From contig JAMLGZ010000001.1 of NCBI GenBank assembly GCA_023957385.1, positions 666,923 to 730,922 on the forward strand: a stretch of 64,000 bases of DNA, in the 5' to 3' direction. The position numbers and the translations under genes were made by a program. Positions 1-64,000 of this stretch are shown piece by piece (positions within the stretch are counted from its first letter, which is position 1; every line of letters starts with the position of its first letter). This DNA is from Brumimicrobium sp. (GTDB lineage: Bacteria; Bacteroidota; Bacteroidia; Flavobacteriales_D; Crocinitomicaceae). Below the pieces are notes generated by a model. It had not been told where the DNA came from, searched no databases, and was given only the letters and a program-made list of their open reading frames with translations.

Positions 1-3000
1 ACTACAGTGGCAAGAGGGCGTTGTACTTCAGCACCATTTCCATTACTTAAAGCCATAGGTAAAAACCCAAGAGAAGCTACAAAAGCAGTCATGAGTACAG
101 GGCGTAAACGCGTCTTAGCTCCTTGTAAGGCGATTTTGATTAAATCTGTTTCTCCGTGTTTTTTGAGTCTGTTGAACTCAGAAATCAATACAATTCCATT
201 TAAAACGGCTACACCAAATAGAGCAATGAAGCCAATACCTGCACTAATACTAAAGGGCATGCCACGAAGAGTAAGCAGTATAACTCCACCAATTGTTGAT
301 AAAGGAATGGCGGTATAAATTAATAAGCTTTCTTTGATGGAACGAAAGGCAAAAAACAACAATATAAATATGAGCGCTAAGGAGATTGGAACTGCAATCA
401 GAAGTCTTGATTTTGCTTGATTAAGATTCTCAAAAGCACCTCCATAGGTAGTATAATATCCAGTAGGTAATTTGATTTCGGCTTTTACTTTTTGTTGTAA
501 TTCTTGAACAATACTTTGTACGTCTCTTCCGCGCACATTGAATCCAACGATAATACGTCTTTTTGCATCTTCACGCTGTATCTGAGCTGGGCCAGAAACG
601 ACATCTATATCTGCTACCTGATATAGTGGAATGCGAGATCCGTCTGGAGTTGAAATGAGTAAATTTCGAATGTCTTCAACATTTGTTCGTTGCTTTTCAT
701 CCATTCTGAGTACTAGCTCAAAGCGTTTTTCTCCTTCATAGACGAAGCCAGCGGGTTGGCCAGCAAAGGCAGTATTTACGATTGTGTTTACATCCTGAAT
801 ATTCAGATTGTATTGTGCCATGCTTGACCGGTTGTATTTTACGACAATTTGAGGAAGCCCTGTTACTGGTTCTACGTAGATATCTTCTGCACCATGAACC
901 GTACTGGCAATAGCTCCTAATCGTGTCGCATAGGCAGCTAAGCTATCAATGTTTTCACCGAATATTTTACATACAACATCTTGTCTTGCTCCTGTCATTA
1001 ATTCATTAAAACGCATTTGAACAGGATACATAAAACCAATGCTTAAGCCAGGAACAGTCTCGAGTTCTTTACTCATTTTTTGAATTAATTCTTGTGTTGT
1101 CTCGGCAGAAGTCCAGTCTGTTTTATTTTTTAGAATCACAATCATGTCACTAGCTTCCATAGGCATAGGGTCTGTGGGCACTTCACTATTACCTATTTTG
1201 GTTACCACCTTTTCTACTTCGGGAAATTTCTCTAATAAAATCTTAGAAGCTTTCTGCGTGTATTCAATGCTGGTTTTAAGATTACTACCTGGCAGAACAC
1301 GTGCCTCTATCGCAAAGTCTCCTTCATCTAAAGATGGGATAAATTCCCCTCCCAAACGAGAGAATAAAAAGAGCGCGAAAATAAAAAATACAATTACAGT
1401 AGTAATGATAGTTTTCGGATAGTTGATCACCTTCTTTAGCACACGTTGATGAATGTTTTCCAATTTTTTCATGATTTTATCAGAAAAAGTATCCTTGTGC
1501 TTGATTCTTTTACTGAGAATAAGCGAACTCATCATAGGAATGTATGTTAACGATAGAATAAAAGCTCCTATTAAAGCAAAGGTCACTGTTTGAGCCATAG
1601 GTTTAAACATCTTCCCTTCGATACCCTGCAATGTGAAAATAGGGATATATACAATGAGAATAATGATTTGTCCAAAAACTGCACTGTTAATCATTTGAGA
1701 AGCGGAAGTGCTTACTTGCTGATTCATCTCAGCTTGGGTGATTTTATCTTTAATTTGATATTTCCTGTCTAAATGGAGATGATGTAAAACAGCCTCTACT
1801 ATGATGACAGCACCATCGACAATCAACCCGAAGTCTAAAGCTCCTAAACTCATTAGGTTACCGCTTACACCAAAAATATTCATCATAATAATGGCAAAAA
1901 GCATAGATAGAGGGATCACAGAAGCCACAAGAAAACCAGCACGGAAATTTCCTAGGAAAAGCACTAAGATAAAGATGACAATTAGAGCCCCTTCGGATAG
2001 ATTAACTACAATTGTATGAATAGCGTGATTTACCATCTTAGTGCGATCGAGAAAAGGTTCAATAACCACGCCTTCAGGAAGAGATTCTTGAATCTGCGCT
2101 ATTCTTTCTTTTACCTTCTTAATTACCTCATTAGAGTTTTGCCCTTTTAGCATCATGACAATAGCCCCGGCAACTTCTCCTTCATCGTTATAAGTTAAAG
2201 CGCCGTATTGTGTTGCATGTCCAATTTGTACAGTAGCAACATCTTTGATTAAAATAGGAATGCCTTCTGAAGTAGATTTAACAGGGATGTTTTCTATATC
2301 TTCTTTTCCACTAATTAACCCTTCACTTCGTATGAAAAGAACAGTTGACCCTTTTTCGATATAAGTTCCACCTGTGTTTTGGTTATTTTTTTCAAGGGCA
2401 TCGTAGATTTCATTAACAGATAAATCAAAAGACTGGAGTTTATTGGGATTAATAGCAACTTCAAATTGTTTGAGATAGCCACCAAAACTGCTGACTTCTG
2501 CCACTCCTTTTACACCCAGGAGTTGGCGGCGAACAATCCAATCTTGAATCGTTCTCAATTCCGTTAGACTGTACTTATCTTCATATCCTTTTTTGGGTCT
2601 AACAACATATTGGTAAATTTCACCCAATCCCGTAGTGATAGGTCCCATTTCTGGTTTGCCTACTCCTTCAGGGATTTCATTGGAGATAGTTTGAAGACGT
2701 TCTGAAATTTGTTGTCTTGCCCAATACACATCTGTATGTTCTTCAAATACTATGGTGACTACAGATAATCCAAATCGAGAAAAACTACGAATTTCTTTGA
2801 TGTCTTTAATGTTACTTGTTTCTTGTTCAATTGGAAATGTAATAAGACGCTCAATATCAGTAGCACCTAAATCTGGAGCAAGTGTTATTACCTGCACTTG
2901 ATTATTTGTGATATCGGGAACGGCATCAATGGGAAGTTTTGTTACCTCAAAAATCCCGTAAATGATAAGAGCCAATGTAAAAAGCCCGATAATAAGTTTA

Positions 3001-3035
3001 TTCCGAATGGAAAAGTCAATAAATCTATTTAACAT
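1..3035 (-). CDS. czcA: CusA/CzcA family heavy-metal RND efflux transporter, running off the left window edge (3' end missing)
   Basis: Absent from the ORF track because its stop is outside the window. Read by hand from ATG at 3035: MLNRFIDFSIRNKLIIGLFTLALIIYGIFEVTKLPIDAVPDITNNQVQVIT...SFSRFGLSVVTIVF. The window edge reads GAEVQRPLATV in the same frame. Both ends are hallmark CzcA/CusA segments; the middle was not fully translated by hand. Confidence 0.95.
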   Translation of the reverse strand, partial: MLNRFIDFSIRNKLIIGLFTLALIIYGIFEVTKLPIDAVPDITNNQVQVITLAPDLGATDIERLITFPIEQETSNIKDIKEIRSFSRFGLSVVTIVFEEHTDVYWARQQISERLQTISNEIPEGVGKPEMGPITTGLGEIYQYVVRPKKGYEDKYSLTELRTIQDWIVRRQLLGVKGVAEVSSFGGYLKQFEVAINPNKLQSFDLSVNEIYDALEKNNQNTGGTYIEKGSTVLFIRSEGLISGKEDIENIPVKSTSEGIPILIKDVATVQIGHATQYGALTYNDEGEVAGAIVMMLKGQNSNEVIKKVKERIAQIQESLPEGVVIEPFLDRTKMVNHAIHTIVVNLSEGALIVIFILVLFLGNFRAGFLVASVIPLSMLFAIIMMNIFGVSGNLMSLGALDFGLIVDGAVIIVEAVLHHLHLDRKYQIKDKITQAEMNQQVSTSASQMINSAVFGQIIILIVYIPIFTLQGIEGKMFKPMAQTVTFALIGAFILSLTYIPMMSSLILSKRIKHKDTFSDKIMKKLENIHQRVLKKVINYPKTIITTVIVFFIFALFLFSRLGGEFIPSLDEGDFAIEARVLPGSNLKTSIEYTQKASKILLEKFPEVEKVVTKIGNSEVPTDPMPMEASDMIVILKNKTDWTSAETTQELIQKMSKELETVPGLSIGFMYPVQMRFNELMTGARQDVVCKIFGENIDSLAAYATRLGAIASTVHGAEDIYVEPVTGLPQIVVKYNRSSMAQYNLNIQDVNTIVNTAFAGQPAGFVYEGEKRFELVLRMDEKQRTNVEDIRNLLISTPDGSRIPLYQVADIDVVSGPAQIQREDAKRRIIVGFNVRGRDVQSIVQELQQKVKAEIKLPTGYYTTYGGAFENLNQAKSRLLIAVPISLALIFILLFFAFRSIKESLLIYTAIPLSTIGGVILLTLRGMPFSISAGIGFIALFGVAVLNGIVLISEFNRLKKHGETDLIKIALQGAKTRLRPVLMTAFVASLGFLPMALSNGNGAEVQRPLATV

Positions 3036-3110
3036 ATATAAAAAGTTAATCAATAATTAATTATCACCTGAGGGTGAAAGAATAAGCGTGAATGAAAGCT
3101 TATAATATGA

Positions 3111-3497
3111 TTAACTTAAACGGGGTGGCTGCCAAATTTTAGTTAGAAAGCTATTGGAGTATTGACTAGGGATATACAAGATATTTCCGTATTCATTATC
3201 TATGAACTCATTTTTTTCTATTCCATTAAATAATATAGGGATATCAATGGCTGATTGTGCAAAGTTATGTTGAATAGATTTAAATGGTAATTTATCATGT
3301 TCATGACTCGTGTTTTCTTTGTTATGATGAGAGTCAGAATAGTGCATGGCTATGAAATCAATGATGGATTCACCTCCTTCCTCCTCCAAGTGTTCTACAT
3401 AATGATGTATCAACATGGGGAATTTAGCTAATTCTCTTAGATCTGTATTTCCTGTGAGAAATACGAAAAGAAATGATATGGCTAAAAATTGCTTCAC
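3111..3497 (-). CDS. Small His-rich membrane-anchored or exported protein upstream of czcA
   Basis: 128 aa with a hydrophobic N-terminus and His clusters (HHYVEH, HYSDSHH, SHEHDKLPFK). Same strand as czcA and 75 bp upstream of it. GTG start. Confidence 0.8.
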   Translation of the reverse strand: MKQFLAISFLFVFLTGNTDLRELAKFPMLIHHYVEHLEEEGGESIIDFIAMHYSDSHHNKENTSHEHDKLPFKSIQHNFAQSAIDIPILFNGIEKNEFIDNEYGNILYIPSQYSNSFLTKIWQPPRLS

Positions 3498-3502
3498 AAA
3501 TA

Positions 3503-3510
3503 CAAAAATA
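3503..3510 (-). promoter_or_regulatory. Bacteroidota -7 promoter element (TATTTTTG) for the His-rich gene/czcA operon
   Basis: Matches the TAnnTTTG consensus and ends 5 nt before the GTG at 3497. Confidence 0.55.
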
Positions 3511-3554
3511 ATGAAAAAACAATTATTATATCACCAAATTTCACATTTACTAAT

Positions 3555-3580
3555 TGAACTTACTATGAACTTACTATGAA
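3555..3580. repeat. 11-bp tandem direct repeat (TGAACTTACTA x2 plus TGAA), candidate regulator site
   Basis: Seen directly at 3555-3565 and 3566-3576, with a partial copy at 3577-3580, upstream of the czcA-operon promoter. Confidence 0.6.
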
Positions 3581-3613
3581 TTTAGTCTCTAAATCATTGA
3601 ATATCTTACCATA

Positions 3614-3697
3614 TAACCGCAAAAGGCACTAAGATTTTTGACACAAAGTGCTCAGAGCCTTGCAACTTTCGCGTTAACTTCGTGACCTTTGCGGTTA
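3614..3697. repeat. REP-like fold-back element
   Basis: Perfect 10-bp terminal inverted repeat TAACCGCAAA (3614-3623) / TTTGCGGTTA (3688-3697), with an inner hairpin GCACT (3626-3630) / AGTGC (3647-3651). GC-richer than its flanks. Confidence 0.6.
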
Positions 3698-3710
3698 ATC
3701 TTTAAACACA

Positions 3711-6700
3711 TCATTCTCTTTCAACCACCAACTTTCTGCTCACCTTCAACTCTCCGTTGTTATAAATGGCAATAATATACACCCCCTGTTTGAATCCTCT
3801 AGTGTCTATCACCTCTTCACCTTGATTGGATGAAAGTTTACCTTGTAGTTGCTCCCTACCACTTAAATCCACTACGCTATATCCAGCATCTTTTAAGTTG
3901 TCGTAGATATCCCACGATATACTTGTGTAGGAACTTGCTGGATTAGGATAAACTTTTACATTATACAAGATGTTGTTTAATTCTGCTGTGTTTGACGTAA
4001 ATGATGTAGGTTTTTGTTGTGACGTGTTTGGTAAGAGATTCTTCTCATAGCAGATGCCGTAGAAGAAACAGAGAATGTTTTGAGCATAACCTGCCACTCT
4101 TCCTTCCTCGCCTGCTAGAATTTGTAGATAATCAATTTCGGAAACGGTGAGTTGTGCTAGATTTCTGCTGCCAAGGCTTGCTCTAAAGGTGATGTAATTA
4201 TCCATCTGATTGATAAATGAAGTATTATCTTTCCATCTTTTATCTGTTTTTACAGTTTGTAAGACAGAGTCTGCCTTTTCGAATTCCAGATTTTCAATAA
4301 AGAAGTCCATAAGTGCTGTCTTTTGTGATAAATTGTTTCCCATTGAAGCTGTTTCCAAACGTTCCTGATAACTGTATGTTTCTGCTAAGTTTCGAATGTT
4401 TTTTACAAAATTTCTCGTACTTACCAATTGAGTATAAATGGAGGCTATTTGGCCTTCTAGTTGGGTGCGTAGAGTGAGTGCATCATAGTTATTCCTTACA
4501 TAATCTTTCATATAAGCAGGAAATGTATTATGTGTAGATTCATCAAGTTCTTGTAAGAATCGTTCGCCTTTTGTAGCATCTGGATTGGCAAGTAATATTT
4601 CCAGTAGCATGCCATTGGGAAGAACTCCGAGTGAAGCTGCATCCAATAACGCTTCCCTAGAAAGATAAGGCGATTATTCCAGTAAATTTCCTCGCAATGT
4701 CCAAGCATCCGAAGACCAATAATTTTCGATATACTCTTTTAATTCTTCTGTGTTACCATCGTCAATAAGCGTATGTAACGTATAATTCAAGTTATTGTAT
4801 GCTAAGGTGTAGTTCTCCAAGGCACTTGCTAAACTGTCTAAACCATTACCGGAAGATTTCATACCCACACTTCCTCCAAAACTGGTGAGGCAAGTGTGTG
4901 CAAACGTAGCTTCTTCCACTGTAATTGGCCCTGAATTATTAATAGGTTCTGCATTTGCTCCTTTATAAAAATACCGAATTGCACTTGTATAATTCTCAAT
5001 ATCCATCGTGTTATTGATAAAAGTGTTACCCGCTGAACTCGTAATGTACAAAGGATAGTAAAGACTAACGAAATCTCCCTGATTGTAACGTATGCCGTCA
5101 TCATTTTGTGTGGTAAATCCGATATATATTGCTTTTCCGTTCTCTTCAAAATTGTTACACAGAAATTGAAGTCCTTTACTATAACCTGTATTATGGTTTA
5201 CGCCTGTAGCTAAATTTCCATATTCATAGCCGTTTATGCTGTTTTTATATACACGGTTATCGTCCTCTCCACTGTTGCTAATAAAAATTCCAAAATCCAC
5301 AGGATTAGAAAAATTAGTGGTAAGTGTATTCTCTTCCACGATATACCCGGTAGAAGCATCGATAACAATTCCTGCACCTGTGTTTGAGCCAGTAAGCGTA
5401 TATCCTGCATCAGCTACTTCAATTTCATTACGGTTAATAGACACATTGTCCATTTCCTCTATCAATATATTCCACAAATTATCGGAAAACTCAGATTGCT
5501 CCACCCTAACCGTGTAAGATGTACTTGCTCCGGAAGCCTCCATTGCCATATTAAATCCCGAAAAACTGGATTTTAGTAAATCCTCACTTGGGCAAGGCTG
5601 CCCCACTGGCAAAAAAGGGTAATCACATCCTGCTTCTACTTTATATCCTGCGTTAATACTATAAATCCCTCTCATTGGAGCTGTGCTATTGTCTTTGTCT
5701 GTGGTGACATTATTTGCAAAATGGCAATTCATAAAACTAATACCATCAACATCCCACATAGTGACATGAGCATCTCTTTGTGGAAAGCCTTCTATATAAT
5801 CATTATCCGAAAAGAACTCTGTATTTCTAAAAAAGGAATGATTACCTACTTTTATATAAGATTTGGAGGGAGCAAAGTTTTGGTAAGTTGCAAAACCTAC
5901 ATCCACTCGGTTATTTCTAAAGATAGCATCTGTAGCTTGAATAACACCGCCAATTGCATCATAATCATTTGACTTCCAATTAGTAGCTCCCGCGTGCGCA
6001 TTTTCGATAGTCCCACCATTTCTAACAATTAATATGCCTTGATAGGTTGGCGATCCTTGTGGGTATTGGTTTTTGGTAGATGTACCCCAGACTTCAATGC
6101 CTTGCCAGTAGGAGTTATACTCATTCGTTAATGTTCCACCATCAATAATTAATTTTCCTCCTTGTTTAATAATTACTTTGCTGTCTGCTGAAAACCGAAC
6201 TGTTCCCGTTATCGTCAAAGTCGCTCCTTGTTCTATAATTAATGTGTCATTAATAAATTTATCTCCTGCCCATGAGGTATTGGCTGTTATTGGTGTAACC
6301 TTTCCATAAGTAGTTGCCATTAAAACAGCTTTGTATGCATTGATTCTTCCTGTTCCCACCATTCCTGGATAATTTGCTGCATCTGATATTGGGTCTGTTG
6401 TATTTTTAAGGATGTACTCAATATCTTGAGGCATCAAACATTGATTAATTGAATAAATTAAAGCTGCCGTTCCTGCAACAATGGGTGTGGCAAACGATGT
6501 TCCACCACTACTTCCATAATAAGGCCAAGGTCTATTACCACAATCTGTGAAAGTAGCCCCCATTATACCGTGCTCTGGCGAACAAATATCCACCATAGGA
6601 TAATGAGAATGAGTGATCTCTTGATTATCAGGATTAAATGTTTGATGTTTATCTTCATCATTCGTACTCGAAACTATAATGACTCTACTATCATAATATG

Positions 6701-7222
6701 GGGATAGTGGGAAAAAAGCTGTGTGATTATTTGGATCTATAGAAGCACAAAAATTGTGAGTTTCATTTTGCCCATTACCTGCGGGCATTATTATTGTTGT
6801 TCCATTATCCAATATTTCTTTAACAACAGCCTCTTCGATACCAGTTAAATCAGGACAAGAACTCCAACCACCTGCTGATGAAGTAATAATATTTGCTTTC
6901 ATAACCTTTGAAGCGTGATATGCACGTTGCAAATAATTACCTGCCAATGCTTTATATCCAATCATTTTAGTGTTAAACCCAATAGATGACAATTGACCAT
7001 TACTAGTTCCTCCTTGTTCTGTCGTTTCACCTGCAACCAAACTAGCTACTATTGTCCCATGTCTTGCATCATAGGATGTATCTTGTGTTAAAGGATTAAT
7101 TCTTATATACCCGTAAGAAGCAAAATAACAATCAAAAATTTCATTATCATAAGGATCATAGTTTAGAATAAATTCATTTGTTAAATCAGGATGAGTTAAA
7201 TCAAAATATGTATCAATGACTT
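3711..7222 (-). pseudogene. Subtilisin-like S8 serine protease with beta-helix region and T9SS type-A CTD, inactivated
   Basis: The frame is open from VIDTYFDLTHPDL (catalytic Asp at 7214-7212) through HGT (7061), PAGN and GTSFATP (Ser at 6497). An in-frame TAA at 4676-4674 (NLLE*SPYLSREALLDAASLG) joins track ORFs 4674..7040 and 3711..4646. The C-terminus is VKVYPNPASS...GVYIIAI...SRKLVVERE. There is no signal peptide or start codon, and the IS4 sits at the 5' break. Confidence 0.9.
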
Positions 7223-8657
7223 CACATTCATCCGAAAGTTTTTTAAAATTTGATACAAAACATCCTGTATCGTCCTATTTGTAATAGTCAATAATCATAA
7301 TGTGAGAAAAAAAGTCAAACAGTTAAAACATTTGGAGTTGTACCGTTGTCCACAAATCATCTTCTGGAGGAGGTTTCTCTGCTTTTTGGACAATCGGTCG
7401 GATAGTATTTATAACATAATCTAAGGAAAGATAGAATGGCAGACAAATTCTTATTTTTTCTACAAAGTTTGAAAAAGCCGTTTTCCCTGACACCCCAACT
7501 CTTCGTAAAAGTTCAAGTAGTAAATAGGTAATTAATGCAATAAATATTTGTGATTTTACTGCATTTTCAGAAGTTCCTATAAAAGTTTTGACATTGAGAT
7601 TTTGTTTTAAAAGCTTGAAGAAAGTTTCTATATCCCAACGCCTTCTGTATAGTTCTGCAATTGTTGAAGCTTTCCAAGAAAGATTATTAGTTATAATTTC
7701 TATCGTTGTATTTTTCTCTTCATGGTAGGCTACAACCTTTCTGAATTTCATTTGATTTATCCCAACTTCTTTTGCTTTTTGTCCTGTCAAATAAATAATC
7801 TCGTCTATTAAAATATGTTGATCCTCATTTTCTGGAAGATCTAATTCTTCAGCTACTTCATAAACAGTGTTTTCTTTTATTCTTGTAACAAAAACATTTT
7901 GGGACAACACCCTAGCTTTAATGATGTTAAAATCCCAATATCCTTTATCTTCAACAATAATCGTATCCTTTGGGAAAACAATTTCTTCAAATCCTTTTCT
8001 GTCATGAATAGATGCATTAGTGATATTCACAAGGTTAGGCATCATCATCGCCTCATCCCATTGCGTATGGATTTTAATTCCTCCTTTTGCTGTCCGAAAC
8101 TTTGCCCAATCAAAAAGCCCTAGACACACGCTAACTGTACTGCTATCACGAAGAAGAATAGTTTGATTTTTAACTTCTTCTACTACTTTTCGATGAGTAT
8201 GTCTTTTCAATAAATTACCGTAGTAGCTTAACAAACTCATATACAGACTCTCAAAGACTTTGTGGCTACGTTTTTTATTCCCATCACTCATCGTTGATTT
8301 TGCAGGACTTTGTTTTAAGTCTAAGTCCCGAATAAAGGTTTTCGACACACCAATACCAACAGAAATATCCTCTAAAGTACTACATCGAGACAGCTGTCCG
8401 AACAAATTTGCAACAAGTTGGTCATAAGTCTTGTATTTATGGCATCCCTTGTCAGAATTATGCTGTTGAATAACTCTTGCTAATAAATGTTGAGGAATTA
8501 AGTCAATAATTTGACGAATTACAGGCTTATTGTTATTTTTGTTCCTACGAAACAGTCCCATTTCATTTGAATTTTGTCGTGATTTTCAAATTTAAGAAGA
8601 CTGTTTCGGTTTTTTAATTTTTAATATGATTTTCTGAAAAAGTTTCGGATAGTTATG
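7223..8657 (-). mobile_element. IS4-family insertion sequence with target-site duplication
   Basis: Imperfect terminal IRs: CACATTCATCCGAAAGTTTTT (from 7223) versus the reverse complement of the right end, CATAACTATCCGAAACTTTTT (ending 8657). The flanking direct repeat CAATGACTT(CA) lies at 7214-7222(7224) and 8658-8666(8668). It is 9 bp if the IS starts at 7223 and 11 bp if it starts at 7225. Confidence 0.9.
7323..8561 (-). CDS. IS4-family DDE transposase
   Basis: 412 aa with DSST, DKGY and a YREK-like signature YRRRWDIETFFKLLKQ. The N-terminal region resembles DUF4372. Confidence 0.93.
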   Translation of the reverse strand: MGLFRRNKNNNKPVIRQIIDLIPQHLLARVIQQHNSDKGCHKYKTYDQLVANLFGQLSRCSTLEDISVGIGVSKTFIRDLDLKQSPAKSTMSDGNKKRSHKVFESLYMSLLSYYGNLLKRHTHRKVVEEVKNQTILLRDSSTVSVCLGLFDWAKFRTAKGGIKIHTQWDEAMMMPNLVNITNASIHDRKGFEEIVFPKDTIIVEDKGYWDFNIIKARVLSQNVFVTRIKENTVYEVAEELDLPENEDQHILIDEIIYLTGQKAKEVGINQMKFRKVVAYHEEKNTTIEIITNNLSWKASTIAELYRRRWDIETFFKLLKQNLNVKTFIGTSENAVKSQIFIALITYLLLELLRRVGVSGKTAFSNFVEKIRICLPFYLSLDYVINTIRPIVQKAEKPPPEDDLWTTVQLQMF

Positions 8658-8665
8658 CAATGACT

Positions 8666-9550
8666 TCATAATCTTATAACTTTTTTTACGATTAATAACT
8701 GGCTTTCAGTATTTGAAAGTGTTAAAAAATAGATTCCTCTACTGAGAAGAGTAACATCTACCTGAGCATGGGTTCTGAATTTACCTGAAATTAACATTTC
8801 TCCCTTTATGCTTGTTATATAGTAGTGAATCACATCGCTATTATATATATTTGAAATATTTAACATTTGTTCACTGGTTGGATTTGGGTAGATATTAATG
8901 TTATGATCTTCTAAAGATTCTAAGCCAACAGTGGTGCACAATCCTGTAAAATCCTGAAAATAGTTAAGACTATCTGATTTTACATGTTTGACAAGAGTTT
9001 TATTTTTTGTATTATAAGTATAATCAAATCCAAAATTTGTACCTATACCCTCAATAAATGTCAAGTGTTCATGAGTAAAATCATTTATTAAGTTTCCGAA
9101 TCGAATATGCTTTTTATTATTTTGGTAAAAGATGCTATCAACAACCACGTTAAAAGTATCAATAATTTGCTCATTTTGAATAGATCTTATAGGAATCGGG
9201 AAGGCGTCTCCTAAATTTAAGGATAAATCCATAATCAGCGTTTCTTCATTTACATTTCCATTATAAGGGGGAATAGAGGCAAAAAACCATAATCTTCCAT
9301 TAGTAGTATCTTCTCTAATAAAATTTGTATGATTATTGAAATCTGAAAAATTATTTAATACATGATATTGGTTGCCATTTATGTTCGTATCATTTATATA
9401 AACGATACTATCTATTTGGCAATTGATAAACTCAGGTGTTAACATTACTTTCAATTCAATCCAATGAGAAGATGGTTTTAGAACAGGTTCATACTGTGCA
9501 AAACTAACTCCTAAGAAGAGTAGAAATACTAAGAGGAGTGATTTTTTCAT
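8666..9550 (-). CDS. T9SS type-A sorting domain protein, function unknown
   Basis: Signal peptide MKKSLLLVFLLFLGVSFAQ and CTD INIYPNPTS...GIYFLTL...KKVIRL. Its TGA stop lies inside the right IS4 target duplication. Confidence 0.9.
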   Translation of the reverse strand: MKKSLLLVFLLFLGVSFAQYEPVLKPSSHWIELKVMLTPEFINCQIDSIVYINDTNINGNQYHVLNNFSDFNNHTNFIREDTTNGRLWFFASIPPYNGNVNEETLIMDLSLNLGDAFPIPIRSIQNEQIIDTFNVVVDSIFYQNNKKHIRFGNLINDFTHEHLTFIEGIGTNFGFDYTYNTKNKTLVKHVKSDSLNYFQDFTGLCTTVGLESLEDHNINIYPNPTSEQMLNISNIYNSDVIHYYITSIKGEMLISGKFRTHAQVDVTLLSRGIYFLTLSNTESQLLIVKKVIRL

Positions 9551-9798
9551 AATAGTTATTTTTAATGATTGCCTTACTAATTTACGATAATATATTCAAA
9601 TAAAAAAATATATTTTGGGGTTTAGGAGTAAGCTATCGTTATAAAGGTTGAATACCGATAGCTGTCGATGGGATAGTTTGGTATTTCTTTGTTATTTTCA
9701 AATACTCATTCCATAATTCATTGATATATAGTGATATTTTGTTAATAAAATAGTTAAAATACGGCATATTACGTATTTTTTGTAAAAATCACATTCAC

Positions 9799-9806
9799 TA
9801 CTTTTG
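9799..9806 (+). promoter_or_regulatory. Candidate -7 element (TACTTTTG) for the beta-helix/DPG-repeat operon
   Basis: Matches TAnnTTTG about 35 bp upstream of the ATG at 9841. A second match (TATTTTTG) lies near 9735-9742. Confidence 0.45.
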
Positions 9807-9840
9807 TTCAATTATATAACCTATTAAAATTGATAAATTT

Positions 9841-11142
9841 ATGAAAACAAAAAAACTAATCGTAGGAATTTTTTCTACTATCATGATGGCGTTTAATGTG
9901 AACGCTGCAGACTTATGTGTAAGTGAATCTGGTTCAGGAGGATGTTACTCTTCAATCTCGGATGCCATAGCTGCTGCTGCAGATGGAGATAGAATATTAA
10001 TTCAACCTAAAACTGGAGGGGCTTCCTATACAGAAAATTTCATCATTAATAAATCTGTTCAATTATTGTCTAATACAGAAGGAGTTATGTGGGTAATGAC
10101 AGGGAATATTACTGTTACGCCTGCAATAGGAAGAAAAATTTCTATCTTACACATGAAAAACAATACTGGGTATATTGCCGCAACTGGAGCTAGTCCTGCA
10201 GGAGCGCGTTGTGAAGTCAATATTATGAATTGTGAGTTATTGGGTGGATATATTAATTTCAACTACGATTATTTTAATGCAAATATTATTTCTAATATAA
10301 TTAATAAGGGATATATAGCCATCCGATTTGGAAATGTGATCGGGAATGAAATTAAAAACACAACTGCTGGTCAAGGATTAAGTAATGGTAGTGGTTATTA
10401 TCTAAGTTGTATTACTGTTAATACTGATGGACTGGTATCGAATGATACACTTAACATTGTGGGGAATATGATGACAATTGATGCAGGAAATTACCCAAAT
10501 TTTATCTATTGGAATAATTCTTCCCAATTTTTTAATATTATGAATAATTATGGATACAATTCATCATCTCCATCAAATTATGATACTTACTATTTGACTA
10601 TTGCTGCCGCTAAAAACTCTGCTTTAACAACTAATAAGATTATTAATAATACGATTTACACTAGGATGTATTATGCAAATAGAGCACGTGGTATTTATTT
10701 TCCATTTAATAATTCAAGTTACCCAAATAGTAAATTTGATGTGCTAAATAATTTGTTACTAGGAGATGTGTCAAGTACAGTAATGATTTCGGATAATACC
10801 GGAACTAATACAATCTCCTGCTCCTATAATTATTTGAACAATGGAAGTGTAATTTATGGTATAACAGATGATGGCACTAATAATGCCAACTCAAATACAA
10901 CAATCAATACAACTACTGGTAAAATGAATATTGGTTCTGATGGTTTTAATGCAGGATATCCAGATTTTACTTATTATGATATAGATTTAACTCAGAATGA
11001 TGTGGGTTGTTATGGAGGTTCATTTACGTTAGATAACTTTTTCCCAATTACAGGTGCAGCTCGTGTATTCTTTGTAAATGCTCCAAGAACTATTCTGCAA
11101 AGTGGAACCTTAAACATCAAAGCAAATTCGTTTGACAGATAG
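9841..11142 (+). CDS. Secreted right-handed parallel beta-helix (pectin-lyase-like fold) protein with no T9SS CTD
   Basis: Sec signal ending VNA/ADL. The N-cap YSSISDAIAAAADGDRILI is typical of beta-helix proteins, followed by Asn/Ile-rich coils (NIISN, IVGN, IINN, VLNN) and a C-cap D-x-G-x-Y-G-G (NDVGCYGG). It ends in a short beta-rich tail with no YPNP. Confidence 0.8.
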   Translation: MKTKKLIVGIFSTIMMAFNVNAADLCVSESGSGGCYSSISDAIAAAADGDRILIQPKTGGASYTENFIINKSVQLLSNTEGVMWVMTGNITVTPAIGRKISILHMKNNTGYIAATGASPAGARCEVNIMNCELLGGYINFNYDYFNANIISNIINKGYIAIRFGNVIGNEIKNTTAGQGLSNGSGYYLSCITVNTDGLVSNDTLNIVGNMMTIDAGNYPNFIYWNNSSQFFNIMNNYGYNSSSPSNYDTYYLTIAAAKNSALTTNKIINNTIYTRMYYANRARGIYFPFNNSSYPNSKFDVLNNLLLGDVSSTVMISDNTGTNTISCSYNYLNNGSVIYGITDDGTNNANSNTTINTTTGKMNIGSDGFNAGYPDFTYYDIDLTQNDVGCYGGSFTLDNFFPITGAARVFFVNAPRTILQSGTLNIKANSFDR

Positions 11143-11186
11143 TATTCAAAAGAAAATTGAGAATTAATAAACTAAATCTTTTGAAT

Positions 11187-14100
11187 ATGAAACGATTGTT
11201 TAATCCATACTTTCTGCTGATGGTGCTATTTGTTATGGCTACCAGCTACGGATTTTCTCAGCGAAAACTCGTGGAAGCAGAGTATTTTATCGATGCTGAC
11301 CCAGGTGAAGGGAGTGGTATTTCGGTAATAGCAAGTGATGGAAATATAGACAATGCAGTTGAATCATTATTTAAAAATGGGATTTCTGTTGGAGCGGTCG
11401 GCTTACACACGTTTAACATTCGTGTAAAAGATGACCAAGGCGATTGGGGGCCTATTTTTAAGACTGTATTTTATGCAGCGTCTACACTTACTAAACGTAA
11501 TATCAAAGTCTCTCAGGCAGAATTGTTCTGGGATGCCGATCCAGGAGAAGGAAATGGTACAACTGTACTGGCTTTCGATGGGAATTTTAGTGATGCCGTC
11601 GAAGTACTTGCAGCTACTATTTATACACTTCCTTCAGTTGGAGTTCACACCATGAATATCCGTGTAAAGGATGTGCAAGGAACTTGGGGACCAATATTTA
11701 CTTCAGTCATAAATATTACCAATTCCATGGTAATACGAACTCCTAAAATAACTGTTGCTGAAATGTTCTTTGATAGTGACCCAGGAGAGGGGAATGGTAC
11801 TACAGTATTGGCTTATGATGGAAATTTCAACAATGCTATCGAAGCCTTAACTTCTACTATATTCACACTTCCAACAGTTGGTGTACACTCTATGGGTATC
11901 CGTGTGAAAGATGCGCAAGGAATCTGGGGTCCTGTTTTTACCACAGTGTTAAATATTACGAGTCCGCTTGTGAAACGTAATCCAAAAGTAACATTAGCTG
12001 AGTTATATTGGGATACTGATCCAGGAGAGGGTAGTGGTACTCCATTATTAGCTTTTGATGGTAATTTCAATGACGCTATTGAGGCCTTGACTGTATCTAA
12101 CCTGACTATTCCAGGAACAGGTATTCATACATTGAATGTTCGTGTGAGTGACGGTAGTAATTGGGGTCCTGTTTTTACCACATTGATGAATATTACATCT
12201 CCTTTGGTATTGAGAGACATAAAAATTACTGCCGGCGAATATTTTTGGGATACAGACCCAGGACAAGGTAATGGTTCACCGTTGTTAGCTTTTGATGGGA
12301 ATTTCAATGATGCAATTGAATCATTGTCAGAATCAGGAGGAAGCTTACCTGCTTATGGTGTTCATTTATTTAATGTTCGTGTCAAGGATGCTCAAAATAA
12401 TTGGGGCCCTGTTTTTAAAACGATTATTGATATAACTACGCCATTGGCTTTACGTGGAATTAAAGTGAAGAAAGCAGAGTTCTTCTTTGATAATGATCCA
12501 GGACAAGGTAACGGAAATCCTTTATTGGCATTTGATGGTAATTTTGATAATGTCATTGAAGACCTTCATCAGTCATGGGCATATATCCCTGATACAGGCT
12601 TACATGTTTTAAATGTGCGTGTAGAAGACTTTAATGGGAATTGGGGACCTACCTTTAAAACAGTAGTTAAAGTAGAGCCATGTTTAGCACATCCAACTAT
12701 TGCGATTACACCTAGTTCCACTCAGTTAATTTGTCCGGGTGATGAGGTGAATTTCTCAGCAGATGCTGGATTTTCGTCTTATACTTGGTTTAAGGGTGGA
12801 ACAATAGTAGGAACAGGTCAGACATTTGATGCTGATACTTCTGGTTTCTATCGTGTTTACGCTGTGGATAATGACGGTTGTGGTGTATTCTCAGACTTTA
12901 CTGAGGTAAAGATTAGCTATTATGATGCTTCAATTACGGCAAATGGTCCAACTACTTTCTGTCAAGGAGGTAATGTTGTGTTAACTGCTGCAAGTGGTGC
13001 TACTTCCTATTTATGGAACACAGGTGCTACTACTCAAGGTATTAATGTAGCTTCCTCAGGAACGTATGTAGTAACTGTTTCAAATGGAAATTGCTTAGGT
13101 ACAGATACGGTTAATGTAGTAGTAAATCCTAATCCAAGTACTCCTGTGATTACGGCTAATGGAGCTACTTCATTTTGTGCTGGAGGTGACGTAGATTTGA
13201 CTTGTATTACACCAGCAGCTGCTTATTCTTGGAGTACCAATGAATATACACAGACTATTACTGCTAGTAGTCAAGGTACATATACAGTTACCATATTTGA
13301 TGCAAATAATTGTAAGAGCACTTCTAGTATCAATGTTTCTATATTCCCTAACCCAATTTCAAGTGTTAGTGGTAACGTGAATATTTGTCAGGGAGATGAT
13401 GCGCAATTATTTGTAAATGGTGGTTCTTCTTATGTATGGTCGCCTGCAGTTGGTTTAAGTGATCCAACTATTTCAAATCCAATTGCTAATCCTTCTTCTT
13501 CTACACAATACAAAGTTGTGGTAACTGGAATAGGAGGATGTGTAGATTCGGCTACTGTAAATGTATTTGTGAATCCAGCTCCAATAGTGACAGCCTCTGT
13601 AAGTGCAACTACTTTATGTACAACAGAGTCTCTTCAACTATCTGCCTCTCCTAACGGAGCGACATCTTATGTGTGGACTGGCCCAGGAGGATATTACAGT
13701 ACGAGTCAGAATCCAATGATTCCTTCAGTAAATAGTTCACATAATGGAACGTTTTCGGTTACAGCTTACTATCCTTCTGGTTGTTATACAACTGGTTCAG
13801 TAAGTGTAACGGTAAATCCAGGACCAACAGCGTATGTTTCGGCTAACAAAACCGACTTCTGTGTGGGTGAGGATTTGAATCTTTCAGTGCTACCTAATGG
13901 AATGACTTATTCTTGGGTAGGACCAAATGGATTTATGAGTACAGATCAAAATCCAAGTATCACTGGTCTAGATGGTTCAAATGATGGAGCGTATGTCGTA
14001 ACAGTTGATAATGGATTGTGTAGTTCTACTGCAACTATTCAAATCAATGTGGCAGGTTCAATATCAGTTAATGCGAGTTCCAATCTAACTACTTTATGTA

Positions 14101-16433
14101 CAGGAAATACTTTACACTTAACTGCTTCTGCAAGTGGTGCAACAGTATTTAGTTGGACAGGTCCGAATGGATTTACAAGCTCTCAACAGAACCCTAGTTT
14201 TGTTACGAGTTCTGCGAGTCAAAGCGGTATTTATACTGTAGTAGCTTCCAATACTGCCGGATGTTCTGTATCTAGTAGTGTAAATGTAACGGTGAATCCT
14301 TCACCAACTGCATTTGCTTCTATTGGTAGTCCAACAATCTGCTCAGGAGAAGATATTGAATTATTTGCTTTGCCAAATGGTTTGAGTTATGCTTGGACAG
14401 GTCCGAATGGATTTACGAGTACAGATCAAAATCCAGTTATCCTAAATGCTACAGGAGCTAATCAAGGTTCTTATACATTGGTAGTGGATAATGGTTCTTG
14501 TAATGCTATTAGTTCAGTTTCCGTAATTGTAAACACATCACCAACCATTACTGCAGGTGTTAATTCATCAAATGTATGTGAGGGAAGTGTGTTAAGCTTT
14601 ACAGCAACTCCTAGTGGGGGTACATCTTACTTATGGACAGGTCCAAATGGATTTAATAGTTCTAATCAAAATCCGATTATTAATGCAACAAATGCAAATC
14701 ATAGCGGAAAATATGTGGTAACTGTTGAAAATTCATTTGGTTGTAAGGCAAAAGACTCTGTTACTGTAACAGTACATAATGCTATAGCTCCATCTATCTC
14801 AGCTAATTTCACAGATATCTGTGAAGGACAAACTTTAAGTTTAGTTGGATTGCCAAGTGGTATGTCATCTTATAGTTGGGTAGGTCCAAATGGTTATACA
14901 AGCAGTAGTCCTGCACCAAATATTACAGGAATTTTACCAACACAACAAGGTAAATATTTTGTAACCATGACTAATGGTATTTGTACTGCAACAGATTCTA
15001 TCCAGATTACAGTAAAAGCAACACCAACTATTTTTGCGACGGCAAATGATAATACGCTTTGTGAAGGAAGTGTATTGATTTTATCCGCTACAACGAATAG
15101 TGGAACTAGCTTTAGTTGGACAGGACCAAATAGTTTTGCTAGTTTGGATCAATATCCAAGTTTTGCTTCTGTTTCTATGGCAAATGCAGGTACTTATTCT
15201 GTTACAACGACACACCCAAATGGGTGTCAGGCAACAGATGATATTACCATTATCATTAGTCCAGTACCAAATGTTTCAATTTGGGCAAATAGCTTGACAC
15301 TTTGTGAAGATGAGACATTGAAATTGTATTCTGGACCAGATAGCATGTATTCGTATGATTGGACAGGACCAGATGGATACAATATATCTACTCAAAATCC
15401 ACAGTTGTCTAGCCTACAGTTTGCGCATCAAGGTATGTATGTAGTAACAGTTAGTGATAGTATTTGTAGTGCTTCAGATTCTCTTTATGTGACAATTAAG
15501 TCACTACCAGAGATTCATGCAACAGCGAATAACACTTTGTTATGTGAAGGAAGTGTATTGAATTTAAGTGCCAGTCCATCTGGAGCAGTTAGCTATGAAT
15601 GGAATGGACCAAATGCATTTAACGCAAATACACAAAACACTACATTAACAGCAGTGATACCAACAAATAGTGGTGATTATATTGTTACAGCATATAATTC
15701 AGATGGTTGTTATAACAGTGACACCATTGCTATTTCTGTGGTAAATGGAATTCAAGCAATTATCTCAACTGACGCTTCCGTTTGTGAAAAAACAGACATT
15801 GAATTGTTTGGTTTACCGAATGGTATGGTGAGTTACCAATGGTCAGGTCCGGATGGATTTACTAGTTCAGACCAAGACCCGATAATAGCTGCTGTAGGAA
15901 TGGCTGCAAATGGTATATACTCTTTGACAGTGTCTTCAGACGTATGTAGTTCTACAACAAACTATACCGTTACAGTGAAGCCAGCACCAAATACATCTGT
16001 CACTCAGATTGGTTCAGTATTAAATGCAGATTTAAATAATGCTAATTATCAATGGGTAAGCTGTGATAATGCATTTGAATCAATTGTTGGCGCAACAAGT
16101 CAAACATATACAGCAACTGAGAATGCAGATTTTGCGGTTATAATAGTATATGACGGTTGTGTAGATACTTCTGATTGTTATTCTATTACAGGATTAGGAT
16201 TAGAAGAGCTATCATTGGATGGTTGGGGTATTTATCCAAATCCAAACAATGGTACATTCTACATTACAGCCAATAAAGAAGCTGTTTTTGAATTACATGA
16301 TATGAATGGCAAACTCGTAGCTGTTTACGATGCAAAAACATATCCACAAGAGGTGAAACTAGAGGTGGAACCTGGAATGTATTTTGTGCGTGAAAAAGAA
16401 AGCGGGGAAACCAAGAAAGTAATCATTAAATAG
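11187..16433 (+). CDS. Large T9SS type-A cargo: six 80-aa DPGxGxG repeats, about 14-15 Ig-like stalk repeats and a CTD
   Basis: The ATG at 11187 gives a signal peptide (the track starts at TTG 11157). DPG motifs occur at 11298, 11538, 11778, 12018, 12255 and 12495. The stalk repeats carry C-x-G...Y-x-W-x-G-P. The CTD is WGIYPNPNNG...PGMYFV...KKVIIK. Confidence 0.92.
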   Translation: MKRLFNPYFLLMVLFVMATSYGFSQRKLVEAEYFIDADPGEGSGISVIASDGNIDNAVESLFKNGISVGAVGLHTFNIRVKDDQGDWGPIFKTVFYAASTLTKRNIKVSQAELFWDADPGEGNGTTVLAFDGNFSDAVEVLAATIYTLPSVGVHTMNIRVKDVQGTWGPIFTSVINITNSMVIRTPKITVAEMFFDSDPGEGNGTTVLAYDGNFNNAIEALTSTIFTLPTVGVHSMGIRVKDAQGIWGPVFTTVLNITSPLVKRNPKVTLAELYWDTDPGEGSGTPLLAFDGNFNDAIEALTVSNLTIPGTGIHTLNVRVSDGSNWGPVFTTLMNITSPLVLRDIKITAGEYFWDTDPGQGNGSPLLAFDGNFNDAIESLSESGGSLPAYGVHLFNVRVKDAQNNWGPVFKTIIDITTPLALRGIKVKKAEFFFDNDPGQGNGNPLLAFDGNFDNVIEDLHQSWAYIPDTGLHVLNVRVEDFNGNWGPTFKTVVKVEPCLAHPTIAITPSSTQLICPGDEVNFSADAGFSSYTWFKGGTIVGTGQTFDADTSGFYRVYAVDNDGCGVFSDFTEVKISYYDASITANGPTTFCQGGNVVLTAASGATSYLWNTGATTQGINVASSGTYVVTVSNGNCLGTDTVNVVVNPNPSTPVITANGATSFCAGGDVDLTCITPAAAYSWSTNEYTQTITASSQGTYTVTIFDANNCKSTSSINVSIFPNPISSVSGNVNICQGDDAQLFVNGGSSYVWSPAVGLSDPTISNPIANPSSSTQYKVVVTGIGGCVDSATVNVFVNPAPIVTASVSATTLCTTESLQLSASPNGATSYVWTGPGGYYSTSQNPMIPSVNSSHNGTFSVTAYYPSGCYTTGSVSVTVNPGPTAYVSANKTDFCVGEDLNLSVLPNGMTYSWVGPNGFMSTDQNPSITGLDGSNDGAYVVTVDNGLCSSTATIQINVAGSISVNASSNLTTLCTGNTLHLTASASGATVFSWTGPNGFTSSQQNPSFVTSSASQSGIYTVVASNTAGCSVSSSVNVTVNPSPTAFASIGSPTICSGEDIELFALPNGLSYAWTGPNGFTSTDQNPVILNATGANQGSYTLVVDNGSCNAISSVSVIVNTSPTITAGVNSSNVCEGSVLSFTATPSGGTSYLWTGPNGFNSSNQNPIINATNANHSGKYVVTVENSFGCKAKDSVTVTVHNAIAPSISANFTDICEGQTLSLVGLPSGMSSYSWVGPNGYTSSSPAPNITGILPTQQGKYFVTMTNGICTATDSIQITVKATPTIFATANDNTLCEGSVLILSATTNSGTSFSWTGPNSFASLDQYPSFASVSMANAGTYSVTTTHPNGCQATDDITIIISPVPNVSIWANSLTLCEDETLKLYSGPDSMYSYDWTGPDGYNISTQNPQLSSLQFAHQGMYVVTVSDSICSASDSLYVTIKSLPEIHATANNTLLCEGSVLNLSASPSGAVSYEWNGPNAFNANTQNTTLTAVIPTNSGDYIVTAYNSDGCYNSDTIAISVVNGIQAIISTDASVCEKTDIELFGLPNGMVSYQWSGPDGFTSSDQDPIIAAVGMAANGIYSLTVSSDVCSSTTNYTVTVKPAPNTSVTQIGSVLNADLNNANYQWVSCDNAFESIVGATSQTYTATENADFAVIIVYDGCVDTSDCYSITGLGLEELSLDGWGIYPNPNNGTFYITANKEAVFELHDMNGKLVAVYDAKTYPQEVKLEVEPGMYFVREKESGETKKVIIK
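11265..12680 (+). repeat. Six tandem coding repeats of about 240 bp
   Basis: DPG codon spacing is 240, 240, 240, 237, 240 bp. Consensus: AE(Y/L/M/F)x(W/F/I)DxDPG(E/Q)G(N/S)G..(L/I)(L/A)A(F/Y)DGN(F)xxA(I/V)E...G(L/V/I)Hxx(N/G)(I/V)RVxD...WGP(V/I/T)F(K/T)(T/S). Confidence 0.95.
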
Positions 16434-16452
16434 TCTTAAGTTTATCAATTAG

Positions 16453-16482
16453 AAAGCCGTCTCTAAAAGAGGCGGCTTTTTT
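16453..16482 (+). terminator. Rho-independent terminator after the T9SS cargo operon
   Basis: Stem AAAGCCGTCTCT / AGAGGCGGCTTT with an AAA loop, followed by a T-tract. Confidence 0.85.
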
Positions 16483-16516
16483 AATGGTAAATCTTTTCTA
16501 TCTTCTATTTCCTCCT

Positions 16517-16524
16517 TACCTTTG
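16517..16524 (+). promoter_or_regulatory. -7 element (TACCTTTG) directly before the DUF3109 start
   Basis: Consensus match ending 4 nt before the ATG at 16529. Confidence 0.6.
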
Positions 16525-16528
16525 CATC

Positions 16529-17113
16529 ATGTTAATACAAATTGGAGATAAAATAGTAACAGATGAGCTTTTCACACGAAAGTTCATGTGTGATTTGAAT
16601 AAATGTAAAGGTGCTTGCTGTGTAGAAGGAGAGGATGGAGCACCGGTAACAACAGATGAAATCAAAATCATAGAAGAGCTATTACCGAAAATAAAACCCT
16701 ATATGATTCCAGAAGGGATTGAGAAGGTAGAGAAAGATGGAGTGGCTCATGCTGATAAAGATGGTGATATGGTTACTAATCTCGTGAGTAATGGGGCATG
16801 TGCTTTTGTTTTTTATGATGAGAGAGGAATAGCTAAATGTGCTATTGAGAAAGCATATCGCAATGGAGATATTAATTGGAAAAAACCTATTTCATGTGAA
16901 CTTTTCCCTATTCGAGCCAAGAAGTTCCCTGAATTTACTGCCTTGAATTATGAAGAAATTGACATATGTAAACCTGGCTGTATTTTGGGCGAAAAGATGA
17001 ATATCCCTTTATACCAATTCTTAAAAGATGCTATCATACGTGCTTATGGAGAAGAATTCTATCAGGAGTTAGATAAAGTATTCCTAGAAATTCAAAAAGA
17101 AGAGAACGAATAA
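16529..17113 (+). CDS. DUF3109 family Cys-rich protein
   Basis: F-x-C-D-L-x-x-C-K-G-A-C-C-V-E-G, CAIEKAY and KPISCELFPIR motifs. Start moved from 16484 (which overlaps the terminator and promoter) to ATG 16529. Confidence 0.85.
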   Translation: MLIQIGDKIVTDELFTRKFMCDLNKCKGACCVEGEDGAPVTTDEIKIIEELLPKIKPYMIPEGIEKVEKDGVAHADKDGDMVTNLVSNGACAFVFYDERGIAKCAIEKAYRNGDINWKKPISCELFPIRAKKFPEFTALNYEEIDICKPGCILGEKMNIPLYQFLKDAIIRAYGEEFYQELDKVFLEIQKEENE

Positions 17114-17956
17114 ATGATTCCAAAAATTTATAGTAACAACTGGGCCGATTATGAACTGATCGATGCTGGATTTAATAAAAAACTAGAGCGTTGGGGCAAA
17201 GTAATTACCATTCGCCCTGAATTACAGGCATATTTCCCCCCAGCTTTATCTGCTAAAGAGTGGAAAGAGAAGGCTCATCTTGAATTTATTGAGAAAAGTT
17301 CAACTAATGGAGAATGGAAATTGCTCAAATCTCTACCGACAGGTGATTGGAAAATTCACTTTCAAGGATTAAGTTTTTTACTTGAACGAACAAAATTTAA
17401 ACACGTTGGTCTTTTTCCGGAGCAAGCAACAAATTGGGAACTTATATCCGATTTCTTACAGCCTGGAATGAAGATGCTTAATCTTTTTGCATATACAGGA
17501 GCTGCTTCTGTTGTAGGTAGGAATACAGGAGCTGAAGTTACGCATGTAGATTCAGTTAAGCAGCTAATTACTTGGGCTAAGTATAATATGGAGGATTCAG
17601 GATTATCTGATATTCGTTGGATACATGAGGATGCTCTTAAATTTGCTCAGAAAGAAGAGAAGAGGGGAAATACCTATGATTTAATTGTTATGGATCCACC
17701 TGCTTGGGGAGTTGGAACAAAAAATGAAAAATGGAAACTCGAAGACCAATTGGAATTTTTGATTGAATCGGCAGCTATTCTTCTTAAACAAGATGGTTTG
17801 CTAATTTTAAATACCTACTCACCCAAAATTACATTAGAAGAAATTCAAGAATATGCTGAACCTTATTTTCGCAAAATTGAATTGGCAGAATTGTGGAAAA
17901 AAACTACTACGGGAAAAGAATTATTTTATGGCTTTTTGTTAAGGGCATATAAATAA
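17114..17956 (+). CDS. Class I SAM-dependent methyltransferase (RlmI/RlmK-like)
   Basis: LNLFAYTG motif I, HVDS, DPPAWG and the KHVGLFPEQ segment. Confidence 0.88.
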   Translation: MIPKIYSNNWADYELIDAGFNKKLERWGKVITIRPELQAYFPPALSAKEWKEKAHLEFIEKSSTNGEWKLLKSLPTGDWKIHFQGLSFLLERTKFKHVGLFPEQATNWELISDFLQPGMKMLNLFAYTGAASVVGRNTGAEVTHVDSVKQLITWAKYNMEDSGLSDIRWIHEDALKFAQKEEKRGNTYDLIVMDPPAWGVGTKNEKWKLEDQLEFLIESAAILLKQDGLLILNTYSPKITLEEIQEYAEPYFRKIELAELWKKTTTGKELFYGFLLRAYK

Positions 17957-17992
17957 AATTATATATTTACTCCACACTTTAAATTTAAAATT

Positions 17993-18451
17993 ATGATTTT
18001 TGATACTGCTACTGCATTCCTGATTGAACAAAGTATCACTGAATTAGGGGTTGATGCAGCTTTGTGTCGGGGAGATAAAGATGGTCAGTGGACACTAACG
18101 TACAAAGGCTCTACAGTCTATATTGATTTATTTTCTTTTCCAGAAAAGCCTAATCAATTTTATTTCCAAGTAATGAGTCCATTGATGAAAGTTCCCGATA
18201 GAAATAAAGAAGCAATTTATTTGAACCTTTTAACTATTAACTTTGAATTGTATGGTTGTTCTATTTGTGTAAAAGGAGAATGGATGTATATGATGAGTTT
18301 GCGTGAGGCTGATAATTTAGATAAGAGTGAGATTGATGCAACTATTGATCGTATAGCATTTTACTCAGCTGATTATTATAGTAAATTATTGTTCAAATAC
18401 GAGGGATCTTGGGATTCTAAGCCAACGGATTCAATGCCAAATAATAATTGA
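17993..18451 (+). CDS. YbjN-domain (CesT-like fold) protein
   Basis: 152 aa with the pattern W-x-L-x-x-x-G...LLTINF...R...LD..E...IDRIAFYSADYY. Confidence 0.65.
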   Translation: MIFDTATAFLIEQSITELGVDAALCRGDKDGQWTLTYKGSTVYIDLFSFPEKPNQFYFQVMSPLMKVPDRNKEAIYLNLLTINFELYGCSICVKGEWMYMMSLREADNLDKSEIDATIDRIAFYSADYYSKLLFKYEGSWDSKPTDSMPNNN

Positions 18452-18455
18452 TTTC

Positions 18456-19796
18456 CTAAAAATCTAAATACCAAGAAGCGATACTAAAATATATCAGTAC
18501 TCCGCTAATATCAGCAATGGTTGTAATAAGAGGCGCACTTGCTGTTGCGGGGTCTATCTTTAGTTTAGTAAAGATGAATGGTAATAAGAGTCCTACGACA
18601 CTACCCATTAAGACAATTGCCAACATGGTTAAGGCAACAACTACAATTACTTCTGGTGCACGAAAACTAGCTACAAGAGAAACACCTAAAGCCATTGTTA
18701 GACCTAATATTAAAGACACTGCAAATTCTTTAGTAATTAGGCGATACCAATCACTCATTTTGACATCTCCCATTGCAAGTGAACGTATCATTAAAGTAGC
18801 TGTTTGCGATCCTGCATTTCCACCACTATCAATGAGAAGAGGTAAGAAAAATACAAGTGCTACATATTTACCTATAACGTCTTCAAAACTAGCAAGGATT
18901 CCACCAGAAAATAGATTCATGAAAACTAAAGCTATCAGCCAGAAAATACGATTTTTGTATAAATCAAAAATACGTGCAGTTAATGGATTGGAAACGGCAC
19001 TTTGAAAGGCTCCAAATTTATGGAAGTCCTCAGAAGATTCTTCTTCCTGAACGTCCATAATATCGTCAAAAGTTACAATACCTAACAAAACACCTTTGTC
19101 ATCCACTACTGGAAGAGCCACTCTATTACAATCTTTAAAAATTCGGATGGCAGTTTCTTGGTCTTCAGAAGCCTTTAACGAAATAAACTGATGGTTTACT
19201 AAATCGTCTATTATTTGCTCTGGCTCTGCTAGAATTAAATCTTTTATAGTAATATCATCAACTAATTTCCAGTCCTTATCAACAATATAGATTACGTTAA
19301 GTGTTTCGGAATTATGTCCGAATTTTCGTATATGTTGAAAGGTTTTTTCTACGGTGAAAGTAGGTCGTATAGCTACAAATTCTGTAGTCATCAAACGCCC
19401 AATACTGTCTTTGGGATAGCCTAATAATTGATTGGTGATATTGCGTTGTTCTTCTGATAATTGTTTGATAAGACGTTGTGCTACTTCACCTGGTAATTCT
19501 GCTAAAAATGCAGTACGGTCATCTGGGTCAATATCGTTTAATAGTTGAGCAATTTTATTGGCGTTTTCGGCTAAATCTTCGATAATTTCTTGTTGTCCTT
19601 CAAGTGAAAGAAGTTTAAACACTTCGCGAGTTTGATCATTGTTTAACAATCGGAAGAGAATGATTTTATCTCTTCTTGAAATTTCTTCAAAAAGTTCAAA
19701 TACAGAATATGGCTCAAGGTTTTCAACTTCTTGCTTGAGTTTTTTCCATTCTTGATTTTCAATCATGGATAGTATCTTTTCTATCTCTTCTACCAT
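18456..19796 (-). CDS. mgtE: Magnesium transporter MgtE
   Basis: N-domain, CBS pair (GRLMT, LPVVD), DSGGNAGSQ and ITTIAD motifs. The likely start is MVEEIEK at 19796 (track start 19850). Confidence 0.95.
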   Translation of the reverse strand: MVEEIEKILSMIENQEWKKLKQEVENLEPYSVFELFEEISRRDKIILFRLLNNDQTREVFKLLSLEGQQEIIEDLAENANKIAQLLNDIDPDDRTAFLAELPGEVAQRLIKQLSEEQRNITNQLLGYPKDSIGRLMTTEFVAIRPTFTVEKTFQHIRKFGHNSETLNVIYIVDKDWKLVDDITIKDLILAEPEQIIDDLVNHQFISLKASEDQETAIRIFKDCNRVALPVVDDKGVLLGIVTFDDIMDVQEEESSEDFHKFGAFQSAVSNPLTARIFDLYKNRIFWLIALVFMNLFSGGILASFEDVIGKYVALVFFLPLLIDSGGNAGSQTATLMIRSLAMGDVKMSDWYRLITKEFAVSLILGLTMALGVSLVASFRAPEVIVVVALTMLAIVLMGSVVGLLLPFIFTKLKIDPATASAPLITTIADISGVLIYFSIASWYLDF

Positions 19797-19878
19797 AATT
19801 GGTTCTTTAGTCGGCACAAAAATAAGCCGTTCAAATGAAAAGAGGATCATTTTTGATAAAAATATTTATCCTTACCCA

Positions 19879-20832
19879 CTAATCAAAATATTTATAATCT
19901 CTTAATTTGATTACTCGAATGAAATTTGTGTTCAGATCTTGGATTAAAATATCATTGATGAAATTGCTATCATCTTTATATATTATCTGATATTGTGTTG
20001 TATATTCATTATTTCGATGTATTTCTTTTTTCAATAATTTCCCTGTGTCATCGTAAGAAAAGACATATAACAAATTATTGTTGTCGTTAAGCTTTGAAGA
20101 AATAATGAGTGTATCTAATTTCTTTTTTTCATTGTAATGATAGCTTGTCCTAGTAGTTTGAGAAGTACGTAGTAGGCGTTCCAACTTCCCTTCTAATTGA
20201 TTGTCAGATGTGTAATATGATATGGTTTCTTTGTATGGTAGATTACTTTGGTTATATGTAATTTGTTTTATTTGATTATCATATTTTTCATAACTGTAGG
20301 TCTCCATAGCAATGATATCATCATCATCTAAAGAAATTTTGTCGGGTGAAAGATAGCATCTGTCATAGCTTCGTTTATAAATATAGCGAACAACTTGGTG
20401 GTCTTTGTTGTATTCGTATATGTGGAAATAGTAGCCATATTTATCTCGTACTTTGATACTTTTTAAATCACCATTCTCAGTGTATTCAAATTTCTGAATG
20501 AGTGTATCATTTTTGGTATTTTGTAAACTCTCATAGTCTGCAATTAATTGTCCTTTTTGGTTAAACTCAAAGTATTTAAAATATTCTGTATTCCGAAGTT
20601 TATCTCCTAATTTATAATTCCAAAATAAGCCTGATATGCTTTTAATTTTCATTTTTTGGATGAAGTTTTCATTGAAATATGGTTTGTCTGTGAATACTTG
20701 TCCATAGGAATTATCAATCATCTGACTATATACTTGCGTGTTTAGCAGTATGAGTAGGAAAATGCTATGGAAAAATGTTGCTGATTTCACGAATTTAGAA
20801 AGAAAAACCTCTGTAATTACAGAGGTTTCCAT
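19879..20832 (-). CDS. Hypothetical exported protein with YD-like (Y-x-Y-D/N-x-x-G) repeats; start uncertain
   Basis: Recurrent FEFNQKGQL, FEYTENGDL, YEYNKDHQV, YHYNEKKKL and FSYDDTGKL segments, after a signal-like stretch ending VYSQ. Confidence 0.65.
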   Translation of the reverse strand: METSVITEVFLSKFVKSATFFHSIFLLILLNTQVYSQMIDNSYGQVFTDKPYFNENFIQKMKIKSISGLFWNYKLGDKLRNTEYFKYFEFNQKGQLIADYESLQNTKNDTLIQKFEYTENGDLKSIKVRDKYGYYFHIYEYNKDHQVVRYIYKRSYDRCYLSPDKISLDDDDIIAMETYSYEKYDNQIKQITYNQSNLPYKETISYYTSDNQLEGKLERLLRTSQTTRTSYHYNEKKKLDTLIISSKLNDNNNLLYVFSYDDTGKLLKKEIHRNNEYTTQYQIIYKDDSNFINDILIQDLNTNFIRVIKLRDYKYFD

Positions 20833-20853
20833 TTATTTGTTTGTTGTTGTTTG

Positions 20854-21303
20854 CTATTTATTAAGTTCTTGTTTAACTATGTCAGAGATGAGTTTCCCGT
20901 CTGCTTTTCCTGCCAATTCTTTCGTAATTTTTCCCATTACTTTTCCCATATCTTGTGGGCCTGATGCTCCTACTTCTGATATGGTTTTTTTGACAATCAC
21001 CCTGATTTCATCCTCGCTCATCATTTGTGGCAAGAAGACTTCAATAATCTTGGCTTCAAAAAGTTCTGTGCTTGCTAAATCATCACGACCTTGTTGTTTA
21101 TATAACTCATAAGATTCCATTCTTTGTTTATATAATCGAGCTACAATCTTATTTTCAGCAGCTTCATCAACTTCTCCGTGACCAGCAGTAGCCTCTAGTA
21201 ATATTTTAGCTTTGATGTCGCGCAATGCCGTTAGCTTTTCTTTTTCTTTTGCTAACATAGCTTCTTTTATCTCTTGATTTATTTTGTCTGTTAAACTTGC
21301 CAT
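20854..21303 (-). CDS. yqeY: GatB/YqeY domain protein
   Basis: Y-x-x-x-G-R-x-D-L-A and GPQDMGKVMG...GKADGK motifs. Follows ftsZ. Confidence 0.92.
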   Translation of the reverse strand: MASLTDKINQEIKEAMLAKEKEKLTALRDIKAKILLEATAGHGEVDEAAENKIVARLYKQRMESYELYKQQGRDDLASTELFEAKIIEVFLPQMMSEDEIRVIVKKTISEVGASGPQDMGKVMGKITKELAGKADGKLISDIVKQELNK

Positions 21304-21321
21304 TTTATTCCCTTATTTTAT

Positions 21322-23052
21322 CTAATCTACGTTATCGTGCAAGAAAGAATTGGTATCTCTTAAACCTTTCTGATTTTCATTATCAGTGATCTCAAATCGA
21401 GAGATATTATTTTCTGAAGAATAAGTTTTATCTTCAATTTCAATATTCCTTCTTTTATAAGCAGGTTCTTGTTCTAATTCATTCAATCCTTCAGCACTGC
21501 TTAAATGGGAGGTGTAATTGCGAATTCTATCCATTCTTTCATTCGCACGTTTTTGCATTTCTTCTTGAGATAATTTATGAGGTTTTGAAGTGTTTTCGTC
21601 TGTTAATTCAATATTTTGGTCTTCATCTAAGAAATAACGTTTCACTTCTTCTTTCTCTTCTGTTTCTACTTCTGATTTGATTTCAAACGAAAATAATTCA
21701 TTGGATTCAAATGATTCATTGGATTCTACAGACTCTGAAGAGACTTCAAAATTTTCCAAAGAATTTGCCTCAAAAATATCAGATGAGTTGGCTTCAAAGC
21801 TTGCAAATCCTTTTTGTGAATCTTCTACTTCTTCAATTGAATCTAGAGGAGATTCGTATGTTGAATTAATAGGTTTTATTTCCCAGTTAAAGCTTCCTTG
21901 CGTTGATTCATTTTCAGTTTTAGCTTCTACCTCTTCATTGGATTTAAGATAAGGCTCTTCTTCCAACATAGGGGCAACATATTCATTCTTTTTTACAGGA
22001 TCCGTTAGAGGAGCGACAATTTCTTTTTTAGGAGTATCTTCCAAAACTTGCATTGTCTTTTCTGGAGCTCTTTCAAATCCTGTTACAGGAGAGTGTTTAA
22101 AACCAGTAGCAATGATCGTAACACATAAGCTTTCACCTAAAGATTCATCATATCCATGCCCCCAGATAACATCTGCTGTTGATCCTGCTTCATCTTGAAT
22201 ATAATCAGTGATATCAGATATTTCATCCATTAATACTTCTTGACTTCCATAAGTGATGTTAAGGAGTACATATTCGGCACCTTCTATATCATTATCATTT
22301 AAGAGTGGAGAAGCTAAAGCAGCTTGTACCGCACGGATAGCTCTGTTTTCACCCTCTGCTATTGCAGAACCCATAACAGCTACTCCACTATTTTTCATTA
22401 CCGTATTGACGTCATTAAAATCTACGTTGATAGCTCCTGTTACGGAAATCACGTCAGATATTCCTTTTGCAGCAGTCGATAAAATGTTATCTGCTTGTGC
22501 AAAGGCATTACCTATGGTTAAGTTACCAGAAATCTCACGTAATCTTTCGTTGTTAATAACTACTAAGGTATCTACTGCATCTCTAATTTTTTCTAGTCCT
22601 AATTCAGCTTGTTGGCGACGTTTCTTACCTTCAAATCCAAAAGGGACTGTTACAATTCCGACAGTTAAGATACCCATCTCTCGTGCAGTTTTTGCAATAA
22701 CTGGCGCTGCACCAGTACCTGTACCACCTCCTAAACCGGCAGTGACAAATACCATCTTTGTGTCATTAGATAAGATTTGTCGAATCTCTTCAATGTTTTC
22801 AATTGCTGCATTCATTCCGATTTCAGGGATAGAACCAGCTCCACGGCCTTCAGTTAGAGAGATCCCTAATTGAACTTTCAATGGAACAGGAGATGCATCT
22901 AAGGCTTGTTTGTCTGTGTTGCAAACTATAAAGTCAACACCTTTGAATCCTGATTTATACATGTGGTTAACAGCATTACTACCTCCACCACCTACACCAA
23001 TAACTTTGATGATTGATGAGTAATCTTTTGGGATATCGAATTCCATATTCAT
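21322..23052 (-). CDS. ftsZ: Cell division protein FtsZ with a long acidic linker
   Basis: GVGGGGSNA, GGGTGTG and VDFND motifs, with the Bacteroidota C-terminal FLHDNVD. Confidence 0.98.
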   Translation of the reverse strand: MNMEFDIPKDYSSIIKVIGVGGGGSNAVNHMYKSGFKGVDFIVCNTDKQALDASPVPLKVQLGISLTEGRGAGSIPEIGMNAAIENIEEIRQILSNDTKMVFVTAGLGGGTGTGAAPVIAKTAREMGILTVGIVTVPFGFEGKKRRQQAELGLEKIRDAVDTLVVINNERLREISGNLTIGNAFAQADNILSTAAKGISDVISVTGAINVDFNDVNTVMKNSGVAVMGSAIAEGENRAIRAVQAALASPLLNDNDIEGAEYVLLNITYGSQEVLMDEISDITDYIQDEAGSTADVIWGHGYDESLGESLCVTIIATGFKHSPVTGFERAPEKTMQVLEDTPKKEIVAPLTDPVKKNEYVAPMLEEEPYLKSNEEVEAKTENESTQGSFNWEIKPINSTYESPLDSIEEVEDSQKGFASFEANSSDIFEANSLENFEVSSESVESNESFESNELFSFEIKSEVETEEKEEVKRYFLDEDQNIELTDENTSKPHKLSQEEMQKRANERMDRIRNYTSHLSSAEGLNELEQEPAYKRRNIEIEDKTYSSENNISRFEITDNENQKGLRDTNSFLHDNVD

Positions 23053-23069
23053 TGTTTTTTGGTTGCTAA

Positions 23070-24344
23070 TTATTGTTCTATATCTTCTTCAAACCAACTC
23101 TTTCCTTTTTCTAATAGTTTATCAAAGAAAGAGCCTTTCACTTTCTTAGAATGAGTTTTAACGGTGGTTAAAGATTTATTTTTACGTTCTTTAGTTTCAA
23201 ATCCTTTTAAAACTAAACCAATCCCTGTGGCGTAAATTGGACTAGTTAATTTTTCGTTTAAAGGAGAAGGACCTAAATGTTCGTTTGGATACCCAACACG
23301 AGATCCCATTCCAGTTACATAATCAAATAATTGAGTAATGTTCTTTAATTCTGCACCACCTCCTGTGATAACAATTCCACCAATTAATTTTTTTTCATAC
23401 CCTGAATTTTTGATTTCGTAGTACACATGTTCTACGATTTCTTCCATTCTAGCTTGGATAATTCCAGATAAACTTCTGATAGTTATTTCTTTTGGTTCTC
23501 TACCTCTTAATCCTGGGATACAAACAACTTCATTTGCTTGAGATTCACTGGCGATAGCACTTCCAAATTTTCTCTTTAGTGCTTCTGCTTGTCTATGAAG
23601 AATGGTACAACCTTCCTTAATGTCTTCTGTGATGATGTTTCCACCAAATGGAATTACTGCAGTATGACGGATAATCCCTTCGTGAAAAATAGCGATATCA
23701 GTTGTTCCACCGCCTATATCTACTAATACAACTCCTGCTTCTTTTTCTTCTTCTGATAAAACTGCAGCAGCACTTGCAATGGGTTCCAGAATCATCTCTT
23801 CAATCTCAATATCTGATTTATTCACACATTTTTGAATATTCTTTGCAGCTGAGATTCTTCCCGTAATGATATGAAAATTGGCTTCCAACCTTACGCCAGA
23901 CATTCCAATTGGATCAATGATGCCTTGCTCACCATCCACAATATATTCTTGAGGTAATACATGAATGATTTCTTCTCCAGGTTCCATTACCAACTTATAC
24001 ATGTCCTCAATTAATGCATCAATATCTACTTGAGAAATTTCCTCTGTAGTTGAAGTACGGGTGTAAATACCGCGATGTTGTAGGCTTTTAATATGTTGAC
24101 CTGCAATGCCAACATTTACTACTCCAATTGTCAATTCACCTTCAATATTATCTTCGGTTTGGCGTACTGCTTCTTTTATCGAAGCTACTGTTTTTTCAAT
24201 GTTAGATACAACTCCTCGAGTTACACCATTTGATTCGGTGTTTCCTAAAGATAGAATCTCTATCTTTCCATGCTCATTTCTTCTTCCAACGAAACATGCA
24301 ATTTTGGTTGTTCCTATATCAAGTCCTACAACTATTTCTGACAT
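23070..24344 (-). CDS. ftsA: Cell division protein FtsA
   Basis: VGLDIGTTKI and DIGGGTTD motifs. Confidence 0.97.
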   Translation of the reverse strand: MSEIVVGLDIGTTKIACFVGRRNEHGKIEILSLGNTESNGVTRGVVSNIEKTVASIKEAVRQTEDNIEGELTIGVVNVGIAGQHIKSLQHRGIYTRTSTTEEISQVDIDALIEDMYKLVMEPGEEIIHVLPQEYIVDGEQGIIDPIGMSGVRLEANFHIITGRISAAKNIQKCVNKSDIEIEEMILEPIASAAAVLSEEEKEAGVVLVDIGGGTTDIAIFHEGIIRHTAVIPFGGNIITEDIKEGCTILHRQAEALKRKFGSAIASESQANEVVCIPGLRGREPKEITIRSLSGIIQARMEEIVEHVYYEIKNSGYEKKLIGGIVITGGGAELKNITQLFDYVTGMGSRVGYPNEHLGPSPLNEKLTSPIYATGIGLVLKGFETKERKNKSLTTVKTHSKKVKGSFFDKLLEKGKSWFEEDIEQ

Positions 24345-24345
24345 C

Positions 24346-25143
24346 TTATTGTTTTTTCTTTGCTACAATTTGGTTCTTAAACTTTAAATTAATCGTTTCA
24401 TACTTTTCCCACCCCTCGTATGGTATCACCTTTTCGTAGAAGGTGGTTAATTTTTTAAACTTTTCTTCTACAATTTCCTCTGATTCAGCAAACCCAAAAA
24501 TGATCTTTTGTAAGCCAACTCTCGGTACTAGTAGGAAACCATCTTCTTGCGAGTAATGAACCTGAACTATCTGCGCGTTATAAAAAGTATCATTGCAAAC
24601 ATACTTCGAAATGCGATAGATCTGATCTAGCATTAATTTAGTTTTCAAACTGTCGTTGTTAATTATTTTGGAATAACTCAAATCATTAGTAATCAGCTGA
24701 TCTAAGCCTGAAAAAACTAGTATTCTAGGTTTTATGTAGGGAGATAAACGCATGAAAGTAAAATCATTATCTATATAGAAATCACTTATCTTATTACTTA
24801 GGATACGGGCTATTGGTCGTTTTGTCTTTACATCAATATACCAATCTTTAGTCAAACCTGTATATACTTGAGTTGTTAACACTTCATTTGAGTGTTTAAG
24901 GTATTTTTCAATTTCTTTAATTTTTAAATCTGATTTTTTGGTTTCATCTGTAAAGAGATTGTATTTATATAATTCTCCTAAGATTTCTGATTCGGTTATT
25001 AATGGTATCTCGTCTTGTAATTTTAGATGGATAACCGGTTTGTTCATTATCTGATTTTCTACCTCTTTATTGGCTGCAATCAAAAGATAGACTATACTTC
25101 CTATAAAAATAATAATAGCTAATATTTTTAATACTTTCTTCAC
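24346..25143 (-). CDS. ftsQ: Cell division protein FtsQ/DivIB
   Basis: N-terminal TM helix, lies between murC and ftsA, C-terminal INLKFKNQIV. Confidence 0.85.
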   Translation of the reverse strand: MKKVLKILAIIIFIGSIVYLLIAANKEVENQIMNKPVIHLKLQDEIPLITESEILGELYKYNLFTDETKKSDLKIKEIEKYLKHSNEVLTTQVYTGLTKDWYIDVKTKRPIARILSNKISDFYIDNDFTFMRLSPYIKPRILVFSGLDQLITNDLSYSKIINNDSLKTKLMLDQIYRISKYVCNDTFYNAQIVQVHYSQEDGFLLVPRVGLQKIIFGFAESEEIVEEKFKKLTTFYEKVIPYEGWEKYETINLKFKNQIVAKKKQ

Positions 25144-26501
25144 GCTAATATTTTTTTAATAGGTTGGATTAATAAACTGATATCACCAGCTCCTACAGTT
25201 AAAATCACCCCTTTTTGAATTGTTTTGATAAATTCTGGAACTTCTTGCATGTTTAATACCTGTACATTTGAGGTAACCATTTTTGCTAATTCTTCACTCG
25301 TTATACCTTCAATAGGTAATTCACGTGCAGGATAAATGGGCATTAAAATTACATTTTCAGCTTCACTCAAGGCTTCTGCAAATTCATGCATAAAATCTTG
25401 TGTACGACTGTATAAATGGGGTTGAAAAATAAGATAAACTGGCCACCCTTTGTAAATAAGATGAATAGATTTTAATAAATTCTGAATGGCAGTTGGGTGA
25501 TGTGCATAATCATCGATATATATCAAACCTTCTTTCTTGATATGTAATTCAAATCTACGATGTACACCTCTGAATTGATGAAGAGCTTCTCGGATATCAT
25601 CAACTGTTAAGCCTATTGTATCGCATAACGCAATTACTGCTAATGCATTTTCTGCATTGTGGACACCAGGCATCCCTATGATAACATGTGGATAATTTGC
25701 TGTTGGAGTGGTTACATCCATTACAAATTCATTGTTTTCAATTCGAATATTACTTCCTCTGTAATCAATATCCGGATTCTCACCTATACCATAGGTATAT
25801 GAAGGTATATCTTGACAAATAGATAAGGAAAAATGTTTGATAACAAAGCCGTCTTTATTTACAAGATGACCGTATTCATTAAATGTATCCACAAGGGCTT
25901 GTGGCTCATGGTAAATGTCTAAGTGGTCAGCTTCTGTTGATGTAATAATGGTAGAGAAGGGACTTAATTTTAAGAAACTCCGATCGTATTCGTCGGCTTC
26001 TACTACCATCCAATTGCTAGTTGGGTCGATGAGTAAATTAGAGTCAAAGTTAGAGCTTATCCCTCCAAGAAATGCGTTACACTTATAAGCGGAAGTGTGA
26101 AGTACATGTGCCAACATCGTTGAGGTGGTAGTTTTTCCATGTGTACCGGCAACAGCCAATGTTTTATATGCTTCAGTTATTCGCCCTAAAACTTCTGCTC
26201 GTTTTTGAATAGTATAATTGTGTTTTCTTAAAAACTGCAATTCACCAAGGTCAGAGGGAACTGCTGGAGTTAAAATAACTAGCGTGTTTTCAGGGGGCCC
26301 AATGAATTGAGAAATGGAATCTCCCTTGTCTGAATAATGTATATGAATACCTTCTCGAACCAGGTTTTTAGTAAGTTCTGTTTCGGTTTTGTCATAGCCG
26401 GCAACCCGATAGTGGAAGTGATTGAAATATCTGGCAAGGGCAGACATGCCAATGCCACCTATGCCAACAAAATAGATATGTGTATAATTGTCATATTTCA
26501 T
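25140..26501 (-). CDS. murC: UDP-N-acetylmuramate--L-alanine ligase
   Basis: GIGGIGMSALA, GTHGKTTT, EADEYD and DDYAHHP motifs. Confidence 0.97.
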   Translation of the reverse strand: MKYDNYTHIYFVGIGGIGMSALARYFNHFHYRVAGYDKTETELTKNLVREGIHIHYSDKGDSISQFIGPPENTLVILTPAVPSDLGELQFLRKHNYTIQKRAEVLGRITEAYKTLAVAGTHGKTTTSTMLAHVLHTSAYKCNAFLGGISSNFDSNLLIDPTSNWMVVEADEYDRSFLKLSPFSTIITSTEADHLDIYHEPQALVDTFNEYGHLVNKDGFVIKHFSLSICQDIPSYTYGIGENPDIDYRGSNIRIENNEFVMDVTTPTANYPHVIIGMPGVHNAENALAVIALCDTIGLTVDDIREALHQFRGVHRRFELHIKKEGLIYIDDYAHHPTAIQNLLKSIHLIYKGWPVYLIFQPHLYSRTQDFMHEFAEALSEAENVILMPIYPARELPIEGITSEELAKMVTSNVQVLNMQEVPEFIKTIQKGVILTVGAGDISLLIQPIKKILA

Positions 26502-27598
26502 TTTACAATATCTTTTATCACTTCTACGATGCGTTCATCTGCGTTGTCAATGGCTTTTTTCTTAATGTTCGCTGACAAGGTTTGTTGTTGTTCTTCGTTA
26601 GAAACCAAGTCGAGTAGAGTTGGAACCAATTCTGCACGAGATGTTGTATCTTTAACAAGGATTGCTGCATTGTCGTTTACTAAAGCCATCGCATTCTTTG
26701 TTTGATGGTCTTCTGCTACATTTGGTGAAGGCACTAAAATGATTGGTTTTCCAATAATACATAATTCAGATATGGCAATTGCACCAGCACGAGATACTAT
26801 AATGTCGGCAGCTGCATAGGCCATCTCCATTTCTTTGATGAATTGTGTTAGAACGATTCCTTTCATGTTTTTTCCAGCAGTTAATTTTTTCATCTCTTCA
26901 AACTGACCACTACCACATTGCCAAATGAGTTGAATATCTTTTTCTTGTAAAGTCTCTAATTGATTTACTACACTCTCATTTAACGTTCTAGCCCCCAAAC
27001 TTCCTCCAACTATTAGCACGGTTTTATGGTTGGGATTTAATTGGAAAAAATCTAAACCTTTTTGCTTCAATCCTTCAATCTGCACTACTTGTTTTCGGAC
27101 AGGATTTCCTGTAAGTACAATCTTTTCTTTTGGGAAAAAACGCTCTAGGTTTTCATAGGCTACACAAATCTTAGTAACTGTTTTGGAAAGAATCTTGTTG
27201 GTTTTTCCAGGAAAAGAATTTTGTTCTTGTACAATGGTTGGAATACCTAATTTACAAGCGGTACGTAATGTAGGTGCGCTAGCATATCCACCAACGCCAA
27301 CAACTACATCGGGTTTAAATTCTTTTATGATTTGCTTTGCTTTGAATAGAGAGTATATCAATTTAAAAGGAAGTAGAAAATTTTTGTAAGTGAGGCGCCT
27401 TTGAAATCCACTAATCCAAAGACCTTCAATTTTATACCCGGCTTCTGGAACTTTTGTCATTTCCATTTTTCCTTTTGCACCAATAAATAAGATCTCAGCG
27501 TTAGGATTCTCTAGCTTTATTCTATTGGCAATGGAGATAGCTGGGAAAATATGCCCCCCTGTTCCTCCTCCTGATATGATAGCTCTGTTAATATTCAT
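26498..27598 (-). CDS. murG: Undecaprenyl-PP-MurNAc-pentapeptide GlcNAc transferase
   Basis: GGGTGGHIFP, GGYAS, EQN, GNPVR, GGSLGA and HQTKNA motifs. Confidence 0.98.
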   Translation of the reverse strand: MNINRAIISGGGTGGHIFPAISIANRIKLENPNAEILFIGAKGKMEMTKVPEAGYKIEGLWISGFQRRLTYKNFLLPFKLIYSLFKAKQIIKEFKPDVVVGVGGYASAPTLRTACKLGIPTIVQEQNSFPGKTNKILSKTVTKICVAYENLERFFPKEKIVLTGNPVRKQVVQIEGLKQKGLDFFQLNPNHKTVLIVGGSLGARTLNESVVNQLETLQEKDIQLIWQCGSGQFEEMKKLTAGKNMKGIVLTQFIKEMEMAYAAADIIVSRAGAIAISELCIIGKPIILVPSPNVAEDHQTKNAMALVNDNAAILVKDTTSRAELVPTLLDLVSNEEQQQTLSANIKKKAIDNADERIVEVIKDIVK

Positions 27599-27601
27599 GA
27601 T

Positions 27602-28774
27602 TTAATCTTGATTTTCACTTGCCATTACTTTATTTTCTTTAAGTGAATTTTTATACCCAACACTTAAAACAATTCCTAGGGAGACACAGCTCATAACCAT
27701 GGCAGACCCACCCATTCCTAAAAAGGGCATATTTTGACCTGTCACTGGGATAATACCTGTACAAACAAACATGTTTGTTAGTGCCTGAGCCATGAAGATA
27801 AGTCCTATCCCAATACATATATAGGTTTCAAATAATCTCTCAGCATTTAAACCGATGCGTAAAATTCTATAGAATAAAATAAGATAGAGTAGGATGAGAG
27901 GTACTGCAAATTTGAGTCCTAATTCTTCCACAAAAGAAGAATAGTAAAAGTCTGCATAGGCCTCTGGGGTATAATATTTTAGGTCTCCATCGCCTATACC
28001 AACGCCAAAATACCCACCGTTGTGAATAGCTAACTTTGCATTGATGGCTTGCATGTTATCGATTTGGCTAATGGTATCGTCCCCGTATGCTCTAAAAACA
28101 CGATTAATCCAAGTATCCAAACGAGGAAGGATATCATATTCAGGTAGAGCAAAATGAATAAGTACAAAAATGCCAAATAAACCGATGGCGCTCAAAGTAA
28201 AAGTAGATATCTTACTGAGAGGCACTTTGGCAATAAAGAATAAACACATGATTACTCCAACCAATAATCCTGCTGTTGAGAAATTATCCTTAGCAATTAG
28301 CATGCTTACAAGAATAACCGGCCATATCAAAGGCCAAAATCCATCTTTCCAAGAATCAAACTGATCTTGTTTACTTACTAGCCTGCGAGAGATATAGATT
28401 ACTAGCGCAAGTTTGGCAAAATCGGAACTCTGAAAGGTAAGTCCGATGATTGGGATTCTGACCCATCGGGTGGCATCATTGACTTTTACTCCAAAGAAGA
28501 AGGTAAAAATAAGTAGCCCAATAGATATGTAAAAAATAAATTTTGATAATTTCTCTAGATAAATTGGATCTTTGGTGTGAAGCCAATACATCATGATTAA
28601 TCCAATAATGATATAAGTGAGATGTTTAAATAAATAGCCCAAAGATGAACCCCCTTGTGTTTTTATCAATATAGGTACAAAGCTATAGACGGTTACAATG
28701 GATACGCCCATGAGAAGGAGAGCAATAATCCATAGCACTTTATCGCCTTTGACATATTTAAACAGGTCTTTCAC
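27602..28774 (-). CDS. ftsW: SEDS family peptidoglycan polymerase FtsW
   Basis: Multi-TM protein with RWVRIP..FQSSDFAK, YTPEAYADF and P-x-T-G-x-x-M-P-F motifs. Confidence 0.95.
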   Translation of the reverse strand: MKDLFKYVKGDKVLWIIALLLMGVSIVTVYSFVPILIKTQGGSSLGYLFKHLTYIIIGLIMMYWLHTKDPIYLEKLSKFIFYISIGLLIFTFFFGVKVNDATRWVRIPIIGLTFQSSDFAKLALVIYISRRLVSKQDQFDSWKDGFWPLIWPVILVSMLIAKDNFSTAGLLVGVIMCLFFIAKVPLSKISTFTLSAIGLFGIFVLIHFALPEYDILPRLDTWINRVFRAYGDDTISQIDNMQAINAKLAIHNGGYFGVGIGDGDLKYYTPEAYADFYYSSFVEELGLKFAVPLILLYLILFYRILRIGLNAERLFETYICIGIGLIFMAQALTNMFVCTGIIPVTGQNMPFLGMGGSAMVMSCVSLGIVLSVGYKNSLKENKVMASENQD

Positions 28775-28802
28775 TTACTTGCTTTTATGTTTTTTTGTTA
28801 GA

Positions 28803-30149
28803 TTATAATGCACGAACAGCTGTTTTAAACTGTTGGCCACGGTCTTCAAAATTTTCAAATAAATCAAAGCTTGCACAAGCGGGAGAAAGAAGGACTGTCT
28901 CTCCTTTCTTAGCTAAGCGATATCCGTATGCTACGGCTTCAGATGCGGAAAATGCCTCTACAATAACTTCAATATCATTTTGAAAAGATTCTATAATTTT
29001 ATTATTTTCTTTTCCTAAGCAAATAATGGCTTTTACCTTTTCTTTTACCAAAGGAAGAAGTTCTTCATAGTCGTTTCCTTTATCTACTCCACCTACTATC
29101 CAAACAACTGGATTTGTCATGCATTCTAATGCATACCAAGTAGAATTGATATTGGTAGCTTTTGAGTCATTGATAAATTCAATACCGTTTACTTTTGCTA
29201 CAAATTCCAAACGATGTTCTACGTTTGTAAAATCAGCTAAGCTTTCGCGTAGGCTTTCCTTACGGATTTCAAAAATTTTTCCAGCGATTCCTGCTGCAAG
29301 TGCATTCTGCACGTTGTGTTGTCCTTTCAGAGCTAAATCATGAATACTCATAGTTAATTTATTTTTTATGGTTATTGTTTGTGTTTTTGCATCATAGTAA
29401 CCTCCTTCTACTGTTTCATCTTGCATTGAAAAAGGAAGTTTATTTGCCTCAATGATATGTTGAGACAATTGTTTTCTGATTTCTTCATCATCTGCATAAT
29501 AAATGAAGGCATCATCTTTTGTTTGGTTTTGTGTAATTCTCATTTTAGCCTTACCATATTCATCCATACTATGGTTATATCTGTCTAAATGATCTGGCGT
29601 TATATTTAGGAGAATAGCTACGTTTGCATGAAATTTATACATGTCTTCCAATTGGAAAGAACTTAGTTCTATCACGAAGTAGTCAGGATTGAAATTAGTA
29701 GCTAATCTTCTAGCCAAACTTACCCCCATGTTACCTGCCATTTCAACATTGAGACCTGCCTTTTTTAGTATATGATAAGTGAGGTGAGTGGTTGTAGTTT
29801 TTCCATTGCTTCCTGTTATAGCAATTAACTTGGCTTTTGTATAACGAGCTGCAAATTCTATCTCACAGATGGGAGTTATACCAGCTTCTAAAATGGTTTT
29901 AATCAGGTTAGAGCTGTTTGGTATGCCAGGACTTTTAATAATTTCATCAGCTGCTAATACTCTCTCTAAAGTGTGTCCACCTTCTTCCCAAGCTATTTGA
30001 TGTTCGTTTAATTCTGCTTTGAATTTATCTTTAATAGGACTAGCATCACTAACGAATACAGAAAGTCCTTTGGCTTTTGCTAAAATAGCAGCTCCCACTC
30101 CGCTTTCACCGGCTCCTAAAACGACAATATTTTGATGTGTTACATTCAC
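28803..30149 (-). CDS. murD: UDP-MurNAc-L-Ala--D-Glu ligase
   Basis: GAGESG, GSNGKTTT, ELSSFQL, HLDRY, NDSKATN and SPACASFD motifs. Confidence 0.98.
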   Translation of the reverse strand: MNVTHQNIVVLGAGESGVGAAILAKAKGLSVFVSDASPIKDKFKAELNEHQIAWEEGGHTLERVLAADEIIKSPGIPNSSNLIKTILEAGITPICEIEFAARYTKAKLIAITGSNGKTTTTHLTYHILKKAGLNVEMAGNMGVSLARRLATNFNPDYFVIELSSFQLEDMYKFHANVAILLNITPDHLDRYNHSMDEYGKAKMRITQNQTKDDAFIYYADDEEIRKQLSQHIIEANKLPFSMQDETVEGGYYDAKTQTITIKNKLTMSIHDLALKGQHNVQNALAAGIAGKIFEIRKESLRESLADFTNVEHRLEFVAKVNGIEFINDSKATNINSTWYALECMTNPVVWIVGGVDKGNDYEELLPLVKEKVKAIICLGKENNKIIESFQNDIEVIVEAFSASEAVAYGYRLAKKGETVLLSPACASFDLFENFEDRGQQFKTAVRAL

Positions 30150-31394
30150 TTATCTTAACTTTAATGTTACGATGGTTATTACGGCTAGGAGAATCCCTAT
30201 AATCCAGAATCTGGCAACGATTTTTGCTTCGTGTAAGCCTTTTTTCTGATAGTGATGATGTAGAGGTGACATCAAGAAGATGCGTCTTCCTTCACCAAAT
30301 CTTTTTTTCGTATATTTAAAATAGGCTACTTGAATGATTACAGATAAATTCTCCATTAAGAAGATGCCGCACAGTACTGGAATTAATAATTCCTTCCTTA
30401 TAGCAATTGCAAATACAGCTATAATTCCGCCAATTGCCAAAGAACCAGTATCACCCATGAATACTTTTGCAGGATAGGCATTATACCATAGAAATCCGAC
30501 ACATGCTCCTACAAAAGCTGCAATATAAACTACCAATTCTTCACTATAAGGGATATACATTACATTGAGGTAACTAGCAAATGTGATATGAGAGCTTATG
30601 TATGCTAGAATAGCTAAAGCAATACCTATTATGGCTGAAGTACCGGTAGCCAAACCGTCCAGCCCATCGGTTAAATTTGCACCATTTGAAACCGCTGTAA
30701 CTATGAAAATTACTATGGGAATAAAAAGTAACCATCCCCATTTCTTCCCGTATTCGCCCAATAGCCAATTATAGTCAACTTCATTGTTCTTAATAAATGG
30801 AATGGTGGTTAGCATATCTTTTGATTCTACCCATTTGGTTGTGTGGATAATATCCTCACTATCGTTAGTAGTTACAAAATGTTCTCCTTCTAGTAGCACA
30901 TAATTAGCCTCAACTTTCTTGTGTACCTTTACGTCGGGATGAAAAAATAGTATAGAACCTACTATGATCCCAACACCAATCTGACCGATGATTTTGAATT
31001 TCCCTTGTAAACCATCTTTGTTTTTCTTAATACGTTTTAAGTAGTCATCTAAAAAACCTATAAAACCAAGCCAGATTGTTGCAATCAGCATGGTAATGAC
31101 ATAGATGTTATCTAGTTTAGCAAATAAGAGAGTAGGGATAAGTATGGAACCTAAGATAATGAGTCCACCCATTGTTGGGGTTCCTTCTTTTTCTTTTTGA
31201 CCCTCTAGTCCGAGTTCACGAATTTGTTCACCCATCTGTAATTTACGCAATAAGTTAATTAGTTTATTTCCGAAAAGGATAGAAATAATGAGTGAAGTTA
31301 TCAGCGCCATAGCTGAACGAAATGAAATGTATTGAAACACTCCCGCTCCAGGAATATCCAATTGGTCGAAGTAATTAAATAAATAGTACAGCAT
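30150..31394 (-). CDS. mraY: Phospho-MurNAc-pentapeptide translocase
   Basis: [31 protein letters not shown] and PLHHH motifs. Confidence 0.98.
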
Positions 31395-32857
31395 TATTTA
31401 TTCAGTTTTAATAAGGTTTCTTTTAAAATTTCTAAGTCATCAAAATCGTATTTCACACCATTGATTTCTTGGTAGGTTTCATGTCCTTTCCCTGCAACTA
31501 AGATGATATCATTTGGTTGCGCCATGCTACAGGCTACTTTGATAGCTTCAGCTCTGTCTATGATGCTTAATGTTTTATAGTAATATTCCCCCCCCACACC
31601 GGCTTTCATTTCTTCAATGATTTGAGCTGGGTCTTCACTTCTTGGGTTATCAGATGTAAGCACAACTTTATCGCTTAATTTGCAAGCTGTTGCTGCCATT
31701 ACTGGGCGTTTGGTTTTATCCCTATCTCCTCCACAGCCTACTAATGAAAATACTGTTTCATTTCCTGTACGAATATTTTGTATTGTTTTCAAAACATTTT
31801 CCAAGGCATCAGGTGTGTGAGCATAATCTACGATACCTATGATACCCGTGTTGCTTTTAAAAAACTCAAAGCGACCTTCAACAGATTTTAATTCTGAAAT
31901 TACGCGTAAGATTTCAATTGGCTCATGTAGTAACTGGTCGGCAATCGCATATACTAATAAGATGTTGTAGGCATTGAAGTCGCCGATTAACTGCGTGTAA
32001 ATCTCTGTTCCATTGATTGATAAAACGAGTCCAGAAAAACTATTTTCAACCACCTTAGCTTTGTAATCTGCTATTCCTTGTAAGCTATAATAGTATTTCT
32101 TAGCTTTCGTATTTTGAAGCATTACTTCTCCGTTTTTGTCATCTGCATTGGAAATTGCAAAAGCAGTTGCGGGTAAATGATCAAAATACATCTTTTTAGC
32201 AGTAATATATTCTTTGAATGTTTTGTGATAGTCTAAGTGCTCGGGAGTAATATTTGTAAAAGCAGCTCCAGTAAAGTGTAAACCACCAATTCTATTCTGT
32301 ACAACAGCGTGAGAACTCACTTCCATAAAGCAATACTCACATCCTGCATCTAGCATATCTGCAAAAAGTTGATTTAAACTAATAGCATCAGGGGTTGTCC
32401 TTTCTGTTGGAATAAGTATATTATTGATTCTATTCACTACGGTAGAAATTAATCCTACAGAATACCCCATTCTTCTGAATAGTTCAAATAAAAGAGTAGT
32501 GGTAGTTGTTTTTCCATTGGTGCCTGTTACGCCAATTAGTTTTAAATTTTTGGATGGATGGTCGAAGTAATTATTTGCAACAATTGATAGAGCTTTGTGT
32601 GTGTCATCTACCATAATGTATGCAATTCCTTGATGTGTCTGAGTAGGGAGTGTTTCGCAAAGAATCGCAGTTGCACCTTTTTGAATAGCACTTTCTATAA
32701 ATTGTGTTCCATCTACCTTTTCTCCTTTGATTGCAATAAATAAATCATTGTCTTCTACAGTTCTGGAGTCAAACGTAAGTTTGTTGATTTCATAGTCAAC
32801 TTTTCCAATAATCTCTTTTATTGAACAACCATATAATATGTCGCGAACATTTTTCAC
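31394..32857 (-). CDS. murE: UDP-MurNAc-tripeptide synthetase
   Basis: GTNGKTT, MEVSSH, HLDYH, DYAHTPD, DNPR and AGKGHE motifs. Confidence 0.98.
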
Positions 32858-32864
32858 TGTCTTT

Positions 32865-34961
32865 CTATTTAAGTAATAAATGAATGAGTTCTCCTGGTAC
32901 TGTTTCTTGCCCAGCCACTAATGACTGATTGATTACTCTTCCATAACCAGTTGTTTTTACAACTAACCCTTGTTTTTCTAATAAATAAATAGCATCTGTA
33001 ATACCCATTCCAACTACATTTGGAACAATTCCTTTGGTAACATTCAAGTCGGCAAATAAAATTTTATTTTCTTGAGAAACTGTTTGGATCCACTCCTCCT
33101 TACTTTGTAAATCCTTTTTAATTCTAAAATGGTTTAGAACAGTGTTGATATCATATCTACTTCCATTTTGCACGAAAGGAGTGGAAGCACGAAAACTTTG
33201 CTCATTGATTGCTTCATGGTATTTATAGCTAGAAGCATATACCTTATTTGCTATAGCCGAAAATACTGTCCCTGAAACTGAAGCGCCGTAAATATCATTT
33301 GTTGGAGCGGCAATTGAAATAATGCAAGAATAAATAGGGTCATCTGCAGGGAAATACCCCACAAATGACGCTAAATATTTTCGAGCCCCTTTTTCACCAT
33401 ATCCTTCGTTGTTGTTTGCAATCTGAGCTGTGCCAGTTTTTCCTGCAATGTTGAAAAATGCTGATTTTAGGTTGGAACCTGTTCCGTATTCTACAACACC
33501 TTCCAATGCATCTTTCATGGTGTTGATGGTTGTTTGACTGGCTATTTTGTCGATTTTTACAATAGGCTTGAATTCTTTTACAATTCCACCGTTATTAATG
33601 ACGTGTGTTACTAATTGTGGTTGCATATATTTCCCATTGTTAGCAACTGCATTGTAGAATGATAAGAGTTCCAAAGGAGTTAATCTAAACTCATATCCTA
33701 TTGCCATCCAACCTAAGGATCCACCCCACCATTCTTTTGTTCCTGGCATGGAATATAATGGCTCTACTTCTCCATTGAGATTGATGCCACTCTTTTCAGT
33801 TATTCCAAATTGTTGGAGTCGGTCTATATATTTTTGAGGATCTTCTTTATAAGCATTGTAAATTACTTTGGAAATCACATTAGAAGATACCTCAAACGCA
33901 TGCTTTAGAGTGATTTTTCCATATCCCCAGCTTCTAGAATCTGTAAGGGTCTGGTCATAGAATTTATAATGACCTACTGCATTTACGGTGTCTGTTAATT
34001 TTACTTTCCCATCCTCTAATGCCGCCATTAAAGCAGCAAGTTTCATAGTTGAACCAGGCACCTCACGAGTTCCTAAAGCATGATTGTATAGTTCTTTATA
34101 CACCCCTTCTTCTACCTCTTGAAGATTAACCATTGCTTTGATGAATCCGGTTTTTACCTCCATCACTACAGCGCATCCATATTTTCCTCCTTTAGTTTTA
34201 AGTTGATTTTCTAGTTCGGTATGTGCAACTTCTTGGATATCCTTATCAATAGAGGTAACTAAATCATACCCATTGATTGCTTCTCTAACTATATTGCTTG
34301 TTGGTTTCCAAGAATTTCCAATTCTTTGTTCCAAACGGATACCTTCTTGTCCTGCTAGATAGTTGTTATATGTCCCTTCAATACCAACGTATAAAGAATC
34401 CTTTCCATTGTCTTTGATATATCCAATGGTACGAGCTAGTAGTTCTTCATTCGGGCGTTTTCTAACAGTGATTACTCCACTATCTATCAAACCACCTTTA
34501 TATCTTCCTTTGTTGTAAATTGGGAGGTTTCTAACTTTTTCACGTGTTTCATGCGTAACCCGTTTATGGATAAGTACATATCTTCTTCCTTTTTTGCGTG
34601 CTTCGCGTAAATATTCTTCATATTCCCGGGCTGATTTTTCTGGAAATAATTGAGCAAGCCCTATACATAAATCTCCAATTTCTTCTTGCCATAAATCTTC
34701 TTTTACAGCTATAGGGTCCATGTAGATATCGTAAAAGGAGACGGAAGTAACTAAAGGGCTTAGCTTGTTATCTAAAATTTCTCCACGACGTGCTGGAATT
34801 GGAGCAGGACGTTGTTCTAAATTGCTATTAGCTAAGGTGAAAACACGTTCTCTTCCGTCCATAATGATAATCACTGTCTTAGTTAAGACAATAATCATTG
34901 CTATTACCACTAGTGAGTATAGAAGATAGGTACGTAATATGATCGCCTTATTGTTCTTCAC
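32865..34961 (-). CDS. ftsI: Class B penicillin-binding protein FtsI with C-terminal PASTA domain
   Basis: PGSTMK (SxxK), SSN and GKTGT motifs, PASTA segment VPNVVGM. Confidence 0.95.
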   Translation of the reverse strand: MKNNKAIILRTYLLYSLVVIAMIIVLTKTVIIIMDGRERVFTLANSNLEQRPAPIPARRGEILDNKLSPLVTSVSFYDIYMDPIAVKEDLWQEEIGDLCIGLAQLFPEKSAREYEEYLREARKKGRRYVLIHKRVTHETREKVRNLPIYNKGRYKGGLIDSGVITVRKRPNEELLARTIGYIKDNGKDSLYVGIEGTYNNYLAGQEGIRLEQRIGNSWKPTSNIVREAINGYDLVTSIDKDIQEVAHTELENQLKTKGGKYGCAVVMEVKTGFIKAMVNLQEVEEGVYKELYNHALGTREVPGSTMKLAALMAALEDGKVKLTDTVNAVGHYKFYDQTLTDSRSWGYGKITLKHAFEVSSNVISKVIYNAYKEDPQKYIDRLQQFGITEKSGINLNGEVEPLYSMPGTKEWWGGSLGWMAIGYEFRLTPLELLSFYNAVANNGKYMQPQLVTHVINNGGIVKEFKPIVKIDKIASQTTINTMKDALEGVVEYGTGSNLKSAFFNIAGKTGTAQIANNNEGYGEKGARKYLASFVGYFPADDPIYSCIISIAAPTNDIYGASVSGTVFSAIANKVYASSYKYHEAINEQSFRASTPFVQNGSRYDINTVLNHFRIKKDLQSKEEWIQTVSQENKILFADLNVTKGIVPNVVGMGITDAIYLLEKQGLVVKTTGYGRVINQSLVAGQETVPGELIHLLLK

Positions 34962-34966
34962 GTGTG

Positions 34967-35374
34967 TTATCCTTTTTTCTTTTCTTTAATTCGTATTACT
35001 TTAACAGGGTTTACAGTTTCCTTTAATTCGAGTGGTTCGAGACGTTTAATCATTTCGGAGCGACGTGTCATTTCTTCTAATTTTGCCTTAGTTTCCACGT
35101 AATCAGCATTAATATTCCTCAGGTTTTTCTCAGTGTCACTGATGTCGTTAGTTAATTGTGTTACATAATACCCTTTGGATACGATAAGCACCATTAAAAA
35201 AATCAAGAAGAAGATATAGTTCAAGTTATTGAGTACAAAGTCCTTTGTTAAGAAATCTCCATTCATGATTTGAGCAATAGAATCTGTACGTTTCTTGCTT
35301 TCTTTTGAAGGCTTACGCTTTTTATCCTTTTTTATAGGATTTGCATTCTCTGGTATGTAGTTATTATCCTTCAT
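34967..35374 (-). CDS. ftsL: FtsL-like cell division protein
   Basis: Single TM helix plus coiled coil, lying between rsmH and ftsI. Confidence 0.8.
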   Translation of the reverse strand: MKDNNYIPENANPIKKDKKRKPSKESKKRTDSIAQIMNGDFLTKDFVLNNLNYIFFLIFLMVLIVSKGYYVTQLTNDISDTEKNLRNINADYVETKAKLEEMTRRSEMIKRLEPLELKETVNPVKVIRIKEKKKG

Positions 35375-36290
35375 TTCTAGTGGCTATCCTTAATTTAGCA
35401 CTTCGTGCGCGTGGATTCTGTTCAATTTCTAGGTCTGATGGAATAATTGGTTTTCGATTTAACTCGGTAAAAGGCTTTAGTACATTTCCATAAAAGTCCT
35501 TTTCAATTTCTCCATCAAAACTTCCTCGTTTCATGAAGTTTTTTACTAACCTATCTTCCAATGAGTGATAGGACATAATTACCAGTCTTCCATTCGGACG
35601 GAGCATTTCTGCTGTTTGCTCTAACATCTTTTCTAGCACTATTAATTCATCGTTCACTTCAATACGAATAGCTTGGAAAATTTGTGCTAAGAATTTGTTT
35701 TCTTGGTTGCGTGGGGCAAACGATTTAAGTAATTCTACTAATTCCCCGGTTGTTGAAATTGGATTAGCTTGTCTATTTAAGCAAATGATTTGTGCGATTT
35801 TACGTGGGTTTTGAACTTCTCCGTATTTCGCAAAAATCTTAAGTAAATCAGCCTCGTCATATTCATTAATCACCTGAAAAGCAGATTTTTCTTGGCGTTG
35901 ATTCATACGCATATCCAAATGTTCATTGGAACGTATGCTAAAACCTCTTTCAGGTTGGTTAAATTGATAAGATGAAACACCCAAATCTCCTAAGATTCCG
36001 TCAACATATTTAATTCCTAAAAGGCGCAGTTGATTCTTTAAGTATGAAAAATTAGAAGCAATAAAATGAAAATTTGGAGCTGTCCAAGCATTTTTAGCAG
36101 CGTCTCCATCTTGATCAAATACGATGAGTTTTCCCTTTTCTGAAAGTTTTTCAAAAATAGCACGAGAATGTCCGCCACCACCAAAGGTAACATCTACATA
36201 TATACCATCAGGACTAATGTTTAGTCCTTCCAAGCATTCTTGGAGCATTACAGGGGTGTGGTATGTGTATTTATCTTGGCTCGTCTCCAT
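35364..36290 (-). CDS. rsmH: 16S rRNA m4C1402 methyltransferase
   Basis: YHTPVM, DVTFGGGGHS, DLGVSS, RIEVNDEL and NPRARSAKLR motifs. Confidence 0.98.
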   Translation of the reverse strand: METSQDKYTYHTPVMLQECLEGLNISPDGIYVDVTFGGGGHSRAIFEKLSEKGKLIVFDQDGDAAKNAWTAPNFHFIASNFSYLKNQLRLLGIKYVDGILGDLGVSSYQFNQPERGFSIRSNEHLDMRMNQRQEKSAFQVINEYDEADLLKIFAKYGEVQNPRKIAQIICLNRQANPISTTGELVELLKSFAPRNQENKFLAQIFQAIRIEVNDELIVLEKMLEQTAEMLRPNGRLVIMSYHSLEDRLVKNFMKRGSFDGEIEKDFYGNVLKPFTELNRKPIIPSDLEIEQNPRARSAKLRIATRNEG

Positions 36291-36738
36291 TGTCTATTTT
36301 ACCCATTACTTCATCCGCTAAATCGGAAAAATCAGACATGTTTCCTTCGATCATATTGAAGTATTTGGACTTATCCCAGATTTCTACTCGGTCATTGTAA
36401 GCAATTAGCATTGCTTCTTTTTTTAGACCAATACGTTCCATGTGAGTTGAAGGAATCAGAATTCTGCCGGCACTATCTAGAGAGATATCTTTTGCACCTT
36501 GATGAAATAAACGGTAGAACATACGATTCTTAGGTTTGAATAAATTAATCTTACTGAGTGCTTCACTCAATTTTTCCCATTCATTCATAGGATAGAGTGT
36601 TAAACAGTCTTCAAACCCTTTGTTCAACATGAAACTTTCTTGGGCAGCAGGAGATAATTGCCTTCTCAAATGAGAAGGGAACATGAAACGCCCTTTTGCG
36701 TCTAGTGTTACTTCATATTCTCCTACAAGTCCTGCCAT
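36271..36738 (-). CDS. mraZ: Transcriptional regulator MraZ
   Basis: GEYEVTLDAKGR and LDSAGRILIP SpoVT-AbrB repeats. First gene of the dcw cluster. Confidence 0.97.
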   Translation of the reverse strand: MAGLVGEYEVTLDAKGRFMFPSHLRRQLSPAAQESFMLNKGFEDCLTLYPMNEWEKLSEALSKINLFKPKNRMFYRLFHQGAKDISLDSAGRILIPSTHMERIGLKKEAMLIAYNDRVEIWDKSKYFNMIEGNMSDFSDLADEVMGKIDNGDEPR

Positions 36739-36770
36739 GTCTTAAATAATGTGTAAAATTAATGGATTTT

Positions 36771-36906
36771 TACCACTTTTTACCACTTTTTGTGAACTGT
36801 TGAAAACTTATAACGTAAATAGATCTAAAAAAGTTACATTATTTTTTAAGAAATGACGGTATATCAATAGATTTGATTGTTTTTATAGTGGTGGTAAAAA
36901 GTGGGA
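36771..36906. promoter_or_regulatory. MraZ-type operator boxes upstream of mraZ
   Basis: The minus strand has AAAAGTGGTA twice (36771-36790) and the plus strand has GTGGTAAAAA-GTGGGA (36891-36906). The 10-bp-spaced GTGG cores resemble known MraZ boxes. Confidence 0.75.
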
Positions 36907-37103
36907 ATATTTCTAAATTGTTGATAATATGAAAAGATAATATATTGAGAAATCATTTTCCAATACTATATAATAAATATGTGTTATTCTGCCTATATAG
37001 GGGATTGAGAATACTATTTAATAGGGCTTTTTCTCCTAATAAATTATCTTCTACATGTTAGGGATTTCTTTCTAATGAAATTCATAAGAAGTATAAGGGC
37101 AAT

Positions 37104-39269
37104 CTACTTGTATTTATAACAGATGATTGATTGTGCTATCTTAGAAAATATATATACCTGCTTTTTATCTTTGTCTGTCTCTGCTACAACTAATTCTCTT
37201 CCTTCTTTTGGGAAATCAGTTACCTCTTCTCCTAGAGAGGAATACGCATGTATCTTATTCTGTAAATTATCTAATACCACACATTCTTTGCGATTTTTTA
37301 GATAAACAAAACTGCCCACTTCATTGAAAGGAACTGTTTTAGTGTATAGTAAACTTTGATCATGGGTAAAGACTGAGAAATTATTTGATTTTACAATTAC
37401 AATATAATCGTTTGTTACGGTAAATATTTTTCCTTTCTCAATAGGAATTGGATTACTTCCTTTCAGTCCATTTACATCCGATTTTTGACAATATACTTCT
37501 CCTTCTTTTTCAAAATAATTTACTACTTTTCCATTGTATTTCACAGCACTTTCTGAATCGACGCTACCGAGTTCTACAGGTTTTCCTGGTTTCTCAAGAA
37601 ATCCTAAATATTCCTTATGCTCCTTATTCACCACCCATGCTGTTAATTTCCCTTTGATATTTAGGGCATAAGGAGTTTGTATGACAGAACTATTTCCAAC
37701 CTTAATAATAGTTAATTCTTGTCCAGCGCTATTCAACATTATAACCTCTCCTTTTTCGGTTCCGACAAGGAAGCGTTTTGTACCATTCCAAACAAAATCA
37801 CTAATGCTGGTAGTTAATTCATTATCTGATAAATATGGAAAGCCTCCTACTTCTTTCCCATTTAAGTCAATGAGATGTACTCGTTTCTTGGTTCTAAATA
37901 AAAATTGGTGCTTATTGTTGTCAAACACATCAATTACACGCACTTCTCCTTGAATAGCACCATCTGCATCGCCTCGCCATAATGATTTTCCATTGGAAGA
38001 AACTAGCTCATATTTTCCATCTTCACTATAACTCAATACAGAGATTCCACCGCGTAAATGGTCGTATATAGGCACCAATTCAAACACAGTATGGTTAACA
38101 GATGCTGACCAAGAGGTTTTGTCTTCCTTTACCAATTGTTCGCCTGGAGGTTCTGTACTAACTTCAAATAGGAGATGATTTTTCCATGTGATACTTCGCT
38201 TTTGATTATTAGAAACAAAGCGGTGATTGGTAAAAGAAGGAAGCCCTCCAAAAAAATAATTCATCTTTTCAGGATTTAAGGCTAGTGTTTTTCCTAATTG
38301 ATAATCAACTAATAGTTTTTGTGTAATAGACTTAGATTCTGTGATAATAACTTTGTCTTCTATTTCTGTAATATAGATTCGTTTGTTTTTTTGAGAAGGG
38401 AAATCGTTAGTTAATTGGAATCCAGAGAAAGAATATATTTCATCAGAAATATTGACAGAATCTTCTTGCTTAGATTGTTCTATAAGAATTAAACGTGGTG
38501 TTTGTTGTGATCGGTAATCGGATATAATAACAGAGGCGCCCTCATATTCGAGTACAACAAAACCTTTATCCACCCAATCATTCATTGGGCCAATTTCAAA
38601 GATACTATCTGTTTTTTCAGCATAGAATCGTTCATGAAAAGAATAATTATCTGCCGTATATGGAATGACACTTGCAAAAAGAGGAATGTCCTGAATGGCT
38701 TCTCCATATATAGCAGTAGGGTTGCTAGAGCGGTATTCGAAATAGCCATTATTGAGATTGTACATGTCAGTGCGACTCCATTGATTCTGATTGTATTTCC
38801 AAAAATTGGCAGAAGCTTTTTTATCTGCTTCCCGCAGTTGAGTTAATAAATTATGATTACAAGCAGTATAGTCTTTTGAGAACATCAAATAAGGTCCCTC
38901 GTGTCTGCTCTCCACGCCTGTTAATTTAAATTGAGAATAAATGAGGTCAATTTCCTCCTTTTTCCACGAGTTTTCTTTTTCGAAGATGATAATCGCTCTT
39001 TGTTGAGAAGCATATATTCTAAGATGAGGTATTTTGATAGAGTCTAGATTCTCCAATGAATTAGCTAATGGGTTGCTAGCTACTACTTTAAGATAATCAG
39101 AATTTTTAGTTTCGTTATAATTGTTGATGAGCAAAACACCTTGATCTTGCTCGCAAAAAACGTATTGAGGGTTTACTTGACTGTCATTATTTATCCATAA
39201 TTGGTAACTGGAATATGCAATCCAGATTACAGCAACAGAGACTAAGCCAATGAGTACAATACGTTTCAT
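37104..39269 (-). CDS. Membrane-anchored hypothetical protein, DUF3352-like, with a probable C-terminal beta-propeller
   Basis: 721 aa with an N-terminal TM. Repeats IDVFDNNK..FLF, HLIDLNG...GFP and DNLQN...Y...G...FP. The family assignment is from recognition only. Confidence 0.6.
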   Translation of the reverse strand: MKRIVLIGLVSVAVIWIAYSSYQLWINNDSQVNPQYVFCEQDQGVLLINNYNETKNSDYLKVVASNPLANSLENLDSIKIPHLRIYASQQRAIIIFEKENSWKKEEIDLIYSQFKLTGVESRHEGPYLMFSKDYTACNHNLLTQLREADKKASANFWKYNQNQWSRTDMYNLNNGYFEYRSSNPTAIYGEAIQDIPLFASVIPYTADNYSFHERFYAEKTDSIFEIGPMNDWVDKGFVVLEYEGASVIISDYRSQQTPRLILIEQSKQEDSVNISDEIYSFSGFQLTNDFPSQKNKRIYITEIEDKVIITESKSITQKLLVDYQLGKTLALNPEKMNYFFGGLPSFTNHRFVSNNQKRSITWKNHLLFEVSTEPPGEQLVKEDKTSWSASVNHTVFELVPIYDHLRGGISVLSYSEDGKYELVSSNGKSLWRGDADGAIQGEVRVIDVFDNNKHQFLFRTKKRVHLIDLNGKEVGGFPYLSDNELTTSISDFVWNGTKRFLVGTEKGEVIMLNSAGQELTIIKVGNSSVIQTPYALNIKGKLTAWVVNKEHKEYLGFLEKPGKPVELGSVDSESAVKYNGKVVNYFEKEGEVYCQKSDVNGLKGSNPIPIEKGKIFTVTNDYIVIVKSNNFSVFTHDQSLLYTKTVPFNEVGSFVYLKNRKECVVLDNLQNKIHAYSSLGEEVTDFPKEGRELVVAETDKDKKQVYIFSKIAQSIICYKYK

Positions 39270-39398
39270 CTACTATTTTTTATCAAAATTACTGTTTTCT
39301 AATATGTGTCAGAATGCAGAATTAAAATTTTATTAACGAATGATTGTTGGACGATTGATGGATATAATTTGCATCTTATAGCTCAAATATTCTTAAAG

Positions 39399-39995
39399 TC
39401 AGAATAAAGTTCCTTGATTATCTAGTAGTCTAAATGACAAACGATGGTGAGCGGTAGCACCCATTTCTTTAAGCATCTCCCTATGAAATTTTGTAGGATA
39501 TCCTTTATTTTTTTTCCAATTAAAATCTGGAAATTCTTGATGCAAATCCTCCATAATATGATCACGAGTTACTTTGGCTAAAACGGAGGCTGCTGCTATA
39601 CTCAGATAATTTGCGTCCCCTTTTATTAAGCACTGATGTTCAATATTAGGGTATGCTTTGAATCTGTTACCATCAATTAGTAGTAATTCGGGTTTAGTTT
39701 TTAATTGGTCAATTGCTTTATGCATCGCTAAGAAACTTGCATTTAAGATGTTGATTTTGTCTATTTCAGCAGGACTTACTTCTGCAATCCCGTAGGCTAA
39801 TGCAGTTTCTTTAATAATAGGAAATAACCTCTCACGTTGTTTTTCAGTTAACTGTTTTGAGTCGTTTAATTCTTCAATATAACAATCTGAAGGTAAGATT
39901 ACTGCTGCGGCAACTACAGGACCGGCAAGACAGCCTCTTCCAGCTTCATCACATCCCGCCTCTATTTTCTCTTTATTAAAGTAATTTTTAAGCAT
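39399..39995 (-). CDS. rnhB: Ribonuclease HII
   Basis: GCDEAGRG-x-LAGPV, LNDSKQL, IDGN, KGD...SIAAAS and HRLSF motifs. Confidence 0.97.
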   Translation of the reverse strand: MLKNYFNKEKIEAGCDEAGRGCLAGPVVAAAVILPSDCYIEELNDSKQLTEKQRERLFPIIKETALAYGIAEVSPAEIDKINILNASFLAMHKAIDQLKTKPELLLIDGNRFKAYPNIEHQCLIKGDANYLSIAAASVLAKVTRDHIMEDLHQEFPDFNWKKNKGYPTKFHREMLKEMGATAHHRLSFRLLDNQGTLF

Positions 39996-40150
39996 TTAGC
40001 ATAAAATTTTAAATTCAAAAGCAACTATTCTGGCACAAATATTGTCTTTATAATATAAATTTTTTAAGATTAAATTTTGTAGAAAGATAAATTATTTAGA
40101 TATTTAGCTTTTATAACTGCAAAGTTATTATTTTTATAAAAACTAAAATT

Positions 40151-40513
40151 ATGAAAAAATTATTGACACTTATCGTTTTGGTTGTCTTTACAATGTTTGG
40201 TTATGCTCAAACAGCAAAAGTGGGGGGAACTGAAGAGTCTATTAAAAACATGATTGGTAAAAATTATGTTGAATTTGTTTTTCCAGATGAGATAACACAA
40301 GAGACGATTGAAAAATCAGGAAAATATTACACTGAGTATTTTACAGTGGAATACAATAAACCAAGCAAGATTGTGAAAGTATCTTTGATTGAAAATACAG
40401 ATATGGCGCGAAGAGTAATCACTCGTTTCCTTTTATCTTGTGGTGTTAGAACAGTTGAGTTTACTGGTAAAGAGTTTACTATCATGGAATTTTATGATAG
40501 CTATTTAAAATAG
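40151..40513 (+). CDS. Small exported hypothetical protein
   Basis: 120 aa with a Sec signal ending GYA/Q, an A-rich start context and its own terminator. Confidence 0.75.
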   Translation: MKKLLTLIVLVVFTMFGYAQTAKVGGTEESIKNMIGKNYVEFVFPDEITQETIEKSGKYYTEYFTVEYNKPSKIVKVSLIENTDMARRVITRFLLSCGVRTVEFTGKEFTIMEFYDSYLK

Positions 40514-40529
40514 TAATTACGAGAACATC

Positions 40530-40563
40530 AAAAAAAGAGTTGTCATTCGGCAACTCTTTTTTT
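40530..40563. terminator. Bidirectional rho-independent terminator
   Basis: A7-GAGTTGTC, loop ATTC, GGCAACTC-T7, between convergent genes. Confidence 0.88.
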
Positions 40564-40566
40564 GTT

Positions 40567-41046
40567 TCATAATAAATCTCTCAAATTTATCCCCAATTCC
40601 TCTAGATTAATTTCCTTGGTTTTATCAATCTTTCTGCTGATTGGAAAGCCAGCCCCTGAAGCTTTTAATTTCCCAACTATACGTGCATTTAATGGTTTCC
40701 CAAGTGTCATGCTGAGTAATTTGAAGAGAACTCCTTTGCCTAATTCCAATTGGATGGGAACTGCTGCAATAGTAGTCGATTTTTTCTTCATTTTATACTT
40801 TTGAGTAACATGAATCTTACCTACATAATCATCGTTTAAGTAAATATCGAAGACAGATTTCTTGATATTTATCTTGAAACCATTTGGATTGTAAGCTTCT
40901 ATATCTATATTGAAAACTACCTCTTCTTGATTGATGTGATCAATTTTAAGATTAGACATTCCTTTATATTCGGGCTGTTCTATGCAACTTGTTAGAATAA
41001 TGGAAAGAAAGAATAGAATACCTACAGGTTTAATTAAATGCCTCAT
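40567..41046 (-). CDS. LEA type 2 family lipoprotein
   Basis: Lipobox LTSC, with a YNPNGF...FDIYLND..VG signature. Confidence 0.8.
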   Translation of the reverse strand: MRHLIKPVGILFFLSIILTSCIEQPEYKGMSNLKIDHINQEEVVFNIDIEAYNPNGFKINIKKSVFDIYLNDDYVGKIHVTQKYKMKKKSTTIAAVPIQLELGKGVLFKLLSMTLGKPLNARIVGKLKASGAGFPISRKIDKTKEINLEELGINLRDLL

Positions 41047-41048
41047 GT

Positions 41049-42437
41049 TTATTTCTTTAACCTACTAAATTCTTCATAGAAGTAAGGAATCGTTTCAATG
41101 CCTTTATAATAATTAAATAAGCCATAGTGTTCATTTGGTGAATGGATAGCATCGCTATCTAATCCGAATCCCATTAAAACAGTTTTTAATCCCAATACTT
41201 CCTCAAACAAGGCGACAATAGGGATACTACCACCGCTTCTCATAGGGATAGGTTTTTTGCCAAAAGTTCTTTCCATGGCGTTGCTTGCTGCAATATAACC
41301 TACCGAATCAATTGGAGTTACAGCCGGTAATGCACCATGATGGAAATCTACTTTTACCTGCACTGATTTGGGTGCTATTTTTTCAAAATAAACTTTAAAT
41401 AATTCGGAAATTTCTTCAGGTGTTTGGTGCGGAACCAAACGCATGGATATCTTTGCAAAAGCTTTTGAAGGTAACACTGTTTTTGCGCCTTCTCCAATGT
41501 AGCCTCCCCAGATTCCATTGACATCTAATGTTGGACGAATAGAAACTCTTTCTAATGTAGTATATCCTTCTTCACCCTGAATATCTGAAATCCCAATAGA
41601 TTCTTTAAATTCATTCATGTCAAAAGGAGCTTTGTTCATTTGAGTTCTTTCTTCAACAGAAACAATCTCTACTTTATCGTAGAAACCAGGTATTGTAATA
41701 TGATGATTTTTATCTTGTAGTTGGGCAATCATATCACTCAATATATTGATTGGATTAGCTACTCCTCCTCCATATAAACCAGAGTGTAAGTCACGGTTTG
41801 GACCTGTTACTTCTACTTCAACATAAGCTAGGCCCCTCAACCCGGATGTGATGGAAGGCGTATCATTAGCAATAATTCCTGTATCTGAAATCAATACGAT
41901 ATCAGCAGCTAATTTTGCTGTATTTTCTTTTACAAATACACTTAGGTTAGTACTTCCAATTTCTTCTTCCCCTTCAATCATAAACTTTACATTACAAGGA
42001 AGTTCTCCATTTTTCTGCATTGCTTCAAAAGCCTTGATATGCATAAACATTTGTCCTTTATCATCACAAGCTCCTCGCGCAAAAATGGCACCTTCTGGAT
42101 GTATTGCTGTTTTCTTAATAGTAGGCTCAAATGGTTTGCTTTCCCATAATTCTATAGGGTCAGCAGGTTGTACATCATAATGTCCATATACAAGGATAGT
42201 GGGTAAATTGGAATTAATAATTTTGTTTCCATACACTATAGGGTGTCCAGCAGTTTGAAAAATCTCTACATCATCAACACCACCTGCCTTCATGTATTCA
42301 GCTACTTTTTCAGCAGCTTTCTGCACATCACCTTTGTATGCAGGATCGGCTGAAATAGAAGGAATACGAAGTACTTCAAATAATTCGTTTAGAAATCTCT
42401 CTTTGTTATTTGCTATAAATTCTTGTGTCTTTTTCAT
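41049..42437 (-). CDS. M20 family dipeptidase
   Basis: YGHYDVQP, GACDDKGQ, EGEEEIGS, DLHSG and HSPNEH motifs. Confidence 0.95.
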   Translation of the reverse strand: MKKTQEFIANNKERFLNELFEVLRIPSISADPAYKGDVQKAAEKVAEYMKAGGVDDVEIFQTAGHPIVYGNKIINSNLPTILVYGHYDVQPADPIELWESKPFEPTIKKTAIHPEGAIFARGACDDKGQMFMHIKAFEAMQKNGELPCNVKFMIEGEEEIGSTNLSVFVKENTAKLAADIVLISDTGIIANDTPSITSGLRGLAYVEVEVTGPNRDLHSGLYGGGVANPINILSDMIAQLQDKNHHITIPGFYDKVEIVSVEERTQMNKAPFDMNEFKESIGISDIQGEEGYTTLERVSIRPTLDVNGIWGGYIGEGAKTVLPSKAFAKISMRLVPHQTPEEISELFKVYFEKIAPKSVQVKVDFHHGALPAVTPIDSVGYIAASNAMERTFGKKPIPMRSGGSIPIVALFEEVLGLKTVLMGFGLDSDAIHSPNEHYGLFNYYKGIETIPYFYEEFSRLKK

Positions 42438-42568
42438 GGGTTCTCATTTTTCGTAAAATTAAAAATTATTACCCAATCTCTGTGAGAACTATTATTTTTT
42501 CTTTTTCGGACAACGAAAATCATAACCATTCGTTATAATAATTGATATGAAATAACGTTATTTGCACT

Positions 42569-45500
42569 ATGTTTAAACAGATTCGGAAATTACTGATTTT
42601 ATTTCTATTAGTTATGTATGCTTTTACTGCCAGAGCCACGCATGGTATGGGAGGTGATATTACATGGCATTGCTTAGGGAATGGACAGTATATTTTTGAA
42701 TTGAAATTCTATCGAGATTGCAATGGCTTTGATGTGAATATCAACTATGAAACACTTCAAGTATGGGGACATCCTAATTTGACATCTATTCAAGTTAATT
42801 ATATTTCTAGAACGGATATTTCTCCTACTTGTACTCCTGCCTCTGGATATGTTCCTTTTACTTGTGGTTCTGGAACAGGAGGAGGGAGTGGAGTAGGTGC
42901 TGTTGAAGAGATTTTGTATCGCAGTGACCCAATTTCAATTAGTGGAACTCCACCTGTAGCAGGTTGGAAATTCACCTTCCAAAATTTCTCGAGAAGCGCT
43001 AATTTAACTAATATTCAGAGTCCTACGACGTATGGAATCACTCTCTCAGCAACAATGTACCCAGTACCTGGAAATACAGGCGGTTGTATCGATAACTCAC
43101 CCATATTCTTACAATCTCCGTATATTGTAAGTTGTGCCGGAGAACAGTATGAATACAATCCCAATGTTGTAGATCCTGATTTGGATTCTCTCGTTTTTGA
43201 TTGGGGTAAACCGTTGGATTATTTTCCGACAGGTTCTTTTTCACCTCCTACTAATCCAGCACCTGTTCCTTTTGTGGCCGGTTTTTCGTATGATAATCCT
43301 ACTCCAGGACCTGGGTTTAATGCTGGTAACCAAGCTGCTGTCTTAGACTCTGAAACAGGTAAAATGACGTTCAAATCCTTTACCATTGGAAATTTTGCTA
43401 CTAAGATTGTGATTGATTCCTATCGTGCGGGAATTAAAATTGCTTCGGTAGAAAGAGAAACACAGTTGATTATCAATAATTGTAGCGGTAATAATAATGC
43501 ACCTGTAATTACACCTCCATTTGCAAGTGGAACATCCTTTGAAACTGAAGTCTTTGCAGGCGATTTAGTACAGTTCAGTATAAATGTGACTGACAATGAT
43601 AATCTACAAAATGGAAATCCGCAATCTGTAACCGTATCGTCCTCGGGATTAATGTATGGTGCTAACTTCACTAATCCGGGAGCAGGTTGTTCTATTATAC
43701 CCTGTGCCACGTTGGCCGCACCAAGTGTAACGAATGTGCAGACTGCTACTTTGGGATTTGATTGGCAAACTTCATGTGATCATTTAGTTGATGCCACCGG
43801 AAATGCACAAGCAAAGAAGACCTATGTTTTTGTATTTAAAGTGCAAGATGATTATTGCCCTATTCCTATGGTGAAATATGCAACGGTTAAAGTTACCTTG
43901 AAAAATAAAGATGTGTTACCCGCTCCTACGATTAAATGTATTTCTTATCAACCCAATGGTGATGTAAAAATTGAATGGGATCCCGTTTCTGATCCGTATG
44001 GAACATTTAGCGGATATAAAATTAATGGAGTAAATGGTGGGGTTTATGGAATGGTAAATAATATCAATGCTAACTCGTATATTATTGTAGGAGGTGTCGT
44101 AGCTCCCGAACAGTTCTTTGTTTCAACTATGTCAGGATGTGGAGGTTTGACAGCTCGTAATTCTGATACGATTTCAAGTATATTCTTAACTCTTGATAAT
44201 CCGGGTGATGGACGTGCAAAATTAAATTGGACTCAACCTCATATACCACCTCTTCCTTCTTTCGGAAATAATTATGATATTTATAAGGAGTATCCAGCAG
44301 GAATATGGACACTAATCAATACAGTTCCATACGGAACAACTGTCTATTTCGATACAATTACTACGTGTAGTGACTGGATTAATTATAAGGTGGTTTTATC
44401 AACTCAAACATGTGATTTTGTGAGTAATGTTGTGGGTGATGTTTTTAAAGATAAGATTGTTCCTGATATGCCAACTATCTATAGTGCAAGTGTGGATACA
44501 TTGTCTGGAAACATCATAATTACTTGGGATGTAAATAAACAGGAAGATACTTATGGATACGTTATATATATGGAAGATCAATTCGGAAATATTGTTCCAA
44601 TTGATACGGTTTGGGGAAGGAATAATACGACATATATTTATGCCCCTTCCTACAGTGATGCTTATAAATATTCAGTAGCGGCATTTGACTCATGTTATAC
44701 TACAAATATTCCTCCTACGTATCAGACTTCAGCTAAAGCAGAGCCTCACACAACTATTTATCTACAAAATGAAGTAGATGTATGTGCTCGTTTGGTAACA
44801 CTTAACTGGACGAAATATGAAGGTTGGCAGGGAGTAGATCATTATAACATTTATGTCCGTAAGAATGGACAAAGTTGGGTGTTGGAAAGTCAGGCTAACG
44901 GATTAAGTTACTCGATGGATATAGTAGCGGGAGATATTATTGTTGCGGTTGTAGAGGCAGTTTCAACTGACGGAATTAGAGCCTTTTCCAATAGGGATAC
45001 TGCTAATTTTGTTGGTACTGCAGGACCTTCTATGTCGTATTTAAGCGTAGCTACAGTGGATGGTGAAAATGTTCGTATTCGATATAGAATTTCAACGGGA
45101 GAAAGCGCTCAAAGTGTTCAACTTCAAAGGTGGAATCCGCAGATTCAAGAATTTGAAAAGATTGATGAAAAAGCAGTAGGTAATGATGAGGAAATTTCCT
45201 TCATTGATTCAGATGTAGAGGTAAATAGGAGATCATATACCTATCGTGCAAAAATTATTGATACGTGCGGAAGATTTGTGAGTTATTCCAATATTGGAAG
45301 GACCATGTATCTCACTGTATCCACAGATCAAGCTAATGAGACTCATACTTTACAGTGGAATCCGTATGAAGATTTTATAGGTGGATTGTTGATGTATCAA
45401 GTTTACCGTGCTATCGATGGTGAAAATTTTGGAACTACCGCTATTGCAACTCTTCCATATAATGTACGAACTTTTGTTGATACCATTGGGGTTATTTCTA

Positions 45501-45901
45501 GTTATGATGATGGTAGGATTTGTTATTATGTAGCAGCTAGAGAAGCAAGCAGCCAAGTTATAAAGGAAGCAAGTTATAGTAATATTGCTTGTGGCGTTCT
45601 GGATCCAATTATTTTTATCCCAAATGCCTTTACAGTTGGTGGTAGAAATCCAATCTTTCAACCAATTACAGGAAATCATCAACTTCAAGATTATTTATTT
45701 GAGATTTATGATCGATATGGTCGTGTGATTTTTAGTACAAATAATCCAGATGAAGGATGGAATGGCCAATTGAAAGGGCAAACACGTATTGCTCAGGAAG
45801 GTGTATATGTTTTTAGAGTAGCACTTAAAGATGGAAATGGTATGGAACATGTAACGTATGGACATGTTACGCTCTTAGATTATACCAAAGTAGATTATTA
45901 G
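42569..45901 (+). CDS. T9SS type-B (gliding-motility-associated CTD, CHU_C-like) cargo with FN3/Ig-like domains
   Basis: Signal ending ARA/THGMGGDIT. C-terminal IFIPNAFT...EIYDRYGRVIF...W-N-G...EGVYVF. Confidence 0.9.
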   Translation: MFKQIRKLLILFLLVMYAFTARATHGMGGDITWHCLGNGQYIFELKFYRDCNGFDVNINYETLQVWGHPNLTSIQVNYISRTDISPTCTPASGYVPFTCGSGTGGGSGVGAVEEILYRSDPISISGTPPVAGWKFTFQNFSRSANLTNIQSPTTYGITLSATMYPVPGNTGGCIDNSPIFLQSPYIVSCAGEQYEYNPNVVDPDLDSLVFDWGKPLDYFPTGSFSPPTNPAPVPFVAGFSYDNPTPGPGFNAGNQAAVLDSETGKMTFKSFTIGNFATKIVIDSYRAGIKIASVERETQLIINNCSGNNNAPVITPPFASGTSFETEVFAGDLVQFSINVTDNDNLQNGNPQSVTVSSSGLMYGANFTNPGAGCSIIPCATLAAPSVTNVQTATLGFDWQTSCDHLVDATGNAQAKKTYVFVFKVQDDYCPIPMVKYATVKVTLKNKDVLPAPTIKCISYQPNGDVKIEWDPVSDPYGTFSGYKINGVNGGVYGMVNNINANSYIIVGGVVAPEQFFVSTMSGCGGLTARNSDTISSIFLTLDNPGDGRAKLNWTQPHIPPLPSFGNNYDIYKEYPAGIWTLINTVPYGTTVYFDTITTCSDWINYKVVLSTQTCDFVSNVVGDVFKDKIVPDMPTIYSASVDTLSGNIIITWDVNKQEDTYGYVIYMEDQFGNIVPIDTVWGRNNTTYIYAPSYSDAYKYSVAAFDSCYTTNIPPTYQTSAKAEPHTTIYLQNEVDVCARLVTLNWTKYEGWQGVDHYNIYVRKNGQSWVLESQANGLSYSMDIVAGDIIVAVVEAVSTDGIRAFSNRDTANFVGTAGPSMSYLSVATVDGENVRIRYRISTGESAQSVQLQRWNPQIQEFEKIDEKAVGNDEEISFIDSDVEVNRRSYTYRAKIIDTCGRFVSYSNIGRTMYLTVSTDQANETHTLQWNPYEDFIGGLLMYQVYRAIDGENFGTTAIATLPYNVRTFVDTIGVISSYDDGRICYYVAAREASSQVIKEASYSNIACGVLDPIIFIPNAFTVGGRNPIFQPITGNHQLQDYLFEIYDRYGRVIFSTNNPDEGWNGQLKGQTRIAQEGVYVFRVALKDGNGMEHVTYGHVTLLDYTKVDY

Positions 45902-45968
45902 AAATATCTTTATTAATTCTTCAGTATCACATCATATTTTATAAAATACACTATTTTTGTGTACGTTT

Positions 45969-46751
45969 ATGAAAAAGGAGGATGATAATGATATGGCCTT
46001 TTTGGAGCATCTTGAGGAATTGAGATGGAGGATTGTACGTGCGCTTATTGCGGTCCTAATCTTTGCTGTTGCCATATGGTTCTTAAAAGAATGGATTATC
46101 CAGCATGTATTTATAGCAATGTCCAAACCTGATTTTATCTCCTTTCAGTTGATGTGTAATTATTTTGGTATTTGTATTGAGGAAATACCTATAAGATTCC
46201 AGTCAAATCAAGTAGCAGCTCAATTTACTTATGCCCTGTATATGTGTGTAGTAGGTGGTTTTATAGTTGCGTTTCCCTATGTGTTTTATCAATTCTGGTC
46301 TTTCATTAAACCAGGGTTAAAGGCAAAAGAAATTCAGGCGGCAAGAGGAATTACAGTTTCGGTCTCCGTCTTATTTTTGCTAGGAGTTGGATTTGGATAT
46401 TTTGTTGTAGCTCCTTTATGTGTTAACTTCTTTGGGGACTTCCAACTGGCTGCCGAATTTGAAAATATATGGAAGATTGATTCCTTTATGTCTATGATTA
46501 TTTCTAGCGTTATATTTACAGGACTCCTTTTTTTATTGCCTGTTGTAGCTTATATTTTTACCAAATTAGGATTAATTACTTCTGTATTCTTAAAAAAATA
46601 TAGAAAACACGCCATCGTAGGAGTTCTAATTGTTGCGGCATTTATTACCCCACCTGATTTTATAAGTCAAATTATTGTTGTTATTCCAATTCTTATTTTA
46701 TATGAAATTAGTATATTGATTAGCAGGCGAGTAGAACCAAAATATAAGTAA
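45969..46751 (+). CDS. tatC: Sec-independent protein translocase TatC
   Basis: MAFLEHLEELRWR, YQFWSFIKPGL and ITPPD motifs. The track's GTG at 45957 lies inside a TATTTTTG -7 element (45952-45959), so ATG 45969 is preferred. Confidence 0.95.
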   Translation: MKKEDDNDMAFLEHLEELRWRIVRALIAVLIFAVAIWFLKEWIIQHVFIAMSKPDFISFQLMCNYFGICIEEIPIRFQSNQVAAQFTYALYMCVVGGFIVAFPYVFYQFWSFIKPGLKAKEIQAARGITVSVSVLFLLGVGFGYFVVAPLCVNFFGDFQLAAEFENIWKIDSFMSMIISSVIFTGLLFLLPVVAYIFTKLGLITSVFLKKYRKHAIVGVLIVAAFITPPDFISQIIVVIPILILYEISILISRRVEPKYK

Positions 46752-46826
46752 TACTTATCATAAAATGAAGTATTTTATAACAGCTACTTTCATTCCTAAA
46801 TATTAATTTGATTATCTTTAGCATTT

Positions 46827-49277
46827 ATGCGCTGGACACTCTTCATACTTTTACTTGTTAGTAGTTATTCGTTAGCACAACGGACTACGGTGACAGGCAA
46901 GATTATAGAAGAGGAAACTGGTAGTCCTATTCCGTTTGCTCAAGTTTTCTTCAAGAACTCTAAGATTGGTACAGAGAGTGATTTCGACGGGAACTATAAA
47001 TTGGAATCTTATTATGCAACAGATACCATTTCCGTAAGAGCTTCTGGATTTGAGCCTCAATCAATGGCTATTAAGAAGGACCAAGTACAAGTGGTTGATT
47101 TCAAGTTATCTCCCGTTCTACAAACTACAGAAGAAGTTGTGATTAAAGCCCCTGATGAAAAACCATCTACAATTCTTTTTAGGCGAGTGGTAAAAAATAA
47201 ATCTATTAACAACAAAGAAAAACTAGATGCTTATCAATATGAAACATATAATAAGATACAATTTGACCTCAATAATATAGGAGATAATTTTGATAGGAAT
47301 AAGATTGTTCAAGGCTTAAAAGTTATTATGGATTATATGGATACCTTAGAAGGTAAAAAGTTACTTCCTTTAATCTTGTCAGAATCTATTACTGATTTTT
47401 ATTATCGTACAAGTCCAGTTAAAAAGAAAGAAGTTTTAAAGGCAAGTAGAATTACAGGAGTTGATAATCTTGAATTAGATCAGTATCTAGGCGATATGTA
47501 TCAGGATATTAATGTGTATGATAACTATATCAATATCTTTGATAGATCCTTTATAAGTCCAATAGCTAGTTTTGCATTGAATTATTATAAATTCTTCTTG
47601 CAAGACAGTATGTTTGTTGATAATCAATGGTGTTACTTAATGACCTTTAAACCTAAGCGTAAAGGAGATTTAGTATTTGAAGGAGAGATGTGGATTAATG
47701 ATACGACCTATGCGGTGAAGCGATGGACTGCAGGAGTCTCTGAAACAGCAAATATTAACTATATCAATGGTTTTTATTTGGATCAGAAATTTGATCAAGT
47801 AGAGAATGAAGTTTGGATGTTAACATCAGATAAGTTGATTGTTGATTTAAAAATTCAACGAAATTCTAAGACTCTTGGCTTTGTTGGAAGGAAATTAACT
47901 ACTCGGAAAGATTTTGTTATCAATAAACCGAAAGATTTGAATTTCTATCTTTCAAAAACTCCCGTGACCAAATTAGATAGCTCAGGAATCAGGGATGAAT
48001 CTTATTGGGAAAAAAATAGGCATTCTCCTTTAAATAATACCGAGAATAATATTCAACTTATGATAGATTCTTTGAATCATGTTCCGCTCTTTAATTTCTT
48101 TAAAAATTTAACTTTTATGGCAGGTTCAGGATATTATCCTGCTGGATATGTCGAGATAGGAACTGTTGGTGGGTTAATTGGATTTAATCGAATTGAAGGA
48201 TGGCGTAATCAATTGCAAATTCGAACTTCTAATAAATTTAGTAAAAGGCTGGAGTTATCTGCTAAAATAGCTTATGGTTATAGAGATACACGTGTCAAAT
48301 ATGGAGCGGGATTGCGATTTAATTTAACTCCAAAGAAGCGTGGAATGCTTAGTCTTTTCTATGATAATGACATGTATCAACTTGGATTAGGAGGAAGAGG
48401 AGGAGACGTTGAACGTGGTTTTGGTTCCTTGATTAAAACAAAACCAATCAAAGAGTTGACAAAAATTGAAAAATTTGGAGCTTCTTTCGAAAAAGATATA
48501 TGGAAAAGTTTTATTATAAAGGTTGGAGGAGAATGGATGAGTTATACCCCTTTTGGTGAGATGTCATATAGAGTCCCTTCAAATTCAGTTGGATATACTT
48601 TTACGCAAAATATCCGCTCCTTTGAAACCTCTGTTAAATTTAGATACGCACAAGACGAGCGTTTTATTTCAGGTACGTTTGATAGAATATCTATGGGATC
48701 TAAGTACCCTATTTTGAGTTTAGAAGGAACTTTTGGAATTCCAGGAATTCTAGGATCCGACTATAATTATCAACGAGTGGAATTCAAATTAGAACATAAC
48801 CCGAAGATTGGTGTTTTGGGGAAACTTATTTACCGTGTCTATGGAGGAATGTATTTTGGTCAAGCTGCTTTTCCTTTTCTAAAAATACATGAAGGTTCTC
48901 AAACATATTGGTTTCAAAATTTCTTACATAATCGTATGGATTATTATGAGTTTATATCTGATACTTATGTGGGAGCACAAGCTGAACACCATTTTAACGG
49001 ACTCATTTTTGACCGAATTCCGGGTATTCGAAAATTGAGATGGAGATTGGTTGTGTCTGGTAAGGCTGTATGGGGAACAATCTCGGATAGACAAAAAGAA
49101 ATTATGCTGTTACCGTCAAATACTAAATCTTTTGGAAATATTCCGTATGCTGAAAGTGCCATCGGAATTGAAAATATATTCAATGTACTGAGAGTGGACG
49201 TTGTTTGGAGGATGACACATTTGGAAGTGGGTATGCCTCCTGTCTCAATAAGAGCAAAATTGAGTATTAGATTCTAA
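46827..49277 (+). CDS. DUF5686 family outer-membrane protein with N-terminal carboxypeptidase-regulatory-like domain
   Basis: VTGKIIEEETGSPIPFAQV...GTESDFDG, followed by YEKIQ-like YNKIQFD and a beta-barrel ending in F. Confidence 0.85.
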   Translation: MRWTLFILLLVSSYSLAQRTTVTGKIIEEETGSPIPFAQVFFKNSKIGTESDFDGNYKLESYYATDTISVRASGFEPQSMAIKKDQVQVVDFKLSPVLQTTEEVVIKAPDEKPSTILFRRVVKNKSINNKEKLDAYQYETYNKIQFDLNNIGDNFDRNKIVQGLKVIMDYMDTLEGKKLLPLILSESITDFYYRTSPVKKKEVLKASRITGVDNLELDQYLGDMYQDINVYDNYINIFDRSFISPIASFALNYYKFFLQDSMFVDNQWCYLMTFKPKRKGDLVFEGEMWINDTTYAVKRWTAGVSETANINYINGFYLDQKFDQVENEVWMLTSDKLIVDLKIQRNSKTLGFVGRKLTTRKDFVINKPKDLNFYLSKTPVTKLDSSGIRDESYWEKNRHSPLNNTENNIQLMIDSLNHVPLFNFFKNLTFMAGSGYYPAGYVEIGTVGGLIGFNRIEGWRNQLQIRTSNKFSKRLELSAKIAYGYRDTRVKYGAGLRFNLTPKKRGMLSLFYDNDMYQLGLGGRGGDVERGFGSLIKTKPIKELTKIEKFGASFEKDIWKSFIIKVGGEWMSYTPFGEMSYRVPSNSVGYTFTQNIRSFETSVKFRYAQDERFISGTFDRISMGSKYPILSLEGTFGIPGILGSDYNYQRVEFKLEHNPKIGVLGKLIYRVYGGMYFGQAAFPFLKIHEGSQTYWFQNFLHNRMDYYEFISDTYVGAQAEHHFNGLIFDRIPGIRKLRWRLVVSGKAVWGTISDRQKEIMLLPSNTKSFGNIPYAESAIGIENIFNVLRVDVVWRMTHLEVGMPPVSIRAKLSIRF

Positions 49278-49322
49278 TCAAGAGTGAATTGTTTTTATTA
49301 TTTTAGCGGGGTAATTGTTTGA

Positions 49323-50054
49323 ATGAAATTATATACTAAGAATATATCAAAGACCTATAAGAATCGACAGGTTGTAAAGGGAGTTTCCATTGATGTTAAT
49401 CAAGGTGAAATTGTTGGTTTGCTTGGACCAAATGGAGCAGGGAAAACTACTTCATTTTATATGATTGTGGGACTTATAGAACCGAATGAAGGTACAGTCT
49501 ATTTGGATGACCTAGAAATTACTCACCTTCCTATGTATAAAAGGTCTCAATTAGGAATAGGGTATTTACCACAAGAGGTTTCTGTCTTTCGGAAGTTGAG
49601 TGTGGAAGATAATATCATGGCTATTTTAGAGATGACAAATCTTTCTAAACCTGAGAGAGAAGCAAAATTAGAAAAGTTAATTTCAGAATTTGGTTTGAAT
49701 CATGTCCGAAAAACAAAAGGAGGCGCGCTTTCAGGCGGTGAAAAGAGACGTACGGAAATAGCTAGAGCATTAGCTACAGACCCTAATTTTGTTCTTTTGG
49801 ATGAGCCTTTTGCCGGTGTTGATCCTATTGCTGTAGAAGATATTCAGTCTATTGTAGCTGATTTAAAGAAACGAAACATTGGTATTCTTATAACTGATCA
49901 CAATGTAAACGAGACACTTTCTATTACTGACAGAGCTTATCTACTTTTTGAAGGAAGTATTTTAAAGGCAGGTACTGCTGAGGAGCTAGCAGAGGATGAA
50001 CAAGTCAGAAAAGTGTATCTGGGTAAAAATTTTGAATTGAAACGAAAAATTTAA
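49323..50054 (+). CDS. lptB: LPS export ABC transporter ATP-binding protein
   Basis: [40 protein letters not shown] and VYLG motifs. Confidence 0.97.
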
Positions 50055-50079
50055 TATATTTGCTTCAAATATCTGTAAC

Positions 50080-50517
50080 ATGTTTAAATATAATCTCTTA
50101 ATCCTAATAATAGTCGTATCATTTTTAAGCTCTTGTAAAAAGTGTGATCCATCCAATAGTACTTCTGGAATTATTATAGAAAAATCGAGAGTTAAGGTAT
50201 TATCAGGACATGCCGGGCAACAATTTATTACAGATACTGAGCAATACCCTAGTATTGAAATGAGCTTAGATGATGGAAAAACATATACTAGCGTTGATTT
50301 TTCAAAGTATTCGGTGATGGGATTAACTACAACTGCGGGTTGTAGCACAGGTTATGCTCGAAATGTTCAGGTTAACGATGCAGCAAAAACGGTAACTTAT
50401 ACAATTACCTTGTCCGAATGCCCTACATGTAAAAATTCGGTTACTATAGATAATTGGGTATTGATAAAGAAGGTACCAAGTAATTATTCGCCTATCTTCG
50501 ATATTAAGAAGAAATAA
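50080..50517 (+). CDS. Hypothetical lipoprotein
   Basis: Lipobox LSSC followed by KKCD, with several Cys. A TATATTTG -7 element lies at 50055-50062. Confidence 0.75.
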   Translation: MFKYNLLILIIVVSFLSSCKKCDPSNSTSGIIIEKSRVKVLSGHAGQQFITDTEQYPSIEMSLDDGKTYTSVDFSKYSVMGLTTTAGCSTGYARNVQVNDAAKTVTYTITLSECPTCKNSVTIDNWVLIKKVPSNYSPIFDIKKK

Positions 50518-50519
50518 GT

Positions 50520-51752
50520 CTAAAAAATTCTACAGCTTATTATAGCAGTATCATCTACTAAATCTTGCTGATTTCTAAATTCATCTAATTTAGAAAAAAT
50601 GATATTATTTAAGTCCTCCATTTTTAACGGATAAAAACGGTGTATCAATTTTATTAGTCTATTAGTTTGGAAGAACTCTCCATATTTATTTTGTAATTCC
50701 ACTACGCCATCTGTGTATAGAACTAGAGTGGAATTTGGATTAATATAGATTTCATCAGGTTCAATAAAAGGGATTTTATCAAGCATCCCCAAGCCGATGG
50801 AGCCTTTATCTAAAAATTGTGCCTTTTTTCCATTGGTTAGAATTGGATAATTGTGACCTGCATTGATATATTTGAATTGTCGTGTTTTAGCATTGTAATG
50901 CCCTATAAAGAAAGTAATAAATTTTTCACCCTTAGCAGATTCAGATACACGTCTATTTAATTCATGAATAAGTTCTTCCAAGTCATATTGTTGGAAACTA
51001 AGAAGCGTACGGATAGTGGCTTGAAAATTAGCCATCAGCATAGCAGCACTTATTCCTTTTCCAGACACATCTGCAATATAGATAATAAATTCATCATCAT
51101 TGATAGGGATAAAATCATAGTAGTCTCCACCAACTTCATGGCGTGCTATAAAATTGGCCGCTAAGTCTAATCTTTTATCAGAAGGGAGTTCATTAGGAAA
51201 AAGCATCTTTTGCATTTCAGAAGCAATCTCTAATTCCTTTTTGATTCTCTCTTGAGCTAAACTCTGCTTGTTCATCCTTTTGTTTTCAATAGCTACTAAA
51301 ATGATATTAGTAAGTGTTTGAATGAATAACAAATCGTCATCTGAATTTCTTTGACTTAAATCGATGGAGAGTTTTAAAATTAGAAATGCAATTGCTCTTT
51401 CTTGGAAGAAAACAGGAATTACTATATCAAACTGATTTAAATCTTCATTGGCAGATGAATCAATTAAGGTAATTTTCTTAAAACGCAATAAGTCTCGCTC
51501 AACCTGAATGCCTTTTATAGATCCTTTAATTCCAGCTTTGACTGTAGCATTCCATCCTGTCTCTGTAGTATTGAATAATACAAAATGACGCACTCCAAGC
51601 CTTTCTTTAAGAATGAATTCATAAAGAGAAATTAGATTGTCAATGGACTTATTATCATGAATGCCTTTTGTGATTTCGAGAATAGAGTTTAACTCGAAAT
51701 CTTTTAATTTCAATTTCTTCTTAAGGTCACGTATGATAAATTCGTGTTCCAT
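50520..51752 (-). CDS. PP2C/SpoIIE (RsbU-like) phosphatase with N-terminal GAF-like region
   Basis: VGGDYYDF, ADVSGKG, NAGH, YTDG and DDTA motifs. Confidence 0.92.
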   Translation of the reverse strand: MEHEFIIRDLKKKLKLKDFELNSILEITKGIHDNKSIDNLISLYEFILKERLGVRHFVLFNTTETGWNATVKAGIKGSIKGIQVERDLLRFKKITLIDSSANEDLNQFDIVIPVFFQERAIAFLILKLSIDLSQRNSDDDLLFIQTLTNIILVAIENKRMNKQSLAQERIKKELEIASEMQKMLFPNELPSDKRLDLAANFIARHEVGGDYYDFIPINDDEFIIYIADVSGKGISAAMLMANFQATIRTLLSFQQYDLEELIHELNRRVSESAKGEKFITFFIGHYNAKTRQFKYINAGHNYPILTNGKKAQFLDKGSIGLGMLDKIPFIEPDEIYINPNSTLVLYTDGVVELQNKYGEFFQTNRLIKLIHRFYPLKMEDLNNIIFSKLDEFRNQQDLVDDTAIISCRIF

Positions 51753-52678
51753 TATAAATTCTCAATTATCTCTGGTAATTTGCGTAATGCAGCCATTTCT
51801 CTGTATTTAATACGAATATCTTGACAAGGACTGCCGAAATAAGTTCTGTTGGGAGCTAAACTTTTTGATATTCCCGATTGTGCTAATATGATAGCTCCTT
51901 CTCCCACAACAATTCCATTAATACACCCTACTTGTCCCCACATGATTACATTGTTTTCAACAACCGTACATCCTGCGATTCCTACATGAGAAGCGAGTAA
52001 ACAATTTTTTCCAATATGCGTATCGTGACCAATTTGTACATGATTATCTAATTTCGTCCCTTCTCCTATGATGGTGGAAGATGCAACTCCTGCATCGATA
52101 GTACAACAAGCACCCATCTCAACTCCTTTCTTTAACCATACATTCCCACACGTATGTAATCTGTCGTATCCAGTATCTTTCTTTTTGTAATAAAAAGCAT
52201 GTTGACCTATTACACAGTTTGCTCCTATAACTACGTCATCCTCTATGATACAGTTATCCATTATTACAGTTCCGGAGTATATGACTGTATTTTCTCCAAT
52301 CTGTACATTATTTCCAATAACAACATTGGCGTAAATTGTTGCAGTTGGAGCTATGCGTGTTCCCTTTCCTACGGGTGAGGTCATTGGAATAGTTGGATAG
52401 AAATGTTTGGCTATCTTATTATAAGCATCAAAAGGTTTATCTATAATAAGCAGTCCTTTTCCAGTAGGCACATCTACATCTTTGTTGATGATTACAGTTG
52501 TAGCTTTACTATTTAGAGCTTTATCATAATATTTAGGATGATCAACAAATACCAAATCACCTTCTTCTACCATGTGGATTTCGTTGAATCCTTCTACCAA
52601 GTGTTGTGCATCACCTTTAAAATCACATTGTAGGAAATTAGCCATCTCCTGTAATGTCATAGGTTTTTGAAATTTCAT
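51752..52678 (-). CDS. lpxD: LpxD-like hexapeptide N-acyltransferase
   Basis: Left-handed beta-helix hexapeptide repeats, with TKLDNHVQIGHD carrying the catalytic His. Start MKFQKP at 52678 is preferred over the track's 52735. Confidence 0.75.
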   Translation of the reverse strand: MKFQKPMTLQEMANFLQCDFKGDAQHLVEGFNEIHMVEEGDLVFVDHPKYYDKALNSKATTVIINKDVDVPTGKGLLIIDKPFDAYNKIAKHFYPTIPMTSPVGKGTRIAPTATIYANVVIGNNVQIGENTVIYSGTVIMDNCIIEDDVVIGANCVIGQHAFYYKKKDTGYDRLHTCGNVWLKKGVEMGACCTIDAGVASSTIIGEGTKLDNHVQIGHDTHIGKNCLLASHVGIAGCTVVENNVIMWGQVGCINGIVVGEGAIILAQSGISKSLAPNRTYFGSPCQDIRIKYREMAALRKLPEIIENL

Positions 52679-52724
52679 ATTTTTACTCTTTGACAAGTAA
52701 AAATATAAAGAATACGAGCAATTA

Positions 52725-52752
52725 AAAAGGCTCAACAGAATAATTGTGAGCC
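52725..52752 (-). terminator. Probable terminator for the DUF59/sufT gene
   Basis: Stem GGCTCA/TGAGCC followed by a T-tract on the minus strand. Confidence 0.45.
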
Positions 52753-52808
52753 GTACAATGTTAAAAACTATAAACGTTATATGTTAGATGATAAGGAGAG
52801 CTTGCTGC

Positions 52809-53120
52809 TTATAAAAATCCCAGTTCTAATTTAGCTAATTCGCTCATCATAGATTGTTCCCAAGGTGGATCAAAAACAACTTCTACGTGAGAAGCTGTCA
52901 CCCAGTCTATTTCTCCAATCTTATCTTCCACTTCTTTAGGAAGAGATTCAGCAACAGGGCAATTAGGTGAAGTAAGGGTCATACGTGTATCTACGCTCAT
53001 GTCGTCGTTAATTTTGACCTCGTAGATTAAACCTAATTCAAAAACATCAACAGGAATCTCAGGGTCGTAAATATTCTTTAAAACTCCTACAACTTCTTCT
53101 TCTAATGCCGCTTTATCCAT
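52809..53120 (-). CDS. DUF59 / SufT-like Fe-S cluster maturation protein
   Basis: IYDPEIPVDVFELGLIYEV, MTLTSPNCP and FDPPW motifs. Divergent from sufB. Confidence 0.93.
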   Translation of the reverse strand: MDKAALEEEVVGVLKNIYDPEIPVDVFELGLIYEVKINDDMSVDTRMTLTSPNCPVAESLPKEVEDKIGEIDWVTASHVEVVFDPPWEQSMMSELAKLELGFL

Positions 53121-53224
53121 TCTATTTTTTTTTGCAAAATTACTACTTCCTTCTATATTTTAGTTCATTTTCTTATTCTTTTTTAGAAAGATTATAAATA
53201 AGAGCAAAATAAATTAACGAAAAA

Positions 53225-53255
53225 TTGTCTCAATACCACAAAAGTGGTATTTTTG
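53225..53255 (+). promoter_or_regulatory. sufBCD promoter (-33 TTG, 20-nt spacer, -7 TATTTTTG) with an overlapping palindrome AATACCAC-AAAA-GTGGTATT
   Basis: TTG at 53225-53227 and TATTTTTG at 53248-53255. The perfect 8-bp inverted repeat at 53232-53251 overlaps the -7 element. Confidence 0.7.
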
Positions 53256-53357
53256 CCATTTCAAATAGTGTTATTTAGAATAAATATAAATAATTTTAGA
53301 AAAAAATAAAAATGTGAAGAATAGTTGGAATAACCAACTTGGACTAAATATAAAGAT

Positions 53358-54806
53358 ATGGAAGGATATACAGAGGAGGAATTAGCTAAAGACTTAGAGA
53401 ACCAAGAGTATAAATATGGGTTTGTGTCTAATTTCGAGTCGGACAGAGCTCCTAAAGGGTTAAATGAAGAAATTATCCGCCTTATTTCTGCTAAAAAAGA
53501 TGAGCCAGAATGGTTGTTGGAGAAACGTTTGGAAGCTTTCCGCCATTGGCAAACTTTAATTGAACCAGAATGGGCGCATGTTCAATACAATAAACCTGAT
53601 TTTCAGGCAATTTCTTATTATTCTGCGCCTAAGCAAAAGAAAAAATATGAAAGCTGGGATGATGTTGATCCAGAGATGAAGGAGACTATGAAGAAGTTGG
53701 GGATTTCGTTAGAAGAACAGCAACGTTTAACAGGAACGGCGGTAGATTTTGTAATTGATTCAGTTTCAGTAGCTACTTCCTTTAAAAAGAAACTGAAAGA
53801 ACTAGGAATTATCTTTTGTTCTATGTCAGAAGCTGTAAAGGAACACCCGGAATTAGTGAAAAAATACTTAGGAACAGTAGTTCCTTCTACAGATAATTTT
53901 TATGCTGCATTAAATAGTGCGGTGTTTACAGATGGTTCTTTCTGTTATATCCCAAAAGGAATTAGATGTCCTATGGAATTATCTACATATTTCCGAATTA
54001 ATGATGGTGAAACAGGACAGTTCGAACGAACTCTAGTGATTGCAGATGAGGGATCTTATGTTTCCTATTTGGAAGGTTGTACAGCACCACAGCGTGATGA
54101 GAATCAGTTGCATGCAGCTGTTGTGGAATTAATAGCTATGGATAATGCTGAAATTAAATATTCTACGGTGCAAAATTGGTATCCAGGAGATAAGAATGGT
54201 GAAGGAGGAGTATTTAACTTTGTTACTAAGCGTGGTTTATGTGAAAAGAGTGCTAAGATTTCATGGACACAAGTAGAAACGGGATCTGCTATTACGTGGA
54301 AATATCCTTCTTGTATTTTAAAAGGTGATAATTCAGTGGGAGAATTCTATTCTGTGGCTGTGACGAATAACTACCAACAAGCCGATACTGGGACTAAGAT
54401 GGTTCATATAGGAAAGAATACTTCAAGTACAATTATTTCTAAAGGGATTTCAGGAGGATATTCTCAAAACTCATATAGAGGTTTAGTACAAATTCATGCG
54501 AGCGCTGAGAATGCTCGTAATCGTTCAGAATGTGACTCCTTATTATTGACCGATAAATGTGGGGCACATACTTTTCCCTATATTGAATGTAAGAATAGTT
54601 CGGCTAGAGTGGAACATGAAGCTACTACGTCTAAAATAGCAGAAGATCAAATTTTCTACTGCCAACAGCGTGGTATCGATGAAGAAAAAGCAATCGGTTT
54701 GATTGTTAATGGTTATTGTAAAGAGGTTTTAAATAAAATGCCTATGGAATTTGCAGTGGAAGCACAGAAATTATTGGAGATTTCATTAGAGAATTCAGTA
54801 GGTTAG
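53358..54806 (+). CDS. sufB: Fe-S cluster assembly protein SufB
   Basis: [35 protein letters not shown] and EHEATTSKI motifs. Confidence 0.98.
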
Positions 54807-54840
54807 AAGTATAATAGATATAAAAAGAAAATATATAGAT

Positions 54841-55596
54841 ATGTTAAAGATAAAAAATCTGCATGCTAAAGTAGAAGAAGGAGCAGAAATACTTAGAGGT
54901 TTAGATTTGGAAGTGAAACCAGGTGAGGTTCATGCTATTATGGGACCAAATGGAGCTGGTAAATCTACCTTAGCCTCAGTTCTATCTGGTAAAGATGGAT
55001 ATGAAGTAACAGAAGGTTCTGTAGAATTTAATGAAAAAGACTTACTGGAATTAGAAGCGGATGAACGTGCTAAAGAAGGAATGTTTTTAGCTTTCCAATA
55101 TCCTATGGAAATACCAGGTGTATCTAATATCAATTTCTTGCGTACTGCAATAAATGAAATTAGAGCTTATCGTAAAGAAGAACCTATGTCTGGAAAAGAT
55201 TTCTTAGACAAAGTGAAAACTGCTTCTAAGATTGTAGAATTGGATAGCTCATTAGCTAGTAGATCTGTAAATGTCGGTTTCTCTGGAGGTGAGAAAAAAC
55301 GAAATGAAATTTTCCAAATGGCGATGTTAGAACCAAAATTAGCTATTTTAGATGAAACTGACTCAGGCCTAGATATAGACGCATTAAGAATTGTTTCAAA
55401 TGGTGTGAATCAGTTGAAGTCTAAGGATAATGCAATTATTCTAATTACCCACTACCAACGCTTATTGGATTATATACAACCTGATTTTGTGCACGTATTG
55501 TATAAAGGAAAAATCATTAAAACAGGTACAAAAGAATTAGCCTTAGAATTGGAAGAAAAAGGATACGATTGGATTACGGAAGAAATGGCTCAGTAA
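54841..55596 (+). CDS. sufC: Fe-S cluster assembly ATPase SufC
   Basis: GPNGAGKST, AFQYPMEIPGV, FSGGEKKR, LDETDSGLDIDA and ITHYQR motifs. Confidence 0.98.
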   Translation: MLKIKNLHAKVEEGAEILRGLDLEVKPGEVHAIMGPNGAGKSTLASVLSGKDGYEVTEGSVEFNEKDLLELEADERAKEGMFLAFQYPMEIPGVSNINFLRTAINEIRAYRKEEPMSGKDFLDKVKTASKIVELDSSLASRSVNVGFSGGEKKRNEIFQMAMLEPKLAILDETDSGLDIDALRIVSNGVNQLKSKDNAIILITHYQRLLDYIQPDFVHVLYKGKIIKTGTKELALELEEKGYDWITEEMAQ

Positions 55597-55597
55597 A

Positions 55598-56857
55598 ATG
55601 GAAATGGTGATAGATAATAAAGTATTAGAGTTTGTTGCTGATTTGAAGTTGCCTGAAGTAATTTCAAATGTCAGAAAACAAGCAGCGGATGCATTGAATG
55701 GTATGGACTTCCCTACAACTAAGGTAGAGGAATGGAAATATACCCGTGTATCTAAATACGTTAAGAAAAAATATATTCAGTCTAAAATAGATGCAGATAT
55801 TCAAAAATATATCCCATCTGATTTAGAAGGTCATAGACTCATCTTTATTAATGGATATTATAATGAATCCCTATCGTCTATAATAAAAGAGGATAATGCA
55901 CTGAATATTCAATCAATAGAATTGCTTAATGAAGAGTATTATACAGATCTTCTAGAAGATATTTCCGAGAATGTATTTTCATTAATCAATAAGGCGTATC
56001 AAACAGGAGGAATCTTTATTCAGGTAAAAGAAAATGCCAAATTGAAATATCCAATTCATCTCTTATTCTTGACCAAAGGAAATGGTGTTATAGCCAATAC
56101 TAGAAACTTTATTCAATTGGAATCAGGGGCAGAAGCTGAAGTATTTGTTACGTTTAACTCTGAGAATTCTGATGATAGTTTTACGAATTGTGTATTGGAA
56201 GGACATGTAGAGAATAATGCCCATTTAACAATCACCAAATTACAATCAGAAGAAAATAATGTCTTCCATGTGTCTAAAGATTTATTTATTCAAGATACTG
56301 GGAGCACCTTTAAAATGAATACAATTACAACAGGAGGCTCATTGATACGGAATAGTGTAGATGTATTAGTAGAAGGAGAAAACTGTCATACAGAATTAAA
56401 TGGCGTATATTTAGGAGTGGAGAAGCAGTTAATAGATAATCATACATTAATAGATCAGATGTTTCCAAATTGTACATCAAATGAATTATATAAAGGAGTA
56501 ATGGGTGATGAATCTACTGGAGTATTTAATGGAAGAGTGATTGTGAGACAAGACGCACAAAAGATACAAGCATATCAATCGAATAAAAATATTCTATTAA
56601 CAAAAAAAGCAAGCGTTAACTCTAAACCAGAGTTGGAGATTTATGCAGATGATGTGATGTGCTCACATGGTTCAACTGTAGGGGATTTAGATGATGATGC
56701 TATCTTTTATTTAAAAACACGTGGGATTTCTGAAGAAAAAGCAAAACACATGTTGATAGGAGCTTTTATTGGCGATGTGTTAGAACGAATTGAGAACGAA
56801 CCTATTCGAGAGATCGTAAATAAAAGATTTACTGAAAAATTTGGTTGGGAATTTTAA
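55598..56857 (+). CDS. sufD: Fe-S cluster assembly protein SufD
   Basis: PTTKVEEWKYT, FNGRVIV and KPELEIYADDVMCSHG motifs. Confidence 0.96.
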   Translation: MEMVIDNKVLEFVADLKLPEVISNVRKQAADALNGMDFPTTKVEEWKYTRVSKYVKKKYIQSKIDADIQKYIPSDLEGHRLIFINGYYNESLSSIIKEDNALNIQSIELLNEEYYTDLLEDISENVFSLINKAYQTGGIFIQVKENAKLKYPIHLLFLTKGNGVIANTRNFIQLESGAEAEVFVTFNSENSDDSFTNCVLEGHVENNAHLTITKLQSEENNVFHVSKDLFIQDTGSTFKMNTITTGGSLIRNSVDVLVEGENCHTELNGVYLGVEKQLIDNHTLIDQMFPNCTSNELYKGVMGDESTGVFNGRVIVRQDAQKIQAYQSNKNILLTKKASVNSKPELEIYADDVMCSHGSTVGDLDDDAIFYLKTRGISEEKAKHMLIGAFIGDVLERIENEPIREIVNKRFTEKFGWEF

Positions 56858-56957
56858 AGTAATGAAAATGTAGCAGTTTCAAAAGTCAAGCTTTACAATG
56901 AAATTGTAGGTATTTCAATAATAACGCTTTATTTCGCCATTTTTGAGACGCTTACTT

Positions 56958-58169
56958 TTATTTGGTAAAATATTCCATTACAATGTGGGTCGCTCCTGTA
57001 TTTTGCTGGATGTATTCACGCACCCTTTCTGCAATATTCTCATCAGAAAGAATAGAATAATAAGCTTCCATAAAAGATGCTTGATCATAAATACTATCTC
57101 CAATGCCTTTATTGATAAACGTTGAGGCTTCTGGAAAGTTGGTGTGTATAGGACCAAATATAACAGGTAGTCCAAATGCTGCTGGCTCGAGAATATTGTG
57201 CAGAGCAGATCCAAATCCACCACCTACATAAGCAATTTTTCCATATTTATATGCTTCGGCTAAAATCCCGATACAATTTAAAATAACAACTTTTGTATCA
57301 TCTGACAAGATCTCTCCCTGTTGTAAATCTGTATATAATTGATATTTTACTTGTAATTGAGCTAGAATTTGTTGAACATGGCCTTCATGAACTTCATGCG
57401 GGGCGAGAATAATTTTTTGGGTTATTTTTCCTGAATTTATAAGAGGCAAAAGTACGGACTCATCTTTTGGCCAGGAGCTACCAATCACGAGAACGTCTTC
57501 TGTTGATACCCATTTTGAAAAAATGGGATTTTCTTGTGCATGATGAGCACGATTTGCTACTCTGTCAAAACGTGTGTCACCTGAAACAGTTATATTATTT
57601 AGGTGTATATTTTCTAATAGATTCTTACTGTTTTGATTTTGTACAAAGATGTGATTAAATAAATGCAATGCGTTACGGAAATATCCACCATACCATTTGA
57701 AATATCTATGCTTGATTCTATAATTGGCACTTATGGCGTAAATTTCACTTCCTGATGTTTTTGCAGCTTTCAGAAAATTAATCCAAATCTCATACTTGAT
57801 GAAGAATACTTTTTTAGGTTTAAAATGACGAATAAATTTTTTTGCATTTCTTTTTGTATCGAGAGGAAGATAACAGGTGTAATTCCCAATCGATTTTGTT
57901 TTAAAATATTCGTATCCGGAAGGGCTAAAAAAGGTGACAAGGATGAAATCTTCTGGAAATTGTTTTTTCCAAGCCTCCATAATAGGTAAACCTTGGTCGT
58001 ATTCTCCCATAGAAGCACAATGAAACCATACGACGTTTGCATTTTCTACCTGAGGGAATTGCTGAAATAATCTCTTACGACCATCTACCCATTTTTTAGC
58101 TTTCGGATGAAATAAACTTCCAATTCGGACTAAAATACCATATATGAAAATACCAAGATTGTATATCAT
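56958..58169 (-). CDS. waaA: 3-deoxy-D-manno-octulosonic acid transferase
   Basis: WFHCASMGE, YLPLD, GDTRFDRV, APHE and HNILEPAAFG motifs. The likely start is MIYNLG at 58169 (track start 58241). Confidence 0.95.
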   Translation of the reverse strand: MIYNLGIFIYGILVRIGSLFHPKAKKWVDGRKRLFQQFPQVENANVVWFHCASMGEYDQGLPIMEAWKKQFPEDFILVTFFSPSGYEYFKTKSIGNYTCYLPLDTKRNAKKFIRHFKPKKVFFIKYEIWINFLKAAKTSGSEIYAISANYRIKHRYFKWYGGYFRNALHLFNHIFVQNQNSKNLLENIHLNNITVSGDTRFDRVANRAHHAQENPIFSKWVSTEDVLVIGSSWPKDESVLLPLINSGKITQKIILAPHEVHEGHVQQILAQLQVKYQLYTDLQQGEILSDDTKVVILNCIGILAEAYKYGKIAYVGGGFGSALHNILEPAAFGLPVIFGPIHTNFPEASTFINKGIGDSIYDQASFMEAYYSILSDENIAERVREYIQQNTGATHIVMEYFTK

Positions 58170-58173
58170 CCTG

Positions 58174-58959
58174 TTAGTTATAATAAAATTCTTTTGGCAT
58201 TCGCTTATAGATAGGAATGAGCCATCCTGCTCGTAACCCAAAGAGATGACCTATACGAATTTTCTTATCTACTAATTCATTTGGATGATCCCAAAAAATA
58301 TCGCGCTGATCTCGTGTGAATTGTTGTTGGAAGTAGAATCCAGCATAAAAATTGAAAATCCCACGATTAGCCATGAACGTATAACCGATAAATTCTGAGG
58401 TATTTACTCCGATTTCTAGTCGATCGTAACCTTTTAAATAGTCTCCCCTAAGTTGTGGAACTTCATCTTCTTGTGTTTCAATGCGCAATCTATTCCAAAA
58501 ATATCCTGCATCCAACGTAATGGTTATTCCAGAGTTTGGATTAGGGTTCCAAACAGGAATAATTTTACCTACAGATGCGTTTATATTGAATCCTCGATTG
58601 AATAAAAGAACTATGGACGATCCACCCGAAGTATTCAAAATATTCCCATTAGAATCCATTAAATTTTGAATGAGTCCTTCTACTTTAATTTTATTACCAA
58701 ATAGAAAGTTGCCGTCCAAGGCATATATCCAATTCTTTTTTGTTTTATATCCAGCGTGCGATCCAAGCATGTTTGTAAAGCCATATCGTTGAGCGTATGC
58801 GCCTCCCGGCCAATTGGCACCATAATGTATTCCAATATACGGAGTACCAATAGCTTCCTCTACTTTTCGTTGTCCCCAGCTAAAAGTATGAGCCAGTAGA
58901 AGACAAATTCCTAAAAGGAATAAGGTCTTATTTGATATAGCACATGAAATTTTTTTCAT
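58174..58959 (-). CDS. Hypothetical outer-membrane beta-barrel-like protein
   Basis: Signal peptide, alternating aromatic/Gly strands and C-terminal LRAGWLIPIY. A TAACTTTG -7 element lies at 58966-58973. Confidence 0.65.
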   Translation of the reverse strand: MKKISCAISNKTLFLLGICLLLAHTFSWGQRKVEEAIGTPYIGIHYGANWPGGAYAQRYGFTNMLGSHAGYKTKKNWIYALDGNFLFGNKIKVEGLIQNLMDSNGNILNTSGGSSIVLLFNRGFNINASVGKIIPVWNPNPNSGITITLDAGYFWNRLRIETQEDEVPQLRGDYLKGYDRLEIGVNTSEFIGYTFMANRGIFNFYAGFYFQQQFTRDQRDIFWDHPNELVDKKIRIGHLFGLRAGWLIPIYKRMPKEFYYN

Positions 58960-59013
58960 ATCTCACAAAGTTAGAAAGAACTCTTTGAATTTAAATCTTT
59001 TTGATAGAAATGT

Positions 59014-60633
59014 TTATTTCTCTTTGTTAAAAAATATATTTCCAAGTCGATAGTTCTTTAAGTTGTTTCCATTAATAAAGAGGGTGTTTCTTTCTGGAAT
59101 TGGAACAGATAAAGAAGGAGTAAAGATGATATTTGACTCGTAACGACCAATAGTACTTTTACGTGTGACATTTCCATTTGTACAATCTATAGAAACGTGA
59201 GTAATCGTATTTTTAACAGCGTTAAATTGGGCTAATTCGGAAGTGTTCTCATCTTTAATAAAATTGCCATCTTTACTATAATTAGAGAGATTATCATTAA
59301 AAAAGATGTGTAAATGATTGTCGGATAGGTAAGAAGTGGCTGATAAATAATACCCACCATCATTCACTGTTCGTTGTAATTTAGGTATTAATGAGAACCA
59401 TTGAGTAGAATCTCTTTTGTTTATACCAAATGCTATTAAATCATTGCACCAATAATATCTATCAATACTTCCTGCTCCATTTGGCATAGCAGCACCTCCG
59501 TATCTATATTCGGTGGCTTTATACTCTATAATACCATAATAATTGTCACCTATGGCATAAAAGTCGATGAGTTTAAAATTATGGGTAGAAGGTTCAAAAT
59601 CTAAATTAAATCCAGCATTAAATATAGTGGCAGAACGTATATAAGTAAGTGTTTCATTATTAAATGGAGTGAAATATTTATTGAGTATGTTTCCCTCTTT
59701 ATCCATTTTAGCAATAAGAACTCCTTGAATTTCGCCATTTATTTGATATTTGTATAAAGAAACAATTGTAAATCCATTCTCAGAGGGGTAGCATTTTGTA
59801 TCTGAAAAATATATTCCTTGTTCTCGGATCGACCATTCATGGAGTTCCTTATCCTTTAATTGTGTGATTTTAATTTCATCAAATTCATACGCCTTTGTTT
59901 TTGCTAATTCTTTGTCATTATAATGTGCTGCAATTAAAAATTGGTTATCGGGATTGAATATAAAAAAATCCAATGGATTGAAATTATTTGTGGAGTATGG
60001 ATAGTTGATACCTCTTAATACGGGTACTTCTGAGTTGCTTGCAAAAAGCAGATAATTTAGTTGGGTAAACTCGGCATCTGTTGTATTAGGAAGATACATG
60101 ATAGAAGAATAAGAAGCATCTTCACTTGAAATTAGCATGAGTCTAGAGATATTTACGTTCTTATACATGCGGCTAAAATCTTCAGGGATGCTGAATCCAT
60201 GATTTATTCGAGTATCAGAACTTGGATCAATAAAATGATAATACAACAAATCATTCCGAGAAGCAAAATCACTCCGGTATGATACAGCCAAGATATGTTC
60301 ACCTAAAATTGCATAACTAGCTAATTCAGTCCGCCTGCCATCTCCATAAAATTTAAGGTATTTGGTTTGAGGTAAAGTATAATCCTCTACATATCCAAAA
60401 GAGCGATTTGCTTTTATTTTGCTGAATAAATTGAGGAGATTACTTTGATTTTGGACACAGATTATTTTTCCGGAAGGCGTCTTGCTAAAGCTTTCTATAT
60501 AGCCTTTTGATTTCTTTTTATCTCCCATAAATATAGAGATATCTTTATAATCTTTGACAACCTGTGCATGTACATTCGGAGTAGAAATCATCCAAAAGCA
60601 GAAACTAAGAAAAATCAGAATAATGAGACGCAT
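59014..60633 (-). CDS. Exported hypothetical protein
   Basis: 539 aa with a Sec signal ending VHA/Q. Beta-rich; no family recognised. Confidence 0.7.
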   Translation of the reverse strand: MRLIILIFLSFCFWMISTPNVHAQVVKDYKDISIFMGDKKKSKGYIESFSKTPSGKIICVQNQSNLLNLFSKIKANRSFGYVEDYTLPQTKYLKFYGDGRRTELASYAILGEHILAVSYRSDFASRNDLLYYHFIDPSSDTRINHGFSIPEDFSRMYKNVNISRLMLISSEDASYSSIMYLPNTTDAEFTQLNYLLFASNSEVPVLRGINYPYSTNNFNPLDFFIFNPDNQFLIAAHYNDKELAKTKAYEFDEIKITQLKDKELHEWSIREQGIYFSDTKCYPSENGFTIVSLYKYQINGEIQGVLIAKMDKEGNILNKYFTPFNNETLTYIRSATIFNAGFNLDFEPSTHNFKLIDFYAIGDNYYGIIEYKATEYRYGGAAMPNGAGSIDRYYWCNDLIAFGINKRDSTQWFSLIPKLQRTVNDGGYYLSATSYLSDNHLHIFFNDNLSNYSKDGNFIKDENTSELAQFNAVKNTITHVSIDCTNGNVTRKSTIGRYESNIIFTPSLSVPIPERNTLFINGNNLKNYRLGNIFFNKEK

Positions 60634-60701
60634 TCTGTTAATATCGCATATTTATTATAGCGAAGATACTACTAAAATATGACAACTAAGATAAAGATAA
60701 G

Positions 60702-62051
60702 TTAAAAACCCGTGTAATTATGAGGGGTGATATTTTTAAGCTCTTTTTTTAGGAGTTCATTAACCTCTAAATTATCAATAAAATGATGCACCGTTTCTTT
60801 GGTTACTTTTTCATTCTTTCGGGTTAATTTTTTCAATGCCTCATACGGTTGTGGATAGCCTTCCCTCCTTAAGATGGTTTGTATGGCTTCTGCAATTACC
60901 GCCCAATTATCTTCTAGATCATCTGCAAGTGCACTTTCATTTAAGACTAATTTTTCTAAACCTTTTTGTGTGGAGTTGAAAGCAATAATACTATGTGCCA
61001 ACGGTACACCAATATTCCTAAGTACAGTAGAATCTGTCAAGTCTCTTTGAAGTCTGGATATGGGTAGTTTCTGTGCAAAAAACTCAAATAGAGCATTTGC
61101 AAGACCCAAGTTCCCTTCTGAGTTTTCAAAGTCAATAGGATTCACTTTGTGAGGCATGGCACTTGATCCTACTTCTCCTTCTTTAACTTTTTGTTTGAAA
61201 TAATCTATCGAGATATATGTCCAAATATCACGATTCATATCTATCAAGATTGTATTGATGCGTTTCATGGCGTCAAAAAGAGCAGCGAGATTGTCGTAAT
61301 GTTCAATTTGTGTTGTAGTTTGACTTCTTGTTAACCCTAATTGTTTTTCTACAAAATCATTAGCAAAATGTACCCAGTCTTTTTGTGGATAAGCAACGAA
61401 ATGAGCATTAAGGTTCCCAGTAGCACCGCCAAATTTCGCAGAGAAAGGAATTTGTTTTAGCTGTTTTAACTGCACTTGTATTCTTTCATAAAATACAAAT
61501 AATTCTTTTCCTAGCTTGGTAGGAGTTGCCGGCTGCCCATGTGTTCTTGCCAACATAGGAATATTCTTCCACTCATCAGCTAAAGTTTTTATTTGAATGC
61601 AAACCTTATCAAGCTCTGGTAAATATACACTATTTACAGCTTCTTTTAATAACAATGGGATAGCTGTGTTGTTTATATCTTGAGAAGTTAGTCCAAAATG
61701 TACAAATTCAAGAATTGATTCCAAACCAAGTGATTTCATTTTGTCTTTAACAAAATATTCAACGGCTTTCACATCGTGATTGGTTACTTTTTCAGTGCCT
61801 TTAATTACTAAGGCATCTTCTTCCGTAAAATTTTTATAGACTTCTCGTAAGGCTTGGGTTTGACTAGGATTTATTTTTATATTAGAAATTCCAGAATTCT
61901 CTGCTAAAGCAATGAGATATTCAATTTCTATAAGTGTTCTATATCTAATGAGTCCAAATTCAGAAAAATAACTTGCTAAATCTTCGGATTTACTTCTATA
62001 TCTTCCGTCAATAGGGGATATAGCCGTAAGTGTGTTGAGTTTTATCGACAT
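60702..62051 (-). CDS. purB: Adenylosuccinate lyase
   Basis: AISPIDGRY, TNHDVKAVEY, HFGLTSQDINN, RTHGQPATPT and GSSAMPHKVNPIDFEN motifs. Start MSIKL at 62051, with a TATCTTTG -7 element at 62077-62084. Confidence 0.98.
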   Translation of the reverse strand: MSIKLNTLTAISPIDGRYRSKSEDLASYFSEFGLIRYRTLIEIEYLIALAENSGISNIKINPSQTQALREVYKNFTEEDALVIKGTEKVTNHDVKAVEYFVKDKMKSLGLESILEFVHFGLTSQDINNTAIPLLLKEAVNSVYLPELDKVCIQIKTLADEWKNIPMLARTHGQPATPTKLGKELFVFYERIQVQLKQLKQIPFSAKFGGATGNLNAHFVAYPQKDWVHFANDFVEKQLGLTRSQTTTQIEHYDNLAALFDAMKRINTILIDMNRDIWTYISIDYFKQKVKEGEVGSSAMPHKVNPIDFENSEGNLGLANALFEFFAQKLPISRLQRDLTDSTVLRNIGVPLAHSIIAFNSTQKGLEKLVLNESALADDLEDNWAVIAEAIQTILRREGYPQPYEALKKLTRKNEKVTKETVHHFIDNLEVNELLKKELKNITPHNYTGF

Positions 62052-62234
62052 ATAGGGTGTATGATAATGAATAAAACAAAGATACAAATTCTGATTTAAT
62101 CTGAATAAGATATGACTATTAATATTGAAATGATGTATGTAAGATGCCCTATTTTAAGTGTTTATTAGGTTTAGGTTTTATAATTAAAAATAATTTATAT
62201 ATTTGCAAAATTAATTTGATCAAAAAAATATATC

Positions 62235-62450
62235 ATGAAAAAATTACTACTAATTGGATTTGGTGCTTTAATGTTAACTACTTTAGCTTCTTGTAAAAAA
62301 GACTGGACTTGTGTTTGTCAATCTTATGGTGAAGTGTCACAATACACAATCTATGGTAAAACTAAGAAACAGGCAAAGAATCAATGTACAGATGCTGTTT
62401 CTGTTGGTTTAGTTACTGTAGGTGGTGATAATGATTGCAGTCTAAAGTAA
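62235..62450 (+). CDS. Small Cys-rich lipoprotein
   Basis: Lipobox LASC, then KKDWTCVC...C...C. It has its own -7 element TATATTTG (62198-62205) and its own terminator. Confidence 0.8.
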   Translation: MKKLLLIGFGALMLTTLASCKKDWTCVCQSYGEVSQYTIYGKTKKQAKNQCTDAVSVGLVTVGGDNDCSLK

Positions 62451-62471
62451 TTAGATTACAAATTTCAAATT

Positions 62472-62502
62472 AAAAAGAGTATCTAAAAAGGTGCTCTTTT
62501 TT
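62472..62502 (+). terminator. Rho-independent terminator
   Basis: Stem AAAAAGAGTATCT / AGGTGCTCTTTTT followed by Ts. Confidence 0.75.
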
Positions 62503-62557
62503 ATTTTAGAATACATGTCTTGTCCTAACATAGCGTTACACTAAAAAAAGTAATGTT

Positions 62558-62989
62558 ATGGATAAATCTAAAAATCAGTACATTAAACGTACACAAAAAG
62601 ATTACAGCATGTCTTTTAAATTAGCTGTAGTTAAAGAAGTTGAAAGCGGAGAAATTAGTACCGAAGCAGTAATGCGAAAGTACGGTATACAATCTCATAG
62701 TACAATTTTAAATTGGAGAAGGAAATTTGGTATCTTTGATTTAAAAAACAGTTCTAATTCTATATTTATGAAAACACCACAACAAAGAATCCAAGAGTTA
62801 GAGCAGAAATTACGGTTATTGGAATCAAAGAATGATTTCTTAGAGGAACAATTAATGAAAGCCGAGGATAAAGCTTATATTTTGGATAAGCTTATAGACA
62901 TAGCAGAAAAAGAATATATGCTTCCTGTAAGAAAAAACTCCTTCCCCGATCAATCAAAGAAACAAACAAAGAAAGGCAAAGGTCAATAG
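62558..62989 (+). CDS. IS3 OrfA (HTH and coiled coil)
   Basis: YSMSFKLAVV...YGI...TILNWRRK HTH followed by a leucine-zipper-like segment. Confidence 0.92.
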   Translation: MDKSKNQYIKRTQKDYSMSFKLAVVKEVESGEISTEAVMRKYGIQSHSTILNWRRKFGIFDLKNSSNSIFMKTPQQRIQELEQKLRLLESKNDFLEEQLMKAEDKAYILDKLIDIAEKEYMLPVRKNSFPDQSKKQTKKGKGQ

Positions 62990-63849
62990 GCTATCTTTGT
63001 GGATTGGTCGGGATAAATAGACAATACTATTATCGTAGTTTCTGGCTTATAAATGAAAAACGAGAAGTCGCTAGCCAAGTTATTGAAATGGTTAATAATG
63101 TACGTATAAAAATGCCTAGAATAGGTACTAAGAAGCTTTATTTTCTTTTAAAAGAAGAATTAAAAGGTCTTCATGTGGGTAGAGATAAACTTTTTGATAT
63201 TCTTAGAGCAAATCATATGTTAGTAATTCCAAGGAAAAACTATCATATCACAACTAATTCTCATCATCGATTTCATAAATATAAAAATATTGTAGAGAAT
63301 TTAGAAATAACAAAACCAGAACAAGTATGGGTATCAGATATAACTTATATTGAAGGAAGAGGTAATGGTTATTTAGCTCTAGTAACGGATGCTTATTCAA
63401 AGAGGATAATGGGGTATGATTTATCAAATAGCCTTGCAACAGAAGGTGCTTTAAGAGCTCTTAAAATGGCCTGTAAAAATCGTATATATAAGAATCATCC
63501 TTTGATTCATCATTCTGATAGAGGAATACAATATTGTAGTAATAAATATCAAGAATGTCTTAAAAGGAAAAATATTCGACCTAGTATGACTGAAAGCTAT
63601 GATCCGTATGCAAACGCGGTAGCTGAAAGAGTAAATGGAATATTAAAGGATGAGTTTTTATTGGAAAATTATAAAGCTGATATTCAAACAATGAAAAAAA
63701 TTGTAAAAGAATCTATTGAAATCTATAATAACCAAAGACCACATCTGTCATGTGAATTGTTAACACCAAGTAAAATGCATATGCAAAGAACTATAAAAAG
63801 AAAAACTTATAAAAAAACTTCTGTGAAGCTAGCTTCACAGAAGTTTTAA
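62932..63849 (+). CDS. IS3 OrfB (DDE integrase core), expressed as an OrfAB fusion by -1 frameshift
   Basis: WVSDITY, HHSDRGIQY and NAVAERVNGILKDE motifs. The -1 frame is open from the A-AAA-AAC slippery site at 62932-62938 into track ORF 63004..63849. Confidence 0.9.
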   Translation, partial: KKLLPRSIKETNKERQRSIGYLCGLVGINRQYYYRSFWLINEKREVASQVIEMVNNVRIKMPRIGTKKLYFLLKEELKGLHVGRDKLFDILRANHMLVIPRKNYHITTNSHHRFHKYKNIVENLEITKPEQVWVSDITYIEGRGNGYLALVTDAYSKRIMGYDLSNSLATEGALRALKMACKNRIYKNHPLIHHSDRGIQYCSNKYQECLKRKNIRPSMTESYDPYANAVAERVNGILKDEFLLENYKADIQTMKKIVKESIEIYNNQRPHLSCELLTPSKMHMQRTIKRKTYKKTSVKLASQKF

Positions 63850-64000
63850 TTATTTTTGTTTAAAATATGTAACGCTTATTTAGGACGATACAACATCTGT
63901 TATTTACATAAAACTTTTATATTTGGTAAAATTTTTTAAATTAGTGGTATCTTTATTGCACTGCTGTTTATCTTGAAATTAAAAATAAAATAGTAATGAA

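Follow-up and report, generated by a model that had tools for sequence, protein, structure and literature searches.

A conserved Bacteroidota gene pair joins a beta-helix protein lacking a T9SS signal to a module-bearing carrier that probably takes it to the cell surface

Cargo proteins of the T9SS are currently recognised by their C-terminal domain (CTD). Other systems use a bound partner or a short docking segment. In Tat 'hitch-hiking', a folded protein without an export signal crosses the membrane bound to a signal-bearing partner. In chaperone-usher and type V pili, a short strand-forming segment that has no order by itself is added to a small beta-rich module of another protein, whose sheet it completes or extends. 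In the scaffoldins of the Clostridia cellulosomes, the cohesin that pairs with dockerin is a jelly-roll of about 140 aa. T9SS cargo with a type-B CTD have a cognate PorP/SprF-like outer-membrane beta-barrel partner, which serves as shuttle or anchor (PMC9143113, PMC12618676), and Tat co-export of signal-less subunits has been reviewed (PMC9251779). The T9SS itself exports a fluorescent protein fused to a CTD, and its barrel is very large (PMC10994853, PMC10202324). The literature searched contained no precedent for hitch-hiking, piggy-backing or CTD-less passengers of the T9SS.

The window analysed here is a stretch of 64,000 nucleotides from a Brumimicrobium (Flavobacteriales) MAG, and also encodes other type-A and type-B CTD proteins, which is indirect evidence that the host has a T9SS. 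Two of its genes concern us: gene 1 (the 'head') and gene 2 (the 'carrier'; Table 1). A sequence-only reading of this DNA had described them as a same-strand pair with a 44 bp gap free of terminators, a strong terminator after the second gene and a separate Sec signal on each. All of these elements are indeed found in the sequence, the signal peptides having been read by eye. The ATG of gene 2 (11187) is located 44 nt past the gene 1 stop, with an in-frame TTG at 11157 as an alternative start. The spacer can form a weak AT-rich hairpin (-13.9 kcal/mol, z = -2.2), in which bases past the gene 1 stop pair with bases before and into the AUG of gene 2. The terminator (hairpin 16453-16479 plus U-run) folds at -19.7 kcal/mol (z = -6.0), and none of 200 shuffles folds equally well. 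It is overlooked by a simple consensus scan and was found by sequence and folding. A candidate -7 promoter box is present 35 nt 5' of the gene 1 ATG; in a related sludge strain, position 9801 and the putative -33 TTG are different. A sigma-70 promoter scan gave 23 sites versus 32 expected, the sigma-70 consensus being uninformative for Bacteroidota promoters. One metatranscriptome run (X19) includes fragments 100% identical to both genes and none across the junction, which is weak evidence and concerns expression only.

Table 1. Features of the gene pair and their positions in the window
Feature	Position	Strand	Description
Candidate Bacteroidota -7 promoter box	9799..9806	+	TACTTTTG, fits TAnnTTTG; by eye, tentative
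Gene 1	9841..11142	+	ORF, 433 aa, N-terminus MKTKKLIVGIFSTIMMAFNVNA followed by AD; secreted beta-helix protein without T9SS CTD ('head')
Gene 1 Sec (SPI-type) signal peptide	9841..9906	+	aa 1-22, cleavage after NVNA; by eye
Right-handed parallel beta-helix (predicted)	9910..10920	+	aa 24 to about 360; conserved N-cap (aa 22-71), body poorly conserved
Conserved C-terminal region	10954..11139	+	aa 372-433; C-cap motif DLDLTxNDxGxYGGS, then a terminal tail of 39 aa with FDR at its end; putative docking tail
Intergenic spacer	11143..11186	+	44 nt; no terminator in consensus scan
Gene 2	11187..16433	+	1748-aa T9SS type-A cargo ('carrier'), N-terminus MKRLFNPYFLLMVLFVMATSYGFS followed by Q
Gene 2 Sec signal peptide	11187..11258	+	aa 1-24, typical n-h-c region, Gln at mature +1; by eye
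Six tandem 80-aa modules	11262..12695	+	aa 26-503; motif AEYFWDTDPGxGNG...DGNF..A.E...G.H.LN.RVKD....WGPVF
Module 1	11262-11501	+	gene 2
Module 2	11502-11741	+	gene 2
Module 3	11742-11981	+	gene 2
Module 4	11982-12218	+	gene 2
Module 5	12219-12455	+	gene 2
Module 6	12459-12695	+	gene 2
Stalk of 15 Ig-like repeats	12705..16190	+	aa 507-1668, about 78 aa each; Ig_2/Ig_7/PKD_6-type Pfam matches
T9SS type-A CTD	16230..16430	+	aa 1682-1748; TIGR04183 and PF18962 matches
Intrinsic terminator after gene 2	16453..16482	+	11-bp stem including one G-U pair, 5-nt loop, then U-run

Taken alone, gene 2 fits the class of ordinary fibrillar adhesins exported as T9SS type-A cargo, whose repeats are Ig-like, SprB or RCC1: it includes a putative signal peptide, a repeat stalk and a Por_Secre_tail. 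Its CTD scores above the curated cutoffs for a type-A cargo (TIGR04183, E = 1.6e-9 and 37.6 bits for a cutoff of 23; PF18962, 33.1 bits for a cutoff of 27). The composition proposed initially (six tandem modules, about 14-15 Ig-like repeats and a type-A CTD) was recovered in full, with 15 repeats counted. However, an N-terminal array of 80-aa modules together with an obligate upstream beta-helix gene is not known from any described adhesin family. The six modules are 79-80 aa long, match their own profile with HMM E-values of 1e-39 to 1e-43 and share 42-65% pairwise identity. AlphaFold2 predicts the order strand-strand-helix-strand-strand for each. More than 800 module proteins were found, and partners at other loci begin in the same order (signal peptide, Q, 2-8 aa, first module). 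The module belongs to no Pfam, NCBIfam or PDB family: PDB sequence searches gave chance matches only, and Foldseek with the array retrieved only generic FN3-type tandem arrays (TM about 0.2). Precomputed Pfam tags on module proteins (for example, PF27503 Rv3811_N and PF07495 Y_Y_Y) are all faint or below cutoff and do not name the module.

Gene 1 had been read as a beta-helix protein without a T9SS CTD, and this stands. The AlphaFold2 model (pLDDT 85-97 over most of the helix, pTM 0.82) shows regular strand triplets from aa 24 to 351, the stacked three-stranded coils of a right-handed parallel beta-helix. The protein has no Pfam or NCBIfam match at E<=0.01, and therefore neither a type-A nor a type-B CTD; a PDB sequence search again returned chance matches only. 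Residues A22 and D24 are invariant across the family; the Cys at aa 26, which relatives do not retain, is therefore not a lipobox. The family includes at least 386 hypothetical proteins of 390-458 aa and forms 295 clusters (50% identity) at E<=1e-30. The top Foldseek matches (PL6, pectin methylesterase, lacto-N-biosidase and tailspikes) are all beta-helix proteins, but they are generic and their E-values weak (best 1.3e-3). The earlier suggestion that such a helix might cleave or bind polysaccharide gains no support from these matches, nor from the family conservation profile, in which no catalytic constellation is conserved. Gene 1 shows neither the family match nor the catalytic constellation of PL1/3/6/9, GH28 or CE8 enzymes. 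The invariant positions of the body are Asn-ladder and Gly residues, leaving only K71 and D202 as candidate functional residues. This pattern is more in keeping with a head that binds or has a structural role than with an enzyme.

Conservation in gene 1 is concentrated in the N-cap and the tail region, which reach 2.0-3.3 bits per column versus about 1-2 in the body. In 260 of 261 relatives the protein ends with the tail region (about 60 residues), in agreement with the prediction that gene 1 homologues carry the same tail. The stretch that had been singled out, ARVFFVNAPRTILQSGTLNIKANSFDR, corresponds to aa 407-433. It had been called beta-rich, which is not confirmed: while the helix is modelled confidently, AlphaFold2 leaves the tail unstructured (pLDDT <50), a value that could partly stem from the shallow alignment (20 sequences). 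Two possible origins of the tail were rejected using hhalign: a partial module copy (probability 0.3%) and, against 98 partner CTDs, a cryptic type-A CTD (probability 0.3%). Since the tail is homologous to neither, the sequences offer no structural rationale for complementation.

We define the cassette as two genes on the same strand: a member of the gene 1 family and, directly downstream of it, a gene whose mature product starts with at least one 80-aa EYFWDTDPG module. The pair in the window fits this definition. Among the best-scoring 80 matches of a genome scan with the gene 1 profile, a limit that could have excluded weak or divergent orphans, a module-bearing ORF is found directly downstream on the same strand at 79 of 80 loci, the sole exception being cut by a contig end. 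The module search in metagenomes, limited in the same way, found a gene 1 homologue directly upstream at all 74 loci where upstream DNA was present, and the same applies to 5/5 hand-picked module proteins. It had been stated in advance that modules occurring mostly without the beta-helix neighbour would tell against the proposal; this is not the case. Pairing is thus essentially obligate in both directions. The pair is conserved across the phylum Bacteroidota, unannotated and always together. Over 149 pairs, the median spacer is 18 nt, and the genes overlap in 23 of the pairs. No third gene is conserved at these loci, nor are transporters, SusC/D or other pathway genes kept nearby. Minimal carriers consist only of a signal peptide, 1-3 modules and the CTD (Por_Secre_tail; for example, 182 aa at L076). 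Unlike the fibrillar adhesins, and apart from the export signal, they therefore contain modules only. Cultured Flavobacterium and Chryseobacterium strains carry such minimal cassettes.

Some loci include more than one head. At L081, a single carrier is preceded by three tandem gene 1 paralogues, which share 31-32% identity in their bodies and 92-94% in their tails, with 12-19 synonymous differences between the tails. A fourth paralogue, with a different carrier, has a tail that is only 50% identical. At L165, which has four paralogues, bodies are 31-42% and tails 68-73% identical. The number of modules tends to increase with the number of tandem heads, from a mean of 3.7 with one head to 5.1 with two and 6.0 with three, although the numbers are small. 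A pairing of two tail types with two module classes, seen at L032, L046 and L025, was considered and judged too weak: two module classes, with non-canonical modules among them, are also present at 16 of 150 single-head loci, so a simple rule of one tail type to one module type fails. Mutual information (APC) between gene 1 columns and the per-protein module consensus over 112 pairs placed a fraction of 0.18 of the top-50 pairs in the tail versus 0.15 expected, which is no enrichment and was judged uninformative. In one natural fusion (P0375/L164), a signal peptide, the beta-helix and the tail are followed, after a link of 5 aa, by one module and a CTD, the partner's signal peptide being deleted. 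As judged from its sequence, this places the beta-helix on a T9SS export signal in cis.

These features invite comparison with the described systems. As in the cohesin-dockerin scaffoldins, small modules stand in tandem on an anchored protein, its partners are separately encoded with divergent bodies and a conserved C-terminal docking segment (putative here), and one scaffold may have several different partners (here at L081 and L165). However, there is no homology. Neither gene 1 nor the modules match Cohesin (PF00963) or Dockerin (PF00404), the module is an 80-aa unit of four strands and one helix, and the tail does not have the duplicated Ca-binding dockerin repeat. In addition, the host is Gram-negative, anchoring is by the T9SS CTD, and the partners are immediately upstream in the same operon, in a system known here from sequence and predicted structure. 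The pair shares with type-B cargo and PorP/SprF the Bacteroidota-specific two-gene logic of a T9SS cargo with a dedicated, neighbour-encoded partner for its function. Here, in contrast, the CTD is type-A (not PF13585/TIGR04131), and the partner, encoded upstream, is a soluble beta-helix protein, not a barrel, without PorP/SprF similarity. The likeness to Tat hitch-hiking is one of concept only, since machine and membrane differ (Tat, inner membrane) and co-translocation is in our case inferred. Pilus strand complementation also differs: there is no homology and no usher, polymerisation is not implied, and the module modelled by AlphaFold is not obviously incomplete.

The obligate pairing, the minimal carriers, the conserved C-terminal tail, the paralogue tails and the fusion make docking with T9SS co-export the best-supported reading. 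The carrier probably takes the gene 1 protein to the cell surface. The earlier sequence-only interpretation, with each of the six modules able to dock one tail, passage through the T9SS and up to six heads shown on a long stalk, is partly supported. We give an even chance to the fuller proposal of a self-contained 'head plus carrier' cassette, in which the tail docks on the modules and the T9SS carries the assembly to the surface. The gene 1 protein would be exported to the periplasm by Sec and fold into a beta-helix, whose surface would be free to vary among relatives, while its strongly conserved tail would not fold alone. The carrier, a type-A cargo, has one to seven alpha/beta modules (six here) from the very start of its mature N-terminus, followed by an optional stalk (here the 15 Ig-like repeats) and the CTD. 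The tail would then dock onto the modules, and the carrier CTD would bring the assembly through the outer membrane by way of the T9SS and deposit it on the surface of the cell, with the beta-helix heads displayed at the end distal to the cell. The obligate pairing, the architecture, the pattern of conservation and the natural fusion are observed; physical contact between tail and module, the stoichiometry and what the heads bind are, like co-translocation, matters that we infer. Besides the lack of tail homology, the lack of enrichment in the mutual information test, the single-head loci with two module classes and the lack of a precedent in the literature searched, two more features count against docking or co-export: in the AlphaFold model the module appears to be a closed two-layer unit, and some carriers at other loci have a dockerin-like C-terminus (Dockerin_1) in place of the CTD. 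It is possible, though somewhat doubtful, that the T9SS has here its first piggy-back ('hitch-hiker') route, in which folded CTD-less beta-helix proteins cross the outer membrane by a tail docked on carrier modules, with a cellulosome-like, multivalent presentation of exchangeable heads on the surface of Bacteroidota.

An unlikely alternative is that gene 1 encodes a dedicated chaperone or assembly factor of the periplasm, with a tail that would transiently cap or complement the modules before export of the carrier, as in pilus donor-strand complementation; gene 1 would stay in the periplasm and the modules would be the functional surface element. A Sec signal without an outer-membrane export signal, obligate adjacency with gene 1 first, tight or overlapping spacers and a conserved tail that is disordered when alone would all be expected of such a factor. 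So too would conservation of the protein as a whole, yet the 340-aa helix body is its least conserved part. Nor does this role require up to three or four divergent paralogues per carrier, and the natural fusion keeps the helix permanently on the exported polypeptide.

It is more doubtful still that the C-terminal 60 or so residues of gene 1 act as a secretion or sorting signal of a new class, which the T9SS or another outer-membrane route would recognise directly, so that both proteins are exported independently and act together outside, bound or not. Like T9SS signals, the segment is found strictly at the C-terminus; it is conserved phylum-wide, and the cassette, judged by record titles, appears confined to Bacteroidota-type genomes. 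However, it matches no type-A or type-B CTD model, has no profile similarity to the partners' CTDs and is not predicted to be a compact domain; the 39 aa past the helix cap are too short for the 7-strand CTD sandwich (PMC11285876). A universal export signal should not vary according to which carrier lies next to it, as the L081 tails do, and carriers with only modules and a CTD would be unexplained. Lastly, the two products might not interact and might simply serve one pathway from a shared transcript (for example, a beta-helix enzyme acting on glycans in the periplasm and a substrate-capturing surface adhesin), as the frequency of this fold in polysaccharide lyases and hydrolases, the Foldseek matches of gene 1 and the adhesin-type appearance of the array might suggest, but this is very improbable given the lack of conserved catalytic residues, of a Pfam, NCBIfam or PDB family and of retained pathway genes, a pairing far tighter than is usual among pathway neighbours, and a mosaic tail conservation and a fusion that it does not explain.

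If a CTD-less family always travels genetically with a CTD-bearing carrier, T9SS secretomes would be larger than CTD searches suggest, and, should the piggy-back route prove true, CTD-based predictions would systematically miss such passengers. For two large families without annotation, the pair offers an initial foothold on function. If tail and module do bind each other, they would form a compact docking pair (about 40-60 aa versus 80 aa) that could serve for enzyme display on Bacteroidota cells. More generally, the cassette could reveal a new way of moving folded partners across the outer membrane.

The two same-strand genes of the window, gene 1 (a signal-peptide beta-helix protein without a T9SS C-terminal domain, CTD) and gene 2 (a T9SS cargo, here called the carrier), are referred to together as the cassette. 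Their layout is as the sequence-only reading had described it: 44 nt separate the stop codon of gene 1 from the ATG of gene 2 (11187), a scan of the window found no terminator-like site between the genes, and a terminator follows gene 2. An alternative in-frame TTG start for gene 2 lies at 11157. In the spacer, the inverted repeat pairs the post-stop bases of gene 1 with bases before and into the gene 2 AUG and could couple gene 2 translation to gene 1 termination. Signal peptides and the promoter were assigned by eye.

Coordinates of features in the window and, in the last two lines, in comparison loci and proteins
Feature	Coordinates	Strand or place	Details
Gene 1	9841-11142	same strand as gene 2	433 aa; typical N-terminal signal peptide
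AT-rich inverted repeat UAUUCAAAAGA...UCUUUUGAAUA	11143-11186	gene 1/gene 2 spacer	-13.9 kcal/mol, z = -2.2
Gene 2	11187-16433	same strand as gene 1	1748 aa; ATG start
Terminator hairpin and U-run	16453-16482	3' of gene 2	-19.7 kcal/mol, z = -6.0
DUF3109 ORF	16484-17113		listed ATG at 16484 abuts terminator U-run; profile begins at residue 17
Peptidase_S8 ORF and adjoining IS4-type DDE transposase (DDE_Tnp_1 and DUF4372)	4674-7040 and 7323-8561	(-)	profile matches
Two small type-A CTD proteins	3711-4646; 8666-9550	(-)	other T9SS cargo in the window
Type-B (CHU_C) T9SS cargo	42569-45901	(+)	1110 aa; other cargo in the window
TPR-HisKA_3/LuxR-type pair (examples)	L003 7495-9854; L163 615-3484	(-); (+)	
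Dockerin_1-like Ca-binding repeats (DxNGDGxVD, NDRDPIL)	L025 about 18900-19086; L044 about 15540-15706; P0148 aa 640-740		

Proteins of the window match those of a Brumimicrobium sp. MAG with 100% identity, and the same DNA sequence is also present in sludge and wastewater metagenomes. Evidence of expression is limited to one activated-sludge metatranscriptome, which contains 100%-identical fragments of both genes. Between the window and a sludge strain (metagenome run X1) there are 44 substitutions in 7 kb. Those listed, 40 in all, fall in 9578-10299 (the upstream region and first third of gene 1) and 13600-14666 (part of the Ig-like stalk of gene 2); none of these 40 lies in the conserved C-terminal part of gene 1 (the tail) or in the gene 2 modules.

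Elsewhere in the window, the profile match of the Peptidase_S8 ORF begins only at position 81, its N-terminal part being missing, and with the IS4-type transposase alongside this is probably a disrupted protease gene. The true start of the DUF3109 ORF is probably the ATG at 16529. Because type-B (CHU_C) as well as type-A CTD proteins are encoded here, the organism is taken to use both CTD classes.

Gene 1 gave no sequence match in Pfam, NCBIfam or PDB. AlphaFold2, with a 20-sequence alignment, predicts a confident right-handed beta-helix from aa 24 to about 360 (pLDDT mostly 85-97, pTM 0.82), and the Foldseek hits to it are all generic beta-helices (PL6 lyases, pectin methylesterases, lacto-N-biosidase, phage tailspikes; best E-value 1.3e-3). 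An exhaustive search through 1.84 billion representative proteins with the family profile gave 295 clusters at E<=1e-30 and 753 at the looser threshold of E<=1e-10; almost all of the best 150 have lengths of 380-440 aa. Two parts of gene 1 are conserved, the N-cap (aa 22-71) and the C-terminal stretch (aa 372-433), where columns carry about 2.0-3.3 bits compared with about 1-2 in the helix body. The invariant body positions are Asn-ladder and Gly residues, and the family conservation profile contains no catalytic constellation.

The carrier has the architecture proposed from sequence. Six modules of 79-80 aa (aa 26-503; 42-65% mutual identity) directly follow the signal peptide and are succeeded by a stalk of 15 Ig-like repeats (aa 507-1668) and a type-A T9SS sorting domain scoring over the curated cutoffs. 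The modules belong to no Pfam, NCBIfam or PDB family, the only matches being to Y_Y_Y and sub-threshold, and Foldseek retrieved only generic FN3-type arrays. The AlphaFold2 model of a module runs strand, DPGxGNG loop, short strand, helix, long strand, strand; the array resembles beads on a string (pTM 0.34), with a pLDDT of 84-95 for the first module. Invariant acidic residues abound in the consensus of 294 copies (aEyFwDtDPG.Gngt..lA.DGnf..A.E...G.H.ln.RvkD....WgpvF), and the modules may therefore bind Ca2+. An antisense ORF within the module region (window 11813-12070 (-); L002 11626-12060 (-)) recurs in 89 loci and looks like a shadow ORF from conserved repeat sequence rather than a gene.

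The sequence-only reading proposed that the gene 1 tail docks on the modules and rides the carrier through the T9SS; modules found mostly without a beta-helix neighbour would have told against it. The opposite was observed. A genome scan with the gene 1 profile (one genome per species) gave 200 relatives, and in 79 of the best 80 loci the next same-strand ORF bears 1-7 modules from its mature N-terminus; the sole exception (L017) is cut by a contig edge. A module-seeded metagenome scan gave 79 loci, five of them lacking upstream sequence, and a gene 1 homologue lies directly upstream in all 74 others, as it does for 5/5 hand-picked module proteins of different subfamilies. In these loci the pairing is all but obligate both ways. 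Each locus set consists of the 80 top-scoring hits from a longer list, and divergent orphans may therefore exist. Only one orphan module was found (L071 5158-9405), a lone degenerate copy that reads DPGKRNG and has no WGP.

That orphan is an RCC1-repeat CTD protein of Chryseobacterium sp. CH25 with no upstream gene 1 homologue and a fragmented-looking preceding gene; it is a decayed cassette copy beside an intact one. In another Chryseobacterium (sp. c4a, L080 3-15744), three complete tandem cassettes with RCC1-type payload carriers and gene 1 copies 81-97% identical suggest that the pair as a whole was recently amplified in tandem.

Clustering all ORFs from about 160 loci revealed no third shared gene, the only other widely recurring cluster being the antisense shadow ORF. 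A TPR-HisKA_3 histidine kinase and a LuxR-type response regulator adjoin the cassette in about 26-30 loci from a subset of lineages, which hints at two-component control there. The spacer between the genes (149 pairs) has a median of 18 nt and is <=30 nt in 115, with overlap in 23. Record titles place cassettes in Flavobacteriales, Chitinophagales (including Saprospiraceae), Cytophagales and MAGs labelled Bacteroidales and Marinilabiliales. Bacteroidota-type cassettes also occur in MAGs labelled Bifidobacterium/Bifidobacteriaceae (L020, L032), Verrucomicrobia (P0097/L165) and Calescibacterium (P0033); the most probable cause is mistaken binning or labelling, not horizontal transfer.

Carriers vary considerably. 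Among 133 unique pairs, those with 1 to 7 modules number 5, 23, 36, 23, 20, 21 and 5, respectively. The post-module region may be absent or consist of Ig-like repeats, SprB repeats, RCC1 propellers or fn3 domains, and at least 98 of the 133 partners end in a type-A CTD. Carriers that lack this region include a 182-aa protein comprising signal peptide, one module and CTD (L076) and another with two modules and CTD (L078). Among cultured strains, minimal cassettes occur in Flavobacterium cauense R2A-7 (L079, two modules and CTD), F. silvisoli RD-2-33, F. sedimenticola YZ-48, F. lotistagni CYK-4, F. mekongense TBRC 19031 and Chryseobacterium sp. c4a. Some Chitinophagaceae-type carriers have a Dockerin_1-like end in place of the CTD. 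Only in one carrier, from a Hymenobacteraceae MAG (L073 6341-12451), do the modules lie away from the N-terminus: six non-canonical copies follow two Laminin_G_3 (ConA-like lectin) domains.

Few segments of gene 1 are as conserved as the tail, yet AlphaFold2 gives the last ~60 residues a pLDDT below 50, a value to be read with the shallow (20-sequence) alignment in mind. A conserved but unplaced segment is the usual signature of folding on a partner. At L081, three tandem gene 1 paralogues upstream of one six-module carrier have bodies 31-32% but tails 92-94% identical, and the 12-19 synonymous codon differences between these tails indicate purifying selection, not just recent gene conversion. 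The tail of a fourth paralogue, upstream of a different, three-module carrier, is just 50% identical. Four tandem paralogues before one six-module carrier at L165 have bodies 31-42% and tails 68-73% identical. Profile comparison revealed no homology of the tail to module or CTD, and a covariation test of gene 1 against the modules gave no informative signal.

The C-terminus falls no more than six residues from the end of the profile in 260 of 261 collected family members (exactly at it in 234). To have a free C-terminus right after ...FDR/K is thus the rule in this family. The exception, P0375 (553 aa; GCA_020629755.1, locus L164), runs signal peptide, beta-helix, tail (...LSINSIGYSY), five-residue link, one module, Por_Secre_tail domain. 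It has no signal peptide from the carrier and is therefore a real gene fusion rather than read-through. The fusion shows that the beta-helix is compatible with T9SS export in cis and that tail end and module start can lie five residues apart.

We consider the chances about even that the gene 1 tail docks onto the carrier modules and that the carrier CTD supplies T9SS export and cell-surface attachment, the reading that best accommodates the evidence. Type-A cargo is attached by its C-terminal end (PMC8545088), which would place the N-terminal modules, together with any beta-helix heads docked there, far from the cell. Passage of a folded complex is conceivable, given that an mCherry-CTD model substrate is exported and that the translocon is a 36-strand barrel (PMC10994853, PMC10202324). 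The literature searched held no precedent for T9SS co-export of a CTD-less partner. It is unlikely that gene 1 is instead a dedicated periplasmic chaperone: its body varies, one carrier can have several paralogues, and a natural fusion exists. That it bears a new C-terminal export signal of its own is less plausible still: the tail is short, gene 1 has no CTD similarity and the L081 tails are carrier-specific. A non-interacting pathway pair is very improbable, given that gene 1 shows no catalytic conservation and that no other neighbour is conserved.

No description of the cassette was found in the literature searched, and neither the gene 1 family nor the module family is annotated or structurally solved. 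Conceptually the cassette comes nearest to cohesin-dockerin scaffolding, partner-dependent T9SS type-B cargo and Tat hitch-hiking, although it belongs to none of these. We propose it as a form of docking-based surface display; there is a real, if less than even, chance that it represents a new principle of T9SS secretion.

Follow-up and report, generated by a model that had tools for sequence, protein, structure and literature searches.

The window, that is, the whole 64,000-nucleotide stretch of Brumimicrobium sp. DNA analysed here, carries two adjacent genes on its forward strand. The upstream gene codes for a predicted beta-helix protein, referred to below as the partner, and the downstream gene for a putative T9SS cargo protein with an array of six 80-aa repeats. 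The repeats were delimited by their D-x-D-P-G spacing, by alignment and by profile, and the features of the locus are as follows:

9799..9806, + strand: TACTTTTG, a match to the Bacteroidota -7 element TAnnTTTG and candidate operon promoter, read from the sequence
9841..11142, + strand: partner gene, 433 aa, with a Sec signal, a predicted Asn-ladder right-handed beta-helix and a conserved two-strand C-terminal tail (ORF, alignment)
11187..16433, + strand: putative T9SS cargo gene, 1748 aa from the ATG at 11187 (ORF, open from the TTG at 11157)
11187..11261, + strand: signal peptide MKRLFNPYFLLMVLFVMATSYGFSQ, recognised by sequence inspection
11265..11504, + strand: repeat 1, N-terminal cap type
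11505..11744, + strand: repeat 2, internal
11745..11984, + strand: repeat 3, internal
11985..12221, + strand: repeat 4, internal, 79 aa (one codon less)
12222..12461, + strand: repeat 5, internal
12462..12701, + strand: repeat 6, junction type, running into the stalk
12690..15989, + strand: stalk of 14 Ig-like domains (Ig_2 / Ig_7 CHU_C-associated / PKD_6; Pfam matches)
16230..16433, + strand: T9SS type A C-terminal sorting domain with the stop codon (PF18962, TIGR04183)

The 1748-aa form of the cargo is the form on record (P0007, 100% identity) and consists, in this order, of the signal peptide, the six repeats, the 14 Ig-like stalk domains and the type A C-terminal sorting domain. A self-profile search placed the 14 stalk units at residues 512-1611 (TTG-start numbering). 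The sorting domain scores 33.1 bits with PF18962 (cut-off 27) and 37.5 bits with TIGR04183 (cut-off 23), and with both scores above their cut-offs and a Sec signal found by inspection, the whole protein is predicted to be a T9SS type A cargo. Anchored via the C-terminal sorting domain, it is predicted to carry the array, at its mature N-terminus, on the cell-distal tip. The stop codon of the partner gene and the ATG of the cargo gene are separated by a 44-nt gap, with no terminator-like site between the two genes. TACTTTTG is located 34 nt upstream of the partner ATG and agrees with TAnnTTTG, which we take to be the Bacteroidetes -7 promoter consensus; the evidence for a promoter at this site is weak, since the motif is short and the DNA AT-rich.

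The six repeats are in frame within a single ORF (nt 11265-12701, + strand). Their D-x-D-P-G motif recurs at nt 11292, 11532, 11772, 12012, 12249 and 12489, at intervals of 240, 240, 240, 237 and 240 bp, which bears out the six copies described in the initial annotation, while the last unit runs to 12701 and not, as had been stated, to 12680. Across the six aligned units 23 columns are invariant, including D10, D12-P13-G14, G16, G18, D25-G26-N27, G46, H48, R53-V54, D56 and W61-G62-P63, and the motifs that had been called invariant (D-x-D-P-G, D-G-N, G-x-H, R-V-x-D and W-G-P) are so in this alignment. Since every unit matches the six-copy profile at E 1e-39 to 1e-43, chance is excluded as an explanation for the repeats. 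The copies are 42-66% identical as protein and 53-71% identical as DNA, and because the DNA identity is no higher than this, Tandem Repeats Finder did not report the array; the repeat is detectable at the protein level only. The third-position divergence noted earlier was confirmed for the two strings then quoted, at 11541 and 11781, which differ at 9 of 48 bases, seven of them third positions, with one amino-acid change. The Nei-Gojobori method gave pS of 0.57-0.85 and pN of 0.18-0.38 over all 15 repeat pairs, with synonymous sites between repeats saturated, and a dN/dS of 0.10-0.32 where computable, in agreement with the purifying selection on the protein that had been proposed. Repeat 1 is 50-69% identical to repeat 1 of its orthologues and 32-52% identical to their remaining repeats and is, judged by these values, conserved position-specifically. 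Repeat 6 is 61-65% identical to the last repeat in six of the eight orthologues compared, with lower identity to their other repeats.

Beyond the window, a profile search identified 5391 protein clusters with the repeat at E <= 1e-3 and 786 at E <= 1e-30. Nearly all are from Bacteroidota, and the usual form is an array of 2 to ~50 copies at the mature N-terminus, the first repeat beginning at about residue 25 in 127 of 151 homologous proteins. Flavobacterium dankookense DSM 25687 and F. suncheonense DSM 17707 are among the culturable, non-pathogenic carriers. The superfamily signature reads aEYF-D-x-DPG-x-G-x-G ... G-x-H-x-l-x-x-R-x-k-d-x-x-G-x-W-[SG]. The DGN motif and E33 are confined to one subfamily and missing from the wider superfamily; the polar residues E6, D10, D12, H48, R53 and W61 are held across it, and the invariant polar residues of the repeat appear to exceed what we would expect of a plain spacer domain. 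The repeats and the sorting domain of the cargo are separated by a variable region (PKD, Ig_7, SprB) or by none, and the smallest cargo comprises a signal peptide, two repeats and a sorting domain; the repeats are therefore the sole common element besides the sorting domain. Sequence searches of Pfam, NCBIfam and PDB assigned neither the repeat, for which the initial annotation could likewise name no family, nor the partner, which had no match in any of the three. The PDB searches, with one protein and three profiles, gave nothing meaningful (top match haemoglobin, E 0.4), and no paper on either family was found in the literature. As judged from these searches, the repeat is an undescribed, Bacteroidota-specific module of ~80 aa. 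Some homologues, but not the protein in the window, carry PF27503 and PF25942 in their precomputed Pfam assignments; these two might be newer families that overlap such proteins.

An AF2 model of repeats 2 and 3 (pLDDT 79, pTM 0.47) contains four confident strands and a low-confidence helix per 80 aa; a single-sequence AF2 model of three repeats was discarded (pLDDT 48). Foldseek searches of PDB and BFVD with the two-repeat query returned tandem FN3 proteins at a probability of 0.9-1.0, yet with TM <= 0.33 and E >= 3e-4, the best being PDB 2w1n (E 2e-3), 3pdd and SiiE (2yn3) and, in BFVD, FN3 proteins at E 3e-4. Divergent repeats give weak Big_13 matches. The tandem FN3 and BIg or Big_13 domains of adhesins and phage tail fibres are hence the best Foldseek classes, but the low TM and the combination of four confident strands with a low-confidence helix set the repeat apart from them, and to our knowledge the polar set E6/D10/D12/H48/R53/W61 is not an FN3 or BIg feature. 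An Ig/FN3-like fold, in class only, is plausible. A beta-sandwich had been suggested previously; AF2 and Foldseek make a beta-rich, Ig/FN3-like module plausible, whereas the modelled unit, with its four strands and helix, is not a full seven-strand sandwich.

The Y_Y_Y domain (PF07495), an Ig-like domain following the beta-propellers of Bacteroidota hybrid sensor kinases, shares with the repeat its last hairpin, G-x-[HY]-x-l-x-V-R-x-x-D-x-x-G-x-W-S. In hhalign the two align at a probability of 88.7% (P 2.6e-6), as against 0.2-0.8% for Ig-stalk and sorting-domain controls. However, the alignment spans 28 of 65 profile columns (repeat positions 44-71) and not most of the domain, and the N-terminal half of the repeat (EYF-D-x-DPG-x-G-x-G) and its variable middle are without counterpart. 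The array in the window scores 20.9 bits with Y_Y_Y (E 3.3e-4), below the gathering threshold of 26.6, and no single stretch of it is significant. Some homologues pass the whole-protein Y_Y_Y score by summing many weak repeat matches. The setting differs as well: true Y_Y_Y domains in related loci are found within Reg_prop histidine kinases, whereas the repeats form tandem arrays behind a signal peptide on predicted T9SS cargo and are not a single sensor domain.

The 89 homologues of the partner are all named 'hypothetical', and one UniRef name reads 'parallel beta helix pectate lyase-like'. Their alignment contains a periodic x-I-x-N-N Asn ladder, a GD-x-I N-cap and a D-x-G-x-Y-G-G C-cap, and it is from the ladder, the caps and the one UniRef name that a beta-helix is predicted. 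The conserved residues are those of the caps, the Asn ladder and the C-terminal tail only, with no conserved acidic/basic catalytic cluster in the alignment. A sorting domain was also not found in the partner by Pfam or NCBIfam, and hhalign gave 0.5% for it versus 95% for the positive control.

Of 79 related loci, 76 have the partner gene directly upstream of the cargo gene in the same orientation, which is 76 of the 76 assessable ones, as a contig end cuts inside the array in the other three; the median gap in related loci is ~20 bp. An even sampling of 301 Bacteroidota genomes gave seven strong partner matches, all of them adjoining repeats, and each of 18 divergent repeat loci examined has a homologous beta-helix ORF directly upstream. 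An apparent absence of the partner from 26 repeat-positive genomes was rejected, since inspection of the loci revealed partners too divergent for the profile to match at E 1e-5. The pair is present in ~11% of the sampled genomes (33/301) and in 22 of 144 genera. In one locus (L116:1686-6239) the two families are fused in a protein consisting of a signal peptide, a beta-helix (2-433), one repeat (447-514), an Ig stalk and a sorting domain, with no internal signal peptide, and five further protein clusters (65-100% identical) are built alike. This fusion came from a genome search; none of the first 323 proteins retrieved contained both families, owing to a limit on protein length in the searches that supplied them. 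Taken together, the comparisons show the repeat family to be genetically coupled to a single partner family, a putatively Sec-exported beta-helix of 335-450 aa with no sorting domain. Synteny and fusion show functional coupling; they do not identify the repeats as the contact surface. The initial annotation did not include the upstream gene, and this context suggests that, of its ideas, a peptide ligand came nearest, in the form of a protein partner encoded next door.

We hypothesize that the repeats are docking sites for the beta-helix as a 'head' at the tip of a secreted stalk, which is their most likely role because the partner is always adjacent, sometimes fused and without an export tag of its own. 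Head and cargo would form a two-part surface structure, held out by the 14 Ig-like domains, with the head probably exported alongside, and as a whole we rate this explanation somewhat above even odds. In the split form, the head would bind the repeats in the periplasm and then leave through the T9SS together with the cargo; as the fused head is predicted to be exported in cis by the T9SS, the split head is probably carried out with the repeats. Docking may involve the two-strand C-terminal tail of the partner and the EYF-DxDPG / H-R-W surface of the repeat. Since the head lacks a conserved catalytic cluster, it is more likely to present a binding or adhesive surface than to be an enzyme. There may be one head per repeat, although this is a guess, because 2 to ~50 repeats stand against one or two partner genes. 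The specific version in which the array is a multivalent socket, loaded in the periplasm, perhaps with one head per repeat, and followed by passenger export through the T9SS translocon, is offered tentatively and would be the less expected outcome. A literature search found no precedent for a protein that lacks a sorting domain and is exported as the passenger of a T9SS cargo. The last hairpin of the repeat, which resembles that of an ordinary Ig-like spacer, is an observation that runs against a docking module.

The conserved acidic, Gly-rich loop (D10, D12, G14, G16, G18), together with E6 and H48, could instead belong to adhesin or spacer modules that bind Ca2+, as the initial annotation had suggested, or another ligand and engage an external target or stiffen the tip, with the beta-helix alongside and undocked. 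Adhesins typically carry such a tandem array at their distal tip, and Foldseek gave weak matches to SiiE, an adhesin that binds Ca2+, and to the biofilm-associated protein Bap, but with TM <= 0.33. The calcium-binding loop motif is D-x-D-x-D-G, whereas the loop here, both in the six copies and in the superfamily consensus, is D-x-D-P-G-x-G, which does not contain the third acidic ligand; Ca2+ might still be bound in another mode. DGN and E33 are not conserved across the superfamily, and the invariable adjacency of the partner and the fusion would be left unexplained. We consider this reading unlikely, if far from negligible.

Strict one-gene-to-one-gene pairing, and a partner with a Sec signal, no sorting domain and no conserved catalytic residues, would also fit a beta-helix that is no surface partner but a periplasmic chaperone or secretion helper specific to the array, comparable to SprF for SprB. 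SprF-type helpers are outer-membrane beta-barrels associated with type B sorting domains, whereas the cargo here is of type A, and a 400-aa Asn-ladder beta-helix is unlike any chaperone we know of. Moreover, the fused lineage has the beta-helix within the exported protein itself, ahead of the repeat, a layout maintained over 35% sequence divergence. A helper role seems improbable to us. Still less probable, and hardly to be expected, is a pair directed at one glycan, in which the repeats would serve as carbohydrate-binding modules and the beta-helix would be a lyase or hydrolase of that polysaccharide. Beta-helix proteins frequently resemble pectate lyases, in line with the one UniRef name, and the top Foldseek PDB matches (2w1n, 3pdd) come from glycoside hydrolases, as FN3-like or cohesin-FN3 modules. 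However, the repeat protein and the partner match no family of CBMs, lyases or glycoside hydrolases, the partner has no conserved acidic or basic catalytic cluster, and the conserved neighbours of related loci are TPR sensor kinases and LytTR/LuxR regulators, outside polysaccharide-utilisation clusters.

Defining both families would replace a large number of annotations that now read 'hypothetical' or 'T9SS type A sorting domain-containing'. Should a head indeed be docked on the repeats, the T9SS would be able to present proteins that lack its sorting signal, and perhaps to export them, and the prediction of T9SS secretomes from sequence would change. Piggy-back export and cohesin-dockerin-like display, undescribed for the T9SS, would then occur in roughly one in nine Bacteroidota genomes, and the arrays, with their 2 to 50 sockets, would offer a natural modular scaffold on which to display proteins at the surface of bacteria of this phylum.

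The likeness to cohesin-dockerin systems, should the docking model be right, lies in an anchored tandem beta-sandwich array that holds a separately encoded, anchorless protein, binding being predicted here. Neither cohesin (PF00963) nor dockerin (PF00404) appeared in Pfam scans at E <= 1 or E <= 0.01. The present system differs in having one dedicated partner family in place of many enzymes, and in being anchored by a T9SS sorting domain at a Gram-negative outer membrane, which the partner would have to cross. With classical type A cargo of the gingipain or ChiA type it shares the Sec signal, the Ig-like stalk and the Por_Secre_tail/TIGR04183 domain. The split cargo, however, has no recognisable functional domain except the repeats, and its sole candidate 'head' is the product of another gene and lacks a sorting domain, whereas the fused L116 lineage has exactly the classical layout.

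The six repeats of about 80 residues stand at the N-terminal end of a predicted type IX secretion system (T9SS) cargo protein, directly downstream of a gene for a putative beta-helix protein that we refer to as the partner. The features of this two-gene module are as follows.

9799-9806, upstream of the partner gene: promoter match TACTTTTG, by inspection only
9841-11142, + strand: partner gene; product of 433 aa, Sec signal by inspection
Cargo N-terminus, + strand: signal peptide MKRLFNPYFLLMVLFVMATSYGFSQ, by inspection only
11265-12701, + strand: six repeats, directly after the signal peptide
C-terminal to the repeats, + strand: 14 Ig-like domains (Ig_2, Ig_7 'CHU_C associated', PKD_6)
Between the Ig-like stalk and the sorting domain, + strand: one more domain of ~80 aa
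Cargo C-terminus, + strand: type A sorting domain of the T9SS, matching PF18962 with 33.1 bits and TIGR04183 with 37.5 bits, each over its cut-off

The whole array is held by the + strand open reading frame 11157-16433 (TTG start), and translation from the ATG at 11187 gives a cargo of 1748 aa, the form on record as P0007. The six D-x-D-P-G motifs lie at nt 11292, 11532, 11772, 12012, 12249 and 12489, which bears out the spacings of 240, 240, 240, 237 and 240 bp described in the initial annotation; its coordinates were otherwise correct, but the sixth unit ends at 12701 and not at 12680. Alignment of the six units (11265-12701) yields 23 invariant columns, and these include all residues previously listed as invariant (D-x-DPG, DGN, G-x-H, RV-x-D and WGP). 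The heavy divergence at third codon positions was likewise recovered: the two DNA strings quoted in its support, at 11541 and 11781, differ at 9 of 48 bases with a single amino-acid change, and 7 of the 9 changes fall at third positions. Pairwise comparison of the repeats (15 pairs) gives pS 0.57-0.85 (saturated), pN 0.18-0.38 and dN/dS 0.10-0.32, a calculation that had been suggested as a check on the proposed purifying selection and that agrees with it. The six repeats are old duplicates maintained by purifying selection. In the window DNA the array escapes Tandem Repeats Finder, because the repeats are only 53-71% identical at the DNA level. Among eight orthologues compared, position-specific conservation is seen for the first repeat (11265-11504) in all eight and for the last (12462-12701) in six, while the internal repeats are interchangeable and the total copy number varies from 3 to 7. 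This fits a model in which the internal units are equivalent sites and the terminal units are adapted to their position.

As the initial annotation had held, the repeats cannot be assigned to a named family. A Pfam scan gave no match above threshold (Y_Y_Y reached a sub-threshold 20.9 bits over the array; cut-off 26.6), NCBIfam gave none, and neither the six-copy nor the 89-row profile of the repeat found a match in a PDB sequence search. Precomputed Pfam lists for the window's cargo, made with a newer Pfam version than the direct scan, contain stalk and sorting-domain families only. PF27503.1 and PF25942.1, absent from that list, appear in those of the homologous proteins P0005, P0010, P0046, P0257 and P0297-P0299, as well as in those of the fusion proteins P0324-P0326, and may be recent families overlapping these homologues. 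A literature search found no publication on the repeat family or the partner family.

Among 1.84 billion representative proteins, the repeat profile nevertheless matches 5391 clusters with E <= 1e-3, of which 786 reach E <= 1e-30. In the best 151 of the 5391 clusters, arrays comprise 3 to ~51 copies with a period of mostly 76-84 residues, and in 127 of these 151 the first copy begins at residues 20-39, directly behind the signal peptide. What follows the array differs between homologues (PKD, Ig_7, SprB repeats and others); Por_Secre_tail forms the C-terminal end of nearly all of them. The sorting domain is the established surface-attached end of type A cargo, and the array therefore forms the cell-distal tip. 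The repeats constitute a widespread family that has no name, is maintained by purifying selection and occupies the distal end of T9SS cargo. Repeat-positive genome records are from Bacteroidota (Flavobacterium, Chryseobacterium, Fluviicola, Crocinitomicaceae, Cytophagales, Chitinophagales and Bacteroidales), and in an even sample of this phylum the repeat is present in 33/301 genomes and 22/144 genera. Within the 3.3-Mb genome studied here, matches to the repeat profile are limited to this one cargo. A few records bear other labels, namely L074 (Alphaproteobacteria MAG, 1550-bp contig), P0088 (Deltaproteobacteria MAG, partial) and P0184 (Ca. Calescibacterium, partial); mis-binning is more likely here than genuine presence beyond Bacteroidota, since all are short contigs or partial metagenome-bin records.

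The signature shared across the superfamily is aEYF-D-x-DPG-x-G-x-G ... G-x-H-x-l-x-x-R-x-k-d-x-x-G-x-W-[SG]. What sets the subfamily of the window's repeats apart is the DGN motif, together with E33 and the helix region. An AF2 model of a di-repeat, built from an 89-row alignment of locus translations (pLDDT 79, pTM 0.47), predicts that each unit begins with a strand (2-9), followed by the DxDPGxGxG loop and a short strand (19-22); next come a helix of low confidence (28-38) and a hairpin formed by two long strands (46-56 and 61-71). With the two-repeat model as query, Foldseek matched tandem FN3, cohesin-FN3 and BIg proteins at class level only (TM <= 0.33; best E 2e-3 in PDB and 3e-4 in BFVD). 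Profile-profile comparison with Y_Y_Y domains gathered from related genomes gave 88.7% probability (P 2.6e-6), but over no more than the 28 columns of the final hairpin. For the cargo's Ig stalk and sorting domain, the same repeat profile gave 0.2% and 0.8%, respectively. Based on the Foldseek and Y_Y_Y comparisons, the repeat is probably Ig/FN3-like in class. Y_Y_Y comes nearest to it in sequence, over that hairpin alone, and is perhaps a distant relative; the repeat is not a member of Y_Y_Y.

Features of the partner are an N-cap (GD-R-I), an Asn ladder of periodic x-I-x-N-N as is typical for right-handed beta-helices, a C-cap (D-x-G-x-Y-G-G) and, at the C-terminal end, a conserved tail of ~35 aa that forms two strands. 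It has no match in Pfam, NCBIfam or PDB, and its 89 homologues are all annotated as hypothetical except for one UniRef entry, 'parallel beta helix pectate lyase-like'. Across the whole partner family, conservation falls on both caps, the Asn ladder and the tail, and the conserved positions include no catalytic-looking residue cluster. A T9SS sorting domain was not found in the partner (hhalign 0.5% versus 95% for the positive control). A 44-nt spacer without a terminator-like site separates the two genes in the window. In 79 loci chosen on repeat presence alone, a partner homologue lies directly upstream on the same strand in 76 (median gap ~20 bp); in the other three the contig ends inside the array, giving 76/76 assessable loci. 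Conversely, all seven strong partner matches in the 301-genome sample adjoin repeats. The 18 loci with divergent repeats each have a Sec-signal beta-helix ORF (335-390 aa) directly upstream, and BLAST links place all of these ORFs in a single family together with the window's partner. Between loci, the central part of the cargo varies or is absent, leaving only the repeats and the sorting domain common to all; even the smallest cargo (L135), a signal peptide, two repeats and a sorting domain, has the partner upstream. Genetically, the repeat family is strictly coupled to an unnamed family of putative beta-helix proteins in which the sorting domain is missing. Some loci are more elaborate: L033 and L068 each have two tandem partner genes, and one genome (G111, contig C8, 225-266 kb) carries three modules, L123, L124 and L125, within ~40 kb, two of them with an extra ORF of ~354 aa in front, one such ORF being a second partner paralogue.

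A genome of the same family and a different genus encodes both elements in a single ORF of 1517 aa (L116:1686-6239), in which a signal peptide precedes the beta-helix (2-433) and a linker of 13 aa, itself lacking a signal peptide, leads to one repeat (447-514); the Ig stalk comes next and the sorting domain last. Five more protein clusters, with 65-100% identity in the head, share this layout, and because it is kept through 35% divergence it is not an assembly error. Judged from these sequences, the fusion shows a beta-helix predicted to be exported and displayed directly N-terminal to the repeat, within a T9SS cargo. We hypothesize that, where the two are separate, the repeats would dock the beta-helix head, and on balance we favour a role as docking sites; that the head would also pass through the T9SS while bound to the repeats is a further step that we regard as doubtful.

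The partner could instead be a periplasmic helper, but the fused lineage, with its beta-helix inside an exported cargo, speaks against this. A carbohydrate-binding module paired with an enzyme has also been considered, and family evidence for such a pair is absent for either protein. Alternatively, the repeats may act as adhesin or spacer modules that bind Ca2+ or another ligand. However, their loop does not match the D-x-D-x-D-G calcium motif, and Ca2+ binding, although possible, has no support in these results. For docking, the nearest functional analogy is the cohesin-dockerin scaffoldin, to which the putative docking system has no sequence relationship, and the nearest architecture is the classical single-chain type A T9SS cargo, whose exact layout the fused lineage shares. 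The Ig-like class and the T9SS cargo are already familiar, and what is new is a repeat family with a dedicated partner encoded in trans.

The surroundings of the module in the window include the following genes.

3711-4646, 4674-7040 and 8666-9550, - strand, just upstream: two small T9SS-sorting-domain proteins (311 and 294 aa) without another Pfam domain, and a 788-aa S8 subtilase
7323-8561, - strand: DDE_Tnp_1/DUF4372 transposase (IS-type), 1.3 kb upstream of the module
21322-23052, - strand: FtsZ (Tubulin and FtsZ_C domains), first of a long same-strand run to ~36738

The module is part of a small cluster of secreted-protein genes. It appears to be accessory, given that the partner is found in 0/3 same-genus and 5/61 same-family genomes and that a transposase lies nearby, and the region is possibly mobile. 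Beside the module, 31/79 related loci encode sensor histidine kinases (TPR or Reg_prop/Y_Y_Y) or a TPR-AraC regulator, and 17/79 encode LytTR or LuxR response regulators, for example at L036:8503-11535 (-), L013:81-2852 (+) and L018:2403-4109 (+), suggesting that expression of the module is regulated. Such regulators are absent from the ORFs scanned around the module in the window (3711-23052). The run to ~36738 looks like a cell-division/cell-wall (dcw) cluster, an ordinary housekeeping context.
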